Shown here: positions 1 to 64,000 of the stretch, piece by piece
How positions within the stretch are numbered: the first letter of the stretch is position 1
Layout: every line of letters starts with the position of its first letter
NCBI GenBank assembly: GCA_963819375.1
Contig: CAWFVU010000009.1
Span: forward strand, 876,649-940,648
DNA from: an uncultured Pseudomonadota bacterium
GTDB lineage: Bacteria > Myxococcota_A > Polyangia > Fen-1088
Length of the DNA stretch: 64,000 nt
Direction: 5' to 3'
The notes under the pieces: model-generated
Seen by the model: the letters and a program-made list of their open reading frames with translations, nothing else
The model's database searches: none
Told to the model about the DNA's origin: nothing
Translations under genes and position numbers: made by a program

Positions 1-1
1 C

Positions 2-1420
2 ATTGGCACTGCCGTTCCGGGGGGCCTCCCCGACCCCGGCGTCGGGACAATCATCAGCACGATGTCGTCCGACCAGCGCCTCTACTGGGGCTGCGTCATC
101 TTCTGGGTGGCGCGCAAGCTGCTCTCGACCCAAGCGGGCAAGTACTGGTGGCTGCTGCGGCGGCTCTTGCGCCTCGGTCTCGATCTCATCCAGCTCGCCT
201 CGACGCAGGGTGTGGCGAACGTGGCGGTGCTCGAGAAGCTGCGCGCGGGGACGCTCACCAGCTTGGACATCCAGGCGATTCCGCCGCAGAACAACTTCGC
301 CTCGGTGACGCAGGATCCGGTGCTCGGCGATCCGAACACCTGGACCGGCGCCCCCACGCCGCCCACCGCGGGCGCCAAGGACAGCGTGCAGGCGGCGGCG
401 TTCCGGCAGGCGGCGGAGGCTCTGTTCGACTTCGTCAACGGCGCGCCGAAGCTCAACCCGCAGATTCCGAAGGCCGACATCGGGGGGCTCGTGACCTGCA
501 TCCTGAACGCGCTCACGCCGGCGACGACGTTCGTCGCCTACGAGCAGGCGATCCACGTCCGGAACCCCAACACCACGCTGGCCTGGCAGGCGCCCGATCA
601 GCTGGAGCCGATCCTGACCCCGCCGTCGGTGACGTTTCCGATGTGGCAGCGCCTGGCGTCGATCTCCGCCGACTGGATCCTCCCCAACGTGGGCGACGTT
701 CCCCGCAACTCGGTCAGCCTGCTGGAGACCAACCAGGAGTTCATTGAGGCGTTCATGGTCGGCCTCAATCACGCGATCAACCGCGAGCTCCTCTGGAACG
801 GTTACCCGACCGACCAGCGGGGCACGGTCTTCCAGCAGTTCTGGGACCCGAGCGGCTGGGTCGACGGCGGAGGCGGCGTCAGCGTCACCGGCGATCGAAG
901 CTTCCTCGACATCACCGAGGTGCGAAGCTGGGATCCCGGCAGCGTCCTCGGCTCGCACACGGGACGGAACCCGAAGTTCGAGTACCTGGTCCTGCTCGTG
1001 CGCGGGGACGTCATCAAGCGCTACCCGAACGTCATCGTCTACGCCTCCAAGGCGAAACTCGACGATCAGAACGTCGTCACGATCGACGACAGCCAGCAGA
1101 TGTATCCCGCGTTCCAGGCGGTCTTGACCGGCGACGTCGCCTACTACGGGTTCGAGCTGACGAAAGACCAGGCCCGCGGCATCGCACCCGATCCCGGCTG
1201 GTTCTTCGTCCTCCAGGAGCACCCCTCGGAGCCGAAGTTCGCCGATCCGGAATCACCCGCCGATTCGCAGGCCGACAACTTCCTGCGCGAAGACTACGCG
1301 AACAATAGCAACAACCCCGGCGGCGCCGCGCCGCCGACCGCCGCCGTCCTGGCCAAGGTCGCGTTCGATCCACCGATTCGCGCCGTGCTCCTCGGCAGCG
1401 AGCTGCTGCCTGCGGGGTAG
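2..1420 (+). CDS. hypothetical protein, 5'-partial (first gene of four-gene operon)
   Basis: Frame is open from the window edge with no upstream stop; the first ATG is at 62. Stop lies 15 bp before the next gene. Acidic, Thr/Pro/Gly-rich, no recognisable motifs. Confidence 0.6.
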   Translation: MGTAVPGGLPDPGVGTIISTMSSDQRLYWGCVIFWVARKLLSTQAGKYWWLLRRLLRLGLDLIQLASTQGVANVAVLEKLRAGTLTSLDIQAIPPQNNFASVTQDPVLGDPNTWTGAPTPPTAGAKDSVQAAAFRQAAEALFDFVNGAPKLNPQIPKADIGGLVTCILNALTPATTFVAYEQAIHVRNPNTTLAWQAPDQLEPILTPPSVTFPMWQRLASISADWILPNVGDVPRNSVSLLETNQEFIEAFMVGLNHAINRELLWNGYPTDQRGTVFQQFWDPSGWVDGGGGVSVTGDRSFLDITEVRSWDPGSVLGSHTGRNPKFEYLVLLVRGDVIKRYPNVIVYASKAKLDDQNVVTIDDSQQMYPAFQAVLTGDVAYYGFELTKDQARGIAPDPGWFFVLQEHPSEPKFADPESPADSQADNFLREDYANNSNNPGGAAPPTAAVLAKVAFDPPIRAVLLGSELLPAG

Positions 1421-1435
1421 GGGGAGACACAAGAG

Positions 1436-4400
1436 ATGGCCACACTTCAATCCATCGCCGACGCCCGCGCCGCGCTCAAGGCGGCTCGCGACAAGACGGC
1501 GAGCAAGCTGTTCGCGCGCGTGACCGCTCAGCAGGCCTTCGACGCAGCCGCGCGCGCGTTCACGTCGGACAGCACCGACTTCATCGATGCGCAGAACGCG
1601 CTTGGCGTCGCCTCGTCGGAGCTAGACGCCGCGCGAAGCGACGAGAAGACGGCGCGCGACGGTCTCCCCGACGGGCTCAATGCTCAGATCGCCGATTGGC
1701 TCACCGTTCCCGGGAGCAATCCCGTCCAGTACCTCACGCCGGACGACGATTTTGCTCGGATGGAGCTGGTGGGAAATCCGGTGGCGCTGTTCCCCGTTCG
1801 TCTGGAGACGCGGTTCGACGTCAGCGCCGGAGTCCTGCACGTCCGCGTCTACCCGGACGAGTTCTTCTCCGACATCCACGAGCGCGAGCTGACGCCCGAC
1901 GAGCACGACGCCGGAATCGCCTACTGGCACAGTCAACCGGCGACCGACGAGCGGACCGATCCCGCGTTCGTCGATCGATGGTCGGCGCTCGCCAAGCGCT
2001 ACGGCGTCCCGCGCGCGGCCTACATCGCCCGCGTCATGACGCCGCCGGTGACCAGCACGCCGTCACTGCGCGCGACGGTCCCGAGCCGCGGCGCCGAGGC
2101 GGTGCTCCCCGATCGCTGGGTCGCCCTCGCTTACAAGAACGGCCAGCTGCGCCACTTCGTCCCGGGCCTGCCGATCCCCGAGCCGATCGATCTGACGGCC
2201 AACCCGTCCGCCGACGACCAGACGATGTCGGAGGTGGCCGACGGGTTCGAGGTCCCGTCGAACATCCTCTGGACCATGCGCTACGACGAGGCGCTGGCCA
2301 AGGGGATGGCCATCGACATCGGCGGGCTGGCTGCCGATGAGCTCAGCGGCGGGTTCGATCGGGTCGTCGTGCTGGGGGTGAAGACGTCGATGGATCCGGC
2401 GGACTCTTCCCAGCTGATCTCGGATCTCTTCGACGCGCACCACTACACGCGCGGGCTGGACCTGGTCCCGCTGGGGACACCGACGAACAACGTCCCCGGC
2501 CTGCCGACCCCCTTCACCATGAAGGACCCGCCGGGGGCGGAGACCTTTCAGATCGAGCGCATCGGGCCCGGCGGCGAGCCGACTTTCAACCCCGATTACG
2601 TCGCGCTGGCCGAGCTGTTCGGCTTCGACAGCTCCACCGGACCGTTCACGTTCTTGGCCGGGTCGCTGAACGGGCAGCACGACATCTTCACCGGGGCGGA
2701 CATGCGGCGCGCCGTCTGGCCCGCCACGCTCGGCTACTTCCTGCGCCAGATGATGAACCCGCCGAACGGAACTCCGATCTTCGACGAGACGACGTTTCAG
2801 GCCGCCAAGGGGTTCTTCCTCTCCTACGTCTCGGCGCAGGGTCCGGCACCGGCGTTCCGCGTGGGCGCCGTCCCTTATGGGCTGCTTCCGGCGATCTCCT
2901 ACTCGCGCATGAAGGCGCAGACGACCGAGAACGCCGACGCGATGGCAGTCATCCAGAAACTGGTGCCGTTCTGGCTGGACGCCGTTCCGACCGTCCTGAC
3001 CGTGCCGCGCGACTCCACCGATCGCAACACCGATCTGATGAACGTGCTCTCCCAGAAGTCGAGCGCCGACGGCGTGTTCATCCGGAACAGCATCGGTCCC
3101 GACACGATCACCAACATCTTCCAGTTCATCTTCGAGGACTGGAGCGCCATCTACGCGGCCCTGGCCCAGCTCCCGAACACCAAGCTCGGCGCGCTCGGCC
3201 ACACCGACTGGGCGAAGGCGCGGATCTTCGAGATCCTCTTCTCGGCGACCACGGCCCTCTACGGCGGGCCGCTCGTGACGGCGCACCCGCAGCAGGGGAT
3301 GCTGGTGTCGGCGGTCTCGAATCCGAATCCGAATCAGCCGACCGACACCCTGAACTACCTGGCGTTCCTTGGCGATACCCGGCTGGATTTCGGGCCTGTT
3401 CAGGGCCAAGGCAGCATGGGCAACGCGGCGCCGCCCAACGAGCTCCTGCCGTTGCTCTTCCTGGTGGCCCGCCACTCGCTGTTGCTCGAGTCGATCGAAG
3501 TGGGACGGGCCTCGAGTGTCCTTTCGAGCGCGTTTTCGAAGCTGCGGGTGGCCGATGTCGAGCTCTGGCGGATCCTGAGCACCAACGAGACGGACATCAT
3601 CGACGTTCTGGGGGGGGCCTCGCCGAGCGCGAGCCGATCGGTGTTCCGATCGGTCGTGCTGAACAGCGACAGCAAGACCACCGTCGACACCAGCCATCCC
3701 CCCGTATTCTCCCAGATTCAGTCCGCCCTCCAGCGACTCTCCTTCCTCTCGGTGGCCGAGCTGGAGCGGGTGTTCACCGAGTCGCTCGATCTGGCGGCGC
3801 ATCGGCTGGACGCGTACGTCACCGCCATGGCCACCCGCCGCCTGCTTGTCTTGCGGAGGCAACTCGTCATCGGCCTGCGCCAGCAGGGCGTGATCGCCGA
3901 CGAGCCGACGACCAAGCTCACCTACTTCGGCGGCTACGGCCTCGTCGAGGACGTCCGACCCGTGGCCCGAACGACGAAACAGATCAACGGGGTCACGTTT
4001 GACGTGCAGCTGGACAACGGAGGCTACATCCACGCGCCGTCGCCGCGCCACGCGACCGCGGCGGCCATCCTGCGCAGCGGCCGGATGGCGGAGAACAGCG
4101 ATCCCACCAAGTACGCTATCGAGCTGCCGTCGGACCGCGCGCGGCGCGCGCGGCTGCTGGTCGACGGCGTCCGCAACGGCCAGCCGCTGGGCGAGCTCCT
4201 GGGGTTCGAGCTGGAGACCAACCTGCGCCAGCGCGCCCAGACCGAGCAGATCACGGGGATGGAGGGCTACATCCTGGCGCTGCGCCAGCTCTATCCCCTG
4301 GTCGCGAACAAGTCGGGGCTCGACCCAGGGCAGCCGGCCGATGGGATCGCCGCCGCCAACGTGGTCGACGGCCAGAAGGTCCGGGACGCCCGGAGCAAGG

Positions 4401-6187
4401 CGGGCGGCATCCCATTCGGGACGGGCGGGCTCCCCGCGCCGAGCTCGACGGACGCGGGGGTCATCCGCGACGAGGTCGATGGACTCGACGAGATCGTCGA
4501 CGCGATCAGCGATCTCGAGATCTCCGAGGCGGTCTTCCAGGTCGCCGCCGGCGACGTGGCCAGCGCCGAGGCGGCGATGAACTTCTTGCCCACCGGTTCC
4601 AACCCGCCGCAGTCCGAGGTCACGAACTCTCCGACGGCCGGGATCCCCGTGAGCCATCGTGTCGCATTGCTGCTCGAGGGAGATGCGCCGACCGCGACCG
4701 GCTGGACGCTGGTCGGCTCGCCAACGGGGACCTCGCGCTCGGTCCGAGGGCAGGCCGATCCCTTCGTCGAAGCCTGGATCGGCAGCCTGCTCGGCGACCC
4801 GAGCGGTGCGAAGGCCACGGTGTCGTTTCAGCTGGGCGGCAACGCGGGAACCAGCCATGTCTCCGTGGCGGACATAAATACGATCGGCCCGCTCGATTTC
4901 TTGGCGTTGGCGCAGAGCACTTCGTCGTTCGGGCAAGGATCACCGCTCGATCGCCAGCTGGCCGCGGCGTGGCTGGCCCTTCCGGGGAACGCGAGCGCGA
5001 CGGATGTCATCGTCACCGGCTACGACACGCCCACGTCGGGTCCCGGCATCCCGCAGCTCATCGAGTTGGCACGCGCCCTCGGTTCGGTCCTGGGCGGGGC
5101 GCGCGAGCTCGCGGCGGCGGATCTGGTCCTCACCCCCGATGACATCAAGGACGACGACCTCGCCGGTCTGGCAGGCCCGCTGAAGATCCAGGCTGCTGAC
5201 GCCTTCACGGCGTTGAACTCCGCCCTGAACGCATTCGACAACGTCGACGCCCGCACTGCCCTGGGCCTGGCCGCGCTCTTTCAGGCGGATGCCTTCCCCG
5301 ATCCGGGCGCGACCGGCGCGGACCTCGACCCTCTGGTGGCGAGCGCCAAAGGCGAGCTCGGACGCCGCGTGAACGATGCGCAGGCGGCGGCACCGGGCCA
5401 GGACGCGAGCAACGCTGACACCATCGCGGCCGCCATCAATGAGCTCCGGATCATCTTCGGGCGCAACACGCTGGTGGTGCTGCCGAGCGCGATCCCCCCG
5501 GGCAGCGGTGAGCTCCAGCAGTCCCTCGCGGCCCTCGACAGTCCGCTCGACCTCAGCAATCCGGACCCGAGCCTCGACCTCACCAAAGCCGCCACCTTCG
5601 CCCCCCACCAGGCGCCGGGCCGGTATCTCCAGCAGGCGTCGCGGGTGCACGAGCGGCTCGCTGCCTGGCGCAAGTTCAGCCTCTACGCCGGCGCGTTCGG
5701 GGCGCCGTTGCCGCGGATCTCCGCCGCGCAGCTTCCTTTCGTCGACCAGGAACAATGGGTTGGCCGCGTCGCGCCCACCGACAGCCGGACGTCGCTGCTG
5801 TTCATCTCGGCGAACGGACAGACGTCCCTTCCCGATCCGACGAACGCGTGGCGCGGCCTGTTGCTTGATCAGTGGACCGAGCTCGTCCCCGGCCCGATCG
5901 CCGAGACGGGGCTGGCGTTCCACTATGACAGCCAGAACTCGGAGGCACCGCAAGTGATCCTGATGGCGATGCATTCAGGGCAGACGAACAGCTGGAACCT
6001 GGCGGAGCTGGCAGCCATCGTGACGGAGACGATGGACCTGGCGCTCATCCGACCGGTCGACAGCGACCGGGTAGGGCTGGGCCAGCTCGTCCCGCCCATC
6101 TGCCTGGCGTCGAATTCGACGAATCGGGTGGTCAGCTCCAACATCGGTCCGGAGGCACGGGAAAACGTGCCGATCGTGGTGACCTGA
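1436..6187 (+). CDS. giant hypothetical protein (1583 aa), N-terminal Ala-rich coiled-coil-like segment
   Basis: Uninterrupted 4.75-kb ORF. All overlapping antisense ORFs are R/G-rich junk. No Walker A, no signal peptide. Stop overlaps the next start (TGATG). Confidence 0.75.
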   Translation: MATLQSIADARAALKAARDKTASKLFARVTAQQAFDAAARAFTSDSTDFIDAQNALGVASSELDAARSDEKTARDGLPDGLNAQIADWLTVPGSNPVQYLTPDDDFARMELVGNPVALFPVRLETRFDVSAGVLHVRVYPDEFFSDIHERELTPDEHDAGIAYWHSQPATDERTDPAFVDRWSALAKRYGVPRAAYIARVMTPPVTSTPSLRATVPSRGAEAVLPDRWVALAYKNGQLRHFVPGLPIPEPIDLTANPSADDQTMSEVADGFEVPSNILWTMRYDEALAKGMAIDIGGLAADELSGGFDRVVVLGVKTSMDPADSSQLISDLFDAHHYTRGLDLVPLGTPTNNVPGLPTPFTMKDPPGAETFQIERIGPGGEPTFNPDYVALAELFGFDSSTGPFTFLAGSLNGQHDIFTGADMRRAVWPATLGYFLRQMMNPPNGTPIFDETTFQAAKGFFLSYVSAQGPAPAFRVGAVPYGLLPAISYSRMKAQTTENADAMAVIQKLVPFWLDAVPTVLTVPRDSTDRNTDLMNVLSQKSSADGVFIRNSIGPDTITNIFQFIFEDWSAIYAALAQLPNTKLGALGHTDWAKARIFEILFSATTALYGGPLVTAHPQQGMLVSAVSNPNPNQPTDTLNYLAFLGDTRLDFGPVQGQGSMGNAAPPNELLPLLFLVARHSLLLESIEVGRASSVLSSAFSKLRVADVELWRILSTNETDIIDVLGGASPSASRSVFRSVVLNSDSKTTVDTSHPPVFSQIQSALQRLSFLSVAELERVFTESLDLAAHRLDAYVTAMATRRLLVLRRQLVIGLRQQGVIADEPTTKLTYFGGYGLVEDVRPVARTTKQINGVTFDVQLDNGGYIHAPSPRHATAAAILRSGRMAENSDPTKYAIELPSDRARRARLLVDGVRNGQPLGELLGFELETNLRQRAQTEQITGMEGYILALRQLYPLVANKSGLDPGQPADGIAAANVVDGQKVRDARSKAGGIPFGTGGLPAPSSTDAGVIRDEVDGLDEIVDAISDLEISEAVFQVAAGDVASAEAAMNFLPTGSNPPQSEVTNSPTAGIPVSHRVALLLEGDAPTATGWTLVGSPTGTSRSVRGQADPFVEAWIGSLLGDPSGAKATVSFQLGGNAGTSHVSVADINTIGPLDFLALAQSTSSFGQGSPLDRQLAAAWLALPGNASATDVIVTGYDTPTSGPGIPQLIELARALGSVLGGARELAAADLVLTPDDIKDDDLAGLAGPLKIQAADAFTALNSALNAFDNVDARTALGLAALFQADAFPDPGATGADLDPLVASAKGELGRRVNDAQAAAPGQDASNADTIAAAINELRIIFGRNTLVVLPSAIPPGSGELQQSLAALDSPLDLSNPDPSLDLTKAATFAPHQAPGRYLQQASRVHERLAAWRKFSLYAGAFGAPLPRISAAQLPFVDQEQWVGRVAPTDSRTSLLFISANGQTSLPDPTNAWRGLLLDQWTELVPGPIAETGLAFHYDSQNSEAPQVILMAMHSGQTNSWNLAELAAIVTETMDLALIRPVDSDRVGLGQLVPPICLASNSTNRVVSSNIGPEARENVPIVVT

Positions 6188-7953
6188 TGAGCGCGACCAT
6201 CGCCTCGATCACCAGCTGGCATCGCCTGATCCCGATCTCGCGGTCGGCCGACTTCGCCACCGCGATCGCGGCCGAGATTCACGACCCCCTCTGGATGCTC
6301 TCGCGCCAGCACCGGATCGGCGAGCTGAGAGCGCAGGACGCCGGATCGCCGGCGTTCGTCCAGGTCGGCTACAAACCGGCGCCGCTCACCCAGCTGACCT
6401 TCATCTCAGGCACGACGCAGCCGGCGACCGTTCCGTTCGACACGAGCAAGCCGATCGAGGCGCAGATCCTCCCCGAGCCGCAGGCACCGGACCTCGCTAC
6501 CCGCGTCGAGCTCGGCCTGACGTTCCTGCAGATCCTCCGTGAAGCGGGAACGACGGGCGCGCAGGCCGCCCAGGCGTTCGCCGGGGCTCCTTCCCTCTCG
6601 CTGGCGCAGCCCACCGGCACCCCCTTCGACCCCATCGATCAGGCGACCGCCACGTTCGTGACCATGGCCGGCGGACGCGCCATCGACGGTGTAACGGTCC
6701 TCGGTTTTGCACAGGGGTCGACCATCCCAGGCGACGTCAATCTGACGGCCGCCCAGACGACGACGGTCATGAACGTCTACAAGGCGTTCATCGTCTGGGT
6801 GCAGGCAACCTTCGGGAAGATCGACACCACACCCGGAACCGATCCCCAGGGCTGGAATCCCAGCCTTCTCGACTACGACATCCAGCTGCAGTTCGCCGGG
6901 ACGGACACCGTCACGCTGAACGTCGAGCCCAACGAGAACGGCGTCGTCGACTGGACCTCCTTCGACTTTGCGAGCCAGACGGGCACCGGCGATCCGTTCG
7001 CGGGGATCACAGCCCAGGTCACCCAGGTGGTGCCGATGACCGTCCGCTTCCCCGGGATGCCGGCCCCGCGCCACTGGGACTTCGAGAGCGGCGAGCTCCC
7101 CTGGCCCGACGTCGACACGACCCGCACCGAGCTCCTGCGACTCCTGGTCATCGACTTCGCGATGCTCTATGGTCTCGACTGGTTCGTGACGTCGCTCGAT
7201 CTCCCTGTGGGCAACGCCGTCAAGATCGACACCCTGGTCGTGAACGACGTGTTCGGCGGGCAGACGCTCATCGATCCGGTCGAAGCCGCACGCAACGTCC
7301 AGGCGCCTGCCGTGCCCGACCGGTTCACGATGTACAGCACCGCCTCGCCCGGCGGCAACGTCGCCGGCTTCATGGTCCTGCCTCCCGCGGCCGGCGCAGC
7401 GCTGCAACAGGGCGCGGTGCTGGAAGAGGTGCGGTTCGCGCGCGACGAGATGGCCGACATGGTCTGGGGCGTCGAGGCGGTCACCGAGAGCCGCATCGGC
7501 GAACGCCGGCGCGGCAGCGAGCGCGACGCCGCCGTCGACGCCGCCGTTCTGCCGCCGCCGGCGCCCACGAACGTCGACCCGCTGAGCTACCAGCTCGAAA
7601 GCAAGATTCCGGTCCACTGGATTCCCCTCCTCATTCCGGACACCGGCGCGCCCAGTACTTTTTTCCTGAAGGGGGCGTCCGAGCGCTCTCCCGACGGCAC
7701 CTCGAGCCCGATTGCGGTCGTGCCGGCGGGCAAGATCTTGAACCCGACCGGGGTCCCCCCCACCGATTACCAGGTGTTCCAGGAGCAGATCCCGCGCAGC
7801 GGCGCTCGCGTCCAGCGGGTCCGGTTTGCGGCGCGCGCCCTCGATGGACAATCGTACTTCTGGGTCGGCCGGCGGCGGCGGGCGGGCGCGGGCGAGACGC
7901 AGAGCGGACTGCGCTTCGACGCCCCCCTGCCCACGCAACCGCCGACCTCATAG
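6187..7953 (+). CDS. hypothetical protein (588 aa), operon partner
   Basis: ATG overlaps the upstream stop, indicating translational coupling. Coding-like composition. No known motifs recognised. Confidence 0.75.
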   Translation: MSATIASITSWHRLIPISRSADFATAIAAEIHDPLWMLSRQHRIGELRAQDAGSPAFVQVGYKPAPLTQLTFISGTTQPATVPFDTSKPIEAQILPEPQAPDLATRVELGLTFLQILREAGTTGAQAAQAFAGAPSLSLAQPTGTPFDPIDQATATFVTMAGGRAIDGVTVLGFAQGSTIPGDVNLTAAQTTTVMNVYKAFIVWVQATFGKIDTTPGTDPQGWNPSLLDYDIQLQFAGTDTVTLNVEPNENGVVDWTSFDFASQTGTGDPFAGITAQVTQVVPMTVRFPGMPAPRHWDFESGELPWPDVDTTRTELLRLLVIDFAMLYGLDWFVTSLDLPVGNAVKIDTLVVNDVFGGQTLIDPVEAARNVQAPAVPDRFTMYSTASPGGNVAGFMVLPPAAGAALQQGAVLEEVRFARDEMADMVWGVEAVTESRIGERRRGSERDAAVDAAVLPPPAPTNVDPLSYQLESKIPVHWIPLLIPDTGAPSTFFLKGASERSPDGTSSPIAVVPAGKILNPTGVPPTDYQVFQEQIPRSGARVQRVRFAARALDGQSYFWVGRRRRAGAGETQSGLRFDAPLPTQPPTS

Positions 7954-7968
7954 CCGAGGAGCACCAGC

Positions 7969-9396
7969 ATGGTCACCGGACTTCCCAGCGCCGACAGCCT
8001 GATCGTCCCGATTGTCACCCTCCGGCGAAAGCTGGCGACAGAGGAGGTCGGCTTTCGCAACACGGTCACCAACGCCCAGAGCACCGACAAGAACGTCACT
8101 GCCATGGCCAACGGGATGGTCGAGATGCTGACGGTCTCCCTCGCGACCACGGTCGTGTATCCGCCCCCCGATCAGACGACGCTGATGGCGCTGCAGAGCT
8201 CGCTCCTCGACGGCTGTGGGAAGGCGCTGACGGCGGCCAACGCCGGCACGAAACCGAAGGCCTCGGCGGACGCCTCCGGCTACACGCTCACCGGGATCCC
8301 CAACCTGGGGCAGGCCGACCCGGCCTCGCCGGGGTTCTCGAGCTCGGACACCGATCTCACGAATCTGCTGCTCGCGCAGGATCCGATCATCGCCGCCAAG
8401 CAGTTCCAGGGAATCGTCGGCGCGGTGTCCGCCGTCGTCGATGGGACGCTGACGCTGAAGAGCATCATGCTGACTCGGCCACTCCCCGCTTCGCACACCG
8501 GCCTCGAAGGGCAGGTGGTCCTGGCGATCAACCTGGCGCTCCAGAAGGCCAAGCACCTGTTCGAGGACGGGATCCTGGCGCGGGTCAACACCGGGCTCGA
8601 CTCGAGCGCGGTCACCTTCTCGCAGGCCTGCCTGTGGGCGCAGGGGAACCTGGTCATCGCCGACCGCGTGAAGATCAAGAACCAGAACGGCACGTTCGCG
8701 CCGTCGGTCAACGCCGGCTCCGCGCAGACCAACGCGGGCGCGGACGCCCAGGTGGGCGACATCTGGAGCCGCGCGGCCGTCGAGCTGCGCGATCGCTGCA
8801 AGGCGACCGGCAACGTGCGCACCATGTCCACCCTCAAGCTCGACGCCAACGCTTCGGTCACCGGTGTGGTCACGCAGAACGGCGCGCTCTTGCAGATCCC
8901 GACGCTCAGCCTGGCGGTCACCTTTCCGGGGACCAACCAGGGGAGCAAGAACGTTGCGCCCAACGGCACGCTGACGCTGGCGCCGGGCGCTTACGACGGC
9001 GTGACGGTGAACGCCGGCGCCACGCTGTTCCTCAGCACCGGGACCTACTTCTTCAACAACTGGGACGTCGAGCCGAACGCCAAGATCTCCTGCAGCTCGG
9101 GGAGCGGGCAGATCGTGGTCAACGTGAAGGTCGGCCTCATCTACCGGGGATCGATCATCGAGAAGACGGGCGGACGACCCAAGATGTTCGTGGGGGTGTT
9201 CGGGACCTCGGCGGTCTCGCTCGAAGGGCCGTTCACCGGCACCTTCATGGCGCTCACCGCGCCGCTCACCCTCGCCACGCTGACCTCTCCGGCGGTGCAC
9301 ACGGGCGCGTTCTACGCCCAGAGCATCACCGTCAACCCCGACAACACGATCACTTACTTCCCGTTCGCCGGTCCTCCCACCCCCGTATCGAGCTGA
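7969..9396 (+). CDS. hypothetical protein (475 aa) with C-terminal beta-helix resembling ice-binding-like DUF3494 fold
   Basis: Lies 15 bp after the upstream stop. The C-terminal segment GTYFFNNWDV...GQIVVNVKVG...FTGTFMALTAPLTLAT...FYAQSITVNPDNTITY matches the periodic pattern of DUF3494 beta-helices. Confidence 0.7.
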   Translation: MVTGLPSADSLIVPIVTLRRKLATEEVGFRNTVTNAQSTDKNVTAMANGMVEMLTVSLATTVVYPPPDQTTLMALQSSLLDGCGKALTAANAGTKPKASADASGYTLTGIPNLGQADPASPGFSSSDTDLTNLLLAQDPIIAAKQFQGIVGAVSAVVDGTLTLKSIMLTRPLPASHTGLEGQVVLAINLALQKAKHLFEDGILARVNTGLDSSAVTFSQACLWAQGNLVIADRVKIKNQNGTFAPSVNAGSAQTNAGADAQVGDIWSRAAVELRDRCKATGNVRTMSTLKLDANASVTGVVTQNGALLQIPTLSLAVTFPGTNQGSKNVAPNGTLTLAPGAYDGVTVNAGATLFLSTGTYFFNNWDVEPNAKISCSSGSGQIVVNVKVGLIYRGSIIEKTGGRPKMFVGVFGTSAVSLEGPFTGTFMALTAPLTLATLTSPAVHTGAFYAQSITVNPDNTITYFPFAGPPTPVSS

Positions 9397-9408
9397 CCTT
9401 CATTGGGT

Positions 9409-9431
9409 GCTCGTCACCTCGAGCATCGTGA
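9409..9431 (+). terminator. possible stem-loop downstream of operon (TGCTCG-tcacc-TCGAGCA)
   Basis: Perfect 6-7 bp inverted repeat directly after the 7969-9396 stop. No U-tract follows, as is common in high-GC genomes. Confidence 0.2.
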
Positions 9432-9596
9432 CCCCGTAGTTCGGACCGGACGAGGCCATGTATGAATATCGCTGGCCGCCAACCAATCGCCTGCTCCTGG
9501 TCGGCCATACGACCGTCTTCGGTCTGGCCACCGAGATGACCCGTCGCTCGCTCGAGCCTGCCTGAATGACGGAGGCGTTTTTCGCGGACGGGTTTG

Positions 9597-10448
9597 TCAG
9601 GCTCGGGCGAGGCGCGCGGCCAGCCTGCGCGCGTCGTGAGGCGCGTGTCCTTCGGCGTCGTTGTCGAAGTAGACGTAGACGTCTTCGCCCGCGGTCGTCC
9701 AGCGGTGAATGCGCTTCGCCCAGAGGTCGAGCTCGCCGTCGGTGTAGCGGCTCGCATACAGTGAGGTGGCCCCATGCAGACGGACGTAGGCGAAATCGGC
9801 CGTCCGCTCGAGACTGAGCGGATGCTGTCCTGCCGTGTCGGCGGCGACCAGCGCGACGTTCAGGTCGCGAAGCATTCGCAATGCGTGCCCGGAGAGCCAG
9901 GAGGGATGGCGGATCTCGACCGCGTGACGCAGGGGCATCTCTCGGCCGTCGGCGGCCCGCAGCGCCGAGCGGCCGGTGGTCCTCCGGTCGTGCCGGCGGG
10001 CCCAGCGTTCGGCGCCGGGAACGTCGCGGGGAAGGGCGGTGAAAAATGCCCGCGCCCGCGCTTCATCCCAGGGGAGCTGCGGTGGGAGCTGCCACAGGAT
10101 CGGCCCCAGCGCCGCGCCGAGGCGTAACAGGCCGGAGGCGAAGAAGTTGGCCAGCGGACCCTCGAAGTTCCGCAGCTTGAGCATGTGCGTGATGTACCGG
10201 CTCCCCTTCACCGCGAGGACGAACCCGTCCGGGACGGAGCTTCGCCAGGCCGTGCAGGTCTCGGGACGTGTCAGTGAGTAGAAGGTCCCATTGATCTCGG
10301 CCGTATTCAGCCGCTCGGCGAGATAGTGGAGCTCGAGCCGTTGTGGCAGGCCGCGGGGATAGAAATCGCCGCGCCAGCGCGGGTAGCGCCAGCCACTGGT
10401 CCCCACCCGTGCTTGGCCGAGCCGGGCGGTGCGCTTCCTGGTGGTCAT
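9597..10448 (-). CDS. DUF72 (YecE-like) family protein
   Basis: N-terminal VGTSGWRY...W...FYP...L.YYA..LN..EINGTFY signature of DUF72. Confidence 0.85.
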   Translation of the reverse strand: MTTRKRTARLGQARVGTSGWRYPRWRGDFYPRGLPQRLELHYLAERLNTAEINGTFYSLTRPETCTAWRSSVPDGFVLAVKGSRYITHMLKLRNFEGPLANFFASGLLRLGAALGPILWQLPPQLPWDEARARAFFTALPRDVPGAERWARRHDRRTTGRSALRAADGREMPLRHAVEIRHPSWLSGHALRMLRDLNVALVAADTAGQHPLSLERTADFAYVRLHGATSLYASRYTDGELDLWAKRIHRWTTAGEDVYVYFDNDAEGHAPHDARRLAARLARA

Positions 10449-10684
10449 CGGGACGCTCGGGGACGTCGTCGGCGATGGGGATGACGTCCCCCGCCGGGAG
10501 GCCTCACTGTCCGCCTAGAGACGCCGGCTGCGGCTCCGGCCCGCGCGACGAGCGCTGATGAGTTGCACGAGCACCTTCAGCAGTGCTCCAAACAGGAGGG
10601 CGTGAACCGCAGACGACACCGCGATGACACAATGTAAGGCGCTCACCCGCCGCTGGAAGACGTTGCCCGATGTCTCGTTGAGAT

Positions 10685-11470
10685 TTGCACCCGCGCGAAC
10701 CGCGCGCACATTGCTTGAATGTCCATGAGCAAGCACGACGACCCGTGACGACCGGTCCCCGTCGTCCATCGCCAACAACGATCCGCGGTCTTCGCGTGGC
10801 TGCGAATGCCTGTCGGGCCTGCCCGCTGTGGGAACGCGCGACCCAGACGGTGTTCGGCGCCGGGCGCGCGCGGGCATCGCTCGTCCTGGTGGGCGAGCAA
10901 CCGGGCGACGAGGAGGACCGGAGAGGCGTGCCGTTCGTGGGGCCAGCGGGACGGCTCCTCGATGAGGCTCTGAAAGCCGCGCAGCTCGAGCGTGCTGAAG
11001 CCTACGTCACCAACGCGGTCAAGCACTTCAAGTGGAGACAGGCCGAGGGCCGCGGGAGGCGTCGCATCCACGACAAGCCCAACGCCAACGAGATCCGCGC
11101 CTGCCGCCCTTGGTTGCTCGCGGAGATCGAGGCCATTGGACCGAAGGTCATCGTGTGCCTGGGGGCGACGGCCGCGCGTTCGCTGCTGGGGCCCGACTTC
11201 CGCGTCACCAAGCGGCGGGGAGAGGTGATTGCGCTGGCCGCCGGATCATGTGTGATCGCGACAATCCATCCGTCCGCGATTCTGCGCGCGCCCGATCACG
11301 GCACGCGTGAGCGCGAGATACGCCGGTTCGTGGCAGACTTGGCCGTCGCCCGCGCCCAGCTGTCGGCAGAGGCTCCACATGTGCGTTTACCTCCTCTACG
11401 AAGTCTTCTGAACAGCGTCGTGTCGTCCCCAAAGAGGCTTGCGCAGATCGACGACGACCATACCTTCTAG
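10685..11470 (+). CDS. udg: uracil-DNA glycosylase, family 4
   Basis: Carries the CRACPLW...TQTVFGAG, GEQPGDEED, FVGPAGRLLDEAL and HPSAILR motifs. The true start is probably an internal GTG around 10745-10796. Confidence 0.85.
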   Translation: MHPREPRAHCLNVHEQARRPVTTGPRRPSPTTIRGLRVAANACRACPLWERATQTVFGAGRARASLVLVGEQPGDEEDRRGVPFVGPAGRLLDEALKAAQLERAEAYVTNAVKHFKWRQAEGRGRRRIHDKPNANEIRACRPWLLAEIEAIGPKVIVCLGATAARSLLGPDFRVTKRRGEVIALAAGSCVIATIHPSAILRAPDHGTREREIRRFVADLAVARAQLSAEAPHVRLPPLRSLLNSVVSSPKRLAQIDDDHTF

Positions 11471-11607
11471 GCACCATGAACGAGGATCGCGACGCGCGCG
11501 ACCAAGAGGGTGGACCGACTCCGGCGGAAGGCGATGTGTGGGCACGCGCCGCCCAGCAAGCGCTCCGAGACATGAGCCGAGCGCAGAAACAGCCGCCCGC
11601 GTCCGAG

Positions 11608-11871
11608 TCAATTGTCCCCGGGGGTGCCTCCGGGGATGCGTCCACAATCAAGGGTCGCTGACGACGAGCTCGCAGCTGTCTCCAGGTCCTTCTTCGCGAC
11701 TTCGAGGTCCGACCAAGTCGCTTCAAGACCGCGCCCGACGTCGCAGGCCGTGGCCGCCCGCAGCGGTGCGCACCGTTCGCAGGTCGCTGCATGGAGCGAG
11801 TAGGCGTCGCGGGCAAGCCGTATCGACCGCTCGAGCCTGTCGAGTCTTTGTCGCCGCGACCCGGCCGTCAC
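11608..11871 (-). CDS. small conserved Cys-containing hypothetical protein (paralogue of 58453-58659)
   Basis: Shares the RLDR..R...AR.AYS.HA...C.PL.A...C.VGR.LEA...LE..KK.L pattern with the ORF at 58453-58659. Confidence 0.45.
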   Translation of the reverse strand: MTAGSRRQRLDRLERSIRLARDAYSLHAATCERCAPLRAATACDVGRGLEATWSDLEVAKKDLETAASSSSATLDCGRIPGGTPGDN

Positions 11872-11917
11872 GCGCCGAGCGTATCACCTAAAAACCTGCG
11901 GACGAGCGTAACGGCGA

Positions 11918-13198
11918 TCACGCCGCGGAGCGCCATCGCTGCCTCGTTGGGCGGCTTCGACCGGAGCCTAGACGCAGCGATCGGCGGAGCTGGGTCTCCA
12001 GCGGCGTGCCGTGCTTTTCGTCGGCCAGGCGGCCCTGAAGCAGCGCCAGCACCGCCGCCTCTTCGGGGCGCAACCCCGCCAGCCGGCGGCGCGACGGTTG
12101 GGCGTCCGCCCGCCGCCTGAGCGCGCGGGCCAGCGTCCCGTCCAGATACGACGCGATGACGTCGGGGTGCACGTAGCACTTCCGGCAGACCGCCGGCGTG
12201 TTGCCCAACCGCTTCGCGACCTGCTCGATGGCCCGGTTCACTTCCCCTGCTGTCGATCTCCGCGCCCGGTTTCGCGGTGGTTGCGACTCCTTCGCGGCGG
12301 TCAGCTCTTGCAAGGCCAGCGCGGCGAGCACCGTTCCCGCCCAGGTGCGGAAGTCCTTGGCCGTGAAGTCCTGTCCGGTCGCCTCCCGGATGTAGTCGTT
12401 CACGTCGGCGGAGTCGATGGCGGCGGGCTGGCCGTCCTCGCCGACGCACTGGAACAGCTCCTGCCCCGGGAGATCGCGGCAGCGCCGCACGATCCGCGCC
12501 ACCGCCCGGTCGTGGACCGAAACGTCGTGCATGACGCCGCTCTTGCCGCGAAAGTGGAAGCGCACCTCCGACGGGCGGATTGCCACGTGGCGATCCTTCA
12601 GCGTCGTGAGGCCAAACGATCGGTTGCTGCGCGCGTATTCCTCGTTGCCGACACGCATGAACGTCGTCTCCAGCAGCCGGACCACCGTCGCCAGGACCTT
12701 TCGCCGCGGCAGGCCCGGCAACCGCAGATCCGTGGCGATGCGCCGCCGCAGCGCCGGCAGGGCGTGGCCAAGCCCGATCGTGTGCGCGTACTTGGTGCCG
12801 TCGCGCTCCTCGCGCCACCGCGGGTGATACCGATACTGCTTGCGACCGCGGGCGTCGCGTCCGGTCGCCTGCAGATGGCCGTTGGCCTCGGGGCAGATCC
12901 AGACGTCCCTCCAGGCGGGCGGGATGGCCAGCTTGCGAATCCGCGCTTCAGTGGCGGCGTCATCGACGCGGCGACCGTCCGGGTGCGCATAGATGAACTG
13001 CGGGACGAAGCGCTTGCCCTGCCGCAGCCTCTTTCCGGTGGCGCGGCGCCGGATCCCGGGCCTCCGGTCGTCCACGTGGCGAAGCCCAGCCGCGCGGGCG
13101 GAGGCGGCGGGGTCGGCCGCCGTGTCGGGATCCACCGCAATCTGGAGCGCATGCGCGGCCACTGCCTTCCACGTTAAGAGGCCGAGCCGGCCCCACAA
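11918..13198 (-). CDS. DNA topoisomerase IB (poxvirus-type, bacterial TopIB)
   Basis: Carries the PGIRRR..GK.F.Y, PPAW, KQYRYHP.W, FRGKSG and DFRTWAGTV motifs, and a catalytic-Tyr motif CRKCYVHP. The start may be an internal GTG near 13075. Confidence 0.85.
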   Translation of the reverse strand: MWGRLGLLTWKAVAAHALQIAVDPDTAADPAASARAAGLRHVDDRRPGIRRRATGKRLRQGKRFVPQFIYAHPDGRRVDDAATEARIRKLAIPPAWRDVWICPEANGHLQATGRDARGRKQYRYHPRWREERDGTKYAHTIGLGHALPALRRRIATDLRLPGLPRRKVLATVVRLLETTFMRVGNEEYARSNRSFGLTTLKDRHVAIRPSEVRFHFRGKSGVMHDVSVHDRAVARIVRRCRDLPGQELFQCVGEDGQPAAIDSADVNDYIREATGQDFTAKDFRTWAGTVLAALALQELTAAKESQPPRNRARRSTAGEVNRAIEQVAKRLGNTPAVCRKCYVHPDVIASYLDGTLARALRRRADAQPSRRRLAGLRPEEAAVLALLQGRLADEKHGTPLETQLRRSLRLGSGRSRPTRQRWRSAA

Positions 13199-13391
13199 GG
13201 TCCCCCATACGCGGTTGCCTGATTCGCCACGATGCCTAACTTTCTGCCAGACGACAGCTCCGGCGCGTGGGGGGCGTTCGCAAGATTGGTGGCGGGCGGC
13301 GCCAAACCTCGCGTCCGACAGAGGGTCTGCTGCTGTCCACTATCCATCCTGTGCCCGATGCACATCATCGAAGCCCGAAGGAAGGCCGATC

Positions 13392-13856
13392 ATGGGACGA
13401 GAGACGGTGGACGAGAGCGCGATCCGAAAGGTCATCGAGACCTGGCACCGGGCCACCGCCGACGGCGACCTGCCGACGGTGCTCGGGCTGATCGCAGAGG
13501 ATGCGGTCTTCTTGGCCCCAGGGCGGCCGCCCACGCGCGGGCGAGCCAGCTTCGCACAACGCCTGACTGAGGCTTTGAAGGCCCAGACGATTCGTTCGAG
13601 TGGCGAAGTTCGCGAGGTAAGGGTGTCCGGCGATCTCGGGTACTGCTGGGCCGAGCTGACGGTCATCGCCACACCCCTCGATGGCAGCGCAGCGACACTG
13701 CGAAAAGGACCCGCCCTGTCGGTCTTTCGCAAGGAATCGAGCGGCGCGTGGGTGCTCATCCGGGACGCGAATATGATGGTGGCCGACGCGGCCGAGCTGG
13801 AGCTCAAGGTGGACAATCTGGAGCGCGAGCTGATGGCTGATGGTCCCGGAGGGTAA
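13392..13856 (+). CDS. SnoaL-like/DUF4440 (NTF2-fold) protein
   Basis: ATG at 13392. The sequence IRKVIETWHRATADGDLPTVLGLIAEDAVFLAPG is typical of DUF4440/NTF2-like proteins. Confidence 0.7.
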   Translation: MGRETVDESAIRKVIETWHRATADGDLPTVLGLIAEDAVFLAPGRPPTRGRASFAQRLTEALKAQTIRSSGEVREVRVSGDLGYCWAELTVIATPLDGSAATLRKGPALSVFRKESSGAWVLIRDANMMVADAAELELKVDNLERELMADGPGG

Positions 13857-13885
13857 AGCACACTCATGGGACCAAAAGGTTGCAT

Positions 13886-15643
13886 TCAACTGGTCCGAAA
13901 ACCACCGGCCAGACCGGGCGTCGTCGAGCGGTCCGCGGGACTCCCTGGATGTTCCGCAATGCTGGGCTCGCTCGGCTGGAATGGCCGGGAGTCCGAGGGG
14001 AGATCGATTATGAAGGTCGTGCCTGCCTCTTCACTGCTCTCGCCGATGCTGACCCGGCCGCCATGTGCCTCGGCGCACGCCCGAACCAAGGCGAGCCCCA
14101 GCCCCCATCCGGTCCCGGTCCCTTCGCGAAGCCTCGAATAGAGGTCGAAGAGTCGACCCCGCTTCTCCGGCGGGATCGGGTCCCCGAAGTTGTGAACGGA
14201 CGCTCGGACGCCGTCCGGGGTTCGCTCGATCCGGGTGGTGATGGGGCGATCCGGCGCGCCGTATTTCACGGCGTTCGTTCCGAGATTCCACAACGCCCGG
14301 TGAAGCTCTTGTTGGCTCCAAATCCCGAGAATCCCGTCGCTCTTTGCGAGCTCGAACCGTTTGCCGTGGGCAGCGGAGAGCTCCTCGATGACCTCTTCTG
14401 CGACGGCGCCCAGATCGCAGCGGTCGAGCCGGAGCGGGAGGCGCTGGCCCCCGCGGACGCGGCTGACATCGAGGAGATCGCGGATCATCCGATCCATGCG
14501 CTCCAGACTGCGCCCGATTCGTCCGGCGAGGCTTTGCCTTTCATCGAGTCGATCCGTCCGCCGAATCATCAGCTCGGCGCTCATCTTGGCGGTGGAGAGG
14601 GGGCCGCGAAGATCGTGCGCCAAGATGGATACGAATCGTTCGCGCAGCTCGCGCTCGATTCCGAGCTCCTCGACCTGTTGCCGAAGATCTGTGTAGAGCC
14701 TGGCGTTGTCGAGATGAACGGTCAGACGGTCGCCGAGAGCCTGGAGTCGCCTCAGCTCCCGCTTGGTCAAGGGGCGATCGTCGTCGAGCCCGATGTACAG
14801 GACGCCGAACAGCTTGTGATGGGGCGGAAGCCGGATGCCCTGGAGCGATTTGATCCCGTTTTGCCGAAGGGAATCGTTCAGCGTCAGCTTGATGGCCCCG
14901 GCCTCCGTGTCGTGCGTCCGCTCCTCCGGCAGCTCCACCGAAGTCGCGAGCCGCTCGACCTCCTCGCTGCCGACCCCCGCCGACGCCGCGGTGATGACCC
15001 GCTCCGTCTGCGGCTCATACAAGACGAGCGCGACATTTCGCGCATTCATGGCCTGCAGGATCAATTTCAGCAATTCCTCGAGGCGCGCCTTGATCGGCGC
15101 TTCGGGTGCGCGGAGGGCATCGTCGGCGACGGTCTGAAGCAGGCGCATGTATTGCTTCTCGTGCTCGGTCTCGGCCAGATCGGCCGTGCGCGAACCCACC
15201 ACGCCCTCCAGGACGTGGCTGTATTTGTCGAGATAGTCGCTGTAGGCCTTCAGCCGCAGCAGGTTCTTGACCCGCATCCGCAGCTCTGCGCGATTCACCG
15301 GTTTGGTGAGAAGGTCCTCGGCCCCCGCAGCCAGCCCGTTCATCATGGCGTCGCGATCGTCCAGCGCGGTGATCATGATGATCGGGATCTGTGTGGTGGC
15401 GGAGTCGCCCTTGAGCTTTGCGGCCACCTGGTACCCGTTCATACCCGGCATCATGACGTCGAGCAGGATGAGGTCGGGTGGCTGGCGGGCCACGAGGGCA
15501 ATGGCCTCCTCGCCATTCGCGGCCGTCAGCAGGAGGAAGCCCTCCGGCGCGAGCATGACCTCGAGCAGCTCCCTGTTGTGGCGTTCATCGTCGACGATCA
15601 GAACGCACGCTGGCCGGTCGGTGAATTCGGGCAGCGCCCTCAT
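13886..15643 (-). CDS. response-regulator receiver + GAF + histidine kinase (REC-GAF-HisKA-HATPase)
   Basis: Receiver segment VLIVDDERHNRELL...DLILLDVMMPGMNG, H-box ILAHDLRGPL, and G-boxes GTGWGLGLALV. The ATG overlaps the upstream stop in an ATGA motif. Confidence 0.85.
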   Translation of the reverse strand: MRALPEFTDRPACVLIVDDERHNRELLEVMLAPEGFLLLTAANGEEAIALVARQPPDLILLDVMMPGMNGYQVAAKLKGDSATTQIPIIMITALDDRDAMMNGLAAGAEDLLTKPVNRAELRMRVKNLLRLKAYSDYLDKYSHVLEGVVGSRTADLAETEHEKQYMRLLQTVADDALRAPEAPIKARLEELLKLILQAMNARNVALVLYEPQTERVITAASAGVGSEEVERLATSVELPEERTHDTEAGAIKLTLNDSLRQNGIKSLQGIRLPPHHKLFGVLYIGLDDDRPLTKRELRRLQALGDRLTVHLDNARLYTDLRQQVEELGIERELRERFVSILAHDLRGPLSTAKMSAELMIRRTDRLDERQSLAGRIGRSLERMDRMIRDLLDVSRVRGGQRLPLRLDRCDLGAVAEEVIEELSAAHGKRFELAKSDGILGIWSQQELHRALWNLGTNAVKYGAPDRPITTRIERTPDGVRASVHNFGDPIPPEKRGRLFDLYSRLREGTGTGWGLGLALVRACAEAHGGRVSIGESSEEAGTTFIIDLPSDSRPFQPSEPSIAEHPGSPADRSTTPGLAGGFRTS

Positions 15644-16008
15644 GCCCGGACCAACTGCTCTGCGACCGTCTTCAGAAAGTCCCCGTATCGCATCGGCTTC
15701 GCGATGTAGCCATCGCATCCAGCGGTTCGAATGCGCGCTTCGTCTCCCTTCATCGCCAGGGCGGTGAGGGCGATGACCGGAATGCCGCGTGTCGCCGGGT
15801 CCCGCTTGAGCAGCACCGTGGCCTGGAGACCATCCATCCCGGGAAGCTGAATATCCATCAAGATGAGCTCAGGCCGCTCGTCGCGCGCCAGCGCCAGCCC
15901 CGCCTCGGCATCCGTCGCGCTGAGCACAGTATGTCCCACGGATTTCAGCAGAAATGTCGCCAACTTCATGTTGGTGGGGTTGTCCTCGACGACCAGGACC
16001 TTGGCCAT
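15640..16008 (-). CDS. single-domain CheY-like response regulator
   Basis: Receiver sequence VLVVEDNPTNMKL...LILMDIQLPGMDG...YIAKP. Confidence 0.9.
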   Translation of the reverse strand: MAKVLVVEDNPTNMKLATFLLKSVGHTVLSATDAEAGLALARDERPELILMDIQLPGMDGLQATVLLKRDPATRGIPVIALTALAMKGDEARIRTAGCDGYIAKPMRYGDFLKTVAEQLVRA

Positions 16009-16009
16009 G

Positions 16010-18574
16010 TCAGCCGATCAACTGGCGGCGGGACATGGCCCGTCGGACTTCGGCCGCGATGCGTTCGCGGTGGAATTCGGCCTTTTCCACGATGGTCGTC
16101 ACGAAGCCATTGAGCTTGATCCGATCCTCGGCGGTGATCTGCTTGGCGGTGACCACCATGACGGGAATGCGGGCTGTGTCGGCCTGCTTGTTGAGCGCCT
16201 CCACGACGTCGAAGCCGTTGACCTCCGGCATCATCAAATCGAGCACGATCAGGTCCGGCAGTTCTTGCCGCGCCACCTCGATGGCCTCGCGGCCGCCATA
16301 GGCGCGCAGTACGGTGCTTCCCAGCCCGGGCAGGTGGATGGCGATCAGCTCCACTGCCTTGGGATCGTCGTCGACCACGAGGACTTTGAGCGTGTGGCCC
16401 TGGGAGAGAGGAACCAGACCAAGCTCGACGAGGGCCTCGTAGAGATCCTGCCTGGAAATCGGTTTTTGCATGACCGCTGCAGCGCCGAACGCGAAGCCCT
16501 TGCTCCGATCCGCGACGATCGAAATGATCACCACCGGAATGCGGCCGAGCGACGGCACCTGCTTGACGCGGCTCAAGAGCTCCCAGCCGTCCATGTTGGG
16601 CAGCATGACGTCGAGAGTGATCAGCGACAGCGGCTGTTGCACGGCGAGGACCATCGCGGCCTCGGCCGAGGCGGCATGCAGCACCTTGAAGCCCTGCGCT
16701 TCGAGCTGGACGCGGATCAAATCGGCGGATTTGAAGTCGTCCTCCACCACCAACGCGGTGCGCGCGCCCGAGCGCGCCTCGATGAAGGGAGCGGCCGGGA
16801 CTTTGATCGAGGTGCGCACCCCATCCTCCGATGCCCGGAGCGGCAGCCAGACCGTGAAGCAGGAGCCCTGGCCGACGGCGCTTTCCACCGCCACCGCGCC
16901 GCCGTGCAGCTCGGCGAGGAGCTTGACCATGGCCAACCCCAGCCCCGTCCCCTCGTATTTTCGCGCCAGGCCGCTGTCGATCTGGCTGAACGGCTTGAAC
17001 AGGTGCTCGAGCCCTTCAGGCGCGATGCCGATGCCGCTGTCGGCGACGCTGATCTTGAGGAACTCCGCGAACTCGTTGTCGGCCAAGGGGAAGGTCCGCC
17101 CCACCCAGTCGCTCGACAGCCGGCCGACCTCCGCGCGAGGGACGCGGCCGACCCGGAGGGTCACCTGGCCGCCCTCGACGGTGAACTTGACCGCATTTGA
17201 CAGCAGGTTGTAGGCGATCTGCTTGACCTTGCGCGTGTCCGCCTGAAAGGAACCCAGCTCCTCTGCGGCATCGATGACCAGACGAATGTGCCGGGCCGCA
17301 GCTTTCTCCCGAATGATCGAGAGGCTGTTCGAGAACAGGGACGACACCTGCACCGACTCCAGGTCGAGCGTCATCGTGCCGGCTTCGACCTTGGACAGGT
17401 CGAGAATGTCGTTGATGAGCGACAGCAGATGGTTTCCGCTGCTGAAGATGTCGCCGATGAACCCCCGCTGTTGATCGGTCATATCCCCAATCAGGCCGTC
17501 CCGGAGGACCTCGGAGAAGCCGATGATGGCGTTCAGCGGTGTCCTCAGCTCGTGCGACATGTTCGCAAGGAATTCGGACTTCATGCGGCTCGAGGCTTCC
17601 AGCTCGACGTTTTTCTGATGCAGCGTCTGCTCGTAGCGCTTCAGCTCCGTCACGTCGCGCGCAGCGGCGAACACGCCCTGTAACTTCCGGTCGCGATCGT
17701 GGAACGTGGTGGCGTTGTAGGAGACGGTCGTCTCCTTGCCATCCCGGGCACGCGCCGTGAGCTCGTAGTTCGTGACCTTGCCTTCGCCCAGCACCCGGTT
17801 GATGCCCGCCTCCGCCCGAGTCGAATCGGTGAAGTAATTCTTGAATGGCGCCCCGATCAGCTCGTCCCGCGTACACCCCGTGAGGGCCTCGGCCTGTTTG
17901 TTGACGTCGGTGATGATCCCGCGCGGATCGGTCGCCATCAGGGCGTCGATGTTCGACTCGATGAGCGAACGCGTGTAAAAGTTCTGGTCGCGCAGCCGTT
18001 GATCGAGCTTCTGCCGCTCTTCCTCGACCTGCTTGCGCGCGGTGTTGTCGGTGCCGATGAGCAGATAGCCGATGATGATGTCCTGCGCGTCTCGCAGAGC
18101 CGTGATGGAGACCACCGCCGGGAATCGGCTCCCGTCCTTGCGAATGTAGGTCAGCTCGTAGATGTCCTCGATCCCGCGAGAGGCCTTGAAGACCAGGGCT
18201 TCAAAGCCTGGCGCAATCGGCGTGCCGAGCTCGGCGCTCAGGGCCTTGGCGCGCGCGATCACCTCGTCCGGATCTGAAATGTCGGCCGGCGTGATCTTGT
18301 TGATCACCTCGGAGGCGGTGTACCCGAGCATTCGCTCGGCACCCACGTTGAAGATCTGGATGACACCCTTCGCGTCGGTGGCGATACTTGAGAAATTGGC
18401 GCTGCTCAAGATCGCGCTCTGCAGTGCCCCCGTCCTGAGCAGGGCCTCCGTGTGATGGACGTCCAGGTTGAGATCGGCCGAATCCAAGGTGGCGTCGTTG
18501 GCGGTGGGCATACTCATCTTCCCGGCCCGATCCATAGCCCGAGCGCCACTGGGGTATTGTCCGGAGGACCCCAC
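16010..18574 (-). CDS. hybrid sensor histidine kinase (2x PAS, HisKA, HATPase_c, 2x REC)
   Basis: Two PAS segments, H-box MSHELRTPLNAI, G-boxes GTGLGLAMV, and two receivers (LVVEDDFKSADL, VLVVDDDPKAVEL). The start may be an internal Met. Confidence 0.85.
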   Translation of the reverse strand: MGSSGQYPSGARAMDRAGKMSMPTANDATLDSADLNLDVHHTEALLRTGALQSAILSSANFSSIATDAKGVIQIFNVGAERMLGYTASEVINKITPADISDPDEVIARAKALSAELGTPIAPGFEALVFKASRGIEDIYELTYIRKDGSRFPAVVSITALRDAQDIIIGYLLIGTDNTARKQVEEERQKLDQRLRDQNFYTRSLIESNIDALMATDPRGIITDVNKQAEALTGCTRDELIGAPFKNYFTDSTRAEAGINRVLGEGKVTNYELTARARDGKETTVSYNATTFHDRDRKLQGVFAAARDVTELKRYEQTLHQKNVELEASSRMKSEFLANMSHELRTPLNAIIGFSEVLRDGLIGDMTDQQRGFIGDIFSSGNHLLSLINDILDLSKVEAGTMTLDLESVQVSSLFSNSLSIIREKAAARHIRLVIDAAEELGSFQADTRKVKQIAYNLLSNAVKFTVEGGQVTLRVGRVPRAEVGRLSSDWVGRTFPLADNEFAEFLKISVADSGIGIAPEGLEHLFKPFSQIDSGLARKYEGTGLGLAMVKLLAELHGGAVAVESAVGQGSCFTVWLPLRASEDGVRTSIKVPAAPFIEARSGARTALVVEDDFKSADLIRVQLEAQGFKVLHAASAEAAMVLAVQQPLSLITLDVMLPNMDGWELLSRVKQVPSLGRIPVVIISIVADRSKGFAFGAAAVMQKPISRQDLYEALVELGLVPLSQGHTLKVLVVDDDPKAVELIAIHLPGLGSTVLRAYGGREAIEVARQELPDLIVLDLMMPEVNGFDVVEALNKQADTARIPVMVVTAKQITAEDRIKLNGFVTTIVEKAEFHRERIAAEVRRAMSRRQLIG

Positions 18575-18713
18575 CCTCCATGTAGTGGTTTACCCGAGCT
18601 CATCGCGGGTGCCTCGCTCGTGTCGCGGGTCGCGGCCGAACGAAGTCAGGAGCTCGCAAGAAGTTGGCGGACCGTCTCATCGTGCCTAGGTTCCCGGTTG
18701 AGCCGGCCAACGA

Positions 18714-20204
18714 TTGACAAATGAGCAGCTAAATCTCGAACGGTTGGTTGGCGAGGTCGGACGAGGGGGCCGGGCTCTGGTTGGCGAGGCAACACGCGCC
18801 CTGGTCCGGCGCTTCGGCGATCGGGGGGCGTGCGTTTTGGTGAACGATCGCGCCAGCGTCGTCCTGTCGACGGACATGCCCCTCTTGAGCGAACTGCGCA
18901 TTGATCTCGCACGCTATCCGGAGATCACCGCGGCCGTCGCGAGCCAGGAGATTGTAGCCATCGAGGACGTCCGACGCTCGACCACGCTGGAGCCGGTCTC
19001 GAACCTTTTACCGAGTCACTTGGGCGCCGTGGTGGTGATTCCGCTCGTGGCCGGGCCGCGTTGCTTGGGCGTCATCATAGTTCGGTCCGAACGACCGCGG
19101 GAGGTACTCGAGACCGACGTCCTGGCAGCGCGTTTCGAGGGTCGACTGGTCGCGACGTTGCTCGAGCTCCAATTCGGCAGCGATCTCGGCGATGAGCTCA
19201 AGCTCCGCATCCAGGCGTCGGGGGAGGTCGCTCAGTCGGTCGTTCGGCCTTCGGACCAGTCGAGCGGCCAGAAGCGCAGAATCCTCGTGGCCGAGGACGA
19301 CGTCGAACAGGGAGCGACGCTTGACGATCTCCTGAGGGGCGAGGGCTTCGATGTGGTGTTGACCCGAAACGGAGAAGATCTCCTGAGGGAGGCGAGTCGG
19401 GCACCACCCGACCTCATCCTCCTCGACGGCCACATGCCGATTCTCAACGGCTTCCAAGCCGCCGAGAGCCTGCACGCTGATCCCCGAACCGCCGGCATTC
19501 CCATTCTTTTCCTTTCGGCCGCTGAAGACCTGCTGTGTCGCATCCAGGGCCTCAAGCCAGAATCCATTGATTTCTTGCGAAAGCCGTATGCAACGTCGGA
19601 GCTGCTGGCGCGTATCGAGAGGGCTCTTCAACAGGGCCGGAGGTACCAAGAGTTGCGCGCGGAGGCCGACGTCGACGCCCTGACGGGGCTCAGCAACGCC
19701 CGCGCGCTGGTCAGGGCATTGACCATCGAGAAGTCGCGCATTTCGAGATACGGCGCCACGTCAGCCGTCGTCATGATGGACGTCGACAAGTTGAAGATAA
19801 TCAATGATCGCCACGGGCACATTGTGGGAAGCCGCATGCTCCAAGCCATCGGAGAGCTGTTGCGAGGCATGATTCGCGAGACCGATCTCGCGGCCCGCTA
19901 CGGGGGTGACGAATTCGTGGCCATTCTCGCGCATACGAGCGCCGCCGAAGGGTACGCATTCGCGGAGCGCTTCCTGAGCCAGATTCGGCAGCTTTGGCCG
20001 CAGGGGATCGATGTATCGATGAGCATCGGGATCGCTCCCCTGGGCGAATCGGACGACCAATCGAGCGACGTGCTCCTTGCCAACGCCGACGCGGCAGCCT
20101 ATCGAGCCAAACGCCTGGGTGGGAACCGCGCCTGTATCTTCGACAGTGAGCTCGATTCGGCGGTTCCGCGCGGCCGCCGGCAGAATACCCAGGGCTCTTT
20201 ATAG
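18714..20204 (+). CDS. GAF-REC-GGDEF diguanylate cyclase
   Basis: Receiver ILVAEDDVEQG...LILLDGHMPILNG, then RYGGDEF with an upstream RETD I-site. Confidence 0.85.
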   Translation: MTNEQLNLERLVGEVGRGGRALVGEATRALVRRFGDRGACVLVNDRASVVLSTDMPLLSELRIDLARYPEITAAVASQEIVAIEDVRRSTTLEPVSNLLPSHLGAVVVIPLVAGPRCLGVIIVRSERPREVLETDVLAARFEGRLVATLLELQFGSDLGDELKLRIQASGEVAQSVVRPSDQSSGQKRRILVAEDDVEQGATLDDLLRGEGFDVVLTRNGEDLLREASRAPPDLILLDGHMPILNGFQAAESLHADPRTAGIPILFLSAAEDLLCRIQGLKPESIDFLRKPYATSELLARIERALQQGRRYQELRAEADVDALTGLSNARALVRALTIEKSRISRYGATSAVVMMDVDKLKIINDRHGHIVGSRMLQAIGELLRGMIRETDLAARYGGDEFVAILAHTSAAEGYAFAERFLSQIRQLWPQGIDVSMSIGIAPLGESDDQSSDVLLANADAAAYRAKRLGGNRACIFDSELDSAVPRGRRQNTQGSL

Positions 20205-20265
20205 TGCGTCGACGCGACGGTGGCGGCGATGTCTGCCGCCGGCGTTGCAATGTTCGTGCTTTAGG

Positions 20266-20589
20266 TCAGCGGTGCGAGTGCCACTCGCCGTCGTGCCAAT
20301 CGTAGTGGTCCTCGTGCCGCTCCCAGCGGCCGGGGGCCCACTCGTAGCCGCTGCGCTCGCGGACGTGGTGGCCGCGCGACCAGACGTAGCGGTGGTGCCG
20401 CCAGCCGTAGTGGCCGCGGTCCCAGACATAGCCCCGACGCACCACCACGCGCTCTTCGCGCGCTGGCGGCGGCTCGTCGCGCCCGCCGTGAATGATCACC
20501 ACGGCTGCTTGCGCCGTCGAAGCGGCCAGAGCCGACATTCCCAGGCTCGACAGCGCCAATCCTGCCAGTCCCATCTTCCAATTTGTCAT
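20266..20589 (-). CDS. small secreted His/Trp/Arg-rich protein (RcnB-like periplasmic repeat protein?)
   Basis: Signal peptide MTNWKMGLAGLALSSLGMSALAA, followed by repeats RGYVWDRGHYGWRHHRYVWSRGHH...HEDHYDWHDGEWHSH. Confidence 0.5.
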   Translation of the reverse strand: MTNWKMGLAGLALSSLGMSALAASTAQAAVVIIHGGRDEPPPAREERVVVRRGYVWDRGHYGWRHHRYVWSRGHHVRERSGYEWAPGRWERHEDHYDWHDGEWHSHR

Positions 20590-20783
20590 GCCGAAGCGTA
20601 AGCATGGTCGCGCGCCCGCGCATGGCCCCGCAGGGTAACGTGGGAGATCTCTTGCGTATTCAGCTCGCTAAGCCGACCCCAAAGATGCCGGGGTTCGAAA
20701 CGTGCTTACTGTCGGTCGGTCGGTGACATCGTCATCGGCATCGTGGGTTCGCTCTGAAGAAGACTATCGCCAAGATCGCCGGC

Positions 20784-22070
20784 TTGAGCGCAAGGTCGCG
20801 GCGCACCTTGCTGGTCGCGGGCGTCTCCGCGGTCGCGACGGCTTTGATCGTCGTCATCGCCATCAACGTCTCTTCGGGAGAACACAAAACCGAACAGCCG
20901 CTCTCGTCGCTCTACGGCGTCGACGACCCGGGATTTGTGAGAGCCGCGAGTGTCCTCTTTGGTCCGCCGTTGGTCCCCGGAAACGAGGTCACCCCGCTCT
21001 ACAACGGTCGCCAGATATTCGCGGCCATGCTCGAGGGAATTCGGCATGCGCAAAAGAGCATTACCTTCGAAACGTATATCTACTGGTCGGGTGAAGTTGG
21101 CGCAGGGTTTACTCAGGCACTCGTCGAGCGAGCCCATGCCGGCGTGAAGATTCACCTCATCATCGACGCGGTCGGATCGGGCAAGATGGACGCGGGCCAA
21201 CTTCAGGCGATGAGAGAAGCGGGCGCCGAGATCGAAAAATACCGACCGGTCCGCTGGTACAACCTCGACCGGATCAACAATCGAACCCACCGAAAGCTGT
21301 TGGTCGTCGACGGCAAGATTGGGTTCACGGGCGGAGTCGGCATCGCCGACAAGTGGGATGGCGACGCTGACAGCACCGACCACTGGCGTGACACACACTT
21401 TCGCGTGGTCGGGCCCGTGGTGGCACAGATGCAGGCCACCTTCGTCGAACACTGGCTGGCGACCCGGGGCGCGCTCTTGCAGGGCAACGCCTATTTTCCG
21501 GAACTGTCCAACGCTGGGACGATGCCTGCGCAGATGGTCTGGAGCGCCGACGACGACGGGACCGAGAGCATCCGGCTGATGTACCTCCTGTCAATTGCAG
21601 CCGCTCGGCGAAGTGTTTTGCTGGCCAATTCGTACTTCGTCCCCGATGACCTCTCCGTCCGCACGCTCGTCGCCGCGCGCCGGCGAGGCGTGGACGTTCA
21701 GATCATCGTTCCGGGTCCCGAGATCGACAGCGAGCTCACCCGTGCGGCCTCTCGAAGGAGGTGGGCGCCGCTGTTGGAAGCAGGCATCTCCATCTACGAG
21801 TTTCAGCCCACCATGTTTCACTGCAAAGTCATGGTGATCGACGACCTGTGGGTCTCGGTCGGTTCGACGAATTTCGACAATCGATCCTTCAGACTGAACG
21901 CGGAGGCCAATCTAAACGTCATCGATCGCGGCCTGGCCCTGCAGGAACGGCACGCCTTCGAAAAGGACCGACTTCGCTCTCGCCAGATCACCCTGGATGA
22001 GTGGCACCACAGACCGCTCTTGGATCGGATTGGCGATTGGTGTGCCGGCCTCGTGAGCTCCCAACTCTAG
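20784..22070 (+). CDS. cls: cardiolipin synthase / phospholipase D family
   Basis: N-terminal TM segment plus two HKD motifs, HRKLLVVDG...GG and HCKVMVIDD...GSTNFD. Confidence 0.85.
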   Translation: MSARSRRTLLVAGVSAVATALIVVIAINVSSGEHKTEQPLSSLYGVDDPGFVRAASVLFGPPLVPGNEVTPLYNGRQIFAAMLEGIRHAQKSITFETYIYWSGEVGAGFTQALVERAHAGVKIHLIIDAVGSGKMDAGQLQAMREAGAEIEKYRPVRWYNLDRINNRTHRKLLVVDGKIGFTGGVGIADKWDGDADSTDHWRDTHFRVVGPVVAQMQATFVEHWLATRGALLQGNAYFPELSNAGTMPAQMVWSADDDGTESIRLMYLLSIAAARRSVLLANSYFVPDDLSVRTLVAARRRGVDVQIIVPGPEIDSELTRAASRRRWAPLLEAGISIYEFQPTMFHCKVMVIDDLWVSVGSTNFDNRSFRLNAEANLNVIDRGLALQERHAFEKDRLRSRQITLDEWHHRPLLDRIGDWCAGLVSSQL

Positions 22071-22357
22071 GGACTCGTGTGACGCGTGGGGCCTGGCTTG
22101 GTCCTGTCGTCGGACTGGACGAGATGTCAGCGCCGAAGGTCGATTCAGGCCGGCGCGAGAGCGGGCCGGGCTGAAAATTGCTTGAGCGCAAAGTAGTTAC
22201 GGTCGGTTCTCTGCCTGCTCGACCAACACTCTCTCGACGCTAGGCACATATGCCGCGTTAATTCGAGGAGGACCGGATTGGCGATCACCGTCTGGTTGCC
22301 GAGGTTCCGTATCGTGCATATCTCGGCTGGGCGCCAACCCACATGAGGAGACCGCCC

Positions 22358-22761
22358 ATGGATTTCAAGGCAATGAATCGAAAAGAGTTCTTCGTTCTGA
22401 CCTTCACTCTGCTCGGCACCGGAATCGCTGGTGTGGTCGCGTGCGGCAGCTCGACGAACAACGGTGGAGGTGGGGGGGAGGCACCAACGGCAACCTGACC
22501 TGCGCCGATCCCCTGCCCGAGACGCAAGTTCCAGATTCGACCGGACATACCCACACTGTCACGGTGGCCGCAGCGACTCTCAACGCGACGACCGATCAGA
22601 CCTTCACGACGTCGCCGGGGGGGACCGACAGCCATACCCACATGATCACGCTGGCGGCCGCCAACCTGGCAGCCGTCAAAGCCGGTGAGACGGCGACGGT
22701 CACCTCGACGAGCACCGACTCGCACACCCACATGTTCGCCGTGAGCTGCACCGCGGCCTGA
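22358..22761 (+). pseudogene. small lipoprotein with three DS(T)GHTH-x-hydrophobic repeats, interrupted by a frameshift in a G7 run
   Basis: SD GAGGAG precedes the ATG at 22358. Lipobox VVAC. The frame ends at 22498, and the protein continues in the -1 frame from the G7 run at 22472-22478; a G8 would restore one ORF. Repeats GHTHTVTVAAATL, SHTHMITLAAANL, SHTHMFAV. Confidence 0.55.
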
Positions 22762-22969
22762 GTCGCTGGTGGCCGCTGGTGCCCCCCGCGCGCCTGACCA
22801 ATTCACCAACTCCGAGCTCAATTCCCGCTTAGATTTCGGGCGGCGTGAACGATTGCCGCTACTACCGCTAAGACGTGCGTGGGTCGCTCCGGAGCACTAA
22901 CCTTGGATGTAGGTAACGGGGACCCCCAATGCAATTTCTGCCGGCAGCAGGTAAGGCAGCGCCGCCGAG

Positions 22970-23530
22970 ATGATTCGGCTTCGGTACGGCTACGCCCTGG
23001 CTGGAATGGCAGACGGTCGCCGGCCCACTCTGCGGGGTATCGCACGAGACAGATCGGCGATGGTCTTCATCACGCTGGCGGCACCGGCCCTCGCCACGGT
23101 CCTCGCGCACGCGACCGCCAAACGGTTGGAGCTGAGACGGCTATCACGCGAGAGCACGGAATGGCCCGCGGTCACCGGCGTCGTCGTCGATACCCGTGCG
23201 GTGTGGTCCTCCTCGCCGAGGAGTGGCCGATCGTACTGGCCGCTCGTTCACTATCGCTACTCCGTTGACGGAACGACCTACGACGGTGACCGAGTGAGCT
23301 TCCGAGCTGACTATGGGCACGCCGAAACCGAAGATGCAGTCGCCAAATATCCGGCGGGTTCGGTCGTCTCGATCTTCTACAGCCCTGGCGTCCCTCAGAG
23401 GTCGGTCTTGGAGCCAGGCACGTGGCACGGTGGGCCGCTGATGACCGTGTTGGTTCTAACTACGGTCGTAGCAACTGCCCTCGCAGTCGTCTGCGTGGCG
23501 GTATTACTGTTCGTTTCGAAGCCGAGATGA
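22970..23530 (+). CDS. DUF3592-like membrane protein
   Basis: TM helices at both ends, with a central WPLVHYRYSVDGTTYDGDRV...YPAGSVVSIFYSPG block typical of DUF3592. Confidence 0.55.
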   Translation: MIRLRYGYALAGMADGRRPTLRGIARDRSAMVFITLAAPALATVLAHATAKRLELRRLSRESTEWPAVTGVVVDTRAVWSSSPRSGRSYWPLVHYRYSVDGTTYDGDRVSFRADYGHAETEDAVAKYPAGSVVSIFYSPGVPQRSVLEPGTWHGGPLMTVLVLTTVVATALAVVCVAVLLFVSKPR

Positions 23531-23738
23531 GCTGCTCGCGCCGCGCGCGGCCGAGTGATCGACCAGTTCGAAAAGCTCGCGGAGGCGTTTCAATCCGCTG
23601 ACGGATTCGAAACAATGCGCCCGCCTAAGAGGCAGCTCCCTATTTCATCGTCAGCCGCCTGACGCAACGAACGAAGCGCGACGATCAACTCAGGAAAACC
23701 ACTACACGGAACGTGGGGACCTCCGGACAAGGCGTCTG

Positions 23739-24188
23739 TTGCGCTCAAGTTATGGATCGGCCGGCAACATGCACGTCAAATCTGAGAACTATTTCGATCT
23801 GCGGCGCTGCGTCCCGATGTCGCGCGAAGAGGAGCATCGCTGCGCGCTCGAGTTTGTCAGGACCAAGGACCCCGTCCTCGCTCAGGGGCTGGTCCTCGCG
23901 AACATGCGGATGGTGGTGGCGTTGGCGCATCACCATTGTCGCGCGGCGAGGGACCTGGGCGACTTTGTGTCGCGCGAGCGTACGCGCCAACTGGAGCAGC
24001 GACTCAAGATCAGGATCCGCGCCCATCTACAGAAAGAGCTGGGGGACGCCTTCGAAGTGCCGGTCAGTGCGGCAGGTCGGCGGCGGGGTCTAGCGGCGAC
24101 GGAGGAGATGGTCGAGACCAGCATGTTCGAAGAGAGCAGCTACCCCATGTGGGTCCCCGAGGTCGCTCCCTCGCAGGTGTCGTCGTGA
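23739..24188 (+). CDS. hypothetical protein with weak sigma-70 region-2-like segment
   Basis: SREEEHRCALEFVRTKDPVLAQGLVLANMRMVVALA resembles sigma region 1.2/2.1 (L..EE...L...GD..A...L...NLRLVV.IA) but lacks regions 3 and 4. Stop overlaps the next gene in a GTGA motif. Confidence 0.35.
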   Translation: MRSSYGSAGNMHVKSENYFDLRRCVPMSREEEHRCALEFVRTKDPVLAQGLVLANMRMVVALAHHHCRAARDLGDFVSRERTRQLEQRLKIRIRAHLQKELGDAFEVPVSAAGRRRGLAATEEMVETSMFEESSYPMWVPEVAPSQVSS

Positions 24189-24721
24189 GCGTCCGGGTCT
24201 TCGTCGCGAACGATCATGGGATCCTGCGGGGCGCACTGAGCGCGGTCATCAATATGCAGTCGGACATGGAAGTGGTTGGTGAAGCGGCCACTGGATTAGA
24301 CGCCGAGATCGGAATCAAAGAGATGGAGCCGGATGTCGTGCTGATGGACAGCAGCCTTCTCAATGGCGGAGGGCTCGAGGCCGTCGCCGCGCTGAAGCGA
24401 CTTCGTTCCGGGACGCGGACTGTTGTCCTCACGTTCCAGGAGGAGCTCGGTTACAGTCGGGGAGCGGGCACCTTCGGATATGTTGTGAAGAGGGTGATGA
24501 ATACCGAGCTGCTATCCGCGATTCGAGCAGTCGCCCAGGAACTGACCTTCGAGGGCGCTTCGATTGAGGTGGAATCCGTGCAGCGTTCGACCCGGTCAAG
24601 CCCCGCTGACTCCGCGGCCTACACACAAGGGACAACAGGTGTGACCGACCGAGAGCTGCGGTTGCGGCGCGCTTGCGCCCGGCGGACCCGCCCCTTGAGG
24701 GCGCTCATCGATCCTGCCTGA
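24187..24721 (+). CDS. NarL-type receiver domain protein lacking HTH (degenerate paralogue)
   Basis: VRVFVANDHGILRGAL...PDVVLMDSSLLNGGGLEA...VVLTFQEELGY is about 60% identical to the receiver at 25181. The second Asp of the DD pair is Asn, and there is no LuxR HTH. Confidence 0.5.
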
Positions 24722-24919
24722 ACGCGCTGACCTTCGGGGCGGGTCCATGGCTGGACGTAAGGACGAGCGTGACTGCGAGCTCGTCCGGCTACCCTGACAT
24801 CATGGAATTCGCGGATGCGCTGTGCGATGGAGTCGTGCTGTTTGCGCTCGCGGCGGTGGCGGGCGTCTGGTTCTTTCCGGCCACCCGGACGACCGCTCGC
24901 GCTAACTGGCATCGAGCAA

Positions 24920-25155
24920 CCGCTCATGCGCGCCCGAGTGCTCGTGGCCGCGGTTAGCATAGTCTTCCGCCGAAGCGCCAGGGACGTCCGTTTGGTGGTC
25001 GAGGACGATGGAAAGGGCTTCGACGCATCGGAAACGCCGTCCGCGGGGCATCTTGGCCTCGTGGGGATGGGTGAACGCGCCCATCTCGTAGGAGGCTCGA
25101 TAACCGTCGAGTCCTCGCCGGGACACGGCACAACCATTTGTGTGAACGTCCCACT
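24920..25155 (+). pseudogene. histidine-kinase HATPase_c C-terminal remnant (NarX/DesK-type)
   Basis: RDVRLVVEDDGKGFD...GHLGLVGMGERAHLVGGSITVESSPGHGTTICVNVPLP, with no upstream HisKA or sensor. It runs in-frame into the next receiver. Confidence 0.4.
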
Positions 25156-25180
25156 TCCGGGGCCAAGGCTGGTTTTCGTG

Positions 25181-25847
25181 ATGAACGTGCGTGTCTTCAT
25201 CGCCGACGACAACCGAGCCTTGCGGGACGGTCTGCGCGCGCTCGTCAACATGCAGCCGGATATGGAAGTGGTTGGAGAGGCGGCGAATGGGCCTGATGCC
25301 GTGATCGGAGTCCAAAACACCACGCCGGACGTCGTACTGATGGACCTCACTATTGCCCGACGGCGGAGGGCTCGCCGCCATTGTCGCTCTGAAGCGGGGC
25401 GGTTCGAAGACGCGTGTTGTCGTCCTCACCGCTCACGACGAGCTCGGCTACGTTCGGGCTGCGGGGCAGGCGGGCGCGGTCGGCTACGTGGTGAAGAGCG
25501 TGGTCGATACGGAGCTGTTGGCGGCGATTCGGGCAGTCGCGCAGGGAGGGACCTTCATTGACGCCGCACTCGCGTTGGGGTTCGCGCAAAGCTCGATGCG
25601 CTCGCCCCCTACCGGCGCAGGCGGGCTAGGGACAGCGCAGCTGACCGGACGGGAGCTGGAGGTCATGCGACGTCTCGCCGAAGGCTTCACCAACGGTCAG
25701 ATTGCGAACGAGCTGCGGTTGGACGTCAAGTCGGTCGAAACCTCTCGTTCCGTGGTCATGGAAAAGTTGGGCCTGGCTTCCCGGTCCGCTCTCGTGAGAT
25801 TCGCGCTCGACTGCGGAGTTCTCGCACCCGGCGGGCACGCCGCCTGA
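25181..25847 (+). pseudogene. NarL/FixJ-family response regulator (REC + LuxR HTH) with 1-nt insertion frameshift
   Basis: MNVRVFIADDNRALRDGL...PDVVLMDLT then a frame change. Deleting one T at about 25343-25345 (attgccc to atgccc) restores MDLTMPDGGGL. The downstream frame carries the LuxR HTH LTGRELEVMRRLAEGFTNGQIANEL. Confidence 0.6.
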
Positions 25848-26049
25848 AGGCCATTCGGCGACCCTCGCTCACTTCCGCGTCAACGTGGGCGTCCGACGCT
25901 GGCGGGTCCATGGCGAGAGCGAGTCCAATGAAGCCGAGCAAGTGCGCCATGCCCACTGCAGAAAGGGACATCCCTCCCGCAGAGCCATGGCTCAGCGAGC
26001 GGCACCACGGCCAGGTTGCGCAGTAGGCCAGCGTCCTTTCCAACGGCGG

Positions 26050-26730
26050 ATGACGAATCTTCTTAAAGGCACAGCAGTTCGCGCGCTGCCGGTGGCGTTG
26101 GCGGTCAGCGGCCTCTTGGGGTGCTCCCATGAAGCGCCGGCCCTGTCGACTGCTCGCTCTGTTCCGAGTTCGTCACTGCACGTTGCGGTCGAGGGATTCT
26201 GTTCGAAGCTCGCGCTCGCGCGCCTGGCGAATCGCACAATCATCGTGCACGGCCGTGCCAGCGATGAACCCGGCGAGGTATCCGAATCCTTCACCGAGAT
26301 CGTCGGAACCACTCCGCATCGACCGGTCGATCTTTTGTCCGGTCTTCCGGTCGACCCGCGCGGCTACGTCCCCGAGGATCTGGCGCCGTTCGGCTGGTGG
26401 CCGAACGCGACCTTACTCCGGCGCACCCGCCTCGAGCGGCTTCCGATCGGCGGACCTGTCGACGTCGACGAGGTCAAGACCCTGAGACGCTGGAACGGTA
26501 AGTGGATCGACGAGCGACACCATTCTTCCGCCGTGAGAGCCGCTCAGCTGAACCAACGCACGTTTGCTTCCTGGTCGGGGCCGATCACATCGCCTCGGCG
26601 TGCGACGGAGGCATGGTGCGGCAGATCTAGAGGATCTGCAAGAACGCGAGCAGCGCTGCACGCTCGCGCGCGTTCATGTGGATGGGATGGCGCCGCCCAT
26701 CCACCGACTGGTTGTAGCTGTCGCCGTTGA
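26050..26730 (+). CDS. putative lipoprotein, 3' end uncertain
   Basis: MTNLLKGTAVRALPVALAVSGLLGCS lipobox. The last 30-40 codons overlap the convergent peroxidase gene and look like GC-frame junk. Confidence 0.35.
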   Translation: MTNLLKGTAVRALPVALAVSGLLGCSHEAPALSTARSVPSSSLHVAVEGFCSKLALARLANRTIIVHGRASDEPGEVSESFTEIVGTTPHRPVDLLSGLPVDPRGYVPEDLAPFGWWPNATLLRRTRLERLPIGGPVDVDEVKTLRRWNGKWIDERHHSSAVRAAQLNQRTFASWSGPITSPRRATEAWCGRSRGSARTRAALHARARSCGWDGAAHPPTGCSCRR

Positions 26731-27943
26731 AGTAGTCGACGACCTCGGCGAGCGTCGCCGCCGAGTTGTCGTGGAAAAAGGGGCCGAGCTGCGCCACGCG
26801 CCGTAGCTGCGGGACCTTGAACTTGTGCAGGTCCTCGAACCGGAAGGTGGCCCCGGCGAGGCCGACGTCGTCGACCACCGGGACCTGCACGACGGTCCCG
26901 TCCTGGGCGACGAGCGGCAGGATGAGCTGGACGCGGCGGCCGGTCGCCGGGTCGAAGCGCCGGAACTCGAGGTGAAGCGCGTTCCGCTCGGCGACGCCGA
27001 TGTCGAAGGTGTGCCCGAAGGGAGGCGGCCCGGCATGCGGCGGGGCGTTCACGTGGTCGCGGTTGCTGAACACGTTCGGCAGGTTGTGGCAGTCCATGCA
27101 GTAGTGCTGGAAGACGTCCTGGCCCTGGCGCTGCTGCGTCGTCGCCGGGTGCACTGTGGCGAAGGGATCGTTGACCAGCGTCTGGAACATGGGATCGCTC
27201 GGATCGAGCAGCGCCCGGAGCTCCGGCGGATCGATCTGCTCCTCCATGAAGCGGCTCATGTCCTGCAGGCGCTGCACGTCGACGAGGTCGTCGAAGCGGA
27301 GGTCGCCGTTTTGCGTGTGCGTGAAGACAGCGCCCCGCGATGTCTCCACGAGCTCGCGCATGCGGCCCTCGTTGAGGAACCCGAATGTGAAGACCGTGTT
27401 CACGAACCGTTGCGTCTTGCGCCAGACGAACAGCTGGCGGGAGTCCGAGTCCTCCGGGAAGAACGGGTTGAGTCGGGTCGGACGATGAAACAGGAGGCCG
27501 AGCTGGTCGAAGATCTGCAGGCCCTGCGGTTCGACGCCGATGTCCGCGGGGAGGCCCGTGAACAGCACGTCGGTGAGCGGGATCGTCGACGACAACGGCA
27601 GGGGCGGCAGCCCGAGCCGTGCCGTCCCAGGCCGGTGGCAGGTCGCGCAGGTCCGTCCGTTGCTCGTCACCGTGCCAGCAACTTGCGACACGCCCTGGAA
27701 GAGCGCCTGGGACGGATCTTGCGACATCCCATCCGGGCCGATCCCGAAGGCTGCCTGGCCGCGGATCGGGTCGCCGAGGTCGCCGATTCGCTGCGGAAAC
27801 TCGATCTTGTCGGTGAAGCGGATCGAGGCTTCGAAGAGAGCCCGGAGATCGGGACTGTCCTTGGCCCACCCGGTGAGCCCCATCAGCGTGACGACGACCG
27901 CCAGACCGCACTGCGCGATGCGTGTTCGAGTCTTCATGGTCAT
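26627..27943 (-). CDS. di-haem cytochrome c peroxidase family protein (MauG/MbnH-like)
   Basis: Signal peptide MTMKTRTRIAQCGLAVVVTLMGLTGWA, and two CxxCH motifs (CATCH, CMDCH) at the spacing typical of bacterial CCP/MauG. Confidence 0.85.
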   Translation of the reverse strand: MTMKTRTRIAQCGLAVVVTLMGLTGWAKDSPDLRALFEASIRFTDKIEFPQRIGDLGDPIRGQAAFGIGPDGMSQDPSQALFQGVSQVAGTVTSNGRTCATCHRPGTARLGLPPLPLSSTIPLTDVLFTGLPADIGVEPQGLQIFDQLGLLFHRPTRLNPFFPEDSDSRQLFVWRKTQRFVNTVFTFGFLNEGRMRELVETSRGAVFTHTQNGDLRFDDLVDVQRLQDMSRFMEEQIDPPELRALLDPSDPMFQTLVNDPFATVHPATTQQRQGQDVFQHYCMDCHNLPNVFSNRDHVNAPPHAGPPPFGHTFDIGVAERNALHLEFRRFDPATGRRVQLILPLVAQDGTVVQVPVVDDVGLAGATFRFEDLHKFKVPQLRRVAQLGPFFHDNSAATLAEVVDYFNGDSYNQSVDGRRHPIHMNARERAALLAFLQIL

Positions 27944-27951
27944 CGCCCCCC

Positions 27952-29046
27952 TCAATGCGCCATCTCGCAGAACCGTGGGCCCGTCACGTGCGGCTCGGCC
28001 ACGAACGATTGGCACCCGACCCCGTTGCCGCCGACGATCTGCCGCAGCGCTGGGGCGACCTGCAGGATCACCGACGAGAGGTGGACCACCGACCCGTTGG
28101 GGACACCGCCTTGCCGTCCGACGGCGTTGCCGATGAACGCGATGCCGCTGTAGCCGTAAGGCTCGAAGCCGAACGTCGCCGGGAAGGGCTGGTTCTCGTC
28201 GACGGTGGTGTCGAACGCCGCGCCGCCGCGCAGGACGTCCCGCCAGGTGGGGGCGAGTGACGGCGGTTGCCAGGGGCTGGCCCACGGACGCAGCTGGCCG
28301 AGCGTGACCTGGACCGGGTTGCTCTCGCAGAGGTCGAGGGGGATGAACGAGGTGTACACCAGCGAGACGGCTCCGCCCTCCGCCGTCACGTGGTCGTACG
28401 GGACGGTGTACTCGTGAAACATGGTCCCGTCGTCGTTGGCGAAGAAGAGCTTGCTCCCGAACAGCGTGAAGACGGGAATGTCGACCGGGAATGCGGTCGC
28501 CGGCGGGCCATTCGGAAAGTCGTACTCGCTGCCCACGAACTGCAGCGTGACCCCGTCATAGTAAAACTTCTTCGTCAGCCCGGTCGGCGCGGTCAGGATG
28601 GTCCAGAACCGGAAGCCGCCGCCGTCGAAGCTCGCCGGCGATTGATGGGCGCGGTTGGTGAAGAAGTCGACGCCCTCGGTTCGGTGGACCGACGGGTGGA
28701 CAGGCACCTTCTTGTAATTGATCTGGTAGTGAACCTGGTTCTTGTGACTGTCCCAGTCGATCCGGAGCGTGGCGCGGGCGTCCGTGCAGTCGTGGTCGGG
28801 AGGCACGAACACGAAGTCCTCTATGGCCACCGCCGCACCCCGGTAGAGCGGAGCGACGAGCGAGCCCCGATCGTCGTCGCCCGACCAGATCGGCGCGACG
28901 AGCTGGTCATCGAATTGCGTCCAGCGGCGGTTGGCGGACGGGACGGTCGAGTCGAGCTCCCTCTGGTACGACACGTCCTCGGCTGGCCGCTGGGAACAAG
29001 CCAGCAGACACGCGCCCAATACACCAATCCAGCGTAGCGACCTCAT
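27952..29046 (-). CDS. lipoprotein encoded 8 bp upstream of the peroxidase (possible MbnP-like partner)
   Basis: MRSLRWIGVLGACLLACSQ lipobox. Trp-rich (WTQF, PIWSGDD, FRFWT, RPWASPWQP). Synteny of an upstream partner followed by a di-haem peroxidase resembles MbnP-MbnH pairs. Confidence 0.7.
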   Translation of the reverse strand: MRSLRWIGVLGACLLACSQRPAEDVSYQRELDSTVPSANRRWTQFDDQLVAPIWSGDDDRGSLVAPLYRGAAVAIEDFVFVPPDHDCTDARATLRIDWDSHKNQVHYQINYKKVPVHPSVHRTEGVDFFTNRAHQSPASFDGGGFRFWTILTAPTGLTKKFYYDGVTLQFVGSEYDFPNGPPATAFPVDIPVFTLFGSKLFFANDDGTMFHEYTVPYDHVTAEGGAVSLVYTSFIPLDLCESNPVQVTLGQLRPWASPWQPPSLAPTWRDVLRGGAAFDTTVDENQPFPATFGFEPYGYSGIAFIGNAVGRQGGVPNGSVVHLSSVILQVAPALRQIVGGNGVGCQSFVAEPHVTGPRFCEMAH

Positions 29047-29354
29047 CGCCCCCCCCCTTTTGCTCAAACACCAACGATTGTCGGAATCATCGTTATCATC
29101 GGTCGACAATTACTGTCAATCCATAAACAAATAAAATCGAGATTGTGTGATTGCTTGCGAAGATTAGTTGCAGCCTAATGACCCACCCACAACCACCTCG
29201 CCCCGTCCTGTGCAAAGAACGGATCTACGAAAAGCGTTTGGGAATTGCGGGCTTCGCGAGGTGACAGAAGGCCTTTGCGAACTAGATCCCGGCGGCGTAC
29301 AAGGTCACGAGCCTGACGCACATTCCGGAGCCCCGAGCGGGGTAAGGCCATCGT

Positions 29355-29811
29355 CGGTGCCGCGAACCCTGTGGCGACGAGAAACCCGCCCGACCATCCT
29401 GCGGAGCTCGTCACGCCGCCTTCCTGATGTAGCGGTGGTGCAGGCCGCTGACCTTCAGAAGAGCGAATACCTTCCCGGCATGATCGCGTGCCGCTCCGGA
29501 ACCAAGACCGTCAGCCGTTTCAGTCGTAGCGCACGAATCGGGATCAATCGATCCTCGAAGTCGTAGGGAGCGTCCGCCGCTGCGGCGAAGGAGACCGGAA
29601 TGGTCAGGCCAGTGGAACGCTGCGCGGCTTCGACCGCCTTCTGGACGACCGGGGTCAGCGGATGGAAGGTGTCGATGTCGTCGGTCGGCCGGGCGTGCAA
29701 CGCTCCGACGGTCAGACGAAACACATTTCGAGACTCCGTGTCATTAAGGCCTGCGGTAGCTCGATTCCGATAAAAACAATGCGGCTCTCCCGTGTGTCCA
29801 TGGCCGTCCAA
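29355..29811 (-). pseudogene. remnant of nucleotidyltransferase (AbiEii/DUF6036-like) gene, copy A
   Basis: TDDIDTFHPLTPVVQKAVEAAQRSTGLTIPVSFAAAADAPYDFEDR...LRLKRLTVLVPERH is about 90% nt-identical to the gene at 62154-62727. It is frame-broken, overlaps the COG0523 gene, and its tail ...GLHHRYIRKAA* recurs at 38575-38690. Confidence 0.5.
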
Positions 29812-38985: not shown

Positions 38986-39171
38986 ATGACCGTGGCGGAG
39001 CGGCTGGGGGTGTGCCGGTCGACGGTGTACCAGCTCTGCGAGCGCGGGGAGCTTCGGCACGTGCGGGTGTCGAACGCGATCCGTGTCCCTGGGCCAGCGC
39101 TCAGGGAATATCTCGTCAAGCGAATCGTGACTGTGGCGGTTCGGTCCGGATCGGCCCCGGAAAATCGTTAG
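38986..39171 (+). CDS. excisionase/AlpA-like HTH DNA-binding protein (61 aa)
   Basis: MTVAERLGVCRSTVYQLCERGELRHVRVSNAIRVPGPALREYL matches the HTH_17/excisionase pattern LGVSRSTVYRL...GELP..RIG..IR.P...L..WL. Confidence 0.6.
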   Translation: MTVAERLGVCRSTVYQLCERGELRHVRVSNAIRVPGPALREYLVKRIVTVAVRSGSAPENR

Positions 39172-39315
39172 GCTCATAGCCCGAACGTCGCGTGTTCAAA
39201 TCACGCCCCCGCGACAACTTGAATCAGACGGCCCCCCCCAGTCGCCTCATGCAGCGAGCAGATCACGACTGCGATCCCGTGTCGATCCCCTCAGATCGAC
39301 TCTTTCAGCAGCCTG

Positions 39316-39996
39316 CTAGGTCAGAAGGACGATGTCCCATTCGAAGGTCAAGACGGCCGGTTCGCGGGTCGGCACCGGCCGACAGATGGCCGCAGCCGGG
39401 TCTCGATGACGGGATTTTAGGGTGGACAGAAGCAGGTCCTTGGCGTTCAGGGGCTCGCCCGGGAAATACATCTGTGTGGCCAGCCGGTAGTCGGCATTGG
39501 TCACGTCGAAGTGGATGTGCGGCGTCCGCATGGTGCCTGACGGCTCTGGGTACGGGCCCGGCTTTACCGTGCGCAAGCGATAGCGGCCGTCGGCGTCGAC
39601 GCCGAAGGACGCCACGCCCAAGAAATTGGGATCGAGGGGCGCCGGATTCTTGTCTATGGGGTTGGTGTAGCGCCCAGCGGCGTTGGCTTGCCACACGGTC
39701 ATCACCGCCTGCGGCAGCGGCCGTCCGCTCGTGTCCAATACCCGACCACTGATCTCTATCGCCTGGCCTCGGGCGCGCTGATTGCGACCGGGGTAGTGGG
39801 TCAGGTCGGAATCATGGGATTGAGCCGCGCGCACCGGATAGAAGGGGCCTAAGGTCTCTTGGCCTGTGGGCTTCAACACCACCTGCGAGCTGGCCACCCT
39901 GGGCACCGCTATCGTTGTGAGCGCGAGCGCCCCGCCGCCAGCCAAAACACTACGACGTGTGATTGTAGCGGACTTGTCCCCCATTTCGAGCTGCAT
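39316..39996 (-). CDS. intradiol ring-cleavage dioxygenase-like protein (Tat signal)
   Basis: Twin-arginine signal ITRRSVLAGGGALA, then TLGPFYP, GQAIEISGRVLD, VWQANAAGRY, GRYRLRTVKPGPYP and RTPHIHFDV motifs. Confidence 0.75.
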   Translation of the reverse strand: MQLEMGDKSATITRRSVLAGGGALALTTIAVPRVASSQVVLKPTGQETLGPFYPVRAAQSHDSDLTHYPGRNQRARGQAIEISGRVLDTSGRPLPQAVMTVWQANAAGRYTNPIDKNPAPLDPNFLGVASFGVDADGRYRLRTVKPGPYPEPSGTMRTPHIHFDVTNADYRLATQMYFPGEPLNAKDLLLSTLKSRHRDPAAAICRPVPTREPAVLTFEWDIVLLT

Positions 39997-40453
39997 CGTA
40001 GAGCGTGGACTCGGTGGACTGCAACCTTCTGGGCTACCGTCGTCGGCGCCTCTCCGCGCATGCCGGGAGCAATCACACCCTCGTAGAATTGGGCCGCGAG
40101 CGGCGGATTGTCGTCGTGACAGGCCCCGGCGCTGCCCCCGCAAGAACTCAGTAAGGCCAAACTTCCCGCGATGATTACCGCTCGACTCGTCATCAGCGCT
40201 AGATTTCTCCGCCGCTGCAGGGACCCCATTCTCCCAGCGTGAACCGTTCTGCAAGACCGTCAAGGCACGCAAGCGTTAAGGCTCGTGCCGTCGTCACCTG
40301 CCTGGGGACCTAATGCCCCAAGGTGGGTTCGCTTGAGGCCGCGGCACCGAGCCTGACGGCGGACTCGCGGGGAGGTCGAGGCCCCCGGGGGACCCTGAAA
40401 GCGGAGGGGGGATCGAATGCCGCTAACGTCGACGACGGGAGTAGAATCGCCCG

Positions 40454-41392
40454 GTGGGGCGGGATTTTCGGCGCTGCTTCTTGGTTCTCTTCACGATCGG
40501 CTGTGGAGCTTCGCTGACGACGGCGTCGGGCGGCACCGGCGGCGCGGGCGGTAGCCCCCGAGGAAGCGGCGGATTTGGGGGCCGGATGCAGGGGATCGGT
40601 GGAGCCGGACCGACGGCTGCCGGCAGGGACGCCGCGGTCGATTTCGGGCGGCCCGACTTTCCTGCCTGCGTAGGGTGCTCCTTCTGCGGCAACGGAGTCG
40701 TCGATCCCGGCGAGGCGTGTGACGACGGCAACAAGACCGGCGGCGACGGCTGCACCCCCCTCTGTCAGATCGAGCGCGGTTGGACCTGTCCGCCGCCCGG
40801 CCAGCTCTGCGAGCGCGAGGTCATTTGCGGCGACGGCGTGCTGGCGGCGTCGGAGAGCTGCGACGATGGCAACACGAAGGGCGGGGACGGTTGCTCGGGA
40901 AGCTGCAAGATCGAATCAGGCTGGCGCTGCCCCGTCCCCGGGAGCCGCTGCGCGCCGATCTGCGGCGATGGGATGATCGTCGGGCCCGAGACCTGCGACG
41001 ACGGCAACACGGTCGGCGGCGACGGCTGCTCGGCGATCTGTCTCGTCGAGCCAACGCCGTTCATCTGCGGCGACGGCACCGTGTCCGGGTCGGAGGAGTG
41101 CGATGACGGCGCCGCCAACGGCAACCACGCTGTGAGTGGCTGCAACGCCGACTGCACCTATTGGCAGATCTGCGGCGACGGCGTGGCCGAAGGGACTGAG
41201 GCGTGCGATTTGGGGGCCGCCAACGGGACCGTCGGAGGGGCGGATGGATGCACGATCGGATGTCAGGTCCCGGCTTACTGTGGCGACGGAAACGTCGACA
41301 GCGACCTCGGCGAGCAGTGCGACGAGGGTGCCCTGAACGGCAACGGCACCAGCAGCTGCTCGGCGGACTGCCTAATAATCATTTTGCTCTGA
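40454..41392 (+). CDS. Myxococcus-type cysteine-rich repeat lipoprotein
   Basis: Lipobox FTIGC. About seven repeats of CGDG(x)6-8(E/S)CDDGN(x)3GGDGCS(x)2C, matching the Myxococcus cysteine-rich repeat family (TIGR02232-like). Confidence 0.7.
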   Translation: MGRDFRRCFLVLFTIGCGASLTTASGGTGGAGGSPRGSGGFGGRMQGIGGAGPTAAGRDAAVDFGRPDFPACVGCSFCGNGVVDPGEACDDGNKTGGDGCTPLCQIERGWTCPPPGQLCEREVICGDGVLAASESCDDGNTKGGDGCSGSCKIESGWRCPVPGSRCAPICGDGMIVGPETCDDGNTVGGDGCSAICLVEPTPFICGDGTVSGSEECDDGAANGNHAVSGCNADCTYWQICGDGVAEGTEACDLGAANGTVGGADGCTIGCQVPAYCGDGNVDSDLGEQCDEGALNGNGTSSCSADCLIIILL

Positions 41393-41951
41393 AGGAGGCG
41401 CAACGGTTGAACGGGTCCGACAGGTCGAACCCGACAGTGTTTCACCGCCAGATGTCGAACGTGCCGCCGCCGATATCCCGAGCGCACTTATCCGTGTGAC
41501 CACAACGCGGAAAGCCCCGGTCTGGCGGGTTGCGAAGTAGCCGATGACGCCAGCGGGAATCGCTGCCAGGATTCCGAGGATAGCGAGATGGGCCAACCCG
41601 GTACGACCAAATGCGACCGGAGGGCAGCGGCGACGGTTCGTGACGGGTGGCGATGCTGGTACAGGCCAGCGCCGAGACGACATGGTCGACCCACCTTTCA
41701 GCGTGCGCCGCGCCAACCGTGACGGCAGCGGCTCTGCTGGAGCGACCAACTCCACGCCGGCCAAGTCACAAGGGCGGCACCCGCGCGCCACCACCTAACG
41801 GCAACGCAACAAGAATAGTTTGGAAACGAGCCCTTGACGACTCGTCTGAAGATCGATCGTCAGTATTCCATCCGGAGTGTGGCTCCGGCCGATACTCGGC
41901 TGACCTCGCGGCCGGCCTAGTCGTTCTTCTGACAGGTGCCGGGGAGATCGC

Positions 41952-42078
41952 AATCACCTAGGCGCCGTTTGTACGCGGGCCGCACCTCCGCGAAGCAGTG
42001 CACCGGTCGCGACGCTGTCTCGCCCGCGCCTCCGACGTCACAGACTGCCGGAGCTGGGCGAAGGCGCAGCGCTACTGA
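41952..42078. repeat. intergenic palindromic repeat element, full copy (seg1+seg2)
   Basis: Seg1 (about 68 bp) recurs at 47569-47637 and seg2 (about 58 bp) at 43990-44047. Contains palindromes GTCGCGAC and GTGCAC and the hairpin CTCCG-n14-CGGAG. Confidence 0.55.
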
Positions 42079-42083
42079 CGCGG

Positions 42084-43514
42084 TCACCGCAACGTGAAGG
42101 CGCGCGACGTGGTCTCGGACCAGTCGCAGGTAGCCGGGAGGTCCGCGTTACAGGGAAATCCCGCGGGGCTGGCGATGTCATCGACGCTAACCGAGGTGCC
42201 GAACGTGAGGACGCTCCACCCGTAGGTCGCGCCCGACGGAAGCGGGACGCCTTGCGCCGTCAGATCGGGGATCGTCGCGGAGCTCCGCGCGGTGTAGACT
42301 TCGTACGCCGCATTGTTCACGTCGTTGGGGTCGATGATGACGTGCATGGCGGCTCCGGCGGGCGCCGACCAGACGAGAGGCGTCGCGGGGTCGAACATGG
42401 TCACGCCGTCGGCCGGGGAGGTGGCGGCGATCGACGCCGGCAACGTCAGCTGGACCGACGCGGTGGAGACGGGGAAGCCGAAACGCTCCGTGTAGACGTC
42501 CGCGCCCGACGTGAAGCCGTCGAAGGCCTGGAGGCGCAGGGTCGTGCCCGCGAGCTGAGGGACCAGGACCGTGGTGGGATTGCTGGTGATCGCGCTGACG
42601 ATGCCAATCGGATGGGCGCCGCCTCCGGGCAGCAAGATGTCGCCTTCGACGTTGACACCCGTGGCGCTGCCCAGGGTCACGGCGACCATCAGCTTTCCCG
42701 TCGACACCGGCGTCAGCGTCAGCGTGGCGGAGGCTGCGATGCCGTCGTTCAGGGTGACCGTCGTGCTGGCGAAGGTGTCGAAGGCGGTCGGGTTGAACGC
42801 GGTGCCCTTGTAGACGAGACAGGAGAGCGTCCCGGAGATCGAGGTCGCGGTCGTGTACCAGCCGACACTCAGGGAGAACGTGCTCCCTTGGGTGACGCCA
42901 CCGCTGGCCTGGCCCATGGTCTCGGAGCGGGCCGGATTCGCGAACTGGCAGTTGGCCACTTCGTTGGACGGCAGGGGCGCCGACAAGGTCACGTTCAACA
43001 TCGCTTGGTGGGGCGGCGTGATGTACTCGAGGAGATGCAGCGCGGGATCGACCCGCGTCAGGCCGACGTAGCGCGCCGCGATGATGGGATAGGTCGACTT
43101 CGGCGTCGTCGTCACCCAGACGTCCAGATCGTACGGGGGGACGACCCCATCGATCTCGAACCGGCCGTTCGCGTCCGCCACGACGACCGTCGAGCCGATC
43201 CGCGCCTTGGCACCGGCGATCGGCACGTCGTTCTTGTCCTGGACGACGCCCTTGACGGCGACGCCGACACCGCCACCATCGGGCACGCCGGTGCCGGCGG
43301 CGCCACCACTCGCGTCCCGGCCCGAATCCCGCGCGCCACCTTGACCACCGCCGCCATCGAGGTTCGGGCCTGTGCCCGCCGCGCCGTCCGTGTTTCCAGT
43401 CGCGCCCGCCGCGCCCGTCGTCGCGGCGCCGCTCGAGCAAGCGAGGCATCCCGCGAGTCCCGCCAGGAGAGCGCGCGCGCCGCGCAGGCGGCCGGAAGAC
43501 GATTCGCAAGTCAC
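42084..43514 (-). CDS. lipoprotein with CarboxypepD_reg-like domain
   Basis: GTG start. Lipobox LLAGLAGCLAC. VKGVVQDKNDVPIAGAKARIGSTVVVADANGRFEIDGV is a prealbumin-like fold segment. Ser/Thr/Ala-rich. Confidence 0.7.
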   Translation of the reverse strand: MTCESSSGRLRGARALLAGLAGCLACSSGAATTGAAGATGNTDGAAGTGPNLDGGGGQGGARDSGRDASGGAAGTGVPDGGGVGVAVKGVVQDKNDVPIAGAKARIGSTVVVADANGRFEIDGVVPPYDLDVWVTTTPKSTYPIIAARYVGLTRVDPALHLLEYITPPHQAMLNVTLSAPLPSNEVANCQFANPARSETMGQASGGVTQGSTFSLSVGWYTTATSISGTLSCLVYKGTAFNPTAFDTFASTTVTLNDGIAASATLTLTPVSTGKLMVAVTLGSATGVNVEGDILLPGGGAHPIGIVSAITSNPTTVLVPQLAGTTLRLQAFDGFTSGADVYTERFGFPVSTASVQLTLPASIAATSPADGVTMFDPATPLVWSAPAGAAMHVIIDPNDVNNAAYEVYTARSSATIPDLTAQGVPLPSGATYGWSVLTFGTSVSVDDIASPAGFPCNADLPATCDWSETTSRAFTLR

Positions 43515-43989
43515 TCGTTCCACGTCTCCAGGTCCGATCTCCTCCGGTCGAGAGTACCGCGATTCGCGTCGGAGGTTTCTTGTTGCCCGGCGCCTCGCCC
43601 GGGGGCCACACTTTCGCACTCAGTGCGTGCTTCGTCCGCTCTCCGTAAGGCCATCGGTTTGCTCGCGTTGCCGGCGGTGGCCTGTCTCCCGGTCGTGAGC
43701 CCCGCGTACCCGCTCTACCCCAAGATCGACGCGGGCCAGGCCCGGGCAAGGTCGCCCTCTTGCGCGGTCCCGTCGCGATCGTCGACGGGCAGGGGGTCTC
43801 GGGCAAGGGGCCCGCCTTCGAGCTTCTGCCGGGCTGCCACCTCGTCGCGCTGGAGGCCGGCGCAGACGCCAAGGCCCCGCAGCTCATCTTCGCGTTCGAG
43901 ATGCGGCCCGGCTACATCTACACGGTCGAACCCGGCGCCGAAACTGCGCAGGAGCACGCCCCCGACGGCTCAATCATCCGCGTGCGACG

Positions 43990-44047
43990 CGCCCGCGCCT
44001 CCGACGTCACCGCTTGCCGGAGCTGGGCCAAGGCGCAGCGCTACTGA
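43990..44047. repeat. intergenic repeat element, seg2-only copy
   Basis: About 90% identical to 42021-42078, including the CTCCGACGTCAC.G.(T/C)TGCCGGAG hairpin. Sits immediately 3' of lipoprotein gene 44054-44689, as the full copy sits 3' of 42084-43514. Confidence 0.5.
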
Positions 44048-44053
44048 GCTGGG

Positions 44054-44689
44054 TCACTGTTTCGTATACGTCGCGTCGTCCAGGATCGTTGCCTGGCCCA
44101 TGGGTCCCATGTTGGTCGTCGTGTCGACGTCCAGGATGTGCAGCGTGTTCCCTTGCACGCAATAGCTCTGGTCGAGGGTGTAGCCGTCCGAGCTCCTCAC
44201 CAGCGTGATCACCGTGCCGGCGACGCTGTAGGTGCCGGTCTCGGTGTCGGTCCTGGCGAACGAGCTGTGGCAGTTGCACGAGCTGCTGCTGCCCGTACAG
44301 GTCACCGTCCCGACGGACAGCGCCGACTCCGCCGCCCCCAGGGCCTCACACGACATCCCGGTCGGGTTGCACGACGCGGGGTTGGCGGCGTCATAGGTGA
44401 GCTGGCCCGTGACGGCAATCGAGTAGGTCAGGTCGGCGTTGAACACGTAGCTGCCGGATTGCGCGGCGGTCTCCCCGGAGATGGTCGCCGCTGGACAAGC
44501 GCCCTGGAGGTCCATCACGAAGCTGGCGGAAGCGCAGGCGGCCGCCGCCTTCCAGGTGCCCACGACGGGGCCGTTGCAGGGCTCGACCTCGCCGCAGGTT
44601 CCGTTCCCGTTGCTGCCGCCGCTGCCACCGGTGCTGCTACCACACGACATCACCGTCGCCGCCAGGAGACCAATCGCCACGATTCGCAT
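44054..44689 (-). CDS. lipoprotein, Cys/Thr-rich (211 aa)
   Basis: ATG at 44689. MRIVAIGLLAATVMSCGSS lipobox. About 14 Cys residues in the mature part. Confidence 0.65.
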   Translation of the reverse strand: MRIVAIGLLAATVMSCGSSTGGSGGSNGNGTCGEVEPCNGPVVGTWKAAAACASASFVMDLQGACPAATISGETAAQSGSYVFNADLTYSIAVTGQLTYDAANPASCNPTGMSCEALGAAESALSVGTVTCTGSSSSCNCHSSFARTDTETGTYSVAGTVITLVRSSDGYTLDQSYCVQGNTLHILDVDTTTNMGPMGQATILDDATYTKQ

Positions 44690-45081
44690 TGCATGCAGAA
44701 TCGAATACATCGGGTCCGCACACAAGATTGGTAACCGTGCGGGTCGCCACATCTGGCGAACCATTTTCGCCGTGGGGCTCGCCCTGCTGGCGGACCGAAC
44801 CGCCGGTGCCGTCTGGGCGCGGACCCGTTGCAGAAGCGCTGGCCGTTTGGTACACATTAGCTGTGCGCCAGCCCTTTGGGCTGGCGTTTTCATTTGGACG
44901 CCAGCCCCACGAGGCTGGCGTTTCTGTTTCGGGCACCAGGCCCGAGCCTTGCCCGAAGCGGCCGGCCTTCGCGGGAGCCGACGCCTTGTTCCGGCGTGCC
45001 CTCGCGATCACGAACGAAAGCTCGTCACCCGTTTGCCACGAGGATCGTGGATCTCAACGCAGCGAAGAAGAGGAGAGGACC

Positions 45082-45891
45082 ATGACGATATCCAACGACG
45101 AACGCTCCAACCAAGCAATGCTCCAACGAGCGATCTGGTTCGAGAGCAGTGGGACCCGTCTATTTGCGGTCGAGCTCGGGCGCGGCGGCGCAATCGTGTT
45201 CCTGCATGGAGGGCTAGCGGATCACCGGTCCGCCTTGATTCGAGTCGGCGCGCTGGCAGCGTCACATCACTTGCTGACGCCGGATCTGCGCGGCAGCGGT
45301 CGCTCGATCTACTCCGGCGAGCTGACATGGGATCAGCTCGCCGACGACGTCAGCGAACTGCTCAGCCACTGTGGAATCCAGCGGGCCGTCGTCGCTGGAG
45401 GCTCGATGGGCTCGGCGGTGGCACTGCGTTTTGCCCTCAGATATCCGGGGCGCACCGCCGGCCTGGTTCTGATGTCACCCGTGTACCCCGGACACGATCG
45501 AGCGCTCACAGAAGCGCCGATTGCAGCGATGCAGGCTATGGATCTTGCTGCTCGACGGGCGCTCCAGCACGGCATCGATGCGCTCCTTCCGCTTTATGAT
45601 CGGCTGCCAGATCCTCTTCGCGGTCGCGCGATTGAGATGGTCCGCGGCTTCGATCCCGCCAGCGTGGCCGCGACCACTCGCTTCCTTGCATCGTGCGTTC
45701 AGCCGATCGAGAGCGCTCACGATCTCGCATCGATCGACGTGCCCGTCCTATTGATTCCAGGTACGGACGCCGAGCACCCGGCGGAAATCGCCGCTCTCTA
45801 CGCTAGGCACCTCCGGCGCGCGGTGACCATCGACCCGGCAAACCCAGACCTGGTGCAGCGAATCGCTGAGTTCTCCGGCGGTCTCGAATGA
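45082..45891 (+). CDS. alpha/beta-hydrolase fold protein
   Basis: SD GAGGAGAGG. Sequence IVFLHGGLADHRS...GGSMGSAVALRFALRYPGRTAGLVLMSP includes the nucleophile elbow GxSxG. Confidence 0.8.
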   Translation: MTISNDERSNQAMLQRAIWFESSGTRLFAVELGRGGAIVFLHGGLADHRSALIRVGALAASHHLLTPDLRGSGRSIYSGELTWDQLADDVSELLSHCGIQRAVVAGGSMGSAVALRFALRYPGRTAGLVLMSPVYPGHDRALTEAPIAAMQAMDLAARRALQHGIDALLPLYDRLPDPLRGRAIEMVRGFDPASVAATTRFLASCVQPIESAHDLASIDVPVLLIPGTDAEHPAEIAALYARHLRRAVTIDPANPDLVQRIAEFSGGLE

Positions 45892-46212
45892 CTCTTCGTC
45901 GGTGCACCGTGATGATCGCCGCCCCGAGGTACCACGTGAGTTGAACCCATACGAAAAGGCCCGCAAGTCTCGCGACGTGCGGGCCGAGCAGTAGCGGGGG
46001 CCTGCTACGGTTCCTATCATAGACCGTCGGCCTGGCTGGAAATTCAGGCTGTTATCGCCTGAGCGCCTTGATTGTGAAGTGGGAGACGCAGGCCCGGCCG
46101 GTGCCGGGTCCCCGAATCTCGCCAATTGGCCAGGTCTGAGCGTTCCGTCAACTCCCCGTGAGTCTCGACCGCCCAATGTCAGCCATTCTCACGGCTCGGC
46201 GCGCTCGCGACG

Positions 46213-47521
46213 TCAGCCGCCCGGGAGGGCGCAGACGGTGCCGTTGCAGTCGAGCCCGGGCGCGCACCCGAGGACCGCGTCGGTGCAGCTCGCGCCCTTG
46301 GGGCGAACGGGCTGGCAGGTGTCGGAGTGGATGTCGCAGTAGGCGACGCCCGCCTGGCAGTTTCCGTTCAGGCACGGCCCGGTGCTGGGCGGGATCTCGC
46401 AGATGCCGCAGGCGCAGGCGAGCCCGGGCTTGCAGTTGGCGTCGTCGGTGCACGCGCCGCCCACGTCCACCGGCACGACGCAGGTGCCGAGCGGCACTCC
46501 CGGACAAGCGTTGCCCGGCGCGACGACGCAGGGGGGGCCGCTGGCCGGCGGGCGCTGGCAGTTCAGCCCTGGCGCGCACATCGCGCTCGTCACCGTGTCG
46601 GCAGTCATCACCAGGCTGAGATAGGAGGAGGCGCAAGCCTGGCCGGCGGTCGCGAGCGACGTGCAGCCGCCGATGTCGATCCCGCACGGGGTGGGGGCGC
46701 AGAAGCCGGCCACGCAGTCCGGACCCTGGGGCGACGTCTGCCCGACGCAGTCGGCGTCGGTCGTACAGGCGTGCCAGATTCTGGTACTCCGCCGGGATGA
46801 ACTGGGTGCAGGTCGCGCCGCCGTCGGTGGTCGGGACGGTGCCGCCGTCCGCCGGCGGCGGGCAGCCGAAGATGCCCGTGCACTCCGCGATGGCCTCGAG
46901 CAGCTGGTCACTGGCGCACCCCTGGGCCAGGAGCGCCACCATGCAGCGGGCCTCCTGCTCGGGGTAGTAACGGACGACGCCGGTGGCGACCGCGTTCAGA
47001 AGGGCGGGGTTTGGAAGCAGAAAGTTGCTGCTCCTTCCGGAGCAAGCCGTGGGGGAGCCGTTGCAGAACTGGTACCCCCAGCTCCCGATGCTGGCCACCG
47101 AGTCGACGCACCCGTTGGTGAGGTAGGTGGCAGCGCCGAAGCAGCGACGCTGGTAATCGCAGCGCGCGAGGGCCCGCGCGTACGCGAGCTGCTCGATCGG
47201 TACACCGCCGTCGAGCGCGATCTGCCGCGGGGCCGGCTCGGGCGTCAGGTCGGTCGGCGGCGAGCATGACGCGTCCGCGGTGCCGCCGTCTCGCGCCGCG
47301 CCGCTCGCGTCGACGTGGCTCGCATCGGCGGAGCCGGCGCGGCCGCCAAGGCCGGCGCCGCCGGGGTGGCCGCCGCCGCCCGCGTGGCCCCCCGCGCCGC
47401 CGCGCGGGCTGGTGGGTATCAAGCTGCCGCTGCCGCACGCGGAGCCGCCCAAGACCACCAGACCGACCGACAGTCCGATCGCTGCCACCGCCAGAATTCG
47501 CGTGCGCCGTTCCCCGCCCAT
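46213..47521 (-). pseudogene. lipoprotein with Cys-rich C-terminal domain, frame-broken near 46795
   Basis: ATG at 47521, lipobox LGGSAC. The N-terminal frame reads ...GGATCTQFIPAEYQN then degenerates into an R-rich tail, while the -1 frame continues IWHACTTDADCVGQ... with regularly spaced Cys through to 46213. Confidence 0.6.
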
Positions 47522-47568
47522 CGCCAACCGCCACGATAGCGCACAAACCGAGAAGGGGCGGTGCGCGC

Positions 47569-47637
47569 AATCACCTAGGCGCCGTTTGTACGCGGGCCGC
47601 ACCTCCGCGAAGCAGTGCACCGGTCGCGACGCTGTCT
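47569..47637. repeat. intergenic repeat element, seg1-only copy
   Basis: Near-identical to 41952-42020. Lies about 50-115 bp upstream of the ATG of 46213-47521 (-). Confidence 0.5.
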
Positions 47638-47905
47638 TGGACATCCCTGTCGTAGCCGTGACCCACCGTGTGAAGACGAAGAGGGCCGTTTCTGGCCGTA
47701 ACGGGTAGTGCGAAGTAGTTGAAAACACCGATGGTGGCGTAATCTGGACGTCCAGCCCGTTACGCCTGGGTGGTGGGAAAAGTGGTGGGAAGAAGCGAGC
47801 GTCGAAGAGAGTCCGCCGGCCAAGAAAACGGCGACTCGGGACAGCGCCATCCGTTCACTGGGCGGCGCCTTGTCGCTCTACGCCCCACGCGGGACGCTTT
47901 GGGCC

Positions 47906-48217
47906 ATGAAGCATGCTTGGTTGGTCCTCGCTTCGATGGGCCTGGCGTGCGTCGTCTGCACCGGCTCGGCAATCGATGGCTCGGCCGCTTCGGGCGACGT
48001 CACGGGCTGTGAGGTTGGCGCACCGCTCGCGGGTGCGGCCTACGACATCACGAAGTCGCGTTTCGCCTTCGGATCGACGCCCTCCGAGGACGATGCGTAC
48101 GGCTTTGTGCGCTGGGTCGGCGTCGATGGCGTCGTCGGGATCGAGTCTGACGCAGGAGTCCGAGACCCGCCTCGAAAAGCTGAGGGAGCGAACGGCCCCT
48201 CGGGCAACCCGGCCTGA
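47906..48217 (+). CDS. small lipoprotein (103 aa)
   Basis: MKHAWLVLASMGLACVVCTGS signal and lipobox. Gly/Asp-rich. Confidence 0.45.
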   Translation: MKHAWLVLASMGLACVVCTGSAIDGSAASGDVTGCEVGAPLAGAAYDITKSRFAFGSTPSEDDAYGFVRWVGVDGVVGIESDAGVRDPPRKAEGANGPSGNPA

Positions 48218-48332
48218 AGAACCCTAGCGATCGTCGGGTGTTTCACGCGACGGTCCGGGAAACACGGTCTGGCATCGGACTTGCGTCAAGGCATCGCGTT
48301 CTGCGTTTCGTCCGGAACCGACGGGAGCCATC

Positions 48333-51300
48333 ATGAAAACATCACTTAACTCCAAGCTCGTTAGCCTGGTCGTCATCGCCCTCGCCGGCGGCACCGCCTG
48401 CCACTCGAGCGATGGCGGTGTCAATTTCAACCGCATCGTCGGTCAGAGTGCATTCGTCTCGGCGCCGCCCGCCGGAATGACCTCCTCGGGACGGGGTCTG
48501 GCGGTGCCGGGCGCCTCGAGCGCCGCCAGCACCTCCGGGGCCGGCGGCACCAGCGGCTCGAGCGCTTCCACCACCCGAACCGTCGAGGAGACCGATCTCT
48601 ATCGCCTGGAGGGAAACCGGCTCTACTACCTCAACGGATACCGCGGGCTGATGGTCTTCGACGTCACGGACGTCGACAACCCGTCGTTGATCGGCCGGTC
48701 ACCCATCTACGGGACCCCAGTCGACATGATCGTGCGCAACGGCATTGCCATCGTGGTGGTGGCCGACTGGTACGGCCAGATGGATGACGGCACGCCGTTC
48801 CACGGATCGATCGTTCGCGGGCTGGACGCAACCGACCCGACGAACATCAAGGTTCTGGGCGAGGCGAAGCTGGGTGGGTGGGTCCAGGACGACCGCGTCG
48901 TAGGCAACGTGATCTACGCGGTCAGCGAGGACTACGGCTGGGTCTACGGCTGGGACGCGCCGGCGGGTGGGGGCGTCGCCATTTCGACGCAACCGACGGA
49001 GACGGTCATCGTCTCGTCGGTCAGTTTCGCCAACAACATCATCCAGTCGATTGGCAAGGTTACGTTCCCCGGATTCAACGGTGTCTTCAACGTGACGCCG
49101 AACGCGATCATGCTCGCGCACACGCCGCAGTCGTCTGTGACGACCACGACCGGCGCCGGTGGAGCGGGGGGGGACGGAGGGATGGCGGCGGCTGACGGCG
49201 GCGTCGTCCCGCCCGGCCCCACCGGCGTGACGACGCCGAGCAACCAGACGGAGCTGCTCTACCTGGATATCTCCGATCCAGGTGGGCAGATCGTGCAGCG
49301 CGGATCGCTCACCGTCGCTGGGCAGGTGCAGGGCTGGGGTGCGGACAACGGTCGCTGGAACCTGGACTTCGCCGACGGCCAAACCGCGCACGTCGTGGCC
49401 TGCTCCGCCGGGCAGTGGGGTTACTGCGACGGCACCTCGGGCTACATCCTGTCGATCGCCGACTTCTCGAACCCGGACTCGCCGGCCCTCGACTCACAGC
49501 TGACCATCCCCTCCACGGGCTGGAGCGTCGCCGCGCGGTTCGACACCGCTCGCCTGTACCTCTCGCCCCAATCGGCCGACTACGGCACCGGCGCGACCAG
49601 CACGCCCTTCCAAGTCTACGACCTGACCGATCCGAAGGCGCCTTCGCTCGCCGGGACCGTGAACATCACGGGAACCGTTTGGAACATCCTCCCGGCCCCG
49701 AGCTCGCGCCTGTTCGCGCTCGGCAGTGAATACACAAACACGGCCACCAGCAGCTCTGAATCCGTCTCGTTGCAGTACCTCGACGTGACGACCCCGTCGG
49801 CGCCGCAGCTGATTGGGACCTCGACGTTCGGCAACGGTTGGGCCTGGACACCAGCCGCCGGCACCTTCAAGGCGTTCACGATGGACGCCACCAAGGGAAT
49901 GGTCGTGCTGCCGTTCTCGGGCTGGGACTACACAGATCAGGTCTACAACAACGGTCTGCAGCTCATTGACTTCACCGCCTCGTCGATTACCACCGGCGGC
50001 GCGGCGCACACGCGCGGCTGGGTTGAGCGCGGGATCTTCGTGAACAATCGGCTCGTGTCGCTGTCCGACCTGTCGCTGGCCGTCGTCGATTACACAAACC
50101 ACGCGGCGCCGACTGTCGTGACCGAGTTGACCTTAGCCCGCAACGTGATCACCGCGCAGCCACAGGGGACGAACATCGCCGAGATCTCGAGCGATTGGTG
50201 GAACAACGACGTGACCTGGTCCGAGGTGCGCCTACTGCCGATCGCCAATGCCGAGGAGACGACGGACAGCGCGGCAGCCCAGACCGTGCGCGTCGACGGC
50301 GTCAACGCGCAGGTTTTTATGAACGGGACCTTTGCCTACGTCGTGACGAACGTGCAGGTCCAGGCGACCTGCGACCCCTACGGTCGACCGCTGCAGCCCG
50401 GGATGACGAACTCCGGGACCACCACGCAGTGCAACGCACGCGCCGAGCAGGTCCAGGTCGTGGACCTCTCGAACGGCGTCGCCCTGCGCGGCAAAGTGCA
50501 GCTTCCCGTCGACTCGTGGGGCTGGTGGGGCTGGGGCTGGGCAGGCTGCTACTGGTACGACTGGTGGGGCGGAGCTGAGGTCGTGCAGGTGGGTGGCAAC
50601 GCGCTCGCCTTCCGTCGCTGGGAGCCGATCTACGACCCGAACACGCAGGGCTACACGCTGGACGTGAACAGCTCGCTGTGGGTGGTCGACCTCTCGAAGC
50701 CGGACGCGCCGTCGACGGCCTCGGTGGCCATCACCGACGACGCGACCACGTGGTGGGGGAACCTGCAGGTCGCCGGCGGCAACCTGTACGCCGGCCACTA
50801 CGAGTGGGTCGACCGTTCGACCGACGGCGGCAACCAGGAGTGGACGGTTCGGTACTTTGCCGACCGCGTCGACCTGACCGACCGGGCGCACCCGCGGATC
50901 GGCGCGAAGATCAACATCCCGGGCCTTCTGGTGGGTGGCTCGGACAGCGATCCGAGCTTGCTCTACACGATCGACTACCGCTGGGACTCGAACGTGGCGA
51001 AGGACGACTTCGACGTCGTCCGCGTGCAGGGGGCACATGCAACCCTGCTGTCGACCACCACGCTGGACGGGTATGTGGGGACTACCTTCGTGCGCGGTTC
51101 GACCGCGTACCTTTCGGCCCAGCAGTACGTCCCCGCGGACGGCAGCTCGACTACGGTCGTTGAGTTGCACGCGATCGACCTATCGGACCCCACGGCACCC
51201 GTCGACCGGGCCTCTCAGTCCGCGAACGGCTGGGGCTGGCTGCTGGACATCGAGGGCGACCGCGCCGTCGTCATCTCGGGATGGGGCCAGGACGGCGTCG

Positions 51301-51449
51301 ACATCTACCAATTGGCGGACGGCCAGGCGCCGCAGTACCGCCAGTTCACCCGCACCCTCGGCTGGTGGCCGAACGGCGTCTCCCGCCAGGCGAACTCCCT
51401 CTACCTGGCCAGCGGCTACTGGGGCGTCCAGAAGGTCGACCTGCAGTAA
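48333..51449 (+). CDS. large secreted lipoprotein, LVIVD-repeat beta-propeller family (1038 aa)
   Basis: Signal peptide MKTSLNSKLVSLVVIALAGGTAC. Recurring blocks NRLYYLNGYRGLMVFDVTDVDNPSLIG... and NGIAIVVVADWYG match LVIVD/beta-propeller repeats. Also has a W-rich patch WGWWGWGWAGCYWYDWWGG. Confidence 0.8.
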   Translation: MKTSLNSKLVSLVVIALAGGTACHSSDGGVNFNRIVGQSAFVSAPPAGMTSSGRGLAVPGASSAASTSGAGGTSGSSASTTRTVEETDLYRLEGNRLYYLNGYRGLMVFDVTDVDNPSLIGRSPIYGTPVDMIVRNGIAIVVVADWYGQMDDGTPFHGSIVRGLDATDPTNIKVLGEAKLGGWVQDDRVVGNVIYAVSEDYGWVYGWDAPAGGGVAISTQPTETVIVSSVSFANNIIQSIGKVTFPGFNGVFNVTPNAIMLAHTPQSSVTTTTGAGGAGGDGGMAAADGGVVPPGPTGVTTPSNQTELLYLDISDPGGQIVQRGSLTVAGQVQGWGADNGRWNLDFADGQTAHVVACSAGQWGYCDGTSGYILSIADFSNPDSPALDSQLTIPSTGWSVAARFDTARLYLSPQSADYGTGATSTPFQVYDLTDPKAPSLAGTVNITGTVWNILPAPSSRLFALGSEYTNTATSSSESVSLQYLDVTTPSAPQLIGTSTFGNGWAWTPAAGTFKAFTMDATKGMVVLPFSGWDYTDQVYNNGLQLIDFTASSITTGGAAHTRGWVERGIFVNNRLVSLSDLSLAVVDYTNHAAPTVVTELTLARNVITAQPQGTNIAEISSDWWNNDVTWSEVRLLPIANAEETTDSAAAQTVRVDGVNAQVFMNGTFAYVVTNVQVQATCDPYGRPLQPGMTNSGTTTQCNARAEQVQVVDLSNGVALRGKVQLPVDSWGWWGWGWAGCYWYDWWGGAEVVQVGGNALAFRRWEPIYDPNTQGYTLDVNSSLWVVDLSKPDAPSTASVAITDDATTWWGNLQVAGGNLYAGHYEWVDRSTDGGNQEWTVRYFADRVDLTDRAHPRIGAKINIPGLLVGGSDSDPSLLYTIDYRWDSNVAKDDFDVVRVQGAHATLLSTTTLDGYVGTTFVRGSTAYLSAQQYVPADGSSTTVVELHAIDLSDPTAPVDRASQSANGWGWLLDIEGDRAVVISGWGQDGVDIYQLADGQAPQYRQFTRTLGWWPNGVSRQANSLYLASGYWGVQKVDLQ

Positions 51450-51920
51450 TCGTCCATCGTGGAACAGCGCGGGGACCCGGGGTTCCGGCGTTCGGTTCGC
51501 TCTACGAGAACCGGTTCACGAGGGGGCAACCGAGTGGCGTCGGGTTGTAGGTACCTCACACCAGAACCTGAATCTAGACTGAGAGCACGTTCGTTAAACT
51601 ATATCGCACAGTTAAGCGAGCGCGGGACGTGTACCCGCTTGTACCCGCCGCCGTCAGCCCAACTCCTCTTTCATTTTCACGAAATCGGCTCAATCGCCGC
51701 ACGCTGGTCCGACCAGCACCTCCGCGTACTGAGGTCCTGAGGCTGGACATCGTCCCAGGCCGGTGTGTGGTTGGTTTCCGCGGTGGGCTGGTTCCACGGA
51801 TAAAGGGCCGGGTACGCCGACAGGTTGCCGGCACCGTCGACCACCCGCCCAAGACCCCCCACACCACTCGAGGTGCGCGCAAGCACAGCTTCGAGAAAAG
51901 CTGCATGTCAGAATCGTTCG

Positions 51921-52334
51921 GTGCGCTGCGCGATTGGGCTTGCCGTCGGGTTGATTGCCGTCGCGAGCTGCACCGCGCACTTCAAGTCCAGCATTCGGAT
52001 TGACGGAATCACATTTGCGCCCGATCGGTGTCGCTCTGGCCAGGCCTTGGGATTCGACGGCGTCACGTTGTACGATCAAAACGGGAAACGGCTCGATCTC
52101 CTACTAGGTCACTTAAACTCGAATCCCAATTACAGTCGGATCGCCGTACCGACGGCGGTGCTGTTCACTTCGGATACTCCCGGTGGTGTCGCTCTCAGTT
52201 GCCGCTACGAGATGAAGATGGACTACGAGGCAAGCAAGATCATCTACCGGAACGTCAGGGGCGTTGCCGAGCTCGCATGCTTATCCCCACAGCATGAAGT
52301 GACCGGCCTCCTGGAGTTCGAGCACTGTCACTGA
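51921..52334 (+). CDS. small lipoprotein (137 aa)
   Basis: GTG start. VRCAIGLAVGLIAVASC lipobox. Coding-like. Confidence 0.45.
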   Translation: MRCAIGLAVGLIAVASCTAHFKSSIRIDGITFAPDRCRSGQALGFDGVTLYDQNGKRLDLLLGHLNSNPNYSRIAVPTAVLFTSDTPGGVALSCRYEMKMDYEASKIIYRNVRGVAELACLSPQHEVTGLLEFEHCH

Positions 52335-53136
52335 ACCCGCACTCCCTTAGACGAGCCACAGATTCACCCACCGTCGACGGCTTCGAAAATCTTCTGCCAT
52401 CGAGCACCGGGACTTGAAAACGTCCGTCAACCCCGATACTTCGGGGGCTTGCACAGACTCCCGCGCGCTTGCCGCAACTTTCGTGAGGTCTGGTCGGTTC
52501 GAGTTTGGGAGGGTTGGATCTGTTTGGGCAACGGGCAGGCAAGGCATTCGCGATGCAAATCCTCGGGCAGAAGAAGTCGCAGGTTCAACCGCCGGGCGAT
52601 CGCCCGCGGGATGCTCGCCGGGATCTGGCGGAAGCCGCGTCGAGTCCAGGGGCCGAATTGGCAGCATCGCTTCGGCCAAGTGAGCCGAAATCGACGAGGC
52701 AGTGGTGATGTGGCGATCACGCGAGATGTCCACTTCGGCGGCCTGCACCGTCTCTCCGATCGCGCGCGGGAGTCCCTCCGTGTCCTCGCCAGGGCGGTCG
52801 AGATCGATGTCCTCGCCCGGATGATCGCAGTGCAACTCGGTCGGGACGGGACGCGCGGCGCGGTCTCCACGTCCAGCGCTTGTCACAGATCGCGCCCGCG
52901 GCTTCATATCCTCAGAACTCGGCAGACGAACAAGCTCGCTTGACCCGTCCCAACGCACGAATGCGACTCCGCGTCGCGGCAGCCGAGCAAGTCCTTGATC
53001 GGTGCTACCGATTGAGAGCGTCACTCTGATAAATGGTCGTGAAGGCGATCTCCAGGGCCGCCGGTCGACAGCACACGATGGAGAGGGTATCTCTCACTTT
53101 CGAGTGCGCCAACGCCAGCGAAAAGGGCTACGAAAC

Positions 53137-53808
53137 TCAGTCGTCCGAGGACGGCGGTGCCGGAAGGGCGTGCCTTCGCGCTGCGAGCATTCCCAGGCTG
53201 GCAGCCAGCCGGACCAGTTCGGCCAGGTTCCGAAGCCCGAGTTTTTGGTTGATTCGATAGAGGTGACTGTCGACTGTCTTGCGCGCGATGCAGAGCTCGC
53301 GGGAGATGTCTCGGGCCGGTACGCATTGCGCGGCCAGTCTGAAAACCTCCCGTTCTCGCTCCGATAGAACACTGAGGACGTCGTCGCTCTTGCTTCGCTC
53401 CTCCAATGCCGCGAGTCTCCCAAGGAGGGCCGGCGCCACGTAACGCTGTCCCCGACTGACAGTGCGGATTGCTTCAACGAGGGTCTCTGGGCCGTCACTC
53501 TTGAGCGCGTATCCCGACGCACCAGCTTCGAAGGCATCGGAGATGTCATTGCCCTGGTCGTGCGCCGTCACGATCAGCACGCGCGCATGCGGAACCCTCC
53601 GCCGGATCTCTCGCGTGGCCAGAACGCCGTCCATGCCGGGCAATCCGATGTCCAAAAGGACGATATCCGGTCTGGTACTGTCCACGAGCTCGAGGCCGCG
53701 GCGAGCCGTACTCGCTTCTCCCGCGATTTGGAGATCTGGGATGTCTCCCAGTGCGAGGCGCGCGCCTAGCCGAAACAGGGCATGGTCGTCGATCAAGACG
53801 ACTTTCAT
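53137..53808 (-). CDS. NarL/FixJ-family response regulator (REC + LuxR HTH)
   Basis: MKVVLIDDHALFRLG...DIVLLDIGLPGMDG, and LSEREREVFRLAAQCVPARDISRELCIARKTVDSHLYRINQKLG. Confidence 0.85.
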   Translation of the reverse strand: MKVVLIDDHALFRLGARLALGDIPDLQIAGEASTARRGLELVDSTRPDIVLLDIGLPGMDGVLATREIRRRVPHARVLIVTAHDQGNDISDAFEAGASGYALKSDGPETLVEAIRTVSRGQRYVAPALLGRLAALEERSKSDDVLSVLSEREREVFRLAAQCVPARDISRELCIARKTVDSHLYRINQKLGLRNLAELVRLAASLGMLAARRHALPAPPSSDD

Positions 53809-54536
53809 TTGCGAAGAGGTCTCAGAGGGCCGCCCTTCCGCACGCACCGCTTGTCCCGCCAGGGGGCCTGACCGCTTTCCAGAGGCCGCAGGCTCTCGAA
53901 CGAACCCCCTCGGCGATACGATGCGGGAAGGTCATCTTGAACACACCGGCACGCCAGCCAGCGAGGGGCTTCGACAAAGTTCTTTTGCTCTTTCGCGCGG
54001 ATGACGATGGTAGCCGGTACGGCCCGGGGATTTAGTCGCCCCCACCGGAGGGTTTTTGAGATGAGCTGATTTCGCACGGCGCTGCCCCGACTGTCGGCGC
54101 GGCCCTCAGCGACATGAGGCAATACCCTAATTGCGCGAAACCGATCCGCAAGCAGGTTAATAGAGGAGCCCAGGATGGGCCGGCGAGACAAGAGCTGTCA
54201 TTTCGATGGGCGTGAGGCTAATTATCCTGTGCTCGGCGCATAGGCAACGCACGATGTTTTCCGAGTGTCTAGGATCCACGTTCTCTGAAATGGTCTCCGC
54301 CTTCACACACAAGACGCAGAAGACGGAGCAGCGGTGGCCCATAAACGCACGCGGACGCGGTGAAAACGAACGGTCGAATCGAATCAAGAGATGCGAAAGG
54401 CTTCGGAGTGTTCAACTGCTACGCCGGGCGGCGTGGATGCGCCTCGATCGCCCCGCCCACGACGGGGCGATCCGGCGCATAGGACGACGGTCAGTCCTGA
54501 TGACGGCGATCGCAGCGCTCCGCTCCGCTCGGAACA

Positions 54537-56099
54537 TTAGGTGGGCTCGGGAATTCGGCGCGTCTCGATCACGCTGCCTGCGAGGGCCCGCTTGATCCTC
54601 TCCATACTGGCAGGCTTGGCCAGGTGCTCGTCGAAGCCGGCCATGCGCGCCGCCTCAAAATCCTCCGGCTGGGCGTAGCCGGTGAGAGCCACCAGGTAAG
54701 CCGAACGAAGCTGATTGTCGGCTCTGATAGCCCGCGCCACTCGGTAGCCATCCTTCTTGGGTAAGCCGAGGTCGCAGAGCACGACGTCGGGCTCGAACGC
54801 GCGCGCCTTCGCGAGACCCTCGAGGCCGTCGTGCGCAACCTCAACCAGGTGGCCATCTAGGGTGAGAACGATTCGCAGACCCTCCGCGATGTCGCGATCG
54901 TCCTCAATGAGCAGCACGCGACGCGGAACAGGGACGCGGGCGTCGTCCAACGCGGCGTCTGAGGAGTGCGCCGCCTCAGCCTCCAGTGGCAGCCGGACGA
55001 CGAACTCGGCACCTTGGTCGAAGCCTGCGCTGCTCGCGCGTACATCACCGCCGTGCAGTTCGACCAGCCCCCTGACCAGCGCAAGGCCCACGCCCAGTCC
55101 GCCCCCTGTGCGATCGAGCGTGTGGTCACCCTGGACGAACTGCTCGAACACCCGCGGCAACAGGGCGGCGTCGATGCCGATCCCCGTGTCGGCCACCGTC
55201 AGCACAGCGCTGCCCGACTCGTCGGCGGAGACGGACACCGCAGTGGTCCCGCCAGAGGCCGTGAACTTTACAGCGTTCGCTAGGAGGTTCGTCACCACCT
55301 GGATGATGCGCGCCCCGTCGGCGTGGACCTGGACAGGTCGGTTGGCCAGTGTGACTGCCAGCCCGACCCCGGCCGCTTCGAACTGCGCACGGCTGTCCTC
55401 GGTCGCCTCGCGGACTAGTTGGTTCAGATCAACGTGCCGACGCTGCAGGCGAATCTTGTTCTGCGCGATGCGCGTGACATCCAGGAGGTCGTCTACCATC
55501 CGGACAAGATGATTCACCTGCCGATCGATGACCTCACTCGCACGGTCCGCGGCGACTTTCCCCGCGCGATCGTGCTTGAGGACATAAAGGCTGGCGCGAA
55601 TAGCAGCGAGTGGGTTGCGCAGTTCGTGGGAGAGGACCCCGATGAACTCACTCTTGCGCTGGTCAGCTTCGCGCAGCGAATCGACCAACCGGCGCTGGGC
55701 TGTGATGTCGTGACTCATCGCGAGAATCCGGCGGATCTCGCCGTCGGGGCTGGCCAGGGGGACCACTACCCACTGGCGGACCATCCGCTGCCCGTTCGGG
55801 AGATCCGCAGCAAGCTCATAGGTCTGGCGCTCGCTGGTGGCGACGGCGCGTTCGATGTGCTCTCGCAGCGGAATCCATATCGGCGGCGGCCAGACCTCGG
55901 GGCCAGGCAGACCGATGATCTCTTCCGGAGTCCGCCCGCATATGGCACTCACCATAGCGGCCAGCTGCGGGTTGAGGTAAAGCAGGCGGCCATCGCGGTG
56001 ACAGAGGACCAGATTCACCGGCATGTTCTCGACGGTGGTGCGGAACAGCTCCTCGGTCTCGCGGAGCTTCGCCGCCCATTCGTCGCTCGAATCCCCCAT
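54537..56099 (-). CDS. hybrid sensor histidine kinase (PAS-HisKA-HATPase-REC)
   Basis: ATG at 56099. H-box LSHELRNPLAAI, G-boxes GGGLGVGLALV, C-terminal receiver VLLIEDDRDIAEGL...DVVLCDLGLPKKDG. Confidence 0.85.
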   Translation of the reverse strand: MGDSSDEWAAKLRETEELFRTTVENMPVNLVLCHRDGRLLYLNPQLAAMVSAICGRTPEEIIGLPGPEVWPPPIWIPLREHIERAVATSERQTYELAADLPNGQRMVRQWVVVPLASPDGEIRRILAMSHDITAQRRLVDSLREADQRKSEFIGVLSHELRNPLAAIRASLYVLKHDRAGKVAADRASEVIDRQVNHLVRMVDDLLDVTRIAQNKIRLQRRHVDLNQLVREATEDSRAQFEAAGVGLAVTLANRPVQVHADGARIIQVVTNLLANAVKFTASGGTTAVSVSADESGSAVLTVADTGIGIDAALLPRVFEQFVQGDHTLDRTGGGLGVGLALVRGLVELHGGDVRASSAGFDQGAEFVVRLPLEAEAAHSSDAALDDARVPVPRRVLLIEDDRDIAEGLRIVLTLDGHLVEVAHDGLEGLAKARAFEPDVVLCDLGLPKKDGYRVARAIRADNQLRSAYLVALTGYAQPEDFEAARMAGFDEHLAKPASMERIKRALAGSVIETRRIPEPT

Positions 56100-56355
56100 G
56101 GCCGGCCATCTTACACATGGGAAGGGATCCCGACCTCGGCGTCGGTTTGACGGGAGGAGAAAAGACCGGTCGCAAATTGTCCTGCCGCCACCACGTCGCT
56201 CGCTGAGGTCAGCGGTCCGTCGCGTCTCGTATTGGCGACCGGCGCCTTCTCACGGCGTCTCGGGGAATCCATCGGACCCGGCGAGAATGGCGACGCCCCG
56301 AATAGCGTCTTAGGGCTGACATTGACGACGGCCCGCGAAGAGCGAGATTGGACTC

Positions 56356-58170
56356 GTGAACGGGCTGCCACCGTCGAGCACTCAAGCGCTCGTCGACCTC
56401 GACGCCATCCCGCATGACGACTGGGAGAAGCTCCTCGAGGAGTGTCTCCGGGTTACGAGTAGCGTCCTAGGAATCGCGTTCGCGAGTTACTGGCGTTTCC
56501 GCGACCACCCGCCGTCGATCATTTGCGAGCTCGGCTACCAGGCGCTCAGTCAGCGATTCGAGCGTGGATTCACGCTCGGTGAGCACGAGTGTCCAATTTA
56601 CCTCGATCAGGTTCGGCGCACGCACGTGTTGGCCATCGAGGACGCCATTCAGGATCAACGAACACGCGATCTCCGCTCTTATCTGGTCTCGCGTGGAATC
56701 GGGGCGCTCCTCGATACCGCTGTCCGTGTCGGGGGAGTGCCGGTCGGGATCCTCTGCCACGAGCACTCTGGGGGCGCGCGCGGCTGGAGCCCCGAGGAGC
56801 AGCACTTCGCCTTCGCGGCCGGACAGACGTTGGGAGCCCACCTAGAGTCGCGCGCGCGGACCCAGGCGGAACAGCGGGAGCGGCGCAGCGCGCTCTTGGT
56901 CGATGCCATGGCCGATGTCGAAGAGTGCTTCACGGCCAACACCGCTGCCAACCTGGCCGTCGAGCGGGCCCTCCCCGCGCTGGGGGATCTAGCGACCCTT
57001 GTGACCTTCGACGGCGACCAGGCCTGGCACGTCGTGGGCGCACACGTGGATCCCAACAAGCGCGCCGTGTTGGACGAGCTGCTGCGGGGATATTCCCCCG
57101 AACTCGGTGGACCCGGGCTCGCGGCGCGCGCCATCCGAGAGCGGCACTCCATTCTCCTGCCGTCCATGACCCTGGAATTGGCGCGCTCGTTCGGCCTTCG
57201 AGAAGACGAGGCGACACAGCTGGCCGCCCTTCGGGTGCGTAGCGCCATCGCGACGCCATTCACAGTTCGAGGAAAAACCTCAGGCGCGATGGTGTTCGCC
57301 AGCTCCTCCCACCGCTACGATCAGGAGGACCTGCGCTTCGCCGAGGTCTATGCCCAAAGAATCGGGCTCATCCTCGAGAATGCCCAGCTCTACCAGACCG
57401 CGCGGCAGGCCATTTTGGTCCGCGACGAGTTCTTGTCGCTCGCGTCCCACGAACTCCGAACGCCCCTCACCATCCTGCGCCTCTCCGCCGAAAAACTATC
57501 GGGTGAGGTGGTCGCGCAGGAAGTGGCGGGAAAGCTGGCGGCACGCATCGCCCGCCAGAGCGACCGGCTCGATCGGCTCGTCGACCGTCTCCTAAACGCC
57601 TCCGACATCGGCGCCGGCCGCTGGTCGATTATCCGCGAGCAGATCGATCTCAACGCCATCGTCGTCGACGTCGTCCAAGCCTACGGCCAAGCGGTAGCTC
57701 CCGCCGAATCCCCGGTGAAGCTGTCGGTAGGCCCCCCGCTGATCGGCGAGTTCGATCCGATTCGGTTGGGGCAAGCTCTCGGCAACCTAATCGACAATGC
57801 CCTTAAGTTTGGGCACGGAGCGCCCATCGACGTCTCGGTCGGCTCGCAGGACGCGATGGCGGTCATCTCGGTCCACGACCACGGTCCCGGTATCCCACTA
57901 GAGGAACGGAGCCGAATCTTCCGCCCGTATTGGCGTGGACACATGGCGCAGGGGATCGGGGGACTCGGCTTGGGTCTGCACGTGGTCCAGCAGATCGTCG
58001 AAGCTCATGGCGGGAAGGTTCGCGTGGAGGGGGAGCCGACCCCCGGCACGACCTTCATGGTCGAGCTCCCTTTGTTCGAACCGCGAACGAATGGTCAGAC
58101 TGCCGCGCCTCCAGAGCGTCAATGCGATTCGAAAAGAGCGGCGATCTCCGCCGAACGAAGCAACGCCTGA
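56356..58170 (+). CDS. GAF-domain sensor histidine kinase
   Basis: Two GAF-like segments, H-box LASHELRTPLTIL, G-boxes IDNALKFG and GGLGLGLHVV. Confidence 0.85.
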   Translation: MNGLPPSSTQALVDLDAIPHDDWEKLLEECLRVTSSVLGIAFASYWRFRDHPPSIICELGYQALSQRFERGFTLGEHECPIYLDQVRRTHVLAIEDAIQDQRTRDLRSYLVSRGIGALLDTAVRVGGVPVGILCHEHSGGARGWSPEEQHFAFAAGQTLGAHLESRARTQAEQRERRSALLVDAMADVEECFTANTAANLAVERALPALGDLATLVTFDGDQAWHVVGAHVDPNKRAVLDELLRGYSPELGGPGLAARAIRERHSILLPSMTLELARSFGLREDEATQLAALRVRSAIATPFTVRGKTSGAMVFASSSHRYDQEDLRFAEVYAQRIGLILENAQLYQTARQAILVRDEFLSLASHELRTPLTILRLSAEKLSGEVVAQEVAGKLAARIARQSDRLDRLVDRLLNASDIGAGRWSIIREQIDLNAIVVDVVQAYGQAVAPAESPVKLSVGPPLIGEFDPIRLGQALGNLIDNALKFGHGAPIDVSVGSQDAMAVISVHDHGPGIPLEERSRIFRPYWRGHMAQGIGGLGLGLHVVQQIVEAHGGKVRVEGEPTPGTTFMVELPLFEPRTNGQTAAPPERQCDSKRAAISAERSNA

Positions 58171-58452
58171 GCGAGGCGCATCCTCTTTGTGATGATCTTG
58201 TCGGGCTTCCGAGAGATGAACCCCGTGAGCTGCATCGTTTACGCTGCCCGACGATATTCAAAATGCGTAGGTGGCCTCGCCAGCCGCAGTCGGGGGCTGC
58301 GCATCTGGGTCGCAATGCGCGCCCCTTTCTTGGTGCCCCCGGAATTCGCAGCTCGCCGCTCTATGTCCCAACTGGGAGTGACCTGAGTGTGGGACGCACA
58401 AACGTGAGCTCACCAGCGCGGTACATGGTCAGCGTCAGCACGATCCGACTGC

Positions 58453-58659
58453 TTACTCACTTAGGGAGTCGAGGGCCTTCTTCTGTGCTTCGAGCTCCGA
58501 GGAGCGTGCCTCGAGACGGCGGCCGACGCTGCACTCGGCGGACGCTTGCAGCGGTGTACATGCCCCGCCGATCGTGGCGTGCTCTGAATAGGCCTCGCGA
58601 GCCACCCGTGTCGCTCTCTTGATCCTGTCGAGCCTTTCTTCTTTGGAACCGGGCGTCAC
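58453..58659 (-). CDS. small conserved Cys-containing hypothetical protein (paralogue of 11608-11871)
   Basis: See feature 11608-11871. Protein-level similarity of about 40% with conserved Cys spacing. Confidence 0.45.
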   Translation of the reverse strand: MTPGSKEERLDRIKRATRVAREAYSEHATIGGACTPLQASAECSVGRRLEARSSELEAQKKALDSLSE

Positions 58660-59044
58660 GAGAAAGCGAATCGTAACACCCGAGGTCCTTCAGCTGGCCG
58701 TAAGCGTCGTCACGCGGGGTCCCGATCGGATTGGTGGACCGACGGGCGTATCGCTCCGGGTGGGGGCCGCATGTCTAGGGTCTGGACCAGCACGCAGGCA
58801 CGGTCCAGTAGTCGGTCGTAAGGGAACCGCCGTCCAAGCCGAGACCGCGGGTGAGCCGTAGAGGAAGCCGTCGTAGGATGTTCCGCCGCCATCGCTGTTT
58901 CGGATGACAAGACGCCGATTCGTGCTCAAAATCGCGCCGGAATGACCTTGTAGCAGCCCGGCATTGAAACGCCGGGGGCAAAGGGTTATCCACACAGCGT
59001 TCGCCGCTGCTTCTCGACTGATCGATTTGGTAGGCCAGTCTCAC

Positions 59045-64000: not shown

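Follow-up and report, generated by a model that had tools for sequence, protein, structure and literature searches.

At the start of the window, by which we mean the whole 64,000-nucleotide stretch of DNA analyzed here, four ORFs run in one direction almost without interruption, arranged as follows.

Positions 2..1420 (also listed as 62/2..1420), + strand: ORF1, partial, covering the last 472 aa of a D-family protein, crossing the 5' edge of the window.
Positions 1421..1435, + strand: 15-bp spacer with a Shine-Dalgarno-like GGGGAG ahead of the ORF2 ATG, read from the sequence.
Positions 1436..6187, + strand: ORF2, an E-family giant protein of 1583 aa.
Positions 6187..7953, + strand: ORF3, an F-family protein of 588 aa, its start overlapping the ORF2 stop by 1 nt.
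Positions 7969..9396, + strand: ORF4, a clade-specific accessory protein of 475 aa.

The spacing of these co-directional ORFs given in the preliminary description (15 bp, a 1-nt overlap, 15 bp) was confirmed on the sequence. The TAG of ORF1 is followed by 15 bp containing GGGGAG and the ATG of ORF2; ORF2 and ORF3 share one nucleotide at cc-TGATG-a; and the TAG of ORF3 is followed by 15 bp containing GAGGAG and the ATG of ORF4. Since GC3 is 0.89-0.93 against a GC2 of ~0.5 in all four frames, we regard the ORFs as real coding sequence. Overlapping or very close starts and stops also occur in PGAP-annotated records from Streptomyces, Rhizobium and haloarchaea. A motif scan of ORF1-4 returned no Walker A, HKD, HExxH or GxSxG, bearing out the picture of a translationally coupled operon of large proteins lacking recognizable catalytic motifs, and no 19-residue hydrophobic window exceeded 1.6 save a marginal one in ORF3. 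All four products had been called acidic, which holds for ORF1-3 (pI ~4.7) but not for ORF4 (pI 7.6). ORF1-3 gave no match at E<=1 in Pfam, NCBIfam, PADLOC or PHROGs.

ORF1, ORF2 and ORF3 represent three protein families, D, E and F. ORF1 is 66% identical to residues 534-997 of a 998-aa protein at another locus (L001:6995-9988) and corresponds to the C-terminal half of a family ~990 aa in full length, whose 244 homologues of ORF1 are all annotated as 'hypothetical' and carry no Pfam domains; the D-family profile had no match in the PDB. ORF2 aligns end to end with E homologues, which are ~1500-1600 aa long (~1570 aa typically), and contains all four conserved motifs of the family (LFPVRLETRF, DAHHYTRGL, GTPTNN and VPYGxLP). 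Its N-terminal region is Ala-rich, with Pro absent from the first 77 residues, as in a helix. F proteins are ~580 aa long and most conserved at the N-terminal motif DPLWxLxRQ..GE..G.DAGSP. Structure models covered F and E residues 101-1300. One FN3/Ig-like beta-sandwich is predicted in E, the remainder of the model having no known fold, and in the F monomer model the most conserved segments (residues 1-53 and 289-306) are predicted to be disordered. Disorder of this sort is what one expects where a segment folds upon binding a partner, and these are therefore likely interfaces. Searching these models against the PDB, a check proposed at the outset, gave no match, and Foldseek found no match for the E model in the viral BFVD.

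A fourth core family lies outside the window. In relatives, the second cassette gene encodes a protein of ~1150 aa that matches DUF6603 (Pfam PF20248) over its full length at E 1e-120 to 1e-133. This is the only catalogued family within the conserved core, although its Pfam entry is a name without functional annotation, and a literature search on DUF6603, PF20248, DUF7800 and DUF7305 found no paper in the library searched. Sequence and profile searches of the PDB with E, F, D and DUF6603 returned only low-complexity helical-bundle noise at the DUF6603 N-terminus, and paralogy among the core proteins does not go beyond a ~100-aa helical module common to E and F. The core families are poor in Cys (median 0.26-0.35%, compared with 0.9% in seven neighboring window genes). 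Signal peptides (judged on N-termini by eye), TM helices and cell-wall/PGF anchors are absent from all core proteins, those of bacteria and archaea alike, and the ~4200 core residues contain no NTPase, nuclease, methylase or nucleic-acid-binding domain.

The window ORFs are the 3' part of a five-to-six-gene cassette with the order [variable hydrolase] - DUF6603 - D - E - F, to which ORF1 (the C-terminal half of D), ORF2 (E) and ORF3 (F) conform. Conserved synteny had been named as a check on the operon, and it is found throughout: counting only loci whose contig reaches far enough, D lies directly upstream of E in 71/71, the DUF6603 gene is in place with gene order unchanged in 64/64, and F lies directly downstream of E on the same strand in 70/70. 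The suspicion that the operon extends beyond the window proved right, as relatives carry the DUF6603 and enzyme genes upstream of D. The four window genes taken together do not form the unit, however, since an ORF4-like gene is present in only 7/66 loci with room for it; the conserved unit is DUF6603-D-E-F plus a variable enzyme gene.

That enzyme gene also overturns the notion of a system devoid of enzymes. Among 53 first genes scanned, 21 are PhoD-like, six M64 and several trypsin/NAL1-like, with one each of S8, M14 and PLD, and a tyrosinase stands first at another locus. These classes are mutually unrelated, and the class differs between close relatives. The three largest keep their catalytic motifs; the first gene usually encodes a hydrolase, and most of these are predicted to be active. 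No docking or targeting sequence or domain shared among the variable enzymes was found, and searching the PDB with first-gene proteins, PhoD-like and PG-binding, yielded nothing useful.

Relatives of E occur in at least 552 species genomes from at least 10 bacterial phyla, as well as on haloarchaeal megaplasmids. Most hosts live in soil and lead complex lives (Myxococcota, Streptomyces, Acidobacteriota, Gemmatimonadota), and the replicons that carry the cassette include Streptomyces linear plasmids and plasmids of Rhizobium and Gemmatirosa. Among the cultured strains with a copy are Streptomyces longwoodensis NBC_00651, Variovorax robiniae KACC 18901, Larkinella terrae KCTC 52001, Polyangium sp. 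y55x31 and Salinigranum marinum ZS-10. In some loci the cassette adjoins recombinases or transposases, and some MAGs hold two copies. The cassette is best read as horizontally mobile. Outside the ORF4 clade there is no conserved downstream partner, and no secretion, lysis or immunity genes are conserved beside the cassette.

In some lineages the core and its enzyme have acquired additional domains. Streptomyces longwoodensis fuses the PhoD-like enzyme to a peptidoglycan-binding domain and D to VCBS repeats, in Salinigranum and Halalkalicoccus E carries BGTF surface domains and F a lamin-tail domain, and other relatives fuse a PLL-lectin/FG-GAP beta-propeller to E. Separate proteins also occur: at L001 an FG-GAP lipoprotein with a lipobox is inserted within the cassette, and in Micromonospora F is followed by a PG_binding_1 protein. 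The fused binding domains are lineage-specific, and the window's E, F and C-terminal half of D have none of them.

Accessory to the cassette in one myxobacterial clade, ORF4 has homologues there that are followed by a GT9-like TPR protein and glycosyltransferases. A YbaB/EbfC-like N-terminal region precedes a ~250-aa C-terminal domain (~residues 210-470). The Pfam scan gave weak matches to YbaB, bactofilin and DUF7305, the last at 13.7 bits against a cut-off of 27 (E 0.06). Homologues reach 25-42 bits, and one of them (L012), 32% identical over the full length, matches YbaB at 2.4e-12 and DUF7305 at 1.8e-5. By phmmer, residues 210-470 are related to at least 2242 representative proteins; ten of these relatives, when scanned, showed peptidase domains of the M43, S8 or trypsin type, CBMs and PKD domains. 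Members of this domain family match DUF7305 and, in one case, pAdhesive_15, a 'putative ice-binding-like adhesive domain'. From these matches the C-terminal domain is probably a beta-solenoid of the DUF7305/pAdhesive_15 kind. The original assignment, an ice-binding-like beta-helix of the DUF3494 type, thus named roughly the right kind of fold but the wrong family, as ORF4 has no match to DUF3494 (PF11999) at E<=1 in Pfam. In contrast to ice-binding-like and adhesin beta-solenoid proteins, ORF4 lacks a signal peptide and has the YbaB-like region at its N-terminus instead. The lectin, FG-GAP/VCBS, lamin-tail, BGTF and peptidoglycan-binding domains of relatives, together with the adhesin-type solenoid of ORF4, suggest a surface or extracellular role, and the cytoplasmic structural module of the preliminary description is doubtful on the same grounds.

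No characterized secretion, toxin, phage-structural or defense system matches the cassette by sequence, or by fold for the E and F models; the searches of Pfam, NCBIfam, PADLOC, PHROGs and the PDB agree with the first impression in this respect. One likeness, in lay-out only, is to the Tc (ABC) toxin complexes of Photorhabdus, Yersinia and Serratia (TcA/TcB/TcC). Tc complexes comprise several very large acidic proteins without signal peptides, encoded in one operon, with receptor-binding Ig-like and beta-propeller (FG-GAP) decorations that differ by lineage and a variable payload enzyme. A Tc complex is rejected, since the cassette contains neither TcA domains (VRP1, neuraminidase-like, TcB-binding) nor those of TcB (SpvB, TcdB mid domains) or TcC (RHS repeats). 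Contractile and phage-tail-like particles such as Afp/PVC and T6SS-like systems are likewise multi-gene mobile structural cassettes with swappable effectors, but no sheath, tube, baseplate (gp25/gp6/gp27-like) or spike was found with Pfam or PHROGs, and no AAA+ ATPase family was detected in the cassette.

We tentatively favor a surface-binding particle carrying a hydrolase, at rather less than even chance. We infer complex formation, export, the enzyme as payload and the nature of the target. Four large, acidic, Cys-poor core proteins, made in fixed ratios through translational coupling, would assemble into one large hetero-oligomeric particle that acts at or beyond the cell surface. Lineage-specific modules would dock it on a target surface, cell wall or glycan; candidates are the lectin beta-propellers, FG-GAP/VCBS, lamin-tail, BGTF Ig-like and peptidoglycan-binding domains and the adhesin-like beta-solenoid of ORF4. 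The first-gene enzyme, be it a PhoD-like phosphoesterase, a protease of one of several classes, a PLD or a tyrosinase, would then be presented or delivered at the target, and the whole may serve as an antagonism, predation or envelope-attack particle, loosely toxin-complex-like. The four-gene core order, fixed across phyla and haloarchaea, supports this proposal, as do the coupled starts and stops, the likely interfaces in F, the swappable first-gene enzyme, the surface-type additions, the accessory and mobile nature of the cassette and, as weak evidence, the low Cys of the core families. It is weakened by core proteins without export signal or anchor, by the lack of conserved neighboring secretion, lysis or immunity genes, by binding domains that are lineage-specific and missing from the window's D half, E and F, and by the enzymes themselves, among which no common docking or targeting sequence was found and of which the most frequent 'payloads' (PhoD-like phosphoesterase, M64) do not belong to the classical toxins. 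In its fuller form, the proposal is slightly less likely still: DUF6603-D-E-F would be an unrecognized class of large machine that exits the cell with no classical signal, binds target surfaces via exchangeable lectin, Ig-like or adhesin modules and there delivers a hydrolase that is likewise exchangeable.

Whatever its role, the cassette holds ~4200 residues of strictly syntenic core protein without functional annotation in hundreds of bacterial and archaeal species. Two of the four core proteins were modeled (E in part), and neither has a structural relative. Solving the role would define a new multi-protein system in microbial cell biology, whether toxin or predation particle, defense or enzyme cage, and would give a function to one Pfam DUF and to three families without a Pfam entry. 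If the delivery machine is real, microbes would have in it a weapon against one another, or a predation particle, of a new kind, built from folds unseen in solved structures. That the cassette occurs in both domains points to strong selection and to horizontal transfer being frequent in soil and hypersaline communities. Further, as enzyme gene and binding modules can both be swapped, the system might be engineered into a platform for delivery or display.

An unlikely alternative is anti-phage or anti-plasmid defense, with DUF6603-D-E-F as a sensing or scaffold complex that would switch on the swappable hydrolase as effector and lead to abortive infection. Such a role would suit the patchy occurrence across phyla and domains, the location on plasmids and close to recombinases or transposases, and the presence of more than one copy in some genomes; a few loci also have STAND/NB-ARC/TIR, PIN-like and Sir2 genes in the vicinity. 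Defense systems typically pair a conserved core with an enzyme gene that can be exchanged, and CBASS, Avs and Lamassu resemble the cassette in combining a core with an exchangeable hydrolase gene and in being patchily distributed and mobile. The cassette differs from these in having no NTPase, cyclase or nuclease sensor domain, and its lectin, VCBS, lamin-tail, BGTF, PG-binding and adhesin-type domains would be unexpected in an intracellular sensor. Its downstream neighbors are not conserved. ORF1-4, DUF6603, D and the PhoD-like and M64-like genes matched no model in PADLOC-DB v2, where the sole match was a chance-level Cas2e in a protease.

We give a slim chance to a machine that is no weapon but serves the producer in remodeling its own envelope (wall or surface layer), for example in development, in sporulation or when scavenging nutrients. 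Bacillus subtilis PhoD degrades wall teichoic acid, and PhoD-like enzymes and PG-binding domains are at home in such a scheme, as are the glycosyltransferase, GT9 and radical-SAM genes downstream in the ORF4 clade and the mostly soil hosts with complex life-styles. The cassette is nonetheless accessory, plasmid-borne and patchy, not a lineage-conserved housekeeping locus; it is present in haloarchaea, which have no peptidoglycan, and its enzyme class switches between close relatives. Least probable is an intracellular cage or scaffold, encapsulin- or vault-like in function, sequestering a potentially harmful first-gene hydrolase: large, structural-looking, tightly coupled proteins with neither enzyme motifs nor export signals, and a 'cargo-like' variable gene heading the operon, would agree with the earlier cytoplasmic reading, but the cargo classes have no common targeting peptide or domain, the E and F folds resemble neither HK97-type nor other known shell proteins, and recurrent surface- and ligand-binding fusions, peptidoglycan-binding ones included, are hard to explain in the cytoplasm. 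An encapsulin-type nanocompartment proper is rejected, with no HK97-fold shell in modeled E or F and no common cargo segment.

We also reject a phage origin. The 2.9 million contigs of IMG/VR contain no relatives of the cassette, and the single 'phage' match, MT835531, reads as bacterial. This UNVERIFIED contig has 76% GC and carries the cassette beside ComEC, LysR, Sir2, STAND and ADH genes. It is bacterial chromosome at a prophage edge, where the cassette adjoins a serine recombinase and an RDF.

The first 9.4 kb of the window belong to a mobile, conserved cassette; its core proteins, or at least the two that were modelled, mostly have unknown folds as judged from predicted structures. The cassette runs from a variable first enzyme gene through the core genes DUF6603, D, E and F, and the window holds its 3' portion in four same-strand open reading frames (ORFs).

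2/62-1420, plus strand: ORF1, C-terminal half of D, 5' end open at the window edge
1436-6187, plus strand: ORF2, the E gene, 1583 aa
6187-7953, plus strand: ORF3, the F gene, 588 aa
6187-6345, within ORF3: residues 1-53, conserved segment of low pLDDT
7051-7104, within ORF3: residues 289-306, conserved segment of low pLDDT
7969-9396, plus strand: ORF4, clade-specific accessory gene, 475 aa

The co-directional arrangement and junctions reported in the preliminary description were confirmed in the window sequence: TAG, 15 bp containing GGGGAG and ATG between ORF1 and ORF2, a 1-nt overlap (TGATG) between ORF2 and ORF3, and TAG, 15 bp containing GAGGAG and ATG between ORF3 and ORF4. GC is 0.89-0.93 at third codon positions versus ~0.5 at second positions, the pattern expected of genuine genes in a genome of ~67% GC. 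All four proteins had been described as acidic, which holds for ORF1-3 (pI ~4.7) but not for ORF4 (pI 7.6). ORF1 aligns at 66% identity with residues 534-997 of a related D protein, so the window begins mid-D, and the suspicion that the operon extends past the window edge was well founded. Its other end lies at 9396, because the next gene, DUF72 (9597-10448), is convergent to ORF4 and ordinary chromosomal genes follow. The stretch 9597-20204 encodes DUF72 (minus strand), a UDG-family glycosylase (plus), a bacterial type IB topoisomerase (minus), a SnoaL-like protein, two hybrid histidine kinases and a GAF-REC-GGDEF regulator, none of them a conserved downstream partner of the cassette.

The operon had been proposed as a novel one, and its gene order is conserved rather than lacking in relatives. 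Among 81 non-redundant loci, scored where the contig leaves room, E is immediately preceded by a D-family gene (~950 aa) in 71/71 and immediately followed by an F-family gene in 70/70, and D has a DUF6603 gene (~1150 aa) upstream in 64/64, all on the same strand. The order is identical in the archaea Salinigranum marinum and Halalkalicoccus, and PGAP records from several lineages show 4-nt start/stop overlaps between cassette genes. On Rhizobium lusitanum plasmid p_3 (L087), D (357+731 aa) and E (946+597 aa) are each annotated as a pair of consecutive, overlapping ORFs, reflecting either a natural split or frameshifts.

Homologues number at least 874 for ORF2 (~1500-1600 aa, all unnamed), 208 for ORF3 and 244 for ORF1; among the 120 ORF2 homologues listed, just one has a Pfam domain. 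A search covering one genome for each GTDB species placed ORF2 relatives at 552 or more loci, in Myxococcota, Acidobacteriota, Gemmatimonadota, Verrucomicrobiota, Planctomycetota, Chloroflexota, Nitrospirota, Actinomycetota (Streptomyces, Micromonospora), Bacteroidota (Larkinella, Chitinophagaceae), Alpha-, Beta- and Gammaproteobacteria (Variovorax, Rhizobacter) and Firmicutes (Heliomicrobium, Clostridia). By tblastn against PLSDB, the cassette is also carried on Streptomyces linear plasmids, Rhizobium and Gemmatirosa plasmids and megaplasmids from four genera of haloarchaea. Three MAGs, two Kofleriaceae and one Myxococcales, hold two copies on separate contigs (L042 and L059, L029 and L068, L033 and L046); L029 and L068, the only pair with both first genes visible, differ in that gene.

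A phage origin was rejected, as the 2.9 million contigs of IMG/VR contain no relatives of the cassette and the sole 'phage' database match, MT835531, is host DNA. That record (MT835531.1, L085/L084; 'UNVERIFIED: Bacteriophage sp.', human faeces, 76% GC, filed in a phage collection) contains the complete cassette, neighboured by genes for ComEC, LysR, Sir2, a BTAD-STAND-WD40 protein and an alcohol dehydrogenase and adjoining those for a serine recombinase and RDF. The contig probably represents a prophage boundary or contamination, not a phage genome.

Simple scans of ORF1-4 found neither a Walker A, HKD, HExxH or GxSxG motif nor a hydrophobic window of transmembrane grade, in agreement with the earlier reading. 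ORF1-3 had no match at E<=1 in Pfam-A, NCBIfam, PADLOC or PHROGs, and ORF4 had only sub-threshold Pfam matches (YbaB, bactofilin, DUF7305). Against the full set of PDB chains, sequence and profile searches gave no match to ORF2, ORF3 or the D family and only helical-bundle noise for DUF6603. DUF6603 is the only catalogued core family, merely as a DUF, and no paper in the literature searched mentions it; for D, E and F there is neither a Pfam entry nor a PDB relative nor a name in any source searched. Models were built from family alignments for ORF3 (45 sequences, pLDDT 79.8, pTM 0.76) and ORF2 residues 101-1300 (55 sequences, pLDDT 82.1, pTM 0.65), and the folds predicted for these parts mostly lack a match in the solved structures; neither model shows a Tc-toxin, contractile-injection, phage-tail, baseplate or capsid fold. 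Sequence, profile and fold comparisons uphold the view that the proteins lack remote homology to a known system. Because the cassette, with ORF3 and ORF2 101-1300 modelled, fits no known kind of system among those tested, we judge it categorically new.

The most conserved F stretches, an N-terminal DPLWxLxRQ..GE..G.DAGSP and G-M-P..R.W.FE at 290-300, fall in the only long segments with pLDDT <50 in the AF2 model. These segments may fold on a partner, making them candidate inter-subunit interfaces. A helical module of ~100 residues is common to E (residues 921-1024) and F (residues 108-208; hhalign probability 71%, E 3.8e-5), the only relatedness found among the four core families.

The gene immediately preceding DUF6603 is almost always close and co-directional, yet comes from unrelated families; this swappable first gene mostly encodes a predicted hydrolase. 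Among 53 scanned, 21 match PhoD-like phosphatase (often with DUF7800), six match peptidase M64 and several are trypsin/NAL1-like, with one each of subtilase S8, carboxypeptidase M14 and PLD; one further locus has a tyrosinase. Profile-profile comparison revealed no domain common to these classes. The three commonest retain intact catalytic signatures: GDQIYAD, DDHE and SGDVH (PhoD-like), HExxH (M64) and His, Asp and GDSG (trypsin-like). Close relatives of the window cassette have an M64-like (L001), trypsin/NAL1-like (L002, L010, L012) or other (L003) first gene; that of the window's own copy falls outside its 5' edge.

Binding modules of the cassette are likewise swappable, and additions specific to single lineages are repeatedly of a predicted surface- or ligand-binding kind. 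Annotation gives the PhoD-like first gene of Streptomyces longwoodensis a peptidoglycan-binding domain and describes D there as VCBS-repeat-containing; Micromonospora has a PG_binding_1 protein after F. Haloarchaeal E proteins contain BGTF surface domains (the Salinigranum insertion is ~330 aa and Halalkalicoccus E 3124 aa), haloarchaeal F ends in a lamin-tail domain, and one E homologue is fused to a PLL-lectin/FG-GAP beta-propeller. L001, the closest long-contig relative, encodes a 462-aa FG-GAP repeat protein between DUF6603 and D (L001:5333-6718), with a clear lipoprotein signal (LLAGAG-C; MKPLFGTKLIHVALVLLAGAG-C) and a long linker rich in Gly, Ser and Ala; in L003 an FG-GAP gene lies farther upstream instead. 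The core proteins themselves, bacterial or archaeal, nonetheless show no signal peptide, TM helix or C-terminal anchor. Their median cysteine content is 0.26-0.35%, versus 0.9% in seven neighbouring genes, a weak hint to the site of action.

We tentatively propose a model where the four core proteins would assemble into one large complex that carries the first-gene enzyme and works on a bound target, either at the cell surface or beyond it. A defence system whose effector can be exchanged would suit the patchy, mobile distribution and some STAND, TIR and PIN neighbours, but we think it unlikely, given the surface-type domains in relatives and the lack of NTPase, nuclease or PADLOC signal in the cassette. 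We give little credence to a machine remodelling the cell's own envelope and less to an intracellular enzyme cage, with the remaining probability falling to something else.

In a Gemmatimonadaceae MAG, a TIR-NB-ARC STAND NTPase gene (L066:15977-19678, 1234 aa) lies 73 bp after F on the same strand, and NB-ARC/STAND genes are near the cassette in L085 and L086. Their proximity reflects either genuine association or chance.

ORF4-like genes occur in 7/66 loci, all in one myxobacterial clade, and are usually followed by TPR/GT9-like, DUF6165, radical-SAM/SPASM and glycosyltransferase genes, a module missing from the window. In L002:18046-20721, L092:18863-23584 and L093:18095-19746 the ORF4 homologue precedes a TPR and GT9 (heptosyltransferase-like) protein, a DUF6165/DUF4254 protein, radical-SAM/SPASM enzymes and glycosyltransferases. 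A GT9-like enzyme beside a putative beta-solenoid protein is reminiscent of adhesin heptosylation. At its C-terminus, ORF4 has ~250 residues that fall into a domain family counting at least 2242 representatives; matches among the ten scanned are to DUF7305 and, for one of them, pAdhesive_15 ('putative ice-binding-like adhesive domain'). The scanned members also carry predicted peptidase domains (M43, S8 and trypsin), CBMs and PKD domains, companions typical of secreted proteins.

Elsewhere in the window, GC falls to ~0.58 at 32001-36000, versus 0.63-0.70 in the rest, across long minus-strand ORFs at 31975-34716 (913 aa) and 34728-35564; this stretch may be a horizontally acquired island.
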